A stretch of 63,345 bases of DNA, filler included, from Choristocarpus tenellus KU-1152 (Eukaryota; Protista; Phaeophyceae): the NCBI GenBank assembly GCA_964200185.2. It is 9 parts of 9 records of this genome, joined end to end, with 100 filler letters (N's around TTAATTAATTAA, not from the genome) between each part and the next. Parts side by side here need not be neighbours in the genome. Positions count along the whole stretch, not along the records: positions 16,220 to 20,642 come from CAXNAD020014616.1; 8 more parts are not named here. One strand, given 5' to 3'. Every line of letters starts with the position of its first letter. Position 1 is the stretch's first letter. Made by a program: the position numbers and the translations under genes. Positions 1 to 63,345 of the stretch are shown one piece after another. Under the pieces are notes generated by a model that had not been told where the DNA came from, ran no database searches, and saw only the letters and a list, made by a program, of their open reading frames with translations.

Positions 1-157
1 GGGGGGGGGGGGCTAGCATGTAATTTAGCCCCGCCCCAGAAAGGCATACAACACATCACCATCATCGAGGACATCGGCATAGGATGTAAGAACTGCACCA
101 AATACTATGAATACAAAACATTCAAAAGATTTCATGAAAGTAGATCATACAAGGCAC

Positions 158-3100
158 CTTGACACTTCCAACAGTTGATCCGAGCCCTTGTGTGTCTTCT
201 GCAAGCCGGTGCATCCCCTCTTCACAGTGTGTCAAGCAATGGGTCGGAGTATTGCCAGGGCCAGGGTGCCCAAAGGTTGCCTGCATGAGAGGTGTGAGGT
301 GGCAAGGGGAGCAAGAAGATATCAAGAGTGTGCTGTACTAGAAAGGACAAGATGTGGCATAAAGTATCTATACCTGGGTCCCATATGCACCCCACATTGT
401 ATACATAGCACTGCTGGCACTCTCTTAAATATCTCACTGTTGCATTTGTAGAAGGGAATGATACACATAAATGCCAGAAAAAACAAAAAACGAAATGCCA
501 AAAAGAGATACATCACTGTACAATGTACTGCAAAATAAAACCCTTTCATAACTCCACTTTGACAGGTCCCAGCAGAATAGTAAAGGTATTGTTGTAAGCA
601 TCTTAGACAGCATCCAATCTATAGTGCTGTCTTAGATGCTGTGAACCATGCATGAGTGGTATGTAGTAAGGCACCAGACTACATTAGTGTTTTGACATTA
701 GTATGTTTTCACCTTTTTCAACTTTCTCAACTTCCAAGGCATTCCCAAGAAGGAACACTAAGCACTGTTATTGCAGCCCAAGAAACTTCAAAACACGACC
801 CCCTAATCAAGCGAATAAGTTAGCAAAAGAATAGCTACATGCAACTGTAGAGATACTGAAGAAATATACAAAAAACAGCAGTCTTGTCTTTTCTGTCATC
901 CTCCTGTGATCTGCATGTACATTAAACACAATCATATCTCCACTACTCTCACACCATTCTTCTCCTCAGCCTCAAAAATTCCGAAACACTCGAGAAGAGA
1001 CAGGCCCTTAATATATTCCATTTAATCTATTCCATATGGACCTTACCTTTGCAACACAGGTAGTCACATCACATTTCTTCTCAGTTGATTCAGTTGGCAC
1101 TGCAACAACAGGAGCAGCACTGGGAGAACCTGGTGCCTCTGCCTCCGGCTCAGTCACGCCTGCCTCCCCCGCATTGGTCGTTGGCACACTCTCCATTGGT
1201 GATGTTGTAGTCACTGCACCATCAAAAGTAGCTTCACCTGCAGCCCCCACTCCTGCCTCTGGTACAGCAGCATCATCCATGGGTGCCTCTGCAGAGTCTG
1301 AGGCAGCTGCAACTGCAGCCTTGGTGGCAATGGCAGCAGCAGCTACCACTGTGGCTGCCACAGATTCTGGGGCAGGGGGACGGCGGCGTTTTTTAGCAGG
1401 GCCTGACTCTGTCACTGTATTCCCTGCACGATCCAGGTCAATACCTGGAAGGCTTGCGGTGGCAGGTGCTAATCCTGGCCCAACCCCTGTTGAGACCCCT
1501 GGGCCACTTCCAATCCCCCCCCCAGGGGTCATAGGGGTCAAGCTGACAGGATTACCTAGGAATGATGCTTCTGTAGGGGTGGTTATGGTGGTGAGGGGCA
1601 GGGCAGTGGTGGTCTCGGGGACTGCCATGGTGGCTGAGGGCAACTCACTCGGGGCAGCAATTGACCCTGGAGCAGTGGCAGTTACAGAAGAGGCTACAAG
1701 TGATTCCTCAGGAATGGTCATGCCAGAGGAGCTAAAAGCTAGGGCAAAGTCTGCAGCAGTAACAGGCCCTGAAGAGAGGTCTGTCCCTGGCATGGGCACA
1801 GGGAGAGGGAGGACTGGGAGGCTTGTCGCAGGAGCCAGGGGGGGAGCACTGCACATAGAAGGAAAGGAGGAGAGGGAGCATAGTGGTGCATTAGACATTG
1901 TATATGTGCAAAATGATGTTCATGTGGTATGCTGGCAACACCCATTAACAGTCGAAGGCAAAATCCAGGGACTTGGTGGTCACGGTTTGCATATTTAGGA
2001 TGAGGCAAGTATTAGGTGTAAACAACAGTACATGCTATATACAAAGCAAAAAATAATAATAAAAGTTGTACAAGTCAGAGAGTGCACTCTAAACACATCT
2101 CAACCTCTACTTAATAAAAAAACCCCAACAGATCACAATGCACATCTCCATCCACATACATAAAATCCTTGCTTGAATTCAGGTTCACAAAGACATCTGA
2201 TTTGTGAACCTATCACCCTCGACACACACCACACAACTACCAAACAGTCCTATATATGTTGAAGAAAGTCACCTCTGCACTGCTGCTTGAGCAGCAAGCT
2301 TTACAGCCGCTGCTGCAATTGCTGCTGCAGCATCCTCTGATGCCTTACAAGAGCATCACAAGTTGAGGGGCAGAAAGAGCACATGGCAAGATACAGAAAT
2401 GATGTGTGGGTACAGTTGCATCCAATGGACAGTATTGCAAGAGAAAAGGGGGGTGACTAGCAGGAGGGGAAATGCCTTATCAAGGGACGCACATGCCAAA
2501 AATAAGCCAGAACCATAAAAAATGGAACTAATCTTAGATTACTTCACTTCAGGCATCACAATGAAAAACACCATGCATCACCTAACAATTCCCTATAGCA
2601 AACTATCAGAGCATAGAATGAATGATGTTCATGGTACTTCACTCCACCTTGGGAAGAAAAAAATAGCTGTAGCGGTGCAAGTACACAGTCACTGAACACA
2701 ATCAACACTCACATTGAACACATCAATCTTTTTCAGAGGCAGGGGTGTCACTTTTGCAGAACCAGCATCCCTCTCCTGGGCAAGCCGGCTAGCTTCTCTG
2801 GCTGTTGTAGCAGCCGCCCTGCGAGCCTCAGGACTCCAGTGCAGCACATTGGGACTTTGTGGGGGAATTACCTTCATAGACCAAAATATAGGCAGCAGTA
2901 GCAGCAGCAAGTGGCAGAGGGTGAGTGGGAGATGGGAATTGGGTTAAAACATAAGTGCACGTTGATTGTTGAACAAGGGGAATGTTGATAATGATCTTTT
3001 GTTTGTGAAATCACACTCGAGATACCATCTTGATGTGGCACTAAGGAGACAGGTCAGAAAAAAAATGGAGTTGTACAGACTAGAACAAAATTACATCACA

Positions 3101-6100
3101 GCAATGACACAATGGGGTGCAGCAGACATGCAAAGGTAAGAATAGCCTCTCCTTCAGTATGATGTTGTAACTGTTTTAGACACCCCCCCTACACTAGCCT
3201 GGTTGGCCCAGAAAGCTCTGCATAATCTACACCCATGTTCTTTGTGTACATGCAATACCAACGCAGGCCTACAGTTCAGTCAGCTAGCTAGCCTCCACGG
3301 AAGGTTATTGATACTTTGTTGACCAAGAAAGGTAAACGGCACTCTGTTTGACTACCCCCAAAAGCACGATGCATCTGTTGGTAGAGATGATAGGCATCAA
3401 AGGCACGCTTTGCTTCACAATGAAAACTTCTCTAATGGAACTGCCATTACTGCCAAGGTCACCGACTGAGATGTGCAAAATACAAATTTTAAATCCTCCC
3501 ATCAAAAACTACAAAGTGCCACATTGGAACATGGACTGCCCTTTGCAGCTAGCTACTCCCAAATAACATCACCAACACAAAATTGAAAACAAACAGCTGG
3601 CACAATGCTTGCTCATGAAACAAAGTAGTAGCACCCACTATAAAAAATACAGTCACAAATCTCATGCAAGAGCCTAAAGGCTAGACCAACTTCCAAGGAC
3701 TTGAAACCAAACCACTGGTGAGCTCCCAAGCCAACCAGTCTGTGAGGAGGGTGCACAGACAGGTCAGCCTCATGGCAAACCTAGTGGTAGGCTGTGGTGT
3801 CCTCACAGGTCAGCCTAGAATTTGGGCTCTGGCTCATGCCTCATAATTGAGGCCAAGTCAACTAACTCCCAAGGAGTTGAAACTTAACCACTGGATTCAC
3901 AACCAAGCTCACACATCTGAGGGAGGTACACAGACAGATCAGTCTGGTAGCAAGCCCAATAGAAACCATTGGTGTCCTTGTGTTTGGATCAAGCATTTGG
4001 GCCCTGACTTGTGTATGGATGTGGGCATCCTAATAGTACTCTTTCTAATAATCTCTGGACTTTTTAGATTTGAAATAATGAACCTATTCTTACATATATG
4101 CAATGAGAATGTCAAGAGGCATGCATGCAAGGAAAAGATTTTATATTTACTACCTATGCATTTGATGGTGTTTTCATAATTTTTTTAATAGTCTGAAATA
4201 GAAATAAAAAATAACAATCAAGTTGCGTTGAAATAGAAAGCAACCTACTTGTGTATGATAGGTTAGTATTTAGTATTTTTAATAGTATCAGATACAAGAT
4301 AAAACATACAAGTGGATTCAATGGTGAATGGGGAGTCATGGCCAAGACGTGGCTGGCCCAAGTGTCAAAAAGTATTACCTGGCCAGCCATAGACAAAATA
4401 TTCTAATATGATAGGTTACAAGCCAGACTGCGACAAAATGGCCAATGGTAGACATAATAACTGCCTGGCCCAGTGAAATGCCCTGGATAAACAAGTTCTA
4501 GGGCACTGACATAATCAAATCAGAGTGGGTGCAGCCAGGTCATGACTGGTTGCAGTGACAGGAGAGCAAGAACCACCTACAGTGTGGGCGTCCTATATAT
4601 ACTGTAACATACAACATAGGAGCCGCCACGATCACCCCTACAACACACCAAGTTGGTCAACAGTGTCCAACAGAGACAACAAGGGAATGTCAGGGAAACA
4701 CAACAAAACAAGAGCAGAAACTTTGCTGCTGCCTCAAGGTCAGAGAACACCGACCCCATCTGAAAGAGGATGTATGTGCACCTTCATGCCTGTGGCCATA
4801 TGGTTCACGCAGAAGGAGGGCTGCTCTCCATCGTACCCATGTGTAGGGACTTCTTGACAGTCCTGCATCTGTTGATCAACACAATGGCAAGCATTTGAGG
4901 TATGGGTTGAAGTGTTAGGGGATATCAGCATGTAGGAGTGAGGAGAAGGCTCAGGAGGTAAGGAGACATCATTTTAAGAAAATGAATGCATCGACTGTTG
5001 TGTGAAGCACCTGGAAACTACATCATGCACCTATATAACTGGGGTTGGCCCAGCAATCCCAGCCAGTTCTTAGCTAATCTGTTAAACACAAGACATGTTG
5101 CATATCATGGTGGAAAATTTTGAAACAAAAAAGTAGACAATTACCCACGAGTGATTTCCAACACTACCCCCATACTGTGACCTAATCCAGTCTTATTTTA
5201 TTACTCATAAAACATACAACTCAGAAGGATTTCTATCTTCAAAATGCACCAAACACTGAACTCAACAGAGAAGGGCAGGGCCTACACCAGCATCAGCACG
5301 GCACCTTGCACTTGGGGTTGAGGACATCCACCATTCCATCCAATTTGTGCTTGGCACAGAAGACAGCAGGCTCATTAGCAAAGGCAAATCGACAGGCACG
5401 GTTACAGATCATGCTCTTGCCCGCAGACGCTGCTGAAGCAACAGTTTCCCCCACCCCTGGCCCCTTGTACTTGCAGCGGAATGCCCGGGTCTGGACAAGG
5501 ATGAAAGCAGCAGCAATGCCGAAAAGTTGAACATAATTCCATTATTTACAGCAGTAACTCAACTTTATACTAGTAAAACACTGTTGTAGTCCACCTTATT
5601 TTTTCAACAATCATTTGGGGGCACAAAGGCAGTACTTGCATGCATCAATATGAGGAGTCATCACATAATCACACAGATCAAGCAAAACCGAGGGCTATTA
5701 TATAAAAATTGTCACTAGCCCTAACCCTCCACACTCAATCATATCAGCATGATTCTGTGACAGTGCCCTGGTCCACAATCACACGCCACAGACTCCCATG
5801 GACAAAAACCTAACATCCCTTCCCCCCAACATATCAGCACACACACCTTGAGGTTGACCATCCCTTCCAACTTGTGCTCTGAGCAAAAGCGCGCCTTGGT
5901 TCCCAGCATACCACAGCAGGGCTGTTTCTTGCATCCAGGACCCTCACACCTCGGGCTCTTGACATCCACCATCTCAGGTGTTTTGTGTTGCCGGCAGCGG
6001 CGACGAACCCTGTCTGTGTCAAACCCATAGCTACCAAGCAGGATGCATGGGCAGAGCATGGAGGTGCGTGACTTTGATGAGTTTTTGACACTTCCAACTT

Positions 6101-8544
6101 TGGAGTTGACATCCATGCATATGAAAGTACAATGAGACTGGCTTTTTCTCCAGCACTTTTTCTACTTTCCCTCCTCAGAACATACAATACACATAGCATT
6201 TCCCTCATTGGATATTAGGTGACAGCATCGTGCAAGTAGGTATCAAATTTACAGAAAAAGGACATGAGGTGAGCTCTTACACATGTGTGTCAATGAGGAG
6301 ATCTGGGGGTGGGGCAGCATTTGAGACTGCACTCCAAGGTCTGGTGCTGCCATGTCAGAACTATTACCCACACCTTGGGTGCTTGAGGCAATTAGGCTCT
6401 TGGCAGCGGGAGGTCTTCACATCAAAGCTTCCCACTGGCCGGTGGTCAGGGCACCACATGGGGCGGCCAGTCTGCTCCTTGGCATTCCCATAGATTGGTT
6501 GGCGGTCACACCCAACCTGGGCACAGTGACGGTCCAGCACATCAACCATGGACTCCAACCGATGCTTTGAGCAATACCTTGTTTTGGTTTGGGGAACTCA
6601 TGTTACTTATAGGGCCATAGACACTTGCAGTTTACAGAGGGGGATGTAATACTCCAGTACCTCTATGTTGATGGAGATGGCTCACAGAGAGACAGTAGGG
6701 CATGTAAGATAAGAACTAAGGAAACAGTTGTGGGTCAGTTGAAGTACGACACGCAAAGCTCCACTCAAAGCAGAAAAAACGAGCAGGGACCACAGAGTAT
6801 AAATAGCGCATTATCAAAGTCAGCAAGAGGTTGAACTTGAAATTACTGGTGAGCAATCATTGCATAGCACTGGTGGTCAGCATTTCATTGGTGTTCATTG
6901 GTATAGTGGAATGTGGAAGTCTCTGGATTGATTGTACTGAAAAGGTTAAAATAGAGGCACAGAGTGGGGGTTTAATCCAATTGCGCACCACATCTTGTTA
7001 AGATCTTCCTTACACTACCTGGCCTTCCTCTGCCCAGAATAGTTGAAACTTGGCTGTGTCATGCAGCCCTCTGCCTCACACTTCTTGACAGTGAGATTGA
7101 TCATGCCTGCCTCCTTGTGCTTCGCGCAGAATCGGGGACGGGTTCCAGGTGTTCCATAGCTGGCATATGTCTACAAAATGTTCAGTGGGCAGTGGGGAAG
7201 TCAGATCCACCAAAAGGGAATAGTCATTGTTGTGGTTGGATGACTTCGTAGGGATTGATGGAGATACTGCAATGAGGGTGTGAGAACTTTCCATGTACTC
7301 TCCACAATAGGTTTGCCAGTCACAGTTATTATTTGTCCCTGAAGAAAGAGAACAATGCACTGTAAACTCTGTGATTGTGTTTCATTGTGTGCACAAGGTT
7401 AGCGAGCTAACCACTGACACTTGTATCGTTTTCTTCATGTCAGGCTATGTCCATATTGAATCTGCAAAATAGTGTTGTCAATAGATATGAAAGGGCTAAT
7501 CCCACTGTGGATCATGACCTACATTTTTCGTCATGATATTTGGGTGCTGGGCACACGTCTCTCCTTCAGAGGTGCTGTGATGGAGATATAACTACAATAC
7601 TGCTCAATACTTAAAGATGCTGTCAAGATCTATATCGCGGAATGCTCCGTAAGTGATTACTTGTAGAGCTACACCTGTCATTCCAGTCAAACCATACCTC
7701 CAAACGTACGGCTAACTACTTATTTCTCAATATTTTGATTATCCCAAATTTCTTTACTGATGGAGGACTACCTTCTATCATGGTCGGATTGGTGTAGATC
7801 ACGGGGGTTTGAAGAGTTGGAGGTTGTAAGAGGAGGCCCATTCAGAGGGCAGAGATAACCCAAGACGACAGCACCTAACTCACCTCGCAAGTCTCATGGT
7901 AACACCGGCGACCTATGAGGTTGACCATACCCGTTGATTTGTGAGTACCACAGTAGTCAGGCGTGCGACCAGGCTCGCCACAGCTGGCGTACTTGAGACA
8001 TCCTTCGTGCTGCACATGGGTTGGTAGGTGCAGTCGCGATGAAGATAGTTGCATGGAGGGGTGCAAGGAATTGAGCAGAAGGCGTTACTCAAATAGAAAT
8101 AATTTCAGTCAAGGTCAGAAACTGCCACTTCTTGTGCCCCGATTGAAGTTCACCTTACAGCGGCGGCTACGTAGGTTATGCATTCCTTCGGCCCTGTGCA
8201 TGGCGCAGAATCGTGGTGCTTCACCATCATAGCCGTAATGGGGGCGAATCTCGCAATTTTCCACCTCACATCTGAGAAGAGCACAAAATGGCAGGCGGAG
8301 GAGATATGGTGTCCTTAAACTTGAGTGTGAATACTTGCGAACCTACACGGACTAACGGTCACAGTAACGCAGAGAAGAGTTACCCCTAGCACAAGAAGGG
8401 TGACATATCCTACATGACGAACCTCTTGTTGCGGACATCTACATGATTCTCAAGCTTGTGAAGAAAACAGAACTTCGGCTTGTCGCCCTCCAAGGCATAG
8501 TATGGTTGCTTTTTGCAATTCTCCCCTCCGCAAATCCAGGGCAT
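158..8544 (-). CDS. EsV-1-7 cysteine-rich repeat protein (>=11 repeats), multi-exon, 3'-truncated at the window start
   Basis: Exons 8544-8423, 8271-8154, 8009-7884, 7170-7019, 6577-6374, 6030-5847, 5490-5305, 4868-4782, 2871-2713, 2343-2273, 1848-1047 and 280-158 all have GT-AG boundaries and consistent phases. They splice to tandem CxxxxC-xxP-xY/F-xxxG-xxP-xF/Y-CxxH-xxxGMVxx repeats (e.g. CGGENCKKQPYYALEGDKPKFCFLHKLENHVDV; CEGPGCKKQPCCGMLGTKARFCSEHKLEGMVNL). An Ala/Pro/Thr-rich linker with KKRRRPP and one further repeat follow. Confidence 0.9.
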
Positions 8545-8968
8545 GGTCTCCGCCAAGTATTCCCGCACAGGTATGTATAACCGGTTGATTCGAATGTTTT
8601 GACCGTCCCAGGGTTGGTAGAGGACAGCCTCACAACAACTAGACACGTCTGAGAGATGAAGAAAGTAACACTTAAATTTTTGAACACGGGCGACGCCGGT
8701 TGCTCGTGGGTGAGGTTTTCAACGCCTCCACCTTGGCTGAATGCGCAAACGCCGCAGTCCCTCTTTCCAAAAACTGATAGATAAATAAATATATATTTTT
8801 CATTAATATTTATATTTTCTTCTAACACGCCTTCTAGAGAATTCCACCCCTAACCCTGAATCTCTTTTTAAATTGGAAATGGACCCATCAGTACCACACT
8901 TGTGGATGAAGTCCCGCACCTTTCAAGGACACCTCCCTGAGAAATACAAGCTCGACTAGGGTTGCAAC
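8545..8968. promoter_or_regulatory. Short bidirectional promoter / 5'UTR region between the EsV-1-7 gene and the COA7-like gene
   Basis: Divergent ATGs at 8544(-) and 8969(+), 424 bp apart. AT-rich core around 8775-8825 with CpG-rich flanks. Confidence 0.6.
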
Positions 8969-10917
8969 ATGCCGCTGGAGGAGGTAGACGAGGAATATGA
9001 GAACCGGTGAGACCTGACCAAAGGTTTCCTGCTTTAGATTGGTTCTTACTGGGGTTTGAATAATCCTTGCCTCCTCCCTGGTTCCTGTCCAACTTCCTTG
9101 TTTCGTCGTTTCACTTCATTCAGCATGCTTCAGTTTGAGATGGACTGCAATGAAGGGAAGGGTAATGTCGTGGCGTGCCACCAGGTGGGGGAGTTTTTGT
9201 CAGTGGTGAAAAATGAAAAGGATAAGGCGGCAGCATTCTTTGATCGAAACTGTGCTGCTGGCTATGCCCCCTCGTGCTTCAATTACGGTCGGGCACAGCG
9301 TGAGTGAGTGGTGTAGTATGGATTTTGGCTTGATGTCCTTGCGAAACAAATTTGCTGTGAGCCTGACCTCAAGGTGTGGTTCCCAATGACAACTTGTATT
9401 GGGGTTGAGTCTGTGCAATGCCTTATGATACTCCTTTTTGCTACTTCTACCTTCAAAATATTCCCAGTGACTGGAAAGGGGGCGCTACAGTCAGACTCGG
9501 AGGCTCTCAAATCGTTTGGTGAGTGCTCCTTCGAGATCTGCACATGGCAGATTCTATTTTTCAGTTGTCCGTGTTTCACCTCAAGTGACATGACCTCATG
9601 CTGAGTTTGTGTCCTGGTCTGCCATCAACTCCTGTACCTTTCAGAAAGAGCCTGCGAAGGGGACCACAGGCCTGCCTGCTACCACCTGGGTTACATGTTG
9701 CTGTATGGTGCGGAGGGAGTCGACAGGGTGAGGCAGGGGAGCCTATTGCGGTTCTCTCTTCGATGGGATCTGATATAGTGATATGGTAGGAGTTTTGTAT
9801 TGATCCCAAGCAACAAAAAAAGTCACATTCGTTGCTCAGACATCTTTTTGCATATATTGGCCAGGTATCTGTTGAAGTACTCTGTATACTCCAATACACC
9901 ATCCCTGATGCCAGTTCCCTACCACTTTGACATCTTAGGATAGTGAAAAGGCTTTTGATTCCCTTCAGAAGTCGTGTGATGGGGGCCTCTCAGATGGTTG
10001 CTATTTGAAGGCAACCCAGCTGTTAAGGAAGGATGGGAAGGGTCCAGTGCCCCGAGATCCAATTCAGGCAAGGGAACTGTTGGAGAAATCGTGTGACTTT
10101 CACCACGGCCCCTCATGTTTCAACCTTGCAGTGATGTACAAACACGGAGATATTGGAGTCCCAAGGTGAGCTATACCCGCACATAATCCCAAATCCAGGG
10201 CTTGATACAGACTTCGTTCTAGCCTGATGTGGCTTGAGTCCATTTTTTTTCTGTAAATGGGCTTTTGTGAGGCACTGCAGGACAATCTATGGTCAAACGT
10301 TTTGGAGATGGGTTATGCATATCTAACAGGTTGAGGATAGACAAGGTCTGTCCCAATGATGCATGAAGTTGTCCAGTTTATGAGCGATTGCTTTGTCAAC
10401 ATATAGGGGTGTTGCATACTTCAAAGTTCTAACCATAGCTCAATTTTCAGATTCTCAGTCATGGTGTGGTGTGATCTGAACTTTGAAGCCTCAATAAGAA
10501 TTTGTTGCTTCTAGTGGTGTCCTCTCTGTCTGTCTGCAATCCAAGTGGCAATGTTTTGGGGATCTTCCAAAAAGAAGTTTGACACCTTGTTAATATGGTA
10601 GGTGGTGGTGATAAAGGTTGGTTTTTCTACACAGTGGATACCTCTGTGCTCTTGTCTTACTGCTGCTTGAGTAATGAACCTTACTGGCTCAGGGAGTTTT
10701 GTGTTGTATGTTGACAGCAAATTTGAGGCTTGTTCCTTGTCCTAATGGTCACCTCACAAACCCTGAACACCCACACATGCACCTCCCCACAACCACACAC
10801 ACACACACACAAACCTACGATATTTCCAGAGATGAAGACAAGTTTGACGTTTACAAAAAGAGGACGGAGGAGCTGGTGGATCAAATGGGGGGATTGAGTG
10901 GGACTAAAGCTGCATGA
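8969..10917 (+). CDS. COA7: Sel1-like repeat protein, cytochrome c oxidase assembly factor 7 (COA7/SELRC1)-like
   Basis: Exons 8969-9006, 9124-9299, 9468-9518, 9645-9727, 9939-10165 and 10830-10917 are phase-consistent: MPLEEVDEEYENRMLQFEMDCNEGKG...ACHQVGEFL...RNCAAGYAPSCFNYG...LTGKGALQSD...ERACEGDHRPACYHLG...KSCDFHHGPSCFNLAVMYKHGDIGVPRDEDK...TKAA*. The paired-Cys Sel1 repeats and overall layout match COA7 as I recall it. Confidence 0.85.
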
Positions 10918-13159
10918 TGATGCAGGTGGCAATCCTTGAGCTCTTTTCCCTTATCTAAGGCCGTAGCAGTAGTACTATAGCACTACAATTGTCTTGATTG
11001 CAAGCTCAGCTGAGCTAAGATTTCTGATGTATGCTCCCCTTAACTATTAGAGAGGCATAGTGGGATGCCAGTGCAAACAGTCTTTTCAGATCAATGCCAC
11101 TTTGCTCTTGTTTGTTTGTTCATGAGAGAGATACAACAATGGATAAGTGAATCCTCTGACTTTACAGATCACAGCAGTGCATGTCAATTGCCACCATTCA
11201 CAGCAAAGACTGGATTAGTCTCACTGGCCCGATGGTTGTATTGTATGTGCAATGACCAAATGTACAAGGTGTGGTCAAGTGAGTGGTACCATCGAGTATC
11301 TGCAATGACCTTGGCTCTTGTTCCCATATGATAACCGCTGTAAACACGTGCAGTAATTACATTATTTGGGTACTGAATTTAATGACATAGTGCTTTCAAA
11401 GTATCACCTTCTGAAATTTAGACATGTCACCTATTGGAAGAACACATGAAGTGAACACCTGGTTGTTAGGATATGTAGAATCTGTGGAGATTCAGTGATA
11501 GATAGGAGTTATCATGCTACTATTGTTGCAGGGTGTTTTTATTTCAGGCTGGCACTACTGCACTTTTAAATTGGACATGGTGGATCACATCATTTGGTTT
11601 GAAAGTTTTTAATTGGATTGCTTGAATGGAATGTAGATGTGGTAAGGATCGCTGGTACATGGGAGAACACAGGCAGCTGGCATTCAGGGGAGATGTAGTT
11701 TGGACAAAATGCTGTCCACAGAGATAGTTATGTTGAGGTGGGGGTGCAGAATAGTACCACCTTGAAGCATGGGAATGCATGGAATGTGCTCAAAGAGAGA
11801 CAAAGTTGAGACGAGTACGCATTTGAAAAGAGGAGAATTAGTTCCATTGCCTCGCTTTTGTTTATGTGCTGGAGGAATAACTTGTTTGGTAGCACATATT
11901 TTTCAACGCCGTGCTTGAGGATTAAGAGTGATGGTACAAGCAGTCACATGCAGTGTGTACCATAGGGATGAAATGATGTATGCATGTATTTACGGTTGAA
12001 GTGAACAACTCCTCAATCCCCTACCTGTCAAGTTAGTGTTTGGAAATGCTGTGGAGCTCTTACTTTCCTGAGTACATTTTCCTGGTGTACATCTGGTTAT
12101 GTACGCACCTGGCAACATAAAGACAGATTTCAATTGTACTGGGGAAGTCCAGTTTTACTACTCTCTTGTACAGTGTAGGGGTGTAAACCTGGAAAGTTGT
12201 GGACCCTTAGGGATATGAAGGAAGCACATAGTATTGGATGATGATCACGTATGTATGAGACAGAGGTTATGGCTTGATTCTCTCAGCCTGCTTGGTCGAA
12301 TGTAGTTGTTACCAATGGTTTCGTATCCGCCCTTTTAACATGAAGGACTTGCAACCATGGTGCTCAAGGAAAGGTTACACCTCAATATAAGACAGTGCTG
12401 CCCTACAGCCTGAATCTGTGATAGAGAATAGTGTTAAAATACTTTTATATGCAGCAACTCCCGCAACGACTTAACTTGTTGTCAATCCTATTTTTGTTAT
12501 TTTATTTTACTTGCAATGTTTTTGTTTCCTCTTTGCATGTTCGGCATTGTCTTGGACAACATAGCAATGTGTTCCTGAACATGCTGATAATGTTATAGTT
12601 CAAACTTCCTTTGTTCAGTTTAAACTTTTATGTGAACAGTTTATTGTGGGGTACCCAAAAAAAATGAAGTTCTAGTACCCTAGTGTCTCAGAGAAGTCCG
12701 ACTAACCTGACCTATTCTATGCTACCCAGTTCAAAGCTGAAAGAATTGCCTTCCTGATGTGACATTATATTTTCCCACCCTGCAAATTGTTCGAGTTGGT
12801 GCTGAACAGAGGAAATACTAATAATATATTATTTACACCATTGAGAACATGCTTTTAGTCAGTAGGTGCAACAATTTGCCTTGGACGGTATCTGACTCTG
12901 AAAAACTGTAGCAACGGTGGCAACAAAATATATGAGCACGTTTTAGAACGCCATAATGATGTAAACACTGCCAACAAAAGTTAACCAAACAATAGAGGGA
13001 TGAAGTCAGTAAGTATTTGTATTATATATATTGTTACACCCTCTGACATTTGCAGAGATGTCGAGGGAAAAGTCAATTCAAGATCATAACCCCTGTTAAA
13101 TAAAAGTTGTCATCAATGTGAAAGATATTCTTCTATAATCTAGTTACTATTTGACTACC

Positions 13160-13760
13160 GGCTATGCTACACCACTTCCTTGCTATTCCTCCAACTTAAC
13201 TTAGCCCCTACACCACAGGGCGAGAAGGTAGGGAAGCATCCAACAACCTGACAGGCCCCTCCTTGCCCATCTCCCTGCTGCCTCCAGCTTAATATGCATG
13301 ACATCTCTTGAGAGAGCTACTTGTGTTGTGACAAACACTATCTGTCGTAAACGGGATTTGACGGCTCCTTTCCTGTTGTAGCCTGCCGTCCCTCTCCCCC
13401 CCCTAACGCATGCATAGCCAACTTATCCAGAAACCTTCCTGGTTCCACACTGCGGTGCCCAAAACTTTCCAATGCAAAAGTGTTGAGCTTGTAACTTCAA
13501 GGGTTGAAAGAACTCTAGAAGTGGGTGCGCTTTCACACATCCACTGCAGCATCAACTACACCATTGCTGGTGAGTGAGTGGGGTAGATAGTAGGCTGCTT
13601 TTACTTTTTGAAATGTAATATCTAGGAGGAAGCCTTCATTCTGGTAGGGAGATGGTCTGGTGTCCTCAAGTGCCCCAGCATCGAAGACTACATCCATGCG
13701 GAAATTCCTGTCCAAGTATATTATCCCCTCGGATATTTTGAGACAATGTTGCCATGTATG
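13160..13760 (-). mobile_element. Decayed 3' end of a CRE-like (RLE-type) non-LTR retrotransposon
   Basis: RMDVVFDAGALEDTRPSPYQNEGFLLDITF...LPHSLTSNGVV aligns by eye with the endonuclease region at 31560-31990(+). The 3'UTR matches 28690-28810. Confidence 0.7.
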
Positions 13761-14324
13761 GAAAAATAGAAACATATGAAAAAGAACACTTACATGGAGG
13801 TGTAACATGCAGCAATACTTGTAGATTGTAGAGTCTGTATTTCTTACATGAAAGACCTTTGAATACACCAACAAGAGTTACAGTATATTTGAAAATGAGA
13901 AAATAGAGAAACCAATTGAAAAGTAGACAGGGTTGCATTTCAAGGATCCCGAGAAAGGGAAAAAAGATGGCATATTGTACAATCATAATGAGACTTTACT
14001 TCATTTTGGTGCTGCTCTGTGTGCGGGAAGGGGGAATATCAACTATGTGTACACTATTGTGTGTATAAACAATGAAATAGTGTATTGTAAAGGGTAAGAA
14101 ATATGGCTTCAAAAGCAAAAGGGTTTGAACCTGCCTACCTCTATTGGAAAAATATTTGTTTCTATCTGGAATACCTTCCTGTGAACTGAGAAAGGGGTGT
14201 TGGAAGAGAGTAACTAGCAGTCTCCTAGTCAGCCAACAGCGTTTTTTCCTGGTGATAAAGAGGAAAGACATACATGTAGCAATTCCTTATCTATATCCCA
14301 CAGTTGAGGGAAGGTAGGCTATAT

Positions 14325-14583
14325 GAGTGAACGTATCTTAGAGGGTACGATTTTTTCCCTATTTGTCCATTTGGGGCTTGGCTTCCCATGGGTTTTTTTA
14401 TGACATTTTCCTACCCCAAAATGTTTCGGGGTAGGTAAAATGTATACGTTATGAAATGGTGTATCTGGAACAAGGACATTGACTCTTCCTAACGAACGCA
14501 ATAGCCAAAATTACAACAAAATCGCAGCATTGAATTTTGGCCCCCAAATGGACATGGCCGTACCCTCTAAGATACTTTGGCTC
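14325..14583. mobile_element. MITE family A, copy 1 (259 bp)
   Basis: TIRs GAGTGAACGTATCTTAGAGGGTACG / CGTACCCTCTAAGATACTTTGGCTC, flanked by ATAT on both sides. Homologous to the copies at 30284, 46942 and 63285. Confidence 0.9.
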
Positions 14584-14708
14584 ATATGGCATGAGAAATT
14601 GTAGCTTTTCATACCCAAGGATCCCCTTGGTATCCGGTACATTACCACATCATGAGTAGTCAACAATAATTGTTCATCTTTCATCCTCCCTTGAGGGCTC
14701 CCTTCTCA

Positions 14709-15450
14709 TCAATGGTCCTTCTGCCGCAAGCCAGACATCTTCTTGATCCCTATCCCATATACCATAGCCATAGGAATAGTCACCGTCTGTGTGCCAGGGA
14801 CTTGTCCCACAATCTTTGCCATTCCTTGGATAGCTTCAAAGGCACCCTCGCCGCTGATGCTCCCACCTCACCCACCAATGGCGCCTGCAGCTCCCAAGCC
14901 TCTTGTTGCTGCCTCCCCACCATCAATTGGCGCAGCTAAAGCACCAACCACAACCCCAACAGCTCCTACAACTGCAGCCATGGTAAGGATCCCAGCGCCT
15001 ACCATCACCTTGGATATTCCACTAAGCGGGTGGAAAGTGCCAGTTGTAATGCCAACTAGAGGTATGGCATCCACCAGCTCTTCCACCAGCGCCTGGGCAG
15101 CTTCTTCTGCAATGTTTTCTGCAGTCTCTCCTCCTAGGAACTTCAATGGACTTCTCAGAAACCCCCCTACTGTATCATGAGTGGCCATCATCCCAACTGT
15201 CCCCTTTGCGAAGGGCTTGATAACATCTTCAGCATTCTCTGCAGTATCTCCTGCATCTTCTACAACATTTCAGGCATTCACCATTGACAGTGAAGAGGTC
15301 AAGGGGGATATCCTTGGGCGCAGCAACCCCCTTATTGTACGCCTTTCGCACTACATTTGTGTATTCCACTGTGTTCTTCACCTTCATCGTTTTCCCCAGA
15401 GTCATCACTTCATTGAGGAATGGGCAAGGTGCTTCATGGTGCGATCAGAA
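14709..15450 (-). pseudogene. Disrupted coding segment with a hydrophobic Gly/Ala-rich (glycine-zipper-like) hairpin, family unknown
   Basis: The frame NVVEDAGDTAENAEDV...EELVDAIPLVGITTG...GAGILTMAAVVGAVGVVVGALAAP...GAAGAIGG*GGSISGEGAFEAIQGMAKIVGQVPG...* continues through a TGA at 14870-14868. There is an upstream TGA/frameshift near 15272. Confidence 0.5.
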
Positions 15451-16119
15451 CCTGTCAGGATCAGATAACGGTAAGGAGGAAACCGGATAGTGTCTTTTTG
15501 AAATTGACAACCAATAGTGCACTGGACAGACTGCAAGGGTTTGAGGGTAGGGAACATGTGAGTGCATAGAATACTCCGGTATGTGCCTTACTTGGATATC
15601 AGTTGCTCTCAACCATGACCTTGACATCGAGTGGTCAACTAAAACAATTTTTCCATGCCAATCGGAGATTCAAGAGATCAGCCTTCAACTTGAGCCTTCA
15701 ACAAATTTTGCATTCGACAGACACCAATTGAAATCGCATACTACTGTCGACTGCTCTCTGCCATAGAGAAATATTGCATATGGCATATATTTAGCAGCTA
15801 GAATTCACCTCCCACACGTGTTTTTCCCTGGTGATGATATCCACATTCGATCTTCAAACTGGGGTTCAAGTTACTACCAAAGTCTCATACATGTTGTTCC
15901 CATTTGCTGCAATATGTATCATGCTAGGTGCTACAACAAGTATCACGCACGGGCAAATAGTGCCCGTTTTTAACGTTTGTTTTTTCTCCATTACAAGTAG
16001 AGCTCTAAAGACATTTATAAACTAAGACTGTGATTAGGTGTTGCTCGCTAAAAGCAAAGCAAGAGGGAGGGACTAGGTTTCTAACAGGGGGCTCAAAGTA
16101 TCTTGGGGGTGGGAGGGGG

Positions 16120-16219
16120 NNNNNNNNNNNNNNNNNNNNNNNNNNNNNNNNNNNNNNNNNNNNTTAATTAATTAANNNNNNNNNNNNNNNNNNNNNNNNN
16201 NNNNNNNNNNNNNNNNNNN
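16120..16219. other. Artificial contig-joining spacer (same spacer at 20643-20742, 32061-32160, 40063-40162, 45749-45848, 50108-50207, 55052-55151, 60000-60099)
   Basis: Identical 44N-TTAATTAATTAA-44N blocks; the 12-mer gives stops in all six frames. Confidence 0.99.
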
Positions 16220-16295
16220 ATGGTCTTTTCGAGCAACAGGCGGTCTTGGGCAGTGAGAAGGTGTAGGAGTGACTAGATTCGAAGACGAGCGCATG

Positions 16296-17056
16296 AACTT
16301 TGTTTGAGCCTCGGGCGATCAGTGGGACAACCCCGAGATCCATGATCCTGAAAATCCGTCCGTTACACTTTTCGGAAGTTGTAAATCAGATTCTATCCGT
16401 GATTACTATTTTAAAAAATCCAATTATATCAGTGATTCGTATTTTTTAAGTTGCCAATCGCATACTTAATTGATATTGTACATTTCCAATGTTCCGAAAC
16501 CAACTTTGTTCGAGCCTCAGGCGATCGGTGGGACCACCCTGAGATCCATGATCCAAAAAATCCGTGCGTTACACCTTTTGGAAGTTGTAAATCAGATTAT
16601 ATCCGTGATTTCTATTTTTTTTAAATCCAATTATATCAGTGATTTCTATTTTTTAAGATACCAATCACATATTTAATTGATCTTGTACATTTCCAATGTT
16701 CCAAAACCAACTTTGTTTGAGCTCTGGGCTATCCGTGGGATCACCCTGAGATCCATGATCCTCAAAATCCGTGTATTACGTTTTTATGGATTTGTAAATC
16801 TGATTATATCCGTACTTACAAATTGTTTAAAATACAAAGCACATACTTCATTGATCTTGTACGTTTCCAACGTTCCGAAACGAACTTTGTTTGAGCACTG
16901 GGCGATCCGTGGGACCACCCTGGGATCCATGATCCAGAAAATTTGTGTATTGCGTTTTTATGAATTTGTGAATCTGATTATATCCGTACTTACAAATTGT
17001 TTAAAATGCAAAGCACATACTTCATTGGTCTTGTATGTTTCCAATGTTCAGTAAGC
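16296..17056. repeat. Tandem array of ~206/207/174-bp units (4 clear copies, more degenerate copies to ~17500)
   Basis: Unit start AACTTTGTTYGAGC at 16296, 16502, 16709 and 16883. Shared GATCCATGATCC and TTTCCAATGTTCC motifs. Confidence 0.92.
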
Positions 17057-17480
17057 AAAACTTCAAAAAACAACTTGCACCCTCTACATATTTGAAGTAC
17101 AAAATCTTACCAAATTGGACATATGGATTGTCATAAATTGTAGAGGCACGTGCATTAGGATTTTTATAAATAGTAAATCCAGTAATAACCGTTCTTAGAG
17201 TTTTTTTAAATACCAAGAACGCATTTTATGGGTCTCTCACACGTTTCCAATTTTCAGAAACTAAAAGGACACTTCCAACTGGTACCCACAATTTATTTAG
17301 ATACTATATCCGCTTCTTGGTGTCTTTAGTATTTAAATAAACACTAGAGACCACAAAAAAGCGGATCTATGGTATTAAAGATCCGCCCGGATCACTTTTA
17401 CCGTTGAACACCCAAAACACATGCGTTAGGGTTTTTACAAAATTAGAATGATATTCTAATCTTTACATCAAGAAATACAG

Positions 17481-19784
17481 ATACAAACCACATCCTTCAA
17501 TGATGTAATACATTTGAAACGTACGAAACGAAAAGGTCACAATAATACAGGTACTCTCTGTCTCATTTCAATATGAAATCGTATGCTGTTTGATATTCGT
17601 ATTTTTTATAACACAATTCTCATAAAAGTGTTGAAATCTGAGTTTTGAGGATTGACATACCAGAAGCCTGCCGTACTTACAAAGCAGTTTTCTCCATCTG
17701 TGGTAATCCAGCGAGACTGTATAGGTAATGGGGACCAGCTCAACGCCGAAACTGCGCTTGCCATCCAAGGACGTGTACTGGACGGAAACCATAGAATAAC
17801 GGTGCTGAAGAGAGAATTTGATCCCGAATGCGCTTTCACTATGCGAATCTACATGGAGTTCAACCAAGCAGAAGAGAGACTAGGTGCCAACGGTGGGTGA
17901 TGGAGTGTTTTCGTTATTCCATAATCGCCTGACCATTCTGATCAACTAAGCAACAAAGTAGTTGAGTGTTCTCGTTGATTCATGTTCGCCTTATGACTAT
18001 TACCATCAAGAAAGCAACAAAGCAAGTTGATATTCTTCACGTTATTCCATGATCGCCTGACCATTCTGATCAACTAAGCACAGAAGTATGTTGAGTATTT
18101 TCGTTGTTCCATGATCGCCTGATGACTATTCTGATCTACGAAGTTGTTGCCGAGTTTCCTTTTCTTGGTTCATCGTCTGTCAGCCCATTGTGGATCTTTT
18201 CGTTGCTCATCTTTTTTAGCCCTCGTGGTCTTCCTGTCCACAGCAACATGTTGCTCAGTGCCGCAGGCCGCGTGTGTCCTGCGACCACTCCCCACCTAAC
18301 CCTTGTCCCGTTCGCCCACTGCGCCGCCATGCTTATAGCATTCAACGACGCGACCGAGAGTGTGGTGGAGCGCACGTTATACGATAAGATATATTTTCAG
18401 CACGAGCTCCAAGAAGCTATCAAGCGATAGACGAAGAAAAAAGAAGTGTCACTAACAGAGATCCGCAGAATGTACAAAAAGGTGAGAGAGTTGTTGACAT
18501 TGGTGGGTTGGTTCTCTCTACCCCTCCTCTAGTTGGGTTACAGCTGTTGTGAAATCTCTCTGTGTCCTTCTATTCAACCTAAGTTGAGATAGTTATCCCG
18601 CGTTTAGATACCCTGTCTACCAACTTATTGATTTTCCGGTGACCATGTAGTATGTATGTGTGGTTAACCACAGAAGTGCAATAAAAAGCGTCCTTGATTG
18701 TTTTATCGACGGTGTTACCTGAACCCCCCCCCCCCACACACACACACCACACACACACATACATACCGCGTTGGCGTGATAATAACGATGCCTCATCCTC
18801 GCTGGCTGGGAGCATAATATTTTCCGTTTTCTGCCCATTGCGAAGGTGGGCGTTACTCCCCCGGCGAAAACAACTCTACAAAACTGGTAGCAAGGCGTAA
18901 AGTCCCTTCGACCAGAGTCCTTCGAGGTACTGAAGGAAGTGTGTGAGACCTCATCACCATAGGTTGACCGCAACGCAGTCACACTAAACTATCTGACTAG
19001 CGAGGAGTTTGCCGGCTTCACTTCTCTCAAGAAGGGGCTATGCATCCATCTGCTTTCTAGGCAAGTCAAAACGCCACTGTGTTTTATCGTGTAGACAGCA
19101 GTAAGCGCAATTTGTGCCGGTCGCAGCACATTGCACAGGAGCGTGAAATAAGTGTCTCCTGCGATGAAGAATGCAGTTGGCCATTGTTGTGTCGAACGAA
19201 AAAGCCTTCATAGTAACCTGATAATTCTACAAACAGTGTGTGATTCCTGTGTATGTGCGCTCTTGTCTTTTAGGAAGTACGACAATCGACCCATGAATAT
19301 TTGCTGCAGTGGCGACCTTTTCCTCTTCATAACCTGCGCATCGTTCTCGTTGACGTCCTTCATGGCAATTCTCCTTTAGCAGGTACAAGTCGTTCTACGG
19401 GAAGGCTCCTACGGCGAGGGACCACAAGGAGATCGAATCGGACGCGCACATGTCTGAGATGGTTGTCTCGCGCACCAGGCAGATTGTGCCCATGGAGAAG
19501 TGGACACCAGAGCTCCAAAGGTTGGTAAATGTTGCAGTTGCAGCGGGTATCCTTTTTTGCGCCCATACGTCGCCATGCGCCCCTCAGTAGTAAAATATGC
19601 TGTTAGCGTATTTTTCTGCACTGCACTTATTGATTATTGTTGCGAAACCGCTCTGAATTCCGGATGTTATGCGAATGATGCACGGGCTGCCAGGGAAATG
19701 GACAGACTCGCATACGAGAAGTGCAGTACGCACGACCTCTGGGTCAAGCCCCACTACGAGGAGAGGAAGAGGGAGGTGGCCTAA
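17481..19784 (+). pseudogene. Spliced ParB/Srx-like N-terminal domain plus putative HTH protein, with in-frame stops
   Basis: Exons 17481-17550, 17650-17892, 18339-18481, 18846-19060 (GC donor), 19383-19520 and 19694-19784 are phase-consistent. They give ...VIHLKRTKRKG...GLTYQKPAVL...GRVLDGNHRITVLK...EFNQAEERLGANAFNDATESVVERTLYDKI...VSLTEIRRMYKKVGVTPPAKTTLQNW*QGVKSLRPESFEVL. Internal TAGs at 18428, 18888 and 18960. Confidence 0.7.
17909..18140. repeat. Intronic minisatellite, ~62-67 bp x4
   Basis: CGTTRTTCCATRATCGCCTGA...TTCTGATC core at ~17910, 18038 and 18100, with a more diverged copy at ~17971. Confidence 0.85.
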
Positions 19785-22700
19785 CTTCTGCAGAAGGTTT
19801 CATCTGGCGACCAACAGGCGGGGCCCGTCCGCCAACTGAGGGCAAACATCTCCACGGTAGTCGGAATGAAACCTCTGCAGCGGGTCAGAGCCGTGAATGT
19901 ACCTCCTGTGTTCGTAATTACAGCTGAAATGACTTGTACCGAAAAAAAAAGTTGATGCTTGGTAGGATTGGTGGTGGGTCTTCGTCATTATCATGAGCGA
20001 CAGAGTTGCCTTCCCTACAACAAACGTTGCTGTTTTGTCAGTTCTAGTCTTTCGTTGCTAATATCGGGAATAGCCAATCGTTTCCTTCAACTGTAGACAA
20101 CGATCTTGGTCAATCTCCACCTCGTTTCTGCCTCCAACACACGTCACTGAAAAAACCTACATACAGACTGGCGTCCTCGACATGGACTTGTTTCAAACTA
20201 TTTCGCCCCGCAAACCGCCTCCATTAAACACGTTTGCCACGTCAACCGTATTGTTTGCTCTGTTCGCTCCTCCATGCTATCGTACTTCCATTACTCTATC
20301 ACATTTTTGACGTCACCATCGTCCCCTCCTCTCCTCAACAATGTCCTCCGCCGTGTCCACCACTAGATTATCGAGAAGGACTCGACTCTATGCGCTTACC
20401 TCACCACCTGGGATGGGAAATACCAGGATGTACTCAACCAGGTCAACCTCCACCAGGTTCACAGCGGGCGAGGCTGTGATGGCGGCGGCGCAGAAGTTGA
20501 GAGCAACAACAGATCGGCATCAGATGGTCGTGAGAAAGAAGACGAGGGAGGGCGCGAACACCAAGGAGGGGATGGAGAAGAGGGAGGGGACGAACACAAA
20601 GGAGGGGACGAAGACGAGGGAGGGAACGGACTGCCAGACAGGNNNNNNNNNNNNNNNNNNNNNNNNNNNNNNNNNNNNNNNNNNNNTTAATTAATTAANN
20701 NNNNNNNNNNNNNNNNNNNNNNNNNNNNNNNNNNNNNNNNNNCCCCCTGGCTGTGGGCAGGGTAAGGATGTGGACCGCCACCTCTTTGGGCTGTCCACCT
20801 TGCTACGTGAAGGTGAGAGAAGATAACTGAGCTTTATTAACCAGAAAATTCCTAAATTCTTAGGGGTTACAAGCAAAATGGGTTGCAGGATACCTACAAG
20901 GGGGGAAACCTTGCCCCTTGTCCCTTGCCTAATGCAGTAGATGCTCTTTAGTCCTCAATAATACTATCAATATTCAACATTGAGTGCTTACTGGATGAAG
21001 CCAACATTGGATAAAATAACACTCACACATGTTGCATACCACAATACAGGGGAATCAGCAGAGCTCTTCAAAGACCCCTCATTCTCCATCAGCAAGTATT
21101 GGAGGCTCTCCACAAGTCACTTAACCCACGAGATGTTTGATGGATGGGGGTGGGGGGAGGTAGTCCCAGATGGTGAGATGTGTACAGTGTTTTTTTGGGA
21201 CAGAAGTAAGTTCAGAGTGGGTAAAAGGTATTGTTAACCTTCGCACCCCCCACCCCCTTTTTTCTGGTACAGATAATACACTTGCCCTGTAAGAGGAGCA
21301 CTGCAAAGTTTTTCTTATGTGCTTTACTTTTCCTGCTTAAATATCTAATGCATTTTTTTTTATGCATGCAACAAAAAATAGGTGTAGGTGCAGCATACAT
21401 GATCAAGAGACGCTCAATCCACTTCAATGTGGCCTCTATGCAAAGACCGGAGGGGTGGCCAAAGGCCCTTTGCCATTGTGTACATGAGGCATTACTGGAG
21501 ATGCAGGCACTATGTGAGCATGAAGTGGTTGCCACCACGCCTTCCAAGCTCTAGATTTTTTATACAGGCGATGAGGTCTGGTTGGGGAGGGACCAAGGCA
21601 CAGTAACAAAAGCAGTGGCAATACCTGCTACAAGAACAAGATATTAGCTGTCCACGCATAGGTATTTGACTTACTCATGTCAAGTTCATTATGGAATGTA
21701 CAGCAGTCAACATTTTGATTTTTTCTAGTTTGATGAGTTACTGTGGAATATTGGGAAGGAGGTAATTGCTCCTGAGAAAGTGACAGTGGTAAGATCTTCC
21801 AATCTAATGTCAACACGCTTGAGTCAAAAGGACAATAGGGGAATAGAAATATGATGGGTGTTTGAACCAAGAGAGCAATGAATGTGGAAGGAAGCGACTC
21901 GGAAATGGAAAAAGAAACATTTTAAGTGCTCTTACAATCTATCTTCAGATTTGTTGGTTGCATTAATCCGTTCTTGCATTAGGCAGTAACCATTGCCATC
22001 CAGAGTATTGCAAGAGCCCAATTCAATTTATACATCAAAGAAAGCGATCTGTCCTTGTACTCCCATGCATCTCTCTCCATAGGCACAATTGACTCACCTG
22101 GTCTGGGAGTGGGACAACGAGTGTATGTAAATCTTCATTCCCCAGTTTTTACAGAACACTCTTAAATAGAACAGTCTTTGTTTTCAACTGGAGCTCTAGG
22201 TTGGTACAAGTGACAATAAATATTGTGCTAACACCTCTATTCGTTCTTAATCGAGTCAAACACATACACACACACACACAAGCTTGACCGTGGGTGGGTT
22301 TCCGGTTACTTCAACTAGCAAACCCACCCACGATATATAGGGTGCTCCTGCACAATAAGGGAAGCCAGAAGCCAAACAGCCAACACTCCCATAAGAAGGC
22401 AAGAAAACTAACTCTCTAAGGCATCTCGAGAAAGATATTGTAACTTATTGTACACGTGAGGATGGGTGATGCCTCCTTGTGTGTATGATCAGTGATGATT
22501 GTACCATCCATACATGCAGTACTCCAGCAATCCAAGGGAAAATAAAACAATGTACATGTGTAGGAACCCACTGCAGAGAAAGACAGGTGCTAAGCCAACC
22601 CTGGAAGAAAAAATATATCAACTTGTCCAAGTAAGACATTGAAGGTTCACCCTGTACTATCAAGAAAAATGCCCCCTCCCCCCCCCCTCTGAAATAAACC

Positions 22701-23958
22701 CAACTAAGTCAGTCTGTCAAACCCTGACCTCACATATACTATGTAGTATATATTATGTGGGTTCTGCTTAGCTATCTCCTGACCAACATCTGGTTGTTAA
22801 TTATACTGCCATCGTCTTAATGGATGTAAATAGGATTGCAATTTTAGTTGGTACAGTATGACATACACCAACAAAGCTATGATGGATTCATGCCATTGGT
22901 ATACCTTAAGACTGAACTGTCAACACCAAAACTCTGTAGCAACTTCCCAGTTTTTGTCAAAATCTGCTGCCTGAGCAATTTTGGGCTATATTGACATCTC
23001 TGCTTGTGTTCCTACTAGACAGTACTGTACCTATCCGCCTGCCATTGCACTACATCGAATAAGGCAAAAAACTAATATACATACATAGCATACTGACACC
23101 AAAATAGATGGTTCATAATCTCACCAGCACTCCTCTAGCTAAATAGGCTTACCAAAAAAAAGTAACCCCCTTTTAAAAGAATCTATTTTTCTGAGCTAAT
23201 CCACATAAGTGAGACAATTCCTGACTAATGACTGCCCCCAGAATCTACCAACTTTCACTCTTGAGTACAAACACGAGATAGAACCTCAAGGTGGGACATT
23301 CGTAGAGTTCAGAAGGCAGAAAAAAGGGTATTTTTCAAACCGTACAAATGCAATCACAACGCCTGCAAAATATATACATATATACCCCCCCTCTGCCTCC
23401 CCTCCAAAAACTGCTTGATCTTGTCCATCAGAAACAACAATCCTCTAATCCCCTCTGAGTCCCACGCCACAACAAATTGTGGCAAAGTCAACACCGTGCA
23501 AGTCACATCGGTGAGAATAGAATCTTCAGAGGAGACGTATCAATTCAAGATGGTGAGGCCGGTCTGGTGTCAAGAAGTGTAGAAAATTGAAGAGGAAGGG
23601 TAGGCACACGACAAAAACCTGGAAAGCTTCACTGAAGAAGTAACTGACCATCTGACATGCTCTGCATTTTAGGGTCACTCTGAGTAGATCAGAAGAGAGT
23701 TATATGCACCCTGACAACGTGATATGACCTCCTCGCCAATACATAGGTTGAGTCCTTTATTACAACAGTGCCAACATTGTCCGTTGTTCTGCACCACAAA
23801 ATAATAAAAAAATACTAGAGGTGCTCACAAAGCTCTCGGGCAGAAAACCAGGACGCTAAGAGTGGGTGGAGCATTGGATCTAGAATCAACCAATAAAAAA
23901 TCAACAGGGTATGGGCCAATACCATCCCACCCACTTCACTTTCCTCACACGTTACATG

Positions 23959-26900
23959 TCATGATAGCAGGCAAGAAGTTGAACGGCGTATTCGATGACC
24001 GCTCTCTAGTATCGGATTCAAGTCCTCCAGTAACTGTGATTCCAAGACCTGCGGGACAAAGCACAAAAGAAAAAATTGGTCGGCATTTGCGCAGAGCTCT
24101 ATAGTGCAGTGACTGTTCCCACCAGCAAAGCAAAAGCTTTATTCAAGGTCTAGCTCAGGATTAGGCATACAATTACAATGTGGCTTGAAGAGGAAAGCAA
24201 ACACCATGTTTTTTATTTGATTGCGACAAGGTAAGGTACATTACGACATAGAAGGGCTTTTCTCCTAAGGAATGTGTACAATTGTATGATGCACTTCAAA
24301 AATGCAAGATGAATGCTGTGGCAGATCATGATGTGCCTTTACCCTGGGTGAAAATATAACAACCAACCTCAGTCTCATAGCACATTTAAACAATGTTCAC
24401 TCATTGTTTCACACACTAACAGGATATCAAGGCATCGTATTCCAGTCAGTCAAGTGAACACATTGCAAAGAACAGTACCCCCCGTAGAGCAGGGTAGCAA
24501 TGAAGGAAAATTTAGATTTTGCAGAGGTCAACTGCAATACTGTTGATATTAAACATTGAGTTCAAAGACAAAGGATAAGTGCTGCTGCCAAGCATCAAAA
24601 GGCAGTAACTTAGTAAGAAAGATACTACTCTTTACTATCATAAAAAGGTACTGGATAAGAACACTCAAATAATTGCCCTCAATATTAGACTGTTGCTACA
24701 GTGGTGTTGTTAAAAAAAATTGGATTAGGAGCAGGTTTGCAAAGTATGATCTAGTTTCTTTGTTTGAGCAGTATACAAGGTTCACAGGCCCTTACACAAA
24801 ATGACAATGAGCCAAGCAAGGTATGACTGTCAAAGATTCTCAGGTGGACACTATTCCTGCATTGAACTTTTACAGTACAATATTAATCAATAAAATCTGC
24901 ATTCCAAATGGGTAAAAGCATTTCATTTTTCACTAATGCTTGAAAATCAGTGCTTCTGAAGAGGTTTTGTCATGGTCAAGTCCTACATAAATTGAAATAT
25001 AATTTCAAGGGACGTCAAGAAATTATGTCTCAGTGGTCCTCATATTAGGCACCACAAAATGCACACCTGCATACAGTACATGGCATAGACTTGTGGAGTG
25101 CAGAAAACACAACAAAATAGCTTGCTATGAAATACCAACATACAGATAAGCATCAGATTTTCATAAAGGGTTTACATGGGATATCAAACCCACCGTGTGA
25201 GAAGTAAGAACTGAATTAAAGTAGTGCAGCTGTAACACCTCTCATCATGAATTAGACTGGTTCAGAATATGTTTCGCTCGTAAGGGTTGCTCTCACCTGA
25301 TTGATTTCAAGCTCTGACCCATTCATGGTGTTGGCTTGATGCCAACGCACCAGTGTCTCCACTAAGGCCCCCCGGTCCTGATTTGTGCGACACTTGAGCC
25401 AGACATAACCCCCCCCTTCCATGTGCATCACAATATCGCTACTCCTGAGAGCCATCACTTCACCATTCCCAAGCACCTCTGTGTCAAATGGGAGGGACAT
25501 CATCTCCACCTGGTCTGCCTCCAACCTGCTGATCACACCAATGCTGCTTATCCTTTGTGCCTCTACTTCCGCCTCTAAATCTATACCTGACTCCAAAGTT
25601 GTTGATCGCTTGTACCGTTGACCTCCTGCTTCAGAATCTGATTCCATCCCACTTTCCATCTCCACTGCAGTACCCATCCCCCCATCCAATTCGCTTGTCT
25701 CTGTCCCATGCAAAAATCCTCCATTCTCCCTGTTAGAACCTTCACTGTAGCCACTTTGGGCCCTTGGTCTTCGCTTCGCAGAACGAGGAGCAACCATACG
25801 CACCTCCAGCATGTATAGAGCAGCATCAGTTACCAGAAGAGCATGCCTGCAGAGGGAACAGTGTAGGGAACTGATGAAGGACGGTTTTAAAAATATATAT
25901 ATATTGGAAATGGAAAGTGTGTATCCCAGGAAGAAAACTATAAGAGTGAACATAGAGTGGTAGTCAAAAATATGTAAGTTTCAAGAACCTTTAGTACTTG
26001 TGTCGATCTTGCACAGACATTGGGGCGACTGCTGGAGCGATGATATTCATCAACAAGAATAGGAATGAAAAGGTAACTAATAGTTCTCGGACACTGGCAA
26101 ACATCGATTCCATTAAAAACGATGTGGTCCATACCTAGAATAGTAACAGTTGTGCCTCCCATATTGTATTTAAATATATACTCTTTTTCGACCTCTGCAT
26201 GATAATGGTCCAGTTAGGGGAATGAGTGTGACCAGAGGATTGATGCGACCTTCATTTATTAAGACAAGTCCATTAAATTGTAAAACTGCAAGATATACCA
26301 GGAGTGGTGAACGCAATGCGTTCACTGCTTCTGCCGAGAATACGGTGCCACGCAAGGATCACCAACCACCAACGGCAAGAACAAAAAAATGTTTCAGGTC
26401 CCCTTACTGTCACCATCTCTCTTTGTTGTCTTACCTTGCACGATCAAGGCCCATGGTACCAGCGTCTTCCATGCCCGAATCTGGAGTCGGATCACTAATG
26501 TCCCAGAAATTGACCCAGGTTACGAAGTCCACCAGCAGGCGTTTCTCTGAGCAAAAGTCCGGCCCCGATCTGATCAATGACTGTAAATGTAACACCATTA
26601 CCAAATGGAGGAGGGGATCAACAAGACATCTACTACATAAATCCAAGAAGGGGTTGGAAAGAGCGGGTTTACAGAATGGCAATAAACTAAACTCATACAA
26701 AATCCCAACACCCATTCCTCATTAATCCCCGACATAAAGTTATGCACCATACGGGGTTGGCCACCCTCTAGAATTACCTACCTACGGCAAGCTTACAGTC
26801 AAGAAGTCACGACGCGAAGGAGATATGCATAACCTAGATTGTATTTTCTCACAGTCGAGAAGGGGGAGCAAAAAAAATGATTGGGCACATCTTCACCGGC

Positions 26901-27334
26901 CTCACCAGTGTTGCCTCCAGGCTAGCATCTCGGAACGGGCGTTTTCCTTCACCAACTACTCCAGGTGCATCATCAGGTGAATGGACAAACGGTTTTTCAA
27001 CATCAGTGTCCTCAAAATTATTGAGAAGAGGCGAGTTCACCAGGTCCCAGAACCTGTCGATAAGGCTGGCTGTCCTCTCCTTATGGCGTTTTATTGAGCC
27101 TGGAGTTGAGCCACCTCCAGTCACGTTGACATTTCCGCGACCCTCGCGTCGAGTCTTATCCGATTTACTGTATCTCCATCCCTTAGTCCAGTTCGAGGAA
27201 TCACCAGGAGTTGACGGTGCGTGGGGAGAGAAAGGAGATATATTCCCTGAATCGACCGCCAGGGATGGGTGGCGATTAGGAGATTTTCCCTTGAAGGGCA
27301 AACTCTGCTGGGAAATAAGGGCCAAAGAGGCCAT
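23959..27334 (-). CDS. Hypothetical protein with a myosin-TH1/PH-like domain split by an acidic insert
   Basis: Exons 27334-26906, 26580-26435, 25846-25297 and 24048-23959 are phase-consistent. The motifs EKRLLVDFVTWVN, RHALLVTDAALYMLE and DIVMHMEGGGYVWLKC...RGALVETL resemble TH1-type PH strands. The last exon is less certain. Confidence 0.7.
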
Positions 27335-28479
27335 TTTTTCTTTGATCAACTAACACTGGTGATCTTAGATAATACACCACTCTCAATCCACCTCAGTCAA
27401 CGCATTACTCAACGAATCCTATGTTTAGTGATTTGAGCATAAGAGTAATCACGTGTAGGGTTAGTTGAGCGTGAACCTCTCTTTTGCTCTCACCACTATT
27501 CACTGCACAGGAACTCTTGAGGTTTGTGTTACAAGTTGTTACAAAAATCCGAAAACGAAGACGATGTGAACGTAATAAAAGTGAGAAACTGAGTTTCTTC
27601 TTCCTACAAATGTAAACCACCACCACAATTACGGACTTAATCCGATACATCGTGGTTAACCGATAACAGAAAGTTTACAATTAGTATGAGTTGCTACCTC
27701 CTTCATCAATACTAACATCCCTTTGAGAGTATTACAACAGTAACCACAAAGATTTTCTGGTCTGACTGATCACGAAATCATTGCAGATTATCACACAAAG
27801 ATGAACCCGATAAAGTATCGTAAGTAGTAAACAACAAAAGTAGTAGGATGAAGGTTTCGATTTTCTGTTCCTATCAAAACATTAAAGAAAATATTGATGG
27901 TAAAAAAGACTCTTTGAAAAAAAGGAAAAACTGAATTTCTAGAATACCTCGTATGATATGATGTTTTAGTGTTCTATGAGTATCTCAATGAAGTGTCAAT
28001 CAGAGGAAAAATGTGGATGAAAGAACCCAAGATCAAGACAGTAAGGAAAACGACTATAACTCTTCTATTTCGAAGTTATTGGTTCGATTCTTGGGTCTTA
28101 TAATTCTATTTTGACAAATATTGTTACGTGTTAATTTGATTATTTATAAAGTAAAATCTAAAATATATAAAAAATCGAAATTGGAGGTGGTAGGAACAGA
28201 ATAATATTGCTTACCATTAGAAATATTGATAGGTGGTTGGAAGTTAAGAGGATACACAACTCATCACCCATTCATTACCCCAAAACACACAGCCCAATAC
28301 CTTACAAAACCATAGTCGTCATAATACACAATTTATATTGAACAATAAGTGAGCGTCAGTGGTGAGGCAATATGCAACATAGTTGATAGGCATAAATGGG
28401 ACGAAATGTGTGGTTGTTGTCTCTCACTACTACTAGTGAGACCAGAGGATTGAAAGAATACAATATAACGATATAACCT

Positions 28480-28810
28480 CAACACCTTCGCAGTGGAAAG
28501 ATTTGTGCGCCTCGGTAAGCAAGCGGAAAGTTTTCTGGATGAGGGAATGGGGGAGAGGGCCGGGAGTCTACAGGAGGAAAGGGGCAGTCAAATCCCGCCT
28601 ACGACGAGTAGTCTCTGTTACAGTGCAGGTGGCCTTGTCTAGATGCGTCATACGTTTATGCTGGAGATACCAGGGAGATGGGTAAGGAGGGGCTTGTTAG
28701 ATTCTTGGGATGCTTCCTTAGCTCCTCACCTTGGGTTGCAGGACTAAGCTAGGTTGGAGGCACAGGAAGGCAGTGGTACAGTATATCTGGCATAAAAATA
28801 GTAAATAGAT
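28480..28810 (+). mobile_element. CRE-like retrotransposon 3'-end fragment
   Basis: CTCAACACCTT...RKGAVKSRLRRVVSVTVQVALSRCV matches 31767-31980. The 3'UTR matches the reverse complement of 13160-13260. Confidence 0.7.
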
Positions 28811-30059
28811 CGATGTTTTTCACATTTATGATAACTGTTACTTTTTTTGGTATTTTTCTGGCATATTAATAGTTTTCATTGGTTTTCCCCCTCACACATC
28901 TACAAAATGTCAGAGGGCATAATAATAAAATATAGGTAACTGTAACTCTTCTTGGTGTACTAGGAGGCCTTTCCTGCAAACAAATACAGACTCTGTTGTT
29001 ATTATTGGGTTTGTTGTATACTTCACCTTCAATGTTTCTTCTTGTGTTCCCTCCACGACAACATCTGTAATATGTCAGTGGGGAAAACAATAGTGTATAT
29101 TCCCTCTGCCCTATATTATGTCGAAAGTTTTCACGGTAGACTAAAAATGGTCAAGATGGTATCGGGTTTTCGTTAAATTCTACGAGAGTTCTTCCAAAAA
29201 GAAAAACCCAGCATGAAGTTACCCTAGAATCTCAGCGAAATACACTTAGTGTACCTATTCTACGCCACCTGCTGCAAGCTGCAAGAATGCCTTGAACCTT
29301 CCCGATGGGCTTATTTTTTCTCAATCTTCCAAACTTGTTCGAACTGATGATGTTAAACGAAGTATATAACATACGTTTTGCGTAAGAAGAGGCCGTGTTT
29401 TATTCTTTTTTAGTGATGACAGAGATATTATGAGTAGATGCAAATGTCGATGGGTCCTTGACCATCTTTGTAGGGCAAGGGTAGGAGCATAGGAGCAGTG
29501 TCGACATGTGTTCGTAGGGAACAATCGCACAGGCGACTTTGTTGTGTGGTTATTGATGTTATAAATTTAGGAAATATTGTTATAGGCGCCCCTCAAAGCT
29601 TACCTAATGGCGTTTATGAAACCGCCATCAAGACATGTCGCCTGTAACAGTATGTTGGAAACAACTATACTAAAACCAAAGTCCTCGTAGTTTTCATATT
29701 ATTTCTCCCCTCACTATCTCCAGAATCTGAGGTGGCAAAATATACTATATACTGTACTATGTAGTAGATGCAAACAAGATAAACTTTTTATAGTCTGTTT
29801 GGGGTAGGTAGTTTCCCTTATGGGACAAGTGGTTCTATCAAGATGCATCATGCTTTTCAAACTAGAGGACGAGGGGCAGATTAACAAGAAGTGTCTGACA
29901 TGTATTCTGGAGATGCCTCTGTGGCTCCTCGTTCACCTTCATAGGGCTAAGCTAAGTTAGAACCATAGTAGTGTACACATTGCTTAATAGTTAACAATCT
30001 TTAGGAAACATTGTTGTATTGTTGGTTAAACTGCACTACTATATCTGCTTCCGAGCAGC

Positions 30060-32017
30060 TGAAGACATATCTACTCGAGGTTTCTTCGCTGTACCTTCCC
30101 AGGACCACCAGCTCACGCTCTCGGAACTGGAATTCCTAGCCACAGGGGGAATCAACCTAGTTTCGGACCCAAATGGTCTTGCCACTCTAGGGGCTACAGT
30201 AGAGGCGGATGGATTAACCCGAGCCCACATGGATGGGGTATTTAGAGGTCTGGGTCACGGATGCTGGCCACGCGCCTGAGTGAGAGTGAAAGTATCTTAG
30301 AGGGTACGAGTTTTGCCCTGTTTGTCCATTTAGAGCTTGGCTGGCTTTTTTATGGCATTTTCCTACTCCAAAATATTTTGGAGTAGGTAAAATTTATGCG
30401 TTATGAAAAAGTGTGTCCGGAACAAGGATATTGACACTTACTAACAAAAACGATAGCCAAAATTACATCAAAATTACATCAAAATTGCAACATTATATTT
30501 TGGCCCCCAAATGGACGTGGCCCTACGCTCTAATGTACTTTCGCTCTGAGACGGAGGATAAATAAGTTGCTTAGTTCCTCAACTCCTGTTCCCTCTCTTC
30601 CAGCTTAGGTTGTTTGACAAGGGTCACTCCCCCCCACCTGGCACGTTCCATCATGGAACAAGCCGACAACACTTCACTGTGGATGCTAGAGAGGATAATG
30701 GAGGTAGCAGACTCAGCTGGAGCCACTGACTTCTTCGATGGGGTGTGTGGAAATGGATCTCTTCGCCTGGAAATTCATCAACAAGTGCAGGCACAGATGC
30801 CCACAAGTTCGGGAGGGTTGGTCCCATCCTCCACGAAACATCACCAGCATGTAGCCTTTGTAGGATCACTGGTGGCCACTCTCCCCACCCTTCTAGGAAG
30901 GCAATAAGGGCCCCATGGAGAGGCTTTCTCACAAGCCATCCGTAAGAGTCCCACAATTTGAGCCCTGGGATCACCCATCCACACCCTCCTCTCGACAGGA
31001 GTCCCTCCAGAAGATTTGGAATGAGTTATTGATCAAGGTTAGATACCCTGGGGGGGAACAACAACCCCTACCCCCTGTCCCAGAGGTCCACACTGTAGCA
31101 GCCCACAACCCCAGGATTCCAAGGAAGGCACAACATGAGACCAACCGCCTCCTGGAAAGGATCCGGTTTGACTTTTTCCGGGTGCAATTGACCAACCTAC
31201 CAGACGATGCAGAACAAGATAGGGAGATCTCTTCACTAGCTCTGGCCGACCACTGGAATCAGTGTGAACAAGGGGCCAATGCATGGGCCTCCACACTACC
31301 CGTGAAATCAGCACGCAAGATTCCTCCCATAGAGTTTAGACTCACCCTCAGCAGATTATACGGAGGCTCGAACAGGTGCCCAGTGGCTTGGTGCTGCAGG
31401 AAGTATAGTGTCGGAACTTGACACGCTCCTAGCTGCCCTAAGGCAGGGGGACAGGTACGACAGCACGTGTAGATGGTTAAGTGTCTAGGTCAACTCTGTA
31501 AAGGAATGGGCATCCCTTGCGCTATGGAGGACGGTAGCCCATACATGGTGAACAGGAGTTCCGCAAGGGTGTAGTCTTCCATGCTGGACCACGCTGGATA
31601 AGCTCCCTGCCAGGACAAAGGCCTCCTCCTGGATGTTACGTTTGCAGAAGTGCATGCAGCCTCCCACTTGCCACTCTCATCCACCAGCAATGGTGTAGCC
31701 CCTGCTGCCGCCAAATTGAGAAAACGCACCCACTACGAGGGTTCTTTTGATATTCGTAGTTTTAACCTCAACACCTTGGCAGGGGCAAGTTTGGGGTGCC
31801 TCGAAAAGCAAGCAGAAAGTTCTCGACGTGAGTTGGCCATACACGCAGTAGGGGGGAGAGGGGCAGGAGGTTCTAGCAGGAAAGGGCCTGTCAAATCCGG
31901 TTATGACAGATAGTGCCTATCACCACAGAAGTGGTTCTCTCAGGACGTACCATGTGTTTCAAGCTGGAGACACCAGGGAGATGGACAAGAAGAACTCTGT
32001 CGGATTCTTGGGATGGT
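30060..32017 (+). mobile_element. 5'-truncated, decayed CRE-clade non-LTR retrotransposon (RT thumb/tether plus zinc knuckle/RLE endonuclease), interrupted by MITE-A
   Basis: GLATLGATV...; LTRVTPP; QAQMP.SSGGL..S...AFVGS; ANAWASTLP...IPPIEFRLTLSR; CPKAGGQVRQH; LLDVTFAEVHA...AAAKLRKRTHY...NTLA...G. These are motifs typical of CRE/R2-group elements. Multiple stops and frameshifts. Confidence 0.75.
30284..30546. mobile_element. MITE family A, copy 2, nested in the CRE-like element
   Basis: GAGTGAAAGTATCTTAGAGGGTACG...TAATGTACTTTCGCTC, flanked by TGA/TGA. Removing the element plus one TGA rejoins the host frame (RLSETEDK). Confidence 0.9.
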
Positions 32018-32264
32018 TGAAAGAATCTGGGGGGGGGGGTGCCAGCTGTCTATTCGGGGCNNNNNNNNNNNNNNNNNNNNNNNNNNNNNNNNNNNNNNNN
32101 NNNNTTAATTAATTAANNNNNNNNNNNNNNNNNNNNNNNNNNNNNNNNNNNNNNNNNNNNCCATTCTCCTGAATGCCTTCTCACCCACCAGTCTTTTTGT
32201 GCCCCCCCCCCCCATGCACTCTGATGGAACTTTTGATTTGTATTTTGCCTTGCTTGGCCGACAG

Positions 32265-33172
32265 TGGGGCACTCACTGTGTGGGGCGCAAGTCAGATGAT
32301 GTTGCAATAATGGTACCATGCGCTCAGGGCTTTGAGCACATGTCCATGGCAGTTCCCCAAACTATGCCACCAGAACAGGTGAGTATTGCGTAATGATATG
32401 CTAATACATATTTCGGGTTTGGCTAGTGTGTAATGAGAACAACATTCTACAGATTCTGCAGTTACAGGTTAATCTTACACAAGGTCATTGTTCGGTGGGC
32501 ACTCCTCATCGTGAGCATCAATTTTTTTTCTTTGAGACAGGACCAAGCCGTATCAGCCTATAGGAAAAAAAATACCTTTTTGTGTGGTTTAGTTAAGAGA
32601 GCTGGTAAGATATACCTCACTGTACCCTTACTTGGAGGTGCACATCCAGTGTCCATGGTCCACAGCTCTATTGGATAGGCCTGTTGGCAGAGACAAGGAT
32701 TGCTTGTAAAATGCACTCGTTACTCCCCAATTTGAGTAGAACATGTGTATGTATACTTTGCACTTTTTCTTGTGTTGGTTCACGTGATAAGCCACATTGG
32801 CGGGTGCTGACTGGAAAATTTGTTTGGGACCCTGTGCCACTGTCAGTGCTGTTGAGAACATGTAAGATGAAGTACTTTTTTTTTCTGTGTTCTTCAATTG
32901 GGAGAGCCTAAGAGTTCAAGGTATTGTGTATTGTTTCCCCGTGTGTAGTCTTTTGGAATATTATTGTTTCAGAAGTAAGTAGGCATGGTTTTGTTCTTTA
33001 CACTCTACTTGAATGTTTGCTGGTCCTCCCCCATATGTTTTCACTCCGCTGTGGCTCAAAAAGAATGAGAGAACCTTGCCACACGGGCACCTCTAGAGCT
33101 TTCTTGCTTTCGGCAGGAATAACCCCTAAGAGTGGGGAGAGACAGATTGCACTGGCAGGAGAACACTGTTGA
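32265..33172 (+). CDS. C-terminal three exons of an unknown gene (5' part beyond the contig start)
   Basis: Exons 32265-32378, 32541-32604 and 33117-33172 have cag/gtgagt and cag/gtaaga sites and consistent phase: WGTHCVGRKSDDVAIMVPCAQGFEHMSMAVPQTMPPEQDQAVSAYRKKNTFLCGLVKRAGITPKSGERQIALAGEHC*. Confidence 0.55.
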
Positions 33173-35553
33173 CAAACTCAAGGAGGGTGGTTGCACTTGT
33201 TTGACTGAAAATCGACTGAACTTGCACATTGACATGCAACACCTCCTGGATGTACGCTGAGAAAGGCGGATTTTGTGCGGAATTTTTGTCCACATGTTGT
33301 TCTGGTGTCCCTTTGCAGGTTCATGTGTCTGAAAGGGAGGCAGGCAGCTTTGTACACGGACGAGGTCGCAGTGGCATGATGTCCCGACACATTTAAATAT
33401 ACTTGTTGAAAGGAGGGTACTTCAATGGGGATGGAAAGTTGTGTTTCTGTGGTGCCACTCTGTGGTGTCACTGTGTGCTATGGTTCAATCGCCCTTTGTC
33501 TGCATGCATTGGAGTACACTACTACACCTCAATTTTTGTATATGTGTAGATTCTGAGAATAGAGAACATTTCTAGATTATTTTTCAACTTCAGAGATGTC
33601 TTGCTTTGTGGAAGTGGTTAGTGTCCATGAAAGACGGATTGTCATGAGTGCTGGATGACGTTATGTTGGCTGTGGGAACTGGTTGAAATGGAGGGGTGAT
33701 GGAGGAATTAGGGCCCATGTCTAACAGCAATAATTTCATGCCGAAAAATCCAAAAAAGTTCCAATTAAAAAAAAAACATAATGGAAACGGGATAGGAACG
33801 GAGCTTGAATTTTGAAAAGACGGAAATTTCGGAAATTTGTTTATTGTCATCAGCAATGGGCCTAGTTGTATGGCAGCATCAACATAGAGAGGAGCTCTGT
33901 CAGTCAATCTTCTGCTGATGTGTATACAGAGTTGGTGACGGATGATGATGGTAGATTATATTGCTCTTGTTTGAGGGTTGGTGTCTGCAGCCTATATTCT
34001 CTTTGATGACAGCTGACAACCAAGGGGAAACAAGAGCGTGTATGTTGCACAGACTTGGAATCATATATACAAGTGGCACAATATAGAGGTCTGTTTTTGA
34101 GTGATTGGTGATTGGTGCCAACATGAGAGTGAGGGGCATTTTGTGTTGAGTGCATCCACATAGACCCATGCATAATTGACCATCTTGTAGGTATAGCTAC
34201 ACTCTTGTTCCTCGACATTGGCATGTATGCCTTGTGATGCACAAGATGCCTGTTTATTGTTTGGAAGTGACTGCTGAGGTGGATTTTTGCTTCATTGACT
34301 CCCTTGCAGTCAAGGATACACTTATCGCACCCTAACGTGGTATTATGCTTTGGTTGGTGCAATGCATGCCATATATACCTCTCTACATTCTGAGTGAACA
34401 GATGTGCTTCTTGTTAGGTATCAGGACTGTATCTTGACTGTGAGGGGCTTTCTGCCTAATACTTTATCCCTCCACTCCCCACTTCAGACTTTGGGATCAT
34501 TTGTCAGTGTCTCTCCCTCAGCAATGATCTCTGACCATGAGGGTATTGGTATCCCACTGTCATCATTATTGGCTGGTTCTGAGGGAGTATGTGTGTCTAC
34601 ATACATGGTCATGATGCCCATTCCTCAGTCTTACCTGAAAATGTTGACTGAGGTGAGGGGGAGTGATAACTCACGCTGCAGTACTTGCCCACCTTGTTGA
34701 CAAAGAACTAGTTGGCCAACACCTTCAAGACACCCTTGTCAACACTCGACACAGCTTTTTTCCCCTGTCCAATGGTCATGCAATTGATTTCTGTTTTGAA
34801 ATATATAATAATATATATATCTTGCATTGCTATTACTCGGTGATGGTCATATTTGGCAGGTCTTTGAAGTCATGCCTTGTTCCTTGGTAGCCTCTCTTTG
34901 CAACACATAAATGTTTTGCTGGAGGAGAGAGCAGAATAAACCTTTATGGTGGTTGCCTTTTCTTAACTACCACCCTCTACAATATATAGCACACACAATG
35001 AGGCTGTACACTTGGGTGCACATGTAATACGAGTAGTAACAATGGTCTCTGTTATTTTATTTTTAGGGCGTTTAGTTCCACTGTATCTCGCATACACCTT
35101 AATTACATAGCTACCTGTGAAAAACTGTGGTACTACCTAGCTGCTCTTGCTTATTTTGATTGTAGCAAGAGTTATAATATTAGCAACCCTTGTTGCACAA
35201 TGTATTGTTGTAATAATTATGGCCTTCGAACAAACACTTTTCCAGTTTAGGTTTCACCTACTGACGTTTTTTTACTCTGCTTCTTATTATTATGCACACT
35301 GTGCTGTTTACAACTGTGTTCCGTTTCTGGGTGTCGCTTTACATTTTGCAGACAGCTTGCTGTTCATCAGCACAATATTTGAGAATCACTATGCTTGACT
35401 GACTCGTTCTTCTTCTGGGGGTGGCAACAAGCAAAACAGAGAGTTGGCGGGACTTTAACCAGCGACCTCGAGATAGTATGACTAATGTGATAAATCACTG
35501 CACTATGACTCTAACTTCGAGAAAATGTAATAATATCACCTTAAAGCTTAACC

Positions 35554-35590
35554 CAACGCTGGCTCAACGCTGGCTCAACGCTGGCTCAAC
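35554..35590. repeat. 11-bp tandem repeat (CAACGCTGGCT)x3
   Basis: cccaacgctggctcaacgctggctcaacgctggctcaac. Confidence 0.9.
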
Positions 35591-36189
35591 AACACCATGC
35601 ATATCTCAACGTACCATTCAACGTTTCGGTTTCACTTTGTTGTGTAGATTCACACCTCTCCATAATTTTTCTATTTCAATAATTCTGCGCGCACAGATCC
35701 CTACTATAAAGATTCCTACTGGTTCAATCCCGTTCACGTCCAAGAAGTCAGTACACAACATTGTTGCAATTTGCAACTTGAACCGCTCTTTAGGACCTAC
35801 TGGGTTGGTCAGAAGTGGCACTTTGCACTAGGATCCAGCACTTTGAGCCTAATCTTAAGAAGGAATACAAGAACAAGGAAGAGCTGAGGCAAAGTGGTAG
35901 CAGGAGGAGCTTCCTGGATGTTAAAACGCCAATAACATAAGATGGATCATGAACAAAAACAATCCGTAGTAGAGGTGAAAACCCAAATTTGCACCCCCGA
36001 AACTTTTCGATGCGAGTGTAGTGGACCATCCTGTTCTATTTGGTCTTCTCAGTGCAATGGTGGGTGAGGGAGACAAACATTTTTGATTGGATACGCCCCT
36101 GAACGACTTGTTCCGTCTCAATTCAGGATCCCACCTCGACCGCAGCTAAGGATAGCCCTGGGACGGACCGTTCTTCTTGCTCGGGAAGG

Positions 36190-39100
36190 ATGATAGATCA
36201 TGTGAGAGAGAATGAGATTACTGTTGCTAACGAGAGTCTCGGTGCCACCGACTACAACTCCCAAGTCGTTGGTCGGGAGCTGAACGAGCTTCGTGCAGTG
36301 TTCAACGATATAACTGGGTGAGCTGACACAAAGTTAAGATTGCACCGCAATTTGACCCTTTCAGTCCATTCTCTTTTCCCCCTTCGCAACCCGACCACGA
36401 AGAAAGGGTGTGTGTTCGAAATCTGCTGGTACTCCTCAGTCCCTTCTCTCTTTTGTCGCAAAAAGCATCTAGCATAATACTGTTGCCTTGTGTTCATCCA
36501 CTTATATTACATTGCATCTTCATAGAGCATAAAACATTTCCCAAGGGAAATGGCCTGGAACGGGGGGGTAGAGCAATGAATAAATTAATTTCTTTTGTCA
36601 ATCGGTACCATCGTAATGGCGGCCACACCCTTCAATCAGCCCTCCGGACAAAAATGCGACCCCAAAGTCCCGCTTTCTTCGTTTCTATGGGCGTATGAGC
36701 ACATATTTCATGCATGGGCCCCTCGAACAGGTCGAAGCAGGAGTTGGAGCTGCATACCATACTGGCACTCCCAGAAGTAATGGCACAACTGGATGCAGGG
36801 GACATCTCAACAGAGACCCTGGAATGCGTGTGGCTGGAGGCGGCAGCATCCTCAAAGGTGAAACTGGATTTGATGACCGTTGGTGCTCGCTCTTGTATCT
36901 TCTCTTTGTGGCTACTGACATAGGCCTTTCTTGGAGAGCTGAGTGGAAGCATACATTGTGCAAGGACAATGACCTCCTCCCTTAAACCTCCCTTCCTCCT
37001 CCTCTGCCCTCCTTCACACAGCATACAGCTACTGGAACTATGGAGAAAGCAGCAGGCAGATGCTGCAGGGGATCCTGGGGTGTCCCTAGCCGCCTTACAT
37101 TTGAGGGTTTTATTTCATTCCTTGACTTGTGTGAACAGAGGATCCCCACTGCCAAGGGTAAGGAGAGCATGATGAATCGCTTCCATTGTTCATGGTCTAC
37201 CTGGTTTACCACTGCTTCTGCAGCGTCCTCCTCCATCACCCCAATGTTATGATTTCGATGACTGTGACATCATCGTTGCTTAGTCAACCCCCTTGTTAAG
37301 CCTCATTATCCCTCACACCACAATGCAACTATTTCAAAATGACCCCAGAAGATCATCTCACACTCTGTTCGGCACCCCCTTGAAACAGGCCTTTTGAAAG
37401 ATCATTCCTGGTTTTCTCCTCAGACACCCATGCAGGGCTCTTTCTAATGCCCCCCTTTGCCCTTCCTGTTTATTTCCCTCCCCTTACCACTCTTCCATTA
37501 CTCAGCGCATCATTTTGTTCGTGCCCTTGCTTCTTACATGTATTATGCAACCCTTGCTTGGGCCATGCTTGCTACTCACTAACCGACCCACTCACCCCTT
37601 TCCGCGCCTATATTTGTACATGCTTGTTGTTCCCACTGAAAACACGACTGATATTCCCAGTCCTCTTGCCTCCACCTCTCTCCTCTCCTTCCTTCTGTTC
37701 TCCATGCCAATGCTGCTGCTTGATTCCCATTGCCGGGCACGCATGTTGTCCACTGCATCATTGGAGACAGATACAGAGACTCAGACACGCAAAGAGGGTG
37801 AAATAGAGGACAGAAGCCTTGGCAAGGAGCTCTTGGCGGCAAAGCACCATGCCATTGCCATGATGCGTTCGACCTTAACAGTCCACCAACGTAATGAAAC
37901 AGTCAACCAAAGGGTGAGATATAATATGCCTGTGTTGATTTGTGTGTTTGTGGGATGTAATTGTGTGAGTATCAGATTCAGAGAGGGTTGCCCCATTGCT
38001 TTGTATCCCTTTAATATATTATGTACCCTCTTCCATATGGTATGGTCATCTCTATTTATTTTTTCATTTCAAACTCAGTACTGATTCTACTCTCTCTCCT
38101 CCCCTCAGTCTCCTCACTCTGGTCTCTCCTCTGTCTATCGTAACTCCATTCACACAGCTTCCCAGGTAACTAGACAAACTACTTCCCTAAATACCCTGGG
38201 TAGTGCTTCTTTCTACTCAGTCTCCTAGACTCACCTTTTCCTATGTCCCTAGCCACCCTCTGACGAGGAAACTCATGGCCATCCTTCTCAATCAGTCGTT
38301 GTCTCATGACACCTGAATGTCTAAAAAGCCCGATTGATTCTCATATTTGTTCAAAAATGTGCCCTCTACCCATAGTTTCCTGACCTGCAGTCCCCAACCC
38401 CTTAAGATTGCTCAACCTCAGCTTGATCCCATTCTCCCAACCCATCTTACTTCTCCAATACTTGGGTAGCACCGCCCCCCCCCTCTTTCGAGATTGCTGA
38501 TCTCCTCTTCTTTGTCATTGTTGCACCCAATGTGTCACTGGGGACTCCCACCTTCAAGCAGGAGGAGGGTGGAACTGGAGGAAAGAGTCAGATAAGGGGC
38601 AAGGATTTGCATGCGGCCATGGTGCGCTCAGCTGTGGAGGCAGGTCTGGCCCGACATACTGAGGAGGGATTTCATGAGCTGGAGAGGACTGGTGTCTACA
38701 AGCCATCAGCTGTGGCTGCAGGGCTTGAACGTAGCCTTGCCAAGGTATCTACACATTTCATGTTTCATGTTGTGCCATGTGACTGCAACAGTCTTGGAAT
38801 TTTATGTCTGTTGCCTGTGATGAAACATTAATATTGTGTGTGCACTATGTGTGAAACTTGATTGGTTGTTTATTGCTGGGATGGATTGATGTGTTATTGA
38901 CTTCAAGTGGATGGGGCAAGCAATCTGGTGTTTGGAATAGTTCCCTTGAGGCTACACCCTCTGTAGAAACAGAGGGAAGTTAGAGAGCCTTTGATATTCA
39001 GTTTTTTGTAGTGTTTTGTAGCCCAGAGTTTCTAGAGAGGTCACCTCTACCTTGTCCTCTCACTGCTTCTGATCATAGACTATAAAAAGGGCATAGTGTA

Positions 39101-39978
39101 GAGAGGACTAAAGTGATTACCTACTTTCCTATCCCCTATTCTTGTGTTATCCACAGAGAGTATATCTTCAGCCTCTGATGACCCCCACCCACCCCATCTC
39201 AACTCCCATGAAATCACAGTTTTTGCACTTTTTTTTTGAATAACCAAGACCCCCTACATTGCAGATTTGTTCTCTTTCCCACAGCATAGAATATCCTCCG
39301 TGATTGCTTACCTGTGTTCTCTACCTCCTACCCCCTGCTGCTACTCTTACCTCCCCTGGTTTCAACTTATATCCAGATGTCACTGAACAAGCTTCTAAGT
39401 GGCCAGAGATCACACGATATTCTTGTGAACACTGGTATCCTTCTTGAGCAGACGCCCGTTGAACACATGTTGGAGAGGGCTGTGGTGTCTGACCATGTGA
39501 AGCATCAACTGCAGAAGCGCTCGTCACTTGAAGAGCTCCAGGAGCGTGGAGTGATTCAGGTTGTCAGGTTGAGAAGAGACATGAGGGGCTTCAGAACTCA
39601 CAAACGTATTGCCTGTTCACCCGCCTATAATACACATATACACACACACATACACATATATATATGTATAATTGCAAAAAAAAAATCTGTCACTGTTAAA
39701 AAATATCCCATGAAAGAGTCTCATTTCAATGGCAATGATAAAGATAATATGCAGCTGAGTTACTGGGTTAGGTGACGACATCCCTCTTGAGGTGATACAG
39801 TCGTTTCCCAGTGGTAGTACAGTGCCTGTCTCTGTTTCTGAGATCATTTATGAGGGCTCCCTTCCCCTCCCCCCAGGGGTGCAACCCTAAAGTTAAGGAG
39901 GTGGAGCGGGCGTTCTTGACTTCCAAACTGAAGCACAACCTTGAGCACAGGAGCAATTTGGAAGAGTTGCGAGCGCAG
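36190..39978 (+). CDS. RPEL-like repeat protein with an N-terminal degenerate EF-hand-like region, 3'-truncated
   Basis: Exons 36190-36317, 36731-36857, 37022-37157, 37771-37913, 38562-38744, 39377-39559 and 39877-39978 are phase-consistent. Repeats LSGQRSHDILVNTGIL, LQKRSSLEELQERGVI and LEHRSNLEELRAQ resemble RPEL (LxxRPxxxELxxRxIL). ELRAVFNDITG and LTFEGFISFL are EF-hand-like. Confidence 0.75.
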
Positions 39979-41284
39979 GTGAAGATGCTGGCAACCCATA
40001 AACCCCAACTCAAAACCTCACCCCGCACCTCCGCCCCACGCAATCCTCCTCTTCGTCCTTGTNNNNNNNNNNNNNNNNNNNNNNNNNNNNNNNNNNNNNN
40101 NNNNNNTTAATTAATTAANNNNNNNNNNNNNNNNNNNNNNNNNNNNNNNNNNNNNNNNNNNNGTTCGCACAGATTCCAAACAGCCAGGGCCTGCTGCAAC
40201 TGTCGACTACTAAAATATTCTACACCCGGGTTTTCACCTAGGCATTTCCTGAGCGCAATGGCACGCAGTCACACTGCTCTCTTCCCCCCTTCGACCGGCC
40301 AATCTGTTTCCTTCGCCTGCCGTGACCAGACTTCCCCACAGACTTGGTCACTGTACCACCTGGTGATGGATTCGCCACTCTCTTCCTGTTTTCCCGAGGT
40401 GGCAGAGACTGCAGAGCAGTTCTCCATTGTGGTTAAAGACCCATCCACATTTGTGTGGTAATGCTTTCAATGCATCTTCTCTCAGTGTCAGTGTCGCCAC
40501 TGCGTGATACATTTCGCGATTTGATTATGCTGCTGCGCCACACTACTCGCACTTTCTCGTCACCTAACATAGCATTGAGTTTCACACGGTACTTGCTTTT
40601 CCGACCCCTCTTCACAGAGAACTTGCCGAGGGTGGATCCAGAGGGAAGAATGGCCTCGGCGGCTCTCCTTCTCTCACTGTCATGGTTCATGTTGTTGTGT
40701 AAGTCACGTGTGTGTGTGCTCACTGAAAGTCTGCAAAAGGCGTTGAAAAGATGTCCCGATAAAAAGATGTCTGGATTTTGTTTTCTGCTTTTTTTCGGTA
40801 GGGCCGCAGCAGCCAAACTTGGACAGCGACCTATCCCGGACCAGGTTTCTGCAGGGAGTTCAGCTAACCACTTCATTTTTGTACGTTTTGAAGCTGTGAT
40901 CTTCAAAATTGCGCCGGAGCTATTCCCCCGCGTTTTTTCCATTATTTTTCGAGACATAATTTCCTTTCACCGAAGTTTGTACATTCTTGCATACAAACCT
41001 TATTGCTGGGATGTGTCTGGTTTGTGACGAAGGAGGTCATAGTGCAACAAAGCACTGAAGAATTTGTTCTGGTAGGTCTGATGACATATTGTATTCAGTT
41101 AGATAGTGTTCGATGTTATGGTATGTTTGGTTGTGTTGTCATAAACACGGCTAGAGGCAAGTGTGAGTAATAGTGCAACGGGTTCGGTTTGATGTGTCTG
41201 AAGGGATGTCTTAATCAATCAGACTTTGGTTGAAGTCAGATGGGTACTGGTATGTCTGTGGCATATATTACTCAAGCAGACTGT

Positions 41285-42451
41285 GATAGAAACGGTGTGG
41301 TCATTCATTGAGTCATTCAAATGAAGAAATTCATTCTCTGTGAAAAGGATTGTCCCCTTGGCAGAGAAGGGTTTTGAAGGATGGTTTTAACTCTGTTTAT
41401 ATTTCATCCCGGTGTGTGTCTTTACATGTGTTGCAGAGCGATGGATAGCTTTCGATGGGACAATGCCAGTCAAGTAAAAATAAGAATCAACACATGCTAT
41501 GCAACTGATAACTTGCGTCATGGAGATGAAGAAGTAAAAACAAAGAAGAAAGAAGAAGAAAACCTTGAATCCGTATCAAACATAACTAATATCCCTCATT
41601 GTATGTGTGTATGATGGGCAGTAACTGTTCCTATGCTTTCTACCCACTTTGACGTACTTGCAGTGGTTGAGCAAAGTGTGATGATGAACAAATAATGGGA
41701 ATGGGAATAGCGACCAGTACAAGTGACGAATCAGAATTCAGTGTGTACTGATGATGCTGTATCGTATCAAAACAAATCGAATGAGTAGCCTTTGTTTTAA
41801 AATTAATTTGATAAATGTATTGATGTATATCTGTTGTGGCGATACGGTGAGAAAAAGCTATATTGCCATAGAAGACGAAGCTACTGTTACCACCTTAGTC
41901 GTTGATGTTAGCTTGTGCGTGTGTGTGCTGTAAAAGAAGCAGTGTCGCCGATAACTTGACGATTTCCCATAATGTGATGAGTAACAAATGATAGTCGAGA
42001 ACTAGATAGAAACGGTGTGGTCATTCATTGAGACATTCAAATGAAGAAATTCATCCTCTGTGAAGAGGATTGTCACCTTAGCAGAGAATTTTTGAAGGAT
42101 GGTTTTAACTCTGTATATATTTCATCCCGGCGTGTGTCTTATTTTTGTTGCAGAGTGGTGGCACGTCTTATTGAGGGGCTGTCAATGAACAAAAATTTAG
42201 AACCAACACATAATATGCAACTGATAACTTGTGTGAAAAAGAAGAAGTAACACAGGAAGAAATAAGAAGCCAAGCTTGGATCCATATCTAAGTAATTACC
42301 GTCATACATATTATGAGTGAGTTGAGATGATGAGCTAATGAGCTAATGAGCTAATGGTGGGAATAGGAATAGTGACCATTGCAATGGACAAACCAACGGT
42401 CTGTACGGACTGACGATGCTGTATCGTATCAAAGCAAATCGAACGAGTACC
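41285..42451. repeat. Diverged direct duplication (41285-41790 vs 42005-42451)
   Basis: Both copies start GATAGAAACGGTGTGGTCATTCATTGAG and end GATGCTGTATCGTATCAAARCAAATCGAAYGAGTA. Confidence 0.88.
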
Positions 42452-42501
42452 CTATATATCTTAACAAGGGTTAGACTACAAGGGCTCTGAAGCCCGAAAG
42501 A

Positions 42502-43177
42502 ATGTCCAAAAGGGCTCGCAAGGCGGAAGAGAAAGCGATCGTAACAAAGGCAGCTGTGGAGACCTTTCAATACCACCAAATCCTTTACGTAGAAGAGGTC
42601 ACGAAGCAGGTGAAGGTAGCCATTGACGACGACGCCAGGGAAGAAGAGTAGGTGAGATTGAGACTATTTGCACACTAATGCTTTGGTGTCTCCCACTTCT
42701 TGCAAGATGCCGTACATTCATGTTTGTTCCTGGACTTGGGGTTGAGCGTCTAAAGTTGAGTAAGGCTTTCTCCCAGCCTGCATTCATTCGAGAAATCAAC
42801 ACAACGTTCGATCAACTCAAGCCTGCCCTCCCTCGCCCTTGCGCCTTGATGAAAATAAATCATCATCCGCCCAGGAAACACGGACAACCCCCATTTCCGG
42901 CGCTCAACAAGGAAATGTGATAGTTAAGGTTCTAACATTGCGAATCCTGTACGTGTGTATGAATGACGGGAAAGACGATGAAACGGCACTCGAGATGGCA
43001 GCAGGATATGCGATGGTCAGCCCAGAAACTGTGAGTAAATGGGAGAGAGACTTCCTAACTAAGGACCACATCAAGGTGTCAAAGCAAGGGCGCTATGAGA
43101 GGCGTTTCATCCTGGGCCTCGACGAGGACATCCTTGCCGAGGTCAAAGGATGGGTTTTGAACACACAGGAAGAAAGG
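42502..43177 (+). pseudogene. Intron-containing DNA transposase relic (N-terminal HTH region, IS630/Tc1/mariner-group-like)
   Basis: ALEMAAGYAMVSPETVSKWERDFL...SKQGRYERRFILGLDEDILAEVKGWV resembles transposase HTH/linker regions. The upstream exon MSKRARKAEEKA...EEE* ends in TAG|gtgaga, and there is a frameshift near 42880. No catalytic domain is visible. Confidence 0.5.
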
Positions 43178-44401
43178 GTGAGGAGAGTTTTTTCCCACCT
43201 AAACCCTATACTTTAATCAAGTAATTGTGCATCTGTTGCCACTCTTGGTGACCTACCATCCAGGGCTCGAACCCCAATATGAGCGCTCTTTCTTCAAAAA
43301 AAGAAAAAAGTGGCGAAAATATACATGAAACCGGTACCCCGGAGGGCCTTGTGACAGGCATCACGAATATGCTATTATTATTTTAATCCGATGTCTATAT
43401 CAAACGTAATGACGGGACAACCCCAGAGGGCGAAGCTACTGGTACCTCTATAGTGAATTTCATTTCGCACACTCTAGTCATATCACATGAACTCAATCCA
43501 ATGCCACAATCTCACATACACAAAACAGAGTACACCTTACTATCGTCCTATTTTGCACATTCCCCCATGAGAGTGCAGGCAATGAAGGGTTGCTGGAACT
43601 CTCAAAAGCGGAAAAAATATATATATATATAATATATATATACATCCATAGTCATAACGAAATTCATCTACAACCTTGTCAACACTGCCTGTCTGAGTGG
43701 TCCCGAATGCTTTCGGTTTTTTCATATATCTTTATTTGTATCTTATTCTGCACATCCACATCGTGACGGTTTTACCTCGGATGGTGTTCAAAATGATATT
43801 GCTAGTGTTGTGAATCGAGAGCATTCGGAGAGAAATACGAAAAACAATTGTAGGTACTATTTGTAGCTAGTTAAATCGGCTCGAAACTTTCCAAGTACTC
43901 AAAATTTGAACCCAATTGGCAGCAATCACCTCCCTCTTCCTCTCCTCTTTCACTTACCTTCCCCATAGTAGACTCAACCCTCGCTTGATGTATGTACTTG
44001 TGAAGTAGTCTCAGGCGCACAAGTATGAGAGCAAGTGGTATCATTGATCACAACAACTGATGACCACTGTACCTCGATAGCAGAACACATTCACAGCATG
44101 CATGGCAACACTAGCAGATAGAAGTGCCAACACAATGCTACACCATGATAACACTCTGGACAGTGTCCAGCAGTGTCAACTCTCCATAGAAAGCTATATC
44201 ACAACATGATGTTATGACATCGCAACACTTTGGACAGTGTGACTAAGCTAGTTCTGTTATGGCACGAGTAAATTATGGTGTGCCATCAGAATGCGCTGGA
44301 GAGTACAGTTCTCTTTTTTTCATTTTGTGATATGGCATAATGGATATCCACTTGGGGAGCAGTATGGACCTCCGTTCGCATTTTTTGCGCATACTTGAAA
44401 C

Positions 44402-44582
44402 GGTTCAAAGCATCTGGGGGGAGGGAGGCGGCTGTCCATTTGGGGTCAAATTTTTCATGTCGCGATTTTTGGGTTTTATTTGGTTTCATAGGTCCGAATG
44501 ATAATGTAAATGTACGTTTCCTGATTTTGGTCCAAATTGACACCCTGGTGTAGACTCCACTCCCCCTCAGATACTCTGGGTC
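44402..44582. mobile_element. MITE family B copy
   Basis: TIRs GGTTCAAAGCATCTGGGGG / CCCTCAGATACTCTGGGTC, flanked by AAC/AAC. The body is homologous to 59855-59999 and to the reverse complement of 60745-60895. Confidence 0.85.
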
Positions 44583-45848
44583 AACAGCCTTCAAACCACA
44601 TCGCTGTTGTGCTGCCCACTATGATAGCTGACTGGCTGGGTAGCGCTGTTGTTGCACCCTACACCGCATGACAGCAGGCTTCGCACATTGATTACAATCC
44701 CATAATGCTACCCACAGCCATTGCTTAGAGATACTTGTGTTCACCTGCACTTGGTGTAACACACTCGGCAGATAATACACTCCCAGGGATAGTTCGCTTA
44801 ATTTGCACCCAGTTACCATGGCCACCAATATTGCGAGCAATCTGTAATTGTTGTTTTCCTCTCTGATCGCACTCGTTGTTCCCAGTGCAATGAGGCCCCT
44901 CTCTAGATGCCAAAAACGTGGGATATGTAGGCAATCATACTGACAAGAGCCTTTGCAACGTAAATCATACCGCTTGAATTGGACAGGATGAGGGCGTCAT
45001 TCAAGGTCTCTGTAGACACATGAGAGGTAGAGATATCCGTCCTCCCGACGGGTGGGAATCGTCGGCAATGTGGGCTGCAGGAACCACATTATAATCAACG
45101 CAATTTTTGCGTGAGGAGACTAAGGTGGGATTGTAGTTGGCGCTCCAATTTTTTTGCCACGTTTGTGTCTATACCTGAGACGAACACATGGCGAAGATGC
45201 CTCCTCTTTCTCTCCTGGGCCCCTTGCAACATCTTCTTGCGTCCTTATCCTCTGCACCTCATGTCACAGTCACATCCGAGATAAAGTAAAAGATAGGTAC
45301 CCAGGTTTTGCCCGTTTTGCATTTTAAGCCATTTTTAATCTTCTGCGATTCGCCCATATTTCTATGGATGAAGTGCAAAAATTAATTGATTTGAGAGCGT
45401 TCATGTCTCTATTGTTAAATATTTTTCGACAGAATTAAGAAAATTCCCTACGTGCATTTGTACCAAATGCTGAAATTTGTACATATAGTTGAGCATCTAA
45501 AAAATGCAACTATGGGTACCTCTTGCTTAATTTGACTCAGATTTATATTTTCACAGAAAAATCGCACCAATCTACTGAATTACATACGGGTCCGACGAAC
45601 ATATTGTGATAATGCTGTTTCGAGCAATGATCCAGTTTAGATACTTGCAACAACTGCAATGGGTTACGGCCGAACTTCTATGACCTGGAGGGGGTACTGG
45701 AGGATGGAATGCTATGTGGGTAACAGGAGGAAGGCTGTGCCGAGGGGGNNNNNNNNNNNNNNNNNNNNNNNNNNNNNNNNNNNNNNNNNNNNTTAATTAA
45801 TTAANNNNNNNNNNNNNNNNNNNNNNNNNNNNNNNNNNNNNNNNNNNN

Positions 45849-45928
45849 ACCAAATCACACAAAAAAAGTGAAAAACGAAAAAAGGGTGAAAAACGGACGC
45901 TGGCACCCCCCCCCAGATACCTTGATCC
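45849..45928. mobile_element. MITE family B end at the contig start (other partial ends at 16091-16119, 32018-32060, 50057-50107, 59855-59999)
   Basis: AACGGACGCTGGCACCCCCCCCCAGATACCTTGATCC matches 60906-60943. Confidence 0.75.
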
Positions 45929-46941
45929 TGATAGTAGTAACATTTGTAAGTAATACAAAAATAGTAAAATATTAGAAAAAAAGGTTAACTACAGAGTAAA
46001 TCTGAGTCTTTTGAGGTTGAGAATTAGAAGAGGGGAATGGCAAGGATAGGAAAAAGAATAGGAGGGTAGAGAAATGTTGTAGACGTCTTGAATGGGAGGC
46101 AGATCGTGTGATTGAGATATTAAAGGGAAATGAGGAGCAGGTGGGGAATGGAGGCTAGAAGGACTAGGGAAGAAAAAAGGTAAATGTCAAGAGCAGAATG
46201 TGAGGACAAAAAATGGCAAGATCAAGGTAACATCCGAGCAATCTTTCTCACCCACCCATCCTCTTGATTGCTAACAATTGAGTGAGATGTTGGGAGGGGG
46301 GGCGGAGGTCGTGTTCAGGCGGTGTAGATGCTATCTACTTCAAAGGCACGGTATTGAAATGGATAGTTAGGGGGTGTTCTTGGATTAGTGTGGAGTGGTG
46401 TAAAGCGGTGTGGTAGAGGAAGGTGGAGTGGGTTTGCAGGAATTGATCGCATTGGTTGGTGACTGGAAACCAGTGACAAAGATCGGTCGCACTGATTGGT
46501 CGTTGGATATACAGAATTGGCCACATAGTTTATGGGATAACAAGGATAGTATGTGTGGAGGAAAGTAAGAAGTGGTGGCATATTGCTTGAGGAGGAGAAG
46601 AGTGAATGAAAAGCTAAGACTAGGCTAATTCATCAATGCAGAATTTGTGACCAACGCCAAAAATAGTGAAGTTACTTTGTTCCTTTAACATATAATTTAT
46701 TATTTATTCTGTGGGTATTCGTTTGAAACTTGAGACCAAGATCAAGGTACCAATGTCGAGCCGGGTCCACCACAGGATTCGGCGCTCATCAGGCGGTGAC
46801 TCTGTTTCCTCTGCCTCTCCCTCCACCTCCACAATCTCCTCCTCATCCTCCCATTCCTCCTCCACCATGGCCCCTAACTCCAAGATCTCTCCCCCTACTC
46901 CCACACTGCCTGCACCCTTCAAATCCCACTAAGTGCATGGA

Positions 46942-47200
46942 GAGTGAAAGTATCTTAGAGGGTACGAGTTTTGTCTTGTTTGTCCGTTTGGGGCTTGGCT
47001 TCCCAGGGGCTTTTTATGACATTTCATCTACTCCGAAATTTTTTCAGAGTAGGTGAAATGTATGTATTATGAAAGGTGTGTATGGGACAAGGATATTGAC
47101 ACTTCCTTACGAACACGATAGCCAAAATTACATCAAAATCGCAAGGTTAGATTTTGGCCCCAAAACGGACGAGGCTCTACCCTCTAAGATACTTTGACTT
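46942..47200. mobile_element. MITE family A, copy 3 (259 bp), within a probable retroelement 3' remnant
   Basis: GAGTGAAAGTATCTTAGAGGGTACG...TACCCTCTAAGATACTTTGACTT, flanked by TGGA/TGGG. Confidence 0.9.
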
Positions 47201-49439
47201 TGGGATAAGATCAACAAGCCAGCGGCAGCAGAGGTGGAGGAAGAATGGGGGTCAGGCTCTCAACTCCTTCGAAGGCAGAATAACGTCATCTTTCAAGCAG
47301 GAAAACATGAAGGGCGGGAGGGGTTGTGAGTTCGACCAGCACACTAGGATCAAAACAAGGTGTGGGCTATAGGAAATCCCTTTCCTTGTCCCTGAGTAGA
47401 GTAGATAGTAGTGATAATACAGGAGAAGAAATGGCTTAAATTTTAAAAACTATTTGCCCTCCCTCTCCGCCATTGCACTTCCGAGAAGAGATACTCTGAA
47501 CAAGGATACTTAAAACGTAGTTTTGAACTTCAGTGAACAATACTACCTCGGCAAACACCAACAAAACCACAGCAAATAAACATCAGCATCAAAACCATCC
47601 CATAACCATAGTCCCAAACCTCTCAAGGTCGTCTTGAATATGCATCCGCCACTTCGCCTCCTGTTCACCTTGCCTCTGTATTCAAGCTGCGAGCTCCCAA
47701 AAAATACCCATCTTTGGAAGTTGCGCGTTCTTATCGATGCAACTGCCCCTGCGAACAGGAGCCTCTAGTTTTGCACAGCCGGCCCACTGCTTAGTTTGTG
47801 CATTCTCGTTTGCAAAAAAAATGCAACATAGGCGGAACTACTTTTGTTGGTGGTGGGAGTGAAGTTACATGTATAGTGGAGCTGGGGAAGAATCCATGTC
47901 ACACAATAATGTAACAGAACCTCAAGCACTCCGGCCTTGAGTATGAAAATGTTAAGCTCAAGTAATAATACATGCGTAATTCTGTCATGGACCACTGGGT
48001 GGATTTGCGGGAACAACCCCAGACTTTTTAGCCGTTTGGACTGATCTGAGCGGTGGTATTAACAGCTTCATCACTGATGGTGCCTTAAAGGTAAACAACC
48101 TTGTCGGTCTGCTTGTGCTTCTGATCCACCGCCCGGGTCTGCAAGATATCTTGGGGGGGTTGAAGACACGTATACATACACGCTCCCCATCTTCAACTCC
48201 GACAGGCACTACCTTTTGACCACACATACCTCAGAATACTGTTGTGTGAAAAGTAGTACAAACAATTATACCTCAACATACTATAATGATAAAAAAAAGT
48301 ATTTATAATCATTATTTAATTACGAGTCGTTGCAGAGGATATCTTTTTGTCGAGCGAGCGGGGGTACCAAATAGAGTCAATGGTTTTGAGGCTAAATCAG
48401 GCATTTCTTCCGATTGAGATCAGAGGTGTCGATGGCAAATAATAATAACGCTCGCCATCGTTTTTTACTCTGTTTCTCCTCAGAAATTGGTTGCACTTAC
48501 GAGTGAAACATTTGTTGAAGGTATATGTCAGATTAGACGTGTCATTGTTGAAAAATTCATAGTATATTGTCAATACTCAAATTATTGACTTCCAAGACGG
48601 TGGAATTATAGTAGGCGGCCTGCCTGTGAAAATGTTCCATTCAAACACTGAAAACACAGAAACATGATCAAAAATACCTATGGAAGCTCCTCACTACTTC
48701 CAGATTCTCTGGCATAGGGGAGAGGTGCAACCAAGTTGTATGTTGCTCTTTCTTCAGGAGAGCATGTGCTTCAGCCTCCCCGTGTTGACTGGCGTCCCTA
48801 CCTCAAGGAACATATTGTAGGCTGGGGTCAATTTGGAGTAGGGGTCCCAACGGGGTTAAGCGTGTTCTGCTGGACATCCGACTCAGAAATAAGAGTGGGG
48901 AATGGGTAGTCAGCCTGTATGGAAAAAATCTTACAGGCTAACAATATCAGCATTTCTTCTCATGTTCTAGCAAGCGCGAGGAGTGCACGAGATTTGTAGC
49001 AAACAGGTGATGTTACAGAATAATGCTGATTTCTTAGAAATTGCTGGAAAGATTTGTAATTTGAGTACGTATACAACGGCTGGCAGATGTTTTTTAATTT
49101 GTAGTCTGTAGAATTCGGGTGCATGATGCAAATAAGGAATAATTTGACTGCCACCAAAGTACGTCTTGATTCAGTATTTACTTCTCGATTAAAACATTAA
49201 GTCAAGCTTTGAGCTAAGCACTAAGTGAAGCATCCAGAGAAGAGTAGGTGACACCCGCACGTAGCTATCAACTGAGGAAATACCCCAGTAGTGTCGTTTA
49301 AGGTCGTTGGATTAGAGCTATACATCCTGTGGAGGTAAGCCTCTGGAGCGTGTTGTAACAAAAACGCCTTCAATAGCATTCACTCCTCAGCTTTCATTGA
49401 GGACCTCCCTGAGGCCCTACCAGGACTCTTTTTCCATGC

Positions 49440-49880
49440 GGCAAAGGTGAACAAGGATGCAGGTGATCTTATATCTTCCCCTAGACAGAGCGAGAATGAA
49501 GGTCATGCGCTTAAGGATGGGGACACAACATGGAGACCTCCTTGTCATCTTGCTTTACTGTCTGACCGTGGCCATTCCCTTGCACACTGAAGATGGAAGC
49601 TCTTTCATGGAGGACCAGAATTTCCATATGAATGTTGTGTTCCATGCTAGGGCTTTGTTAGAGGCTGGCCCAACCCCTTCTATCATGACAAATGCCTTCT
49701 TCTGGAGGTGTGAAAAGACCTCCCACTACAAGGGATCGTTTTATCCTCACAGTTTTATTCTCAACAACTTCGTTGTGGGGAGTTTTGGGCGGCTTGGTAT
49801 ACGAGCAGAGAGCTTCCTTGATGAGTTGGCCTCCCATGTGGTTGGAGGGAGAGTTGACTCCCCCACACCCTCTCTAAAGT
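49440..49880 (+). mobile_element. CRE-like RLE endonuclease fragment, internally deleted
   Basis: EDGSSFMEDQNFHMNVVFHARALLEAGPTP...KTSHYKGSFYPHSFILNNFVVGSFGRLGIRAESFLDELASHVVGGR is homologous to 31520-31860. Confidence 0.72.
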
Positions 49881-50473
49881 AGCTGTGTCTTACATGTCGT
49901 ACATGCTCTTTACTCCCTTCACAAGGTCATCTATCATACAATAAAACTCCCACCAAACTCTACTTTTTATGGATACAACGAAACCCAAATTGTTGATATT
50001 GGGATATCAGATGGCTGCACAGGTCGCATTGCAAGCTTGGTGTTCCATCCCCATGAGACCCAAAGTATCTGGGAGGGGGGGGGGGTCTACACCAGGGTGT
50101 CTATTTGNNNNNNNNNNNNNNNNNNNNNNNNNNNNNNNNNNNNNNNNNNNNTTAATTAATTAANNNNNNNNNNNNNNNNNNNNNNNNNNNNNNNNNNNNN
50201 NNNNNNNGGGGGGGGTATACCTGATACCGTCTCTTCATAACACATGCGACAGAAGTTGTTGTGAAGATCAGCGGCAAAAAATGAGTTTTTTTTTGTTTAA
50301 CCACTTTTTTTCTTGTGAAAAAATGGCATCACATCGTATCACATCACATCATATAGCATCACATCACACCCCATCCCATCCCACCGCACTAATGGCTCCA
50401 CAGCACCAACCGCATCAAAGGACGAACCTTCTAGGTTCTGGATCCTTGCCGTGGGGGGAGGTTCGTTAGTCAC

Positions 50474-53342
50474 CTGCAGACGGCCATCGCCCATCTTCAA
50501 GAACGTCGCGATTTCCACGGGCCGTGTCATCTAAAGACAGAGATAGATAGATAGATAGATAGAGAGAGAGAGGGAGAGAGAGAGGACACAAGTGTTGCCT
50601 TTGTTCATACCGCTATATATAGAGGAACTGAAGACTCCACAATGGATCTGCACCAGTGTCGGCAGACGAAACCCACAGTCAGTCGAACGCGGTGGTAGAG
50701 TGCGTTCTTCACCTTCACATCCCTCCGCCAGCTGTCGCCGAAGTTCAGCTTAGGGACATCTAGGTGCGCCACAACCCTCCCCACCCGGACACCACCCCTA
50801 GCACTGTAGTGCAGACTTGCACCAACCATGCTGCCGCCTCTCCCAAGGCGTGGAACTCCGCCAATGCCGTGGTCGCGGTGATCTCGCTAAAAAAAAGAAG
50901 AGCGTTTTGGAAGAGGAGGAAGCAGTGCGTGTGACGGAGTTTACACGATTAGGGAGGCGAACAAAGTGTTCTGATAGGACTGCAATAGGTAAGGAGGGGT
51001 TTTGGGGGGGGAAGGGGATGAGATATGGGCCCAGTTACAAGGAGAATATAGACTTAGGGTTGGGGCTGGGAGACCACAAGTGAACACAGACTGGGGCTGC
51101 ACTTGAAGCTAGTAGTCAGGTCCCCTCTTTTCAACATATTGAGATGCCACTGTTCCACCGGGAGCACGTAAGTCTCACACAGGACTAGTGTGTACAATAT
51201 GACCGATGTATTGCGATATCTTGACACCTCTTCATCATGGAGCATCTGATGGGATTGTAAACAATAAGACGGGGCAATTGACTCTACAGGTCCACAAACA
51301 CGTGGCACATTTTGACTGCATGGATTTTTTTCCTGCACCTCTGCTCTCGGCCAAACTCTCTCATTGGCAATAGAGATAAGAGAATGCAACCCTGCCTACC
51401 CCTCTCAGTTGGTTCAGCTCTGACCAGGTGATTTTTATTGGTATCTTGGGGTGGAAATCTCAGTCTGATCCAGTTTGAAGAAGGGGGGCGGGTCGACCAT
51501 AGCTGGCTATGCAGTTTTAATCAGCGGCCCTCTGTAGTCTCCCACTGTGCTGGCAATCAACCACATCTTGTGCTCCTCCCACTCAACCTCTACCCAAGGC
51601 CAACAAGGAACCACCACCAAGCAAAATGAGAGACTCTTCCCGTGCGAGTTCCTGGCTACAGCACCTCAACTAACTCTTCTCCTATCCTAAATATGAAGAC
51701 ATTGTAAAGGCTCACTAAATTGCACTTCAATATCTCCGTCAAGTCGAGAAAGAGAGTCGTGTTGTGATGAAAGTATCATTTGTTGACTCAACGGTAGGGT
51801 ATACCTCATTCTGTCTAAAATTTTTTTTCTTACAAAGAGCAATGGTGAGGGGGCAAAAAAATATCCAGAAGTAATGGAGCCAAAGCACTCTGAAGTAGCG
51901 ACCCCGGCAATTACACCAGCAACAAAAATATCGTCAATATATATCAGTCTATAAACTTTTTTAACAGTTGGGGGTGGTGAAGAGAGGGTACAACAGGGTA
52001 CAGGCAGGTTAGGAACAGCAAAGGCATTGAGTGATGGGCCGATGCAAAAATTATAAACCAAACGGTCACATCAAGGAACAGGAACCACCCCGAAACATCA
52101 TGTTACATCACCTTAACTGAAAAATCTTCGTTCCGAATCCAACTTAAAAACACTTTCATCCAAACAATGACACCCCCTCCTCCCTCTTCATATTGCAATC
52201 ATGCCTGTGCTTCAGAATTTCCAACATCCGTTCCCAATCAGGATCTTGCTACATTTCGTTAACCATCTACCCTGAAACCTGATGGCCATGTGCGTTGCCC
52301 AGAAATTGTCCACCTCCAATCCCACGAGTGGGGCGCTTGGGTCTACGGTAGGGGTTGTGATGAGGGATTTGTCCTTCTCCCTTGTCCCTTGCTTCGGCCA
52401 GATATGCCTCAAACGCCTTAAAGTGGTTGGGAGGGGGAGTTGACGTGTTTGAAGTTACATGCGGAAGCCAGGAACGAATAAACAGCGGTTCAACACATGA
52501 GGTGAACCTGAGTCGCTTTCAACAGGGAGAGAAAAGGAGATCTATCAAGAAATTATTTGAGCTATTTGCTTGCCAGTCGCACGAGAAACGTCAGTGCAGG
52601 TAAATGCCTATAGAGAACCAAAGCTTGAGTATTGCGGTGGTCACCATGAACTATACAGAATTACAATACATGCTGAGGTTGAAGTTGGGTAGCACAGGCA
52701 ACAACCATCAGAGCCCACGGGATGTGAGAGGTAGGGGCTGCACTGATACGCTTATCACGTTTACGTACTGACAATTAATTATTTCTGTTTTTTCATACAT
52801 ATATGACATTGGATGGAGTGAAACTTGCTCAACTGAAGAGCAACACAACATCCAAGAGGGGAGGAGTCAAGAAATCTATTGCAGTTTCGGGCAGGAGGGT
52901 CCATAATATTCGTGTGAAGGAGTGCATATTGATCCACCGAGCTTGAAATTGAATATATATGCACTAGACAACCCAGGATTGACGCGAGAGTCCCATCGGC
53001 ACTCGGGGAGCAAACTCTGGAACATTGCATGCAATTATTGCTCTTCGACATCGCATCTTTCATGCACCCCCCTGTCCTTGCCTCATTAGCTATCTCGCAC
53101 AGCAAGGGCCTCTTACGCCACTTCCGCTCTTTTGATGCATCCAACCCAGCATTTCTATCCCCCACCACAGCATCACCCCCCACTGCAGATCCCCTGTTCA
53201 AGGAGGTATGTAATGGTGGATTCGTTGGTCTTGAAGAAACGGGAAACTTTGATGAAGAAGGACCAGTGTCTGCACCGAGACCTGCATTAGATGAATATCC
53301 TACCAACTCAGGTCTGGGTCTCTTGGGTCCCCCGGGCTTCAT
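50474..53342 (-). CDS. Partial multi-exon gene, possibly with a split F-box-like motif
   Basis: Exons 50886-50611 and 50530-50474 (ag/gt, phase 0) are well supported and include RLTVGFVCRHWCRSIVES. The putative first exon from 53342 (MKPGGPKRPRP...DGTLASILGCL) and a middle exon at ~52418-52281 are uncertain. Confidence 0.45.
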
Positions 53343-55151
53343 GGCACACGGTTACCAGTTGGTACTGTTGTAAGTGTCCATCGTCGAATAAATCAGGGAG
53401 TGCTACTGCTTGTATAGGCGTTCTTATTAATTCAAAATGCAAAATGCAAATCCTCAAATCTGTCTGTGTTCTCGATTGTGTTGGAGGATTGGAGGCTGGA
53501 CATGGCCATCTGATAACCAAACAGGGGGAGAACAAGTCTCTTGGCAACATTTCGCTCTCGTGCATGTGATAGGTGAAAAACGTTTCATCTCTCTACGAAG
53601 GTGTGTGAGATGAGGATCAAGAATTGTGTCCCACTTTTGGTGCCAAATTCACTTAGATAGTACTCGTGCTAGATCTATCTCTGTTAATCTTTTGCCAGCG
53701 AAGGGCCACCCTAAAACTACGAAGCGTGACCGTTGTTGCCTTTTGTCGCTAGCGTTATCGTAGATGTGGTGGCTTGTGTGTGTTTCCAAAGGAAAGTCGT
53801 GTGCTCTCCACATTCCCTTAATGCAATACTTCCCTCTGGTCTCTTCGCCTGTTGACGCAAGAAGGCTGGCCAACTCTTACAGTTGTCAAAAATGGAGTAT
53901 CTCCTCCCGCTCACACTTCTCTTTGTTTATGCGCTATACTTAATTGGCTACCCCGAGGTACAGAAATTGAGATACAGCAGTCTGTTGGTGTAGGACTCAA
54001 TTAATTTCTTAGTGGTTCTTTCTTCACTGCTCTGGATTTGGTAGAACCTGTTTCGGCTGCGACGTCCGTAATGCTTCTGAAGGAACTCTGCTTCCGAAAG
54101 AAGATACCTTAGCATTGCATATCGTATGTTGTGATATGTTCCAACCTGGCGCTGTACACAACTCGAGTGTGGAGGGAAGGGACATCTCACGAGGTTATTC
54201 TGCACTCCAGCACCTTATCATTCTTCTTGTGACACTTTAGGACCACTTTTATTGTCAATACAGAATGTGGTAGGAGGTTTCATCCCCAACTGAAGATGAT
54301 CATTAGTGCACTGCCCAACTGCTCGTATTGAGTCCTTCAACCCAATCTTCAACAGTCGTCCTCAACAGGTGGCTCTGTTTTCAAGCTGGGTAGAATTCGT
54401 GGTGCACGGAACACGGTTTCCACAAACCTACAAGACTCTTGTTGGAGTGGCTGTGGTGACAAAGAGGGTTGTGTAGGAATGAGGCAGCAGTAGCTGTGCC
54501 ATTTCGTTTGTGTCGTTGTGGTCGATACCCTCGACAATAGTCAACGGCCCCGCCACCAATGGAGGTCGAGACCGAAGGAGGAGAAGGAGGTGTGGCGAAA
54601 GGTGTCAAGGTTCCTTACCTTGAAGAGTTGGAGGTAAGTAAGATCCGCCTTTATGGGTATATTGATGTGTATGTGTGTGTCGTTCTGCACTAATGAAAGG
54701 AGGGAAACTTCAGTAGTTGGCTTTTCAAGAGTATTTTTATTTTTTTGATCTGATCTTTTTTTTTACCTAGCATGATCCCGCTCGCTTTTGTCGTTTTATC
54801 CTGCCTTTGAAGGGCGAGTGTGCCTTTTCCTCTCTTCAGTTGGTAGCACCTTTGCCAGCTGCGAAATATATATATATATATACATACATATGTTTTTTTT
54901 TGAGTTGTTGTAATTGCTGTTTTGTCAGGCGGGCGAGAACACCAAATGCGTAGAAGGGTTTGCAGGGTAAAATCGGAGGAGGAAGAGAACGGGAGGAGAG
55001 AGAGACGATTTCGTTCTTTTGTTGCCGATGGGGGTAAGGGCTACGGGGGGGNNNNNNNNNNNNNNNNNNNNNNNNNNNNNNNNNNNNNNNNNNNNTTAAT
55101 TAATTAANNNNNNNNNNNNNNNNNNNNNNNNNNNNNNNNNNNNNNNNNNNN

Positions 55152-55273
55152 CTGCCCTGAGTAGTTGAACTTGAACGCTTCCGTGAGCTTGCCCACATCC
55201 AGCTAGTGGGCGTGTTGTCGCCCATTGTCCGTGATCACAAACAGGACAAAAAATAAAAAAGCAAGCAAACACA

Positions 55274-55311
<38 letters not shown>

Positions 55312-57662
55312 ACACAAACACACACACACACACATGTAACAAGACAAGACAAGACAAGCAGATGTAGGACAGGGGAAAAGTCGTAGCATTTAAGCAAGAG
55401 GAAAGAGGGATAACAGAAAACAAGAAAGGTGGTGCGGCCGGGTTAAAGGGGGTACAAGTTTGTAGTGGTAGTGGTCAATAGGGGAAGGGTGGAAGGCGGA
55501 GAGCGCAACCCGTAGGCCCCAGTAGTGCAGGCCTAGTGTGCAGAGGTGACCCCACCACATCAAACGTAGCTGTAACATCTCCTCACAGAGGGGTTTTCAA
55601 AACATTTCACATGAGTTACACCTCAGGCCCTCGTACTTACCAAGAGGTAGCAAAGTTGTCTGGTGCACATCATGCACCACATAGCCCGTAGTGTGAATTA
55701 TGTATCCTTGAAGGTCAACAGGACTCTACCACAAGGTTAAGAGGGACCGCTGGCGGTACGAGGTATGAGGAGTGTACCTCATACCGTCAACATCAGCATT
55801 CAGTACACAGATACAACACCAAACCTCTACCAGCAGCATTTCATTCTTTTCTCAAACGCCTCCACAACCCCTCCTCATCCTTCTATTCTTCGAGGTTGAG
55901 AGCACGTACGAAGCATGTACCTGGGTTGGACCAATCTTGCCCTTGACAAGGTGATCCACCAACAACGTGAGGGTGGCCAAGGTCTCCCCAGGACGGAGCT
56001 TGTATGGGCACACAGTCAGGGGGGAATCAAGAGTAAGCTGGGCAGTCCTGCGCTGGAGAGAATTGACCCCAATATCTCCATTCTTCACGTTGTCATGTGG
56101 GCTGCACGTTGGAGCGAGGTTTAAATGGCAAAGATTTGAAATTAGCAATGGTGATGGGGGTGGGACAGGACAGGGGAGAGCAGGGAGTAGGTTCGGTTCA
56201 TATATGGCACAGGGGCCCACCATTAACTTTTCGTTTGAGGTGCTTTGATGTCCTAGTCTGGTGAGCAGTACAGGCACCACGCCTTTGCAATCGCATTCTA
56301 GCTATGTAGTCCAAGATCATCTTGAGACATGGAGTATGTGGGGGCAACCCAACACAGTCAAAATAGTTGGAGTTCCATGTGTGTTATATGTGTTTGTGCC
56401 GACATGGATGTCTACATGCAAGACTGTTGTTGGTTGTGCAGACATATAGTAGACAAACACAAAATATGCAGCACATAGTTTCACATGTAGTGATCAATTC
56501 CTAATTCTACCATAAAAAAAGTACACATAGTCCGTGTCCAAAGCACTTCATCTTCAAGGCAACACAGTTCGGCCGGCCATGCTCCTAAATCAAACAAGTT
56601 TACAAGACACGAAGGACACTCTGAACTGCTGACAATGCTCTTGTGCTTTGCATTCTCAGGTCAGAACTGCAAAGACATGGGATATGAATAGGGACATGCA
56701 GATAGGCCTCAAGTGAGAGCATACAGGCAAATGAAGTAGAAAATTGGCATTAATACACTGAACTAGAACCAACATTTCACAAAAGTCTGTGCCAACTCTA
56801 AGAGGAGCGGCACTACTATCACACATCACTGCAAAATTTGGCAAGAGATGAATCACAAATACGTAGCGGGAGTTAACTGGCCCTGATGCGAGGGGTGGGG
56901 GATCTGGAGGGGGTTGTCCTTGCCTGGCAGTGAAAACCCATTCTTTGATGAACACGAGCATTTTCTTCTCGTGGGACAGTGTGCTCTGTGTCGCATACTG
57001 AAATAGTTGCTGGAAGTCCCGCGGACTCACATATACCCTATGCAGAGCAAGCATCGACAGGGGAGCACAGGGGAGAGTTGGGGTGGGTTATGGTCGAAGT
57101 GGGCTATGCGAAAATGTAAGCAGAACAAAGCTGGAAGCACCAAGACTCAGGCACTGCACAGGGAGAGACCACTACCACTCATCCATACTTCTTGTTGCCA
57201 ACAAAATCGTTTAGAGGTAGAAAGGAATGTGATGAGCAAGTAAATTTGGATCACTCTGCTCTCAACATCCGCAATAGTTTCCTTACCCTCAGGTGGGACA
57301 AAAATGGCGGAATAAGGAACGGCTTTGAGTTGACTCTACTATACCAGCATGTTTGGGAAGTATTGAAGTCTCATGCACGGTATACAGGAGGTGACTAAGC
57401 TGCATTACGTGGGTGGGGAGCAAATGTGACGTGTGTGACCTTGCGTCTTGTACAGGCACCCCCGTTCCCTATTCGCGGTTTCCTCTTGCAAAATCCCGCT
57501 TCTACGCATCCCCATGTGGTCGCACTCGCGAGTATGACAACCTCAGTCGCCACGCCCAACGGCGTAATGAATTCCTGGTATTCAACACCCCAAATCCCTG
57601 TCGGTTGGTTAGGTGTGATGGAGCCAACTTGTACTCCTCAACGTGACCATCAATCTGGACTC
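55152..57662 (-). CDS. Multi-exon hypothetical protein, both ends unresolved
   Basis: Exons 57662-57542, 57335-57287, 57037-56924 (GC donor), 56082-55921, 55725-55641 and 55202-55152 are all phase-consistent and stop-free. A candidate first exon MAYGDLQVVVIQ at ~57824 could not be phased. Confidence 0.6.
55268..55333. repeat. (CA)n-rich microsatellite, intronic
   Basis: Direct observation. Others: (GATA)n/(GA)n at 50541-50585 and (TA)n at 54866-54882. Confidence 0.95.
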
Positions 57663-58471
57663 CTGGCGGCACGAGAAAAGGGTCCAGAAGTTGCACCATG
57701 TCATAAGCAACCAACCACCCTCAGCATCTATACCATACCCAGGCTCCGTTCCTCACTTGTTGGTGTAGCTTAGAACATTAGACGGAAGCTGGATGACCAC
57801 GACCTGCAGGTCTCCATAAGCCATGACACCCTCCTAGTCCTAGCAGCACTCCCCTGAGGCGTTAACTAGGCCAAGCCCCCTTGTTATATCGGAGCGTCGG
57901 CAAACAACGATGATTTTACAACACGGCAATACGTCGAAGGTACAACTCTTTCCAACCAATACCAAAGCGCCCTCCAACCTCCGATGGAAGACGTTTAGGG
58001 TTGTTCGTTGGAAAGTAACAAGGAAGTTGATACTTCTCTTGATCACTTGGAGCTTTAAGAGTGCCAGCAAAGCAAGCACTTCTAGAATGCACAGACAACG
58101 AAGACCACTAGAACTGAGGTCCAGCCTCCTGGTTCAAGCCCTACTTACTTGTGGGGCAATCTACCAGGATCAAGTCCCCATTATTGAAGACGATAGAGTA
58201 AAGGGGTTGAAATGCAGAACGCCTTCCTTCTTTTTGAATCCTTATCCAACTCCCTTTTCCATACCTCTCCTTACACAGAGGGAAAGCACCCTATTGGCCG
58301 TTTTTCCATCCTAGCACATCTACTCCTTTTGCGTGCAGCTTGCCTCTACGGCGTGGAATTTAAGCACATCTCTTAACCGTGATCTAGTTATCCTGAGTTG
58401 TGGTGGGAACGGGTGGGGGCTGAAAGCATTGACCAGCTTGTGTGGAGGACGGGCTTAGCAAACCTCGAATC

Positions 58472-58563
58472 ATGGCAGAAGTGGGGACGATCAACCACAC
58501 AATCTACGTCAGCAACCTCAACGAGAAGATTAAGAAGTCACTACTCAAGAAATCTCTCCACAG
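58472..58563 (+). CDS. U1A/U2B'' snRNP RRM protein, exon 1 only
   Basis: MAEVGTINHTIYVSNLNEKIKKSLLKKSLH followed by the donor gtatga. It matches the conserved U1A/U2B''/SNF N-terminus (NHTIYINNLNEKIKKxELKKSL). The paralogue cannot be told from this exon. Confidence 0.85.
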
Positions 58564-60674
58564 GTATGATTGCCTTGCTCTTGTGAATTGGGCGTCAACC
58601 CGACATAGAGCGATAAGAGGTTTGGCGTCACAGAGTTATTCGTCCCCAGCACCAACTATTGCAGCGGTCAAATTCTTCCCTTGGATAATTTTTTTCGACG
58701 CTTTTCCATCCGGTCATGTAGCTTATTCTGCACCTACCCTTTGGGGAAGTTGAGTATTTGGGCACTTGAAGAATCTGATCTTGATACAGTGTCTAGTGTT
58801 AATCTTGCATGAGATGCTTTGCCCTTGATATAAGTGCCGCCTTTTCAAGGTAACCCTCCCTTGATGTTCGCTTGCATGGCGCTCTTCCTGTGGAGGTAGT
58901 GCTTGTAGTAAGCACCTAGCAGAGTTCGAACTCCTTCGTCAGCATGGTCTCACGAGAAAAAACTCCATTACCTCCTTATTTCGTCACAAAACGACAAATC
59001 CACGGCATTACATCATCGTAAGGGTACTGAAATGCACTGAAGGTTGTAGTAGTGTACATGCAAAATCTTTTCATGTTATCGTAGCGAGATATTTGGAATC
59101 CCACGCGTACTAGGTACCATGCAGTTTTCTGTGCGAATAACCCTGAGATTGCAGATATGCTTTTATGATACTATCTCGAAATGCTTACCCCTGAGAAGCG
59201 TCTCTCAAATCACTTCACATTTGATGCGTGCAGTCGGGTGCAGGGAGGTCACACTACGGTGCAACGATAAAACTCCTGCTCCAAAACACATGTACATTGC
59301 CATCTTCCGAACCCGTACCTTTTACTGCACCTATACTTTGTACAGATACATATATACATGCATATTACAGATTCATCTAATTAATTGCTCAGTGGCTCGG
59401 GATCTATCGTTAGTTCTTGTATATCAAATGGGCCATGTGTTGCTTTTGCAAGGAGGAAGCACATGTTGAGTCCAAAGCGCCTCTCTCAAGTGTACACGAT
59501 GTCATGGTGGGAGAGCTTTACACTTAAATACCAACCGGTGATTTTATATATTGTCCCCATGTGCTCTTATTCCCCCTTTAACTACAAAGAGTGTTTCAAA
59601 TTTCAAATATCACCTTCTCCACAAGTACGAACCGTTTTTCATGTCTTTCGGTGTGGTCGATGCCATTAACTACATCTCTCGTGGGAGAGTAATAGCACCA
59701 TCCAAACGCCGCCCTGGATCTGTACAGCACATTGCAGTTTGGACTGCCCCTTGACGAGAATTTTCCAGGACTCTTCACCGGGTCCTCATTCAGATCGAAA
59801 GGTGGAAGAAATTAACAACCCAGAACCAGACCTTTCAGAACCATATAGCACACCAGGCTGACCATTTGGGGCCAATTTTTTCATTTCGCAATCTTTGTGT
59901 GATTTGGTTACATACGTCGGATAGATAATGTAAGTGCACTTTTCCTGGTTATGGCCCAGATGGACACCCTGGTGTAGACCCCCGGTTTAGACCCCCCCCN
60001 NNNNNNNNNNNNNNNNNNNNNNNNNNNNNNNNNNNNNNNNNNNTTAATTAATTAANNNNNNNNNNNNNNNNNNNNNNNNNNNNNNNNNNNNNNNNNNNNC
60101 CAAGTCAGCCTTTCTGTACGAGTACTTACAGGGACCTTATGGAATTCTGTCCAATATTTAAAAAGAAACAGAGAAATCAACGCTCTCTCGAGTCTATGTT
60201 AGGACTTCATCCATAGCAATAAGGGTGAACCGCAAAAAAATTAAAGTGACTTAAGAACAGCAAAATGGGAAGAACCTGGATTCCTATCAACACTTTGGCT
60301 CGAACCACATCACATGCACTAGACTTCTTCATATACTTTGTTCGGATTCAGAGGGGAGAGAAGGAACCAGGTTCAAGAACGCAGAGACTTTGTGACACTT
60401 TCTTCAAAGCTAAGGCATCAGTTTGGTCACCAGAGACGTCATTCCCTACAAACCAATATCCACTCTACTGTGACTCCAGCCTGGTCGTATACAAAGGTGG
60501 GCAAGGAGCAAGGAAAGAATCCCAAGGGACTGTTATTTGTATTGTGGTTGAGATGTACAGTGTGAACGCTTGTTCAACAGGAACAATCGGCCCAGGGGAC
60601 ACTGTTGTATAGTTAGTACAGGTATTGAGAAGAAAAGTATATATCGTGGGCACCAGAACTGTTGTAACGAAAGT

Positions 60675-60943
60675 GACCCAATGTATCTGGGGGGGGGGGG
60701 GGGGGGGGACANNNNNNNNNNGATGGTGTGGGGGAGGTGGTGGGTTGGCTACACCAGAGTATCCATTTGGCCCAAAACCAGGAAAAGTACACTTTCATTA
60801 TCCATCCAACGTATGGAACCAAATCACCCACAAATCGCGATATGAAAAAATTGTCTCCAAATGGACAGCCGCCGCCCCCCGTAGATACTTTGATTCAGGG
60901 TCAAGAACGGACGCCGGCACCCCCCCCCCAGATACTTTGACCC
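60675..60943. mobile_element. MITE family B, complete copy with a duplicated right end
   Basis: GACCCAATGTATCTGGGGG...CCCCCAGATACTTTGACCC with a perfect AAGT/AAGT 4-bp flanking duplication. A second TIR-like AGATACTTTGATTC lies at ~60884-60897. Confidence 0.88.
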
Positions 60944-61535
60944 AAGTTCTTGCAGTTTTGATGTTCGTCTTCTAACGCATTTCTTTGCATTTCTTTGATG
61001 TGTTACGTCTGTTGACCTCACAAGGAACCTCACAATGACTACTACTAGTGTTTGTAGTTGGGTGGGTGGGTTGCCTTCTGGGGGAATCTTTTGTAAGTTG
61101 ATGATCGTTCTGGATTGTTTAATGTGTTTTATTGATATCATCCCAACCTTTACCAAGTGTGTGTAAGTGTATCCAGGATGCTTGGAAGGCATCTGCAAGC
61201 TGAGGCTGTTGCGACTTCTGCCTTTCACACGAAGTACAATGTTGATATGTATCCACACTGGGCGTTTTCTTTCTTAGATGATGAGTCTGGATGATGTGGA
61301 ACGGTCCTCTGCCACGAAGGGATCTACCACCCCATCCTCAATATATCTCATCCCTCGCCATCATGTTCTTGGTCTGGTGTTTTTGCGGTACAGGGATTTA
61401 TGTATGGTGTGACAAGGCAAGAATTGCCCAATTTGGATGAAGTCTCTTTGGAGCCGCAAGATTTGTCTCACACTTTCCCTGCGCTTTTCCCATGTCCTAA
61501 GAGGTGTTCTTTTTAATTTTGAAACCGTACAGTGG

Positions 61536-61854
61536 ACAGGGGAATCCCCCTATCTTCGGAAAACACCACTATATATTTTTTTCTCTTTCTCACACGCATT
61601 TCTAAAACCTAGCCCTATCCCCAACTCTAACCCTAAGCCTATCTTGTGTGTGAAAAAATAAACATTCTGGGGAACTACTACCTCTCGAGTATCCACCACT
61701 TTCCAAGTATTCACGCACATTTCCGAATGTCTAACCTTAACCCTAATCCTGACCCTGACCTGTATGTAAAAAGTGTTTGAAGAAGCGAAAAAAATACAAC
61801 AGTGGTGGTTCCCCAAAACTGGGGCGGTTCCCCAAGACAATGGTGTTCCCCTGT
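61536..61854. mobile_element. Non-autonomous TIR element with internal degenerate (CCCTAA)n tracts
   Basis: ACAGGGGAA...CACCACT...TATTTTTT is mirrored by AAAAAAATAC...AGTGGTG...TTCCCCTGT. Telomere-like runs at ~61606-61640 and 61731-61760. Confidence 0.65.
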
Positions 61855-62185
61855 GCGCTTCAACGGAAGATTAACTATATTGCTCACTCACATCTTGCTT
61901 TTAAATGCCGAAGTGAAGGATGAAGAATATATTAAAGGGGTTGACCGTGAAGAGTGAAGATAGAGTTCATCTTGATTTCATTAAACCTTTTTGTATGACC
62001 TACAGGATGTCGGTGTGCAAAATAATACTAAGATGCTCGGGAGAGTGATGGAATTGATGGTCAGTGGAGCGATATGACCTTAGGAATTTCTGCTGACAGT
62101 ACCTTTCTACAAGTATTGTTGAGAAGCTTATTTTTTTGTTTTATGATTGTTTGAGAGTTAATGCTTGTTTTCAGCAAGGGGAGGA

Positions 62186-62480
62186 TGTCGAATAACCTAG
62201 TGTTATCCTTACGTTGTTTGTGCTGATACAAGTATATCACATAGGTTATATGTACGTTTATAATTGGTTAGGTATGATACAAACTACGTACGTACATATT
62301 ATTAATTGCCCGTCAACCATCCATCCATCATCAGTGACATGTGGATTAATGTTGACTTATTATATTTTATATACGTACGTACTTTGTGTCATACCTAACC
62401 AATTATAAACGTACATATAACCTATGTGATATACTTGTATCAGCACAAACAACGTAAGGATAACACTAGGCTATTCGACA
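62186..62480. mobile_element. Foldback element / long hairpin with ~108-bp near-perfect arms and TGT...ACA ends
   Basis: TGTCGAATAACCTAGTGTTATCCTTACGTTG... is the reverse complement of ...CAACGTAAGGATAACACTAGGCTATTCGACA with only about 3 mismatches. Flanks AGGA/AGTA. Confidence 0.9.
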
Positions 62481-63284
62481 AGTATACCGAACGTTGTGGG
62501 CGCGAGGCACCACGCAGGTCAGGATGCCAACAAAGCCCAGGTTGAGCAGATTCTTCACCCCAAAAAGGTTAAGAATTGGATTACGTTTCATAGCGATGGA
62601 GAAAGAAGAGCTGCAGCAGTGGACGCAAGAGAGACGTAGCGCAGTAGGACAGGACGAGGTTGTGTGAGTTGGTCAAGTGTAGAGAAGGTTCAAAACCAGT
62701 TAAAACCTTGAATTGGATTAATCGTTGGTTCCCGTGAGGTGCTCTGTGTTGAGACTTGAAGTATTGTAAAGTGAAGACGTGACCTAGTGCACTGAAGCAC
62801 TGGTGGAATTCTATGTGGTGCATCTTGTGAGCATGCTATATGAAGAGGCTGACTGGATACTGTGAGGTGCACTACCATCCATGTCCCCAAACGCCCATGC
62901 CGAGTCAACAACACCAAGGGTTGATTTGACACTATCAGGTTCCTTACATAGGGACAAGCCTTCGGCAAAGGGGAAGGGAAGGGCCTAAACGACGACGGTC
63001 ATTACGAAGAAGAGGTTGGGAGAAGGTGCTGGACGGATGAGACCCTTCAAACATCCTCGTGGAAATGACGGTAGAGGCTTAGAACCTAGCTTTTTTGCGG
63101 TCGTCTTCGCTTCTGCCAGAAAGGGTGGAGACGCGGAAAATGCAGCGCCATGTACTACGGGGCATGATGATGGCAACGAAACGTCCGCTCGTGGTGATGA
63201 CAACGTCGTGACAGAGGGATGCGATCGACTCTGATGATGCATCCGTCGTGGGGATCACCGAATCCTTCATGGAGGCATGCGTTA

Positions 63285-63345
63285 GAGTGAAAGTATCTCA
63301 AAGGGTACGAGTTTTGCCCTGTTTGTCCATTTGGGGCTTGGCTTC
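63285..63345. mobile_element. MITE family A, copy 4 (truncated by the window end)
   Basis: GAGTGAAAGTATCTCAAAGGGTACGAGTTTTGCCCTGTTTGTCCATTTGGGGCTTGGCTTC. Confidence 0.88.

What the first reader, a model, noticed from the sequence alone, without database searches (positions are those of the whole stretch)
17481..19784. Spliceosomal-intron-containing ParB-like + HTH gene in a eukaryotic nuclear contig
Seen: six exons splice in phase to a ~300-aa frame. It has a ParB-like layout: a helix followed by G...P-A-V, then GRVLDGNHR (17781-17795 for DGNHR), an 'EERLGANAFND' helix, and an HTH-like segment (VSLTEIRRMYKKVGVTPPAKTTLQNW). An acidic Gly/Glu/Asp-rich exon candidate follows at ~20465-20640. Known: the (I/V)DGxHR motif marks the ParB/Sulfiredoxin fold (CTP-binding clamps in bacterial partition systems). 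As I recall, eukaryotic ParB-like domains are sporadic and some are fused to N6-adenine DNA methyltransferases or carried on mobile elements. Inference: this is cargo of an uncharacterised algal mobile element or endogenised virus/plasmid-derived gene that has gained introns. The acidic linker may lead to a C-terminal enzymatic domain beyond the contig end. The ORF track shows only fragments, so automated annotation would probably miss it.
Basis: partly seen in the sequence, partly recalled or inferred. Interest (0 to 1): 0.8.

Follow-up and report, generated by a model that had tools for sequence, protein, structure and literature searches.

The report
Dead seaweed ParB pseudo-methylase transposon gene
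This is a broken copy of a spliced, highly repeated brown-seaweed gene for a bacterial-style ParB DNA-clamp protein, likely carried by a jumping gene, whose longer relatives end in a DNA-methylase-shaped domain that lacks its active-site motifs, so the protein likely binds its own element rather than methylating it; a ParB-plus-methylase gene on a seaweed transposon is already published.

Summary
Real gene, dead copy, known design. Six exons at 17683-20642 match brown-algal proteins (80% to a Choristocarpus protein). All five introns are skipped in contigs of one public run, and their positions are conserved in relatives. A confident model of a relative matches ParB/Noc/KorB structures; Pfam finds nothing. 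The whole 4.4-kb contig is a high-copy repeat with an upstream 207-bp tandem array, but shows no terminus or transposase. Longer relatives continue into a beta-class N4/N6-methyltransferase-like domain that lacks the DPPY motif in 4 of 4 subfamilies and the SAM-binding motifs in 3 of 3 readable ones. Best reading: a transposon accessory ParB clamp with a pseudo-methylase. ParB-methylase accessory genes are published for Ectocarpus Sola1-1 (PMC12477816), predicted there to be active. This scan noted the design on plant DNA, twice as a pseudo-methylase. Interest 0.4.

The parts
16296..17058 (+). Tandem array of about four 207/174-bp units upstream of the gene; candidate binding array for the protein (inferred, untested)
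   Evidence: TRF periods 207 and 174, 86-89% matches; families D1, D2, D4; covered at high depth in X1-X3, so part of the same repeat family. Four unit cores do not fold better than shuffles (z +0.39 to -1.37).
17361..17386 (.). Perfect 8-bp inverted repeat with a 10-base spacer upstream of the gene
   Evidence: Palindrome scan; folding z -2.9, 1 of 200 shuffles as good, but the site was picked after the scan.
17481..17550 (+).
   Evidence: No protein homology; indels at 17527, 17543, 17546 and a divergent donor in other copies.
17665..17682 (+). Copy-specific deletion junction with 18 bases of filler; removes the start and about the first 76 codons (Box I of the ParB domain)
   Evidence: Depth trough and loose ends behind 17664 and before 17683; a 13-base word at 17671 occurs elsewhere in the window only at 16810 and 16984, in the upstream array.
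17683..17892 (+). Remnant of the ParB exon; Box II motif DGNHR at 17781-17795; phase-1 donor
   Evidence: 79% to P0001 77-147, E 3e-31; X3 joint 17891>18338.
17908..18143 (+). Degenerate ~64-bp repeats inside intron 1 (17893-18338)
   Evidence: TRF period 64, 3.4 copies; shares two words with the upstream unit, reached by 106 and 203 of 2000 shuffles, so weak.
18339..18481 (+). Exon: end of ParB domain and first HTH helix; in-frame TAG at 18428
   Evidence: 88% to P0001 147-195; Gln at the stop in P0001 and P0004.
18846..19060 (+). Exon: HTH recognition helix and following helices; TAG at 18888 and 18960; GC donor at 19061
   Evidence: 77% to P0001 194-266; 18888 reads C in 15,606 of 15,814 summed depth in X1; X3 joints 18478>18843 and 19055>19381.
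19383..19520 (+). Exon: helical region
   Evidence: 73% to P0001 264-315; X3 joint 19518>19692.
19694..19892 (+).
   Evidence: 79% to P0001 312-381; Gln at the stop in P0023, 88% identical; X3 joint 19892>20367.
20367..20642 (+). Exon: long helix, then acidic Gly/Glu/Asp linker with 18-bp repeats; cut by the contig end
   Evidence: Matches P0002 at E 3e-11; TRF period 18/36; N linker from 20643.

Best explanation
The locus is a pseudogenised copy of a spliced, high-copy brown-algal gene for a ParB-fold + HTH protein, likely an accessory gene of a large DNA transposon, whose intact form likely continues through an acidic linker into a methyltransferase-shaped but probably inactive domain. Shown: exon structure, splicing in the family, the deletion and four stops, high repetition, the ParB+HTH fold of relatives, and loss of methyltransferase motifs in the longer relatives. 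Inferred mechanism: intact copies make a protein whose HTH would recognise a motif in the element's own tandem arrays, whose ParB domain would bind a nucleotide triphosphate through the conserved Box I Arg and DGxHR Arg and close as a clamp, and whose dead methylase-like domain (plus a finger and a possible SET-like domain in some relatives) would act as a DNA or chromatin binding surface rather than an enzyme. The likely outcome is self-recognition that shields the element from silencing or helps its transposase. This copy makes no functional protein.
For: Fold: model of P0037 from a 99-row alignment has block pLDDT 76-98 over residues 21-420; Foldseek's 12 PDB matches at E<=0.001 include ParB, Noc and KorB, and every listed row to rank 26 is of that family; VIA-align Z 9.7, 217 residues, rmsd 5.0 to a pNOB8 ParB; Atlas model of P0001 25-270 gives TM 0.58-0.67 to ten clusters, seven named or annotated as ParB or partition proteins. 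Motifs: R56 92%, D110 96%, G111 99%, H113 96%, R114 93%; DGxHR in 82 of 96 clusters covering the site. Repetition: 5,833 X1 contigs laid on 4.4 kb, summed depth 7,120-93,180 per bin while 7 of 8 listed X1 contigs have depth 30-59; several divergent copies per species, including a 24-member cluster whose 15 listed members are Pylaiella. Methylase-like domain: P0037 545-843 scores 0.92 to PF01555 clusters; hhalign to 12 reference MTases E 4.7e-5, score 39.4 against a maximum of 23.4 in 100 block shuffles, collinear in beta-class order. Motif IV reads CLNR, NVGA, SIGA, NLGA in four subfamilies; motif I reads TFTAESD, LFGAEHN, CLPIETS; none of 187 fetched proteins holds [DNS]PP[YFW] or the FxGxG pattern. 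The window groups with P0003, which carries the domain's first part, at 99/99. Precedent: PMC12477816 and the Bostrychia preprint.
Against: No transposase, terminal inverted repeat or target-site duplication is visible: the contig is 4.4 kb and the repeat runs past both ends, and the other eight contigs share nothing with it at E<=1e-5. The methylase-like domain is not in the window; it is inferred from relatives, only one of which (P0003, partial) is in the window's clade, and the gene models are automatic and fragmentary. Its model is poor (pLDDT mostly under 50), and an HMM of the 12 reference MTases gave no significant hit (best E 0.19). No clear binding motif emerged: shared words p about 0.05-0.1, k-mer enrichment at or under the family-wise bar, no hairpin in the units. 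Pfam shows no ParB or MTase hit. The run that shows splicing has no RNA label on record, and all four runs come from one study. Nucleotide binding cannot be predicted from sequence (PMC12704722).
Confidence: 0.65

Rival explanations
1. Same transposon accessory gene, but the intact protein is an active N4C/N6A methyltransferase that marks its own element, as proposed for Sola1-1_Ec32.
For: PMC12477816 predicts an N4mC or N6mA product for a 1104-aa ParB-methyltransferase. The domain keeps the beta-class layout. The window's own C-terminus is unseen, and GATC is denser in this contig (6.3 per kb against 1.2-3.5).
Against: Motif IV is lost in 4 of 4 subfamilies, and motif I and the acidic motif-II residue in 3 of 3 readable ones, while 12 of 12 reference MTases keep D/S-P/L-P-Y/F and the acidic residue. 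These lineages are deeply split, so the loss looks old. The GATC excess comes largely from tandem duplication and does not pass the family-wise bar.
Confidence: 0.15
2. The gene is cargo of another kind of element: an endogenous giant virus, a Helitron, a tyrosine-recombinase element, or a non-autonomous Pack-type element.
For: No terminus or transposase is seen. ParB-MTase fusions are enriched in phages (PMC12704722), and viral ParB models match the fold. Red-algal accessory genes move between element types.
Against: No relative in IMG/VR contigs, JGI metagenomes, prokaryote genomes or phage records. Five conserved spliceosomal introns and very high repetition fit a long-resident transposon better than a provirus.
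Confidence: 0.13
3. It is a domesticated host gene family that expanded by segmental duplication.
For: Spliced forms are present at high depth in X3, and the protein is conserved across at least seven brown-algal genera.
Against: Introns and upstream arrays are as repeated as exons; many diverged and truncated copies per genome; several deep subfamilies coexist in one species.
Confidence: 0.05
4. The frame is intact because TAA and TAG are read as glutamine in this organism.
For: All four stops are TAG or TAA and align with Gln in the closest relatives covering them (three) or Arg/Gln (one).
Against: Other copies read C at 18888 in about 99% of depth; the 5' deletion removes the start anyway; brown algae use the standard code (own knowledge).
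Confidence: 0.01

Closest known systems
Accessory gene of Ectocarpus Sola1-1_Ec32 (Dinatale et al. 2025, PMC12477816; section 5, passages and parts 2-3 of supplementary table MOESM3 read; FASTA supplements and figure not readable)
   Same: Brown alga; ParB-like domain followed by an N4/N6-methyltransferase-type domain; repeated element; proposed self-binding.
   Different: The paper predicts an active methylase and calls the gene Ectocarpus-specific. Here the motifs are lost in every subfamily read and the family spans at least seven genera. Whether the 1104-aa protein belongs to this family, and whether this element is a Sola1, could not be tested.
Plavaka accessory genes PAG2 and PAG3 of Bostrychia (bioRxiv 10.1101/2025.02.11.637652; section 8 and passages read)
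   Same: ParB-like protein on a giant DNA transposon with adjacent tandem arrays; N6-methylase and SET domains as cargo.
   Different: There ParB is fused to a 2OG oxygenase, and methylase + SET form a separate gene with Pfam hits; the arrays are of inverted repeats. Here ParB and the methylase-like domain are one protein without Pfam hits, and the units are not clearly palindromic.
Bacterial ParB/Noc/KorB clamps and phage ParB-N6_N4_MTase fusions (PMC12704722, passages read)
   Same: Fold and order ParB then HTH; Box II GxxR conserved.
   Different: 10-19% identity in structural alignments; spliceosomal introns; no parA partner; nucleotide preference unknown.
Chlorophyte-type Dam family 2 with ParB-type HTH, and inactive DIRS1 MTase domains (Iyer et al., PMC4738411; passages read)
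   Same: Eukaryotic ParB-related part fused to an amino-methyltransferase; precedent for a dead methylase domain carried by a transposon.
   Different: Those are group-2 (EcoKI/TaqI-like) enzymes; this domain aligns with the PF01555 beta class and follows a whole ParB domain.

Membership tests
ParB/Srx (ParB-CTPase fold) superfamily | ParB/Srx fold | tested here: met
   On relatives P0037 and P0001: Foldseek E 2e-4 to ParB, VIA Z 9.7, Atlas TM 0.58-0.67. The window's own remnant was not folded.
ParB/Srx (ParB-CTPase fold) superfamily | Box II GxxR motif | tested here: met
   DGNHR at 17781-17795; DGxHR in 82 of 96 clusters.
ParB/Srx (ParB-CTPase fold) superfamily | Box I (Arg, helix, G-x-x-x-x-P loop) present in this copy | tested here: not met
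   Conserved in the family (R56 92%, G74 88%, P81 81%) but deleted in the window up to residue 76. Naming it Box I rests on my reading of the alignment.
ParB/Srx (ParB-CTPase fold) superfamily | Pfam ParB_N profile match | tested here: not met
   No hit for the exon or any relative; PHROG ParB-like families only weakly, E 0.006 and 0.09 in 2 of 11 proteins.
Canonical ParB | HTH domain after the ParB domain | tested here: met
   Alignments span both domains: model 29-304 to 5k5d, and 133-280 to the ParB DNA-binding domain 6s6h at a weak Z 4.7; about 200 residues in the Atlas.
Canonical ParB | CTP binding, parS recognition, clamp dimer | not testable with these tools
   Needs biochemistry.
Beta-class N4C/N6A DNA methyltransferases (PF01555) | Homology and motif order IV...X-I-II | tested here: met
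   In relatives only: Atlas 0.92; hhalign E 4.7e-5, above all 100 shuffles. Moderate strength; Pfam and the HMM search were negative.
Beta-class N4C/N6A DNA methyltransferases (PF01555) | Catalytic motif IV [DNS]PP[YFW] | tested here: not met
   CLNR, NVGA, SIGA, NLGA in four subfamilies; 0 of 187 proteins hold the motif.
Beta-class N4C/N6A DNA methyltransferases (PF01555) | SAM-binding motif I FxGxG and acidic motif II residue | tested here: not met
   Lost in P0037, P0166/P0152 and P0181; P0003 does not reach this part.
Sola1 or other DDE DNA transposon | High copy number with coding and non-coding parts repeated together | tested here: met
   the tool warns that summed depth is not a copy number.
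Sola1 or other DDE DNA transposon | Terminal inverted repeats, target-site duplication, transposase | tested here: inconclusive
   The contig ends inside the repeat; no genome is held; nothing related in the other contigs.
Sola1-1_Ec32 accessory protein family | Sequence homology to the 1104-aa protein | not testable with these tools
   The FASTA supplements cannot be read.

The most novel reading that the evidence does not exclude
Brown-algal transposons carry an old, family-wide ParB nucleotide-gated clamp fused to a dead bacterial methylase (and possibly a dead SET domain) that loads on the element's own tandem arrays and spreads along chromatin as a non-enzymatic anti-silencing or transposase-recruiting factor: a working ParB/parS-type clamp in a eukaryotic nucleus. 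If the Sola1-1_Ec32 protein is a member, the published prediction of self-methylation is wrong for it.
Probability: 0.3. Interest if true: 0.75.

Novelty: new variant of a known kind. Interest (0 to 1): 0.4.

Why it matters
How brown algae control transposons is largely unknown, and Ectocarpus has negligible 5mC (PMC12477816). ParB-methylase accessory genes were proposed to mark their own element. The relatives of this gene keep the ParB nucleotide-binding residues across deeply split subfamilies yet have lost the methylase active site, which points to binding or clamping as the selected function and gives a direct test. The locus itself is a dead copy and the general design is published, so its value is as an entry to a broad, unannotated family (146 clusters at 50% identity, no Pfam hit).

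Tried and rejected
No genome is held. Pfam gave no ParB or MTase hit. A profile search of PDB sequences with the ParB alignment returned phycocyanin beta chains at E 7e-4, which I take as chance; other PDB sequence searches gave nothing useful. The single-sequence fold of P0037 failed (pLDDT 36). The homodimer prediction gave no answer (score 0.01, alignment not used) and is evidence neither way. No relatives were found in viral contigs, metagenome contigs, prokaryote genomes or phage records; two searches with broad alignments could not run. No RNA holder was listed. The search for a parS-like word was inconclusive. A SET-like domain after the methylase-like domain in P0168/P0179 was suggested by eye only; Pfam and PDB searches were blank. 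TAR = Gln was rejected. The methylase-like domain is absent from the rest of the window. Searches for print on an inactive ParB-methylase in transposons found none; bioRxiv supplements and the FASTA files of PMC12477816 were not seen and may bear on this.

Full report
Setting. The window is nine contigs joined by N linkers. The finding lies on a 4,423-base contig, 16220-20642, which shares no sequence with the other eight at E<=1e-5. No whole genome is held, so context comes from protein databases and public runs.

Finding the gene. The DGNHR exon (17649-17888) found one protein among 58 candidates: P0001 of the brown alga Choristocarpus tenellus, 80% identical. P0001 found Undaria P0002 and Ectocarpus P0003 and 146 clusters at 50% identity. 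Of 30 proteins looked up, every cluster member with a species name was a brown alga (Choristocarpus, Sphacelaria, Undaria, Cladosiphon, Pylaiella, Scytosiphon, Ectocarpus); the rest were unnamed Logan or ENA records. tblastn of P0001-P0003 places six exons on the + strand. With splice sites they are 17683-17892, 18339-18481, 18846-19060, 19383-19520, 19694-19892 and 20367 to the contig end; four introns are GT-AG and one GC-AG. The spliced frame is 80% identical to P0001 over 302 residues.

Splicing. Four coded runs of one study hold parts of the stretch, none labelled RNA. Contigs of X3 skip each of the five introns; X1, X2 and X4 show none of these joints in the rows listed (70 further joints not shown). 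X3 is therefore probably an RNA run, which is my inference. Separately, 67 of 146 homologue clusters have their best match ending within three residues of one of these intron positions, against about 12% expected, and 25 start there.

This copy is dead. The frame has four stops: TAG at 18428, 18888 and 18960, TAA at 19782. Close relatives have Gln there, or Arg/Gln at 18888, and other copies read C at 18888 in about 99% of depth. Homology begins at P0001 residue 77. At 17672-17688 summed depth in X1 drops to 565 from tens of thousands; other copies leave the window behind 17664 and enter before 17683, reading the missing end of the Box I helix. The 18 bases between include a 13-base word found elsewhere in the window only in the upstream array, as expected of filler DNA at a deletion.

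Fold. Pfam finds no ParB domain and PHROGs only weak hits in 2 of 11 proteins. Structure does find it. A model of the 843-aa Cladosiphon relative P0037 from 99 aligned rows is confident over residues 21-420 and poor beyond. Its top Foldseek matches are ParB, Noc and KorB at E 2e-4 to 1e-3, then sulfiredoxins. VIA-align gives Z 9.7 over 217 residues to a pNOB8 ParB, and its first nine rows are ParB, Srx, SerK, SbnI, PadC, KorB, Atu1540 and Spo0J. The Atlas model of P0001 matches ParB clusters at TM 0.58-0.67 over about 200 residues. The family keeps R56, G74, P81 and DGxHR. PMC12704722 (passages read) shows that Box II Arg is needed for nucleotide binding and that nucleotide preference cannot be predicted.

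What follows the acidic linker. The window ends in the linker. P0037, P0152/P0166/P0050, P0003 and the Pylaiella fragments P0175/P0181 continue into one homologous domain. The Atlas scores it 0.92 against PF01555 clusters, sharing 160 of 256 features, which is under the tool's 170 guide. Against an alignment of E. coli YhdJ and 11 phage methyltransferases, hhalign gives E 4.7e-5 and score 39.4; 100 block shuffles reach at most 23.4 and the reversed alignment 14.9. An HMM of the same references found nothing significant, so support is moderate. Where all 12 references have D/S-P/L-P-Y/F, the algal proteins have CLNR, NVGA, SIGA or NLGA; motif I and the acidic motif-II residue are also gone in the three subfamilies that reach them. 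None of 187 fetched proteins, most of which are fragments that do not reach this domain, holds either motif. In a 14-row tree the window sits beside Choristocarpus sequences, in a 99/99 clade with Undaria and P0003; the other methylase-like carriers lie on separate long branches. Linking the Pylaiella ParB and methylase-like fragments rests on their shared cluster and equal contig lengths. Loss of activity therefore looks family-wide, but it is inferred from automatic gene models.

Element. 5,833 contigs of X1 and 4,345 of X2 lie on the 4.4 kb, and introns and upstream DNA are covered like exons; summed depth per bin in X1 is 7,120-93,180, while 7 of 8 listed X1 contigs have depth 30-59. The tool warns that this is no copy number; I read it as hundreds of diverged copies. 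Upstream lies a four-unit 207/174-bp array and intron 1 holds ~64-bp repeats. They share two words, reached by 106 and 203 of 2000 shuffles; k-mer enrichment is at or below the family-wise bar; the units form no notable hairpin. A binding site is therefore plausible but not shown. No terminus or transposase is in reach. No relative turned up in viral, metagenomic, prokaryotic or phage collections.

Literature. Dinatale et al. (PMC12477816; section 5, passages and two parts of one supplementary table read) describe a 1104-aa ParB-like + N4/N6-methyltransferase accessory gene on the 21.5-kb Sola1-1_Ec32 and propose self-binding and self-marking. The Bostrychia preprint (section 8 and passages) describes a ParB-oxygenase gene beside tandem inverted repeats on Plavaka elements. 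Iyer et al. (PMC4738411, passages) list ParB-HTH-methylase fusions and inactive DIRS1 methylase domains. Four searches found no report of a dead methylase in ParB accessory genes; the FASTA supplements that would settle membership were unreadable. Earlier notes of this scan report the design on plant transposons, 28 findings by words, two of them as pseudo-methylases; these are unchecked, and my note of the lost motifs precedes them. No look-alike of this stretch was on record.

Verdict. The locus is a decayed member of a large brown-algal ParB-HTH gene family, most likely transposon cargo, whose methylase-like domain is probably a pseudo-enzyme. It works like the published accessory genes in layout but fails membership of active N4/N6 methyltransferases. 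New variant of a known kind; interest 0.4.

Noticed in passing
P0168 residues ~165-420 and P0179 1-270 (relatives, not in the window): A further conserved domain follows the methylase-like domain in Ectocarpus and Pylaiella members (25% identical to each other). By eye it resembles a degenerate SET domain; Pfam and PDB searches were blank.
   Followed up: partly
P0037 ~424-470, P0003, P0084, P0181 (relatives): A Cys/His finger sits between the helical region and the acidic linker in several relatives; the window's exon goes straight from the helix into the linker.
   Followed up: no
window 17665-17683: Filler at the deletion junction copies a 13-base word from the upstream array 700-850 bases away, a neat trace of templated repair.
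   Followed up: yes
window 19061: GC donor in intron 3; whether other copies have GT was not shown.
   Followed up: no
window 42764-43213: Stop-free frame that by eye resembles part of a transposase; no Pfam hit; on a different contig.
   Followed up: partly
window 39290-39772: Frame with two or three RPEL-like repeats by eye, probably an exon of a host gene; no Pfam hit.
   Followed up: partly
window 62186-62480: About 300 bases that match their own reverse complement at 88%, a possible miniature inverted-repeat element.
   Followed up: no
window 14325-14583, 30282-30546, 46940-47199, 63275-63345: A ~260-base interspersed repeat shared by four contigs at about 80% identity; other short repeats are shared among 13098-13714, 28472-28843 and 31549-32018, and among 44405-44582, 59856-59982 and 60749-60893.
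   Followed up: no
window 1008-1998: Overlapping 303- and 328-codon open frames on opposite strands, low-complexity Ala/Pro/Thr-rich; no Pfam hit.
   Followed up: partly
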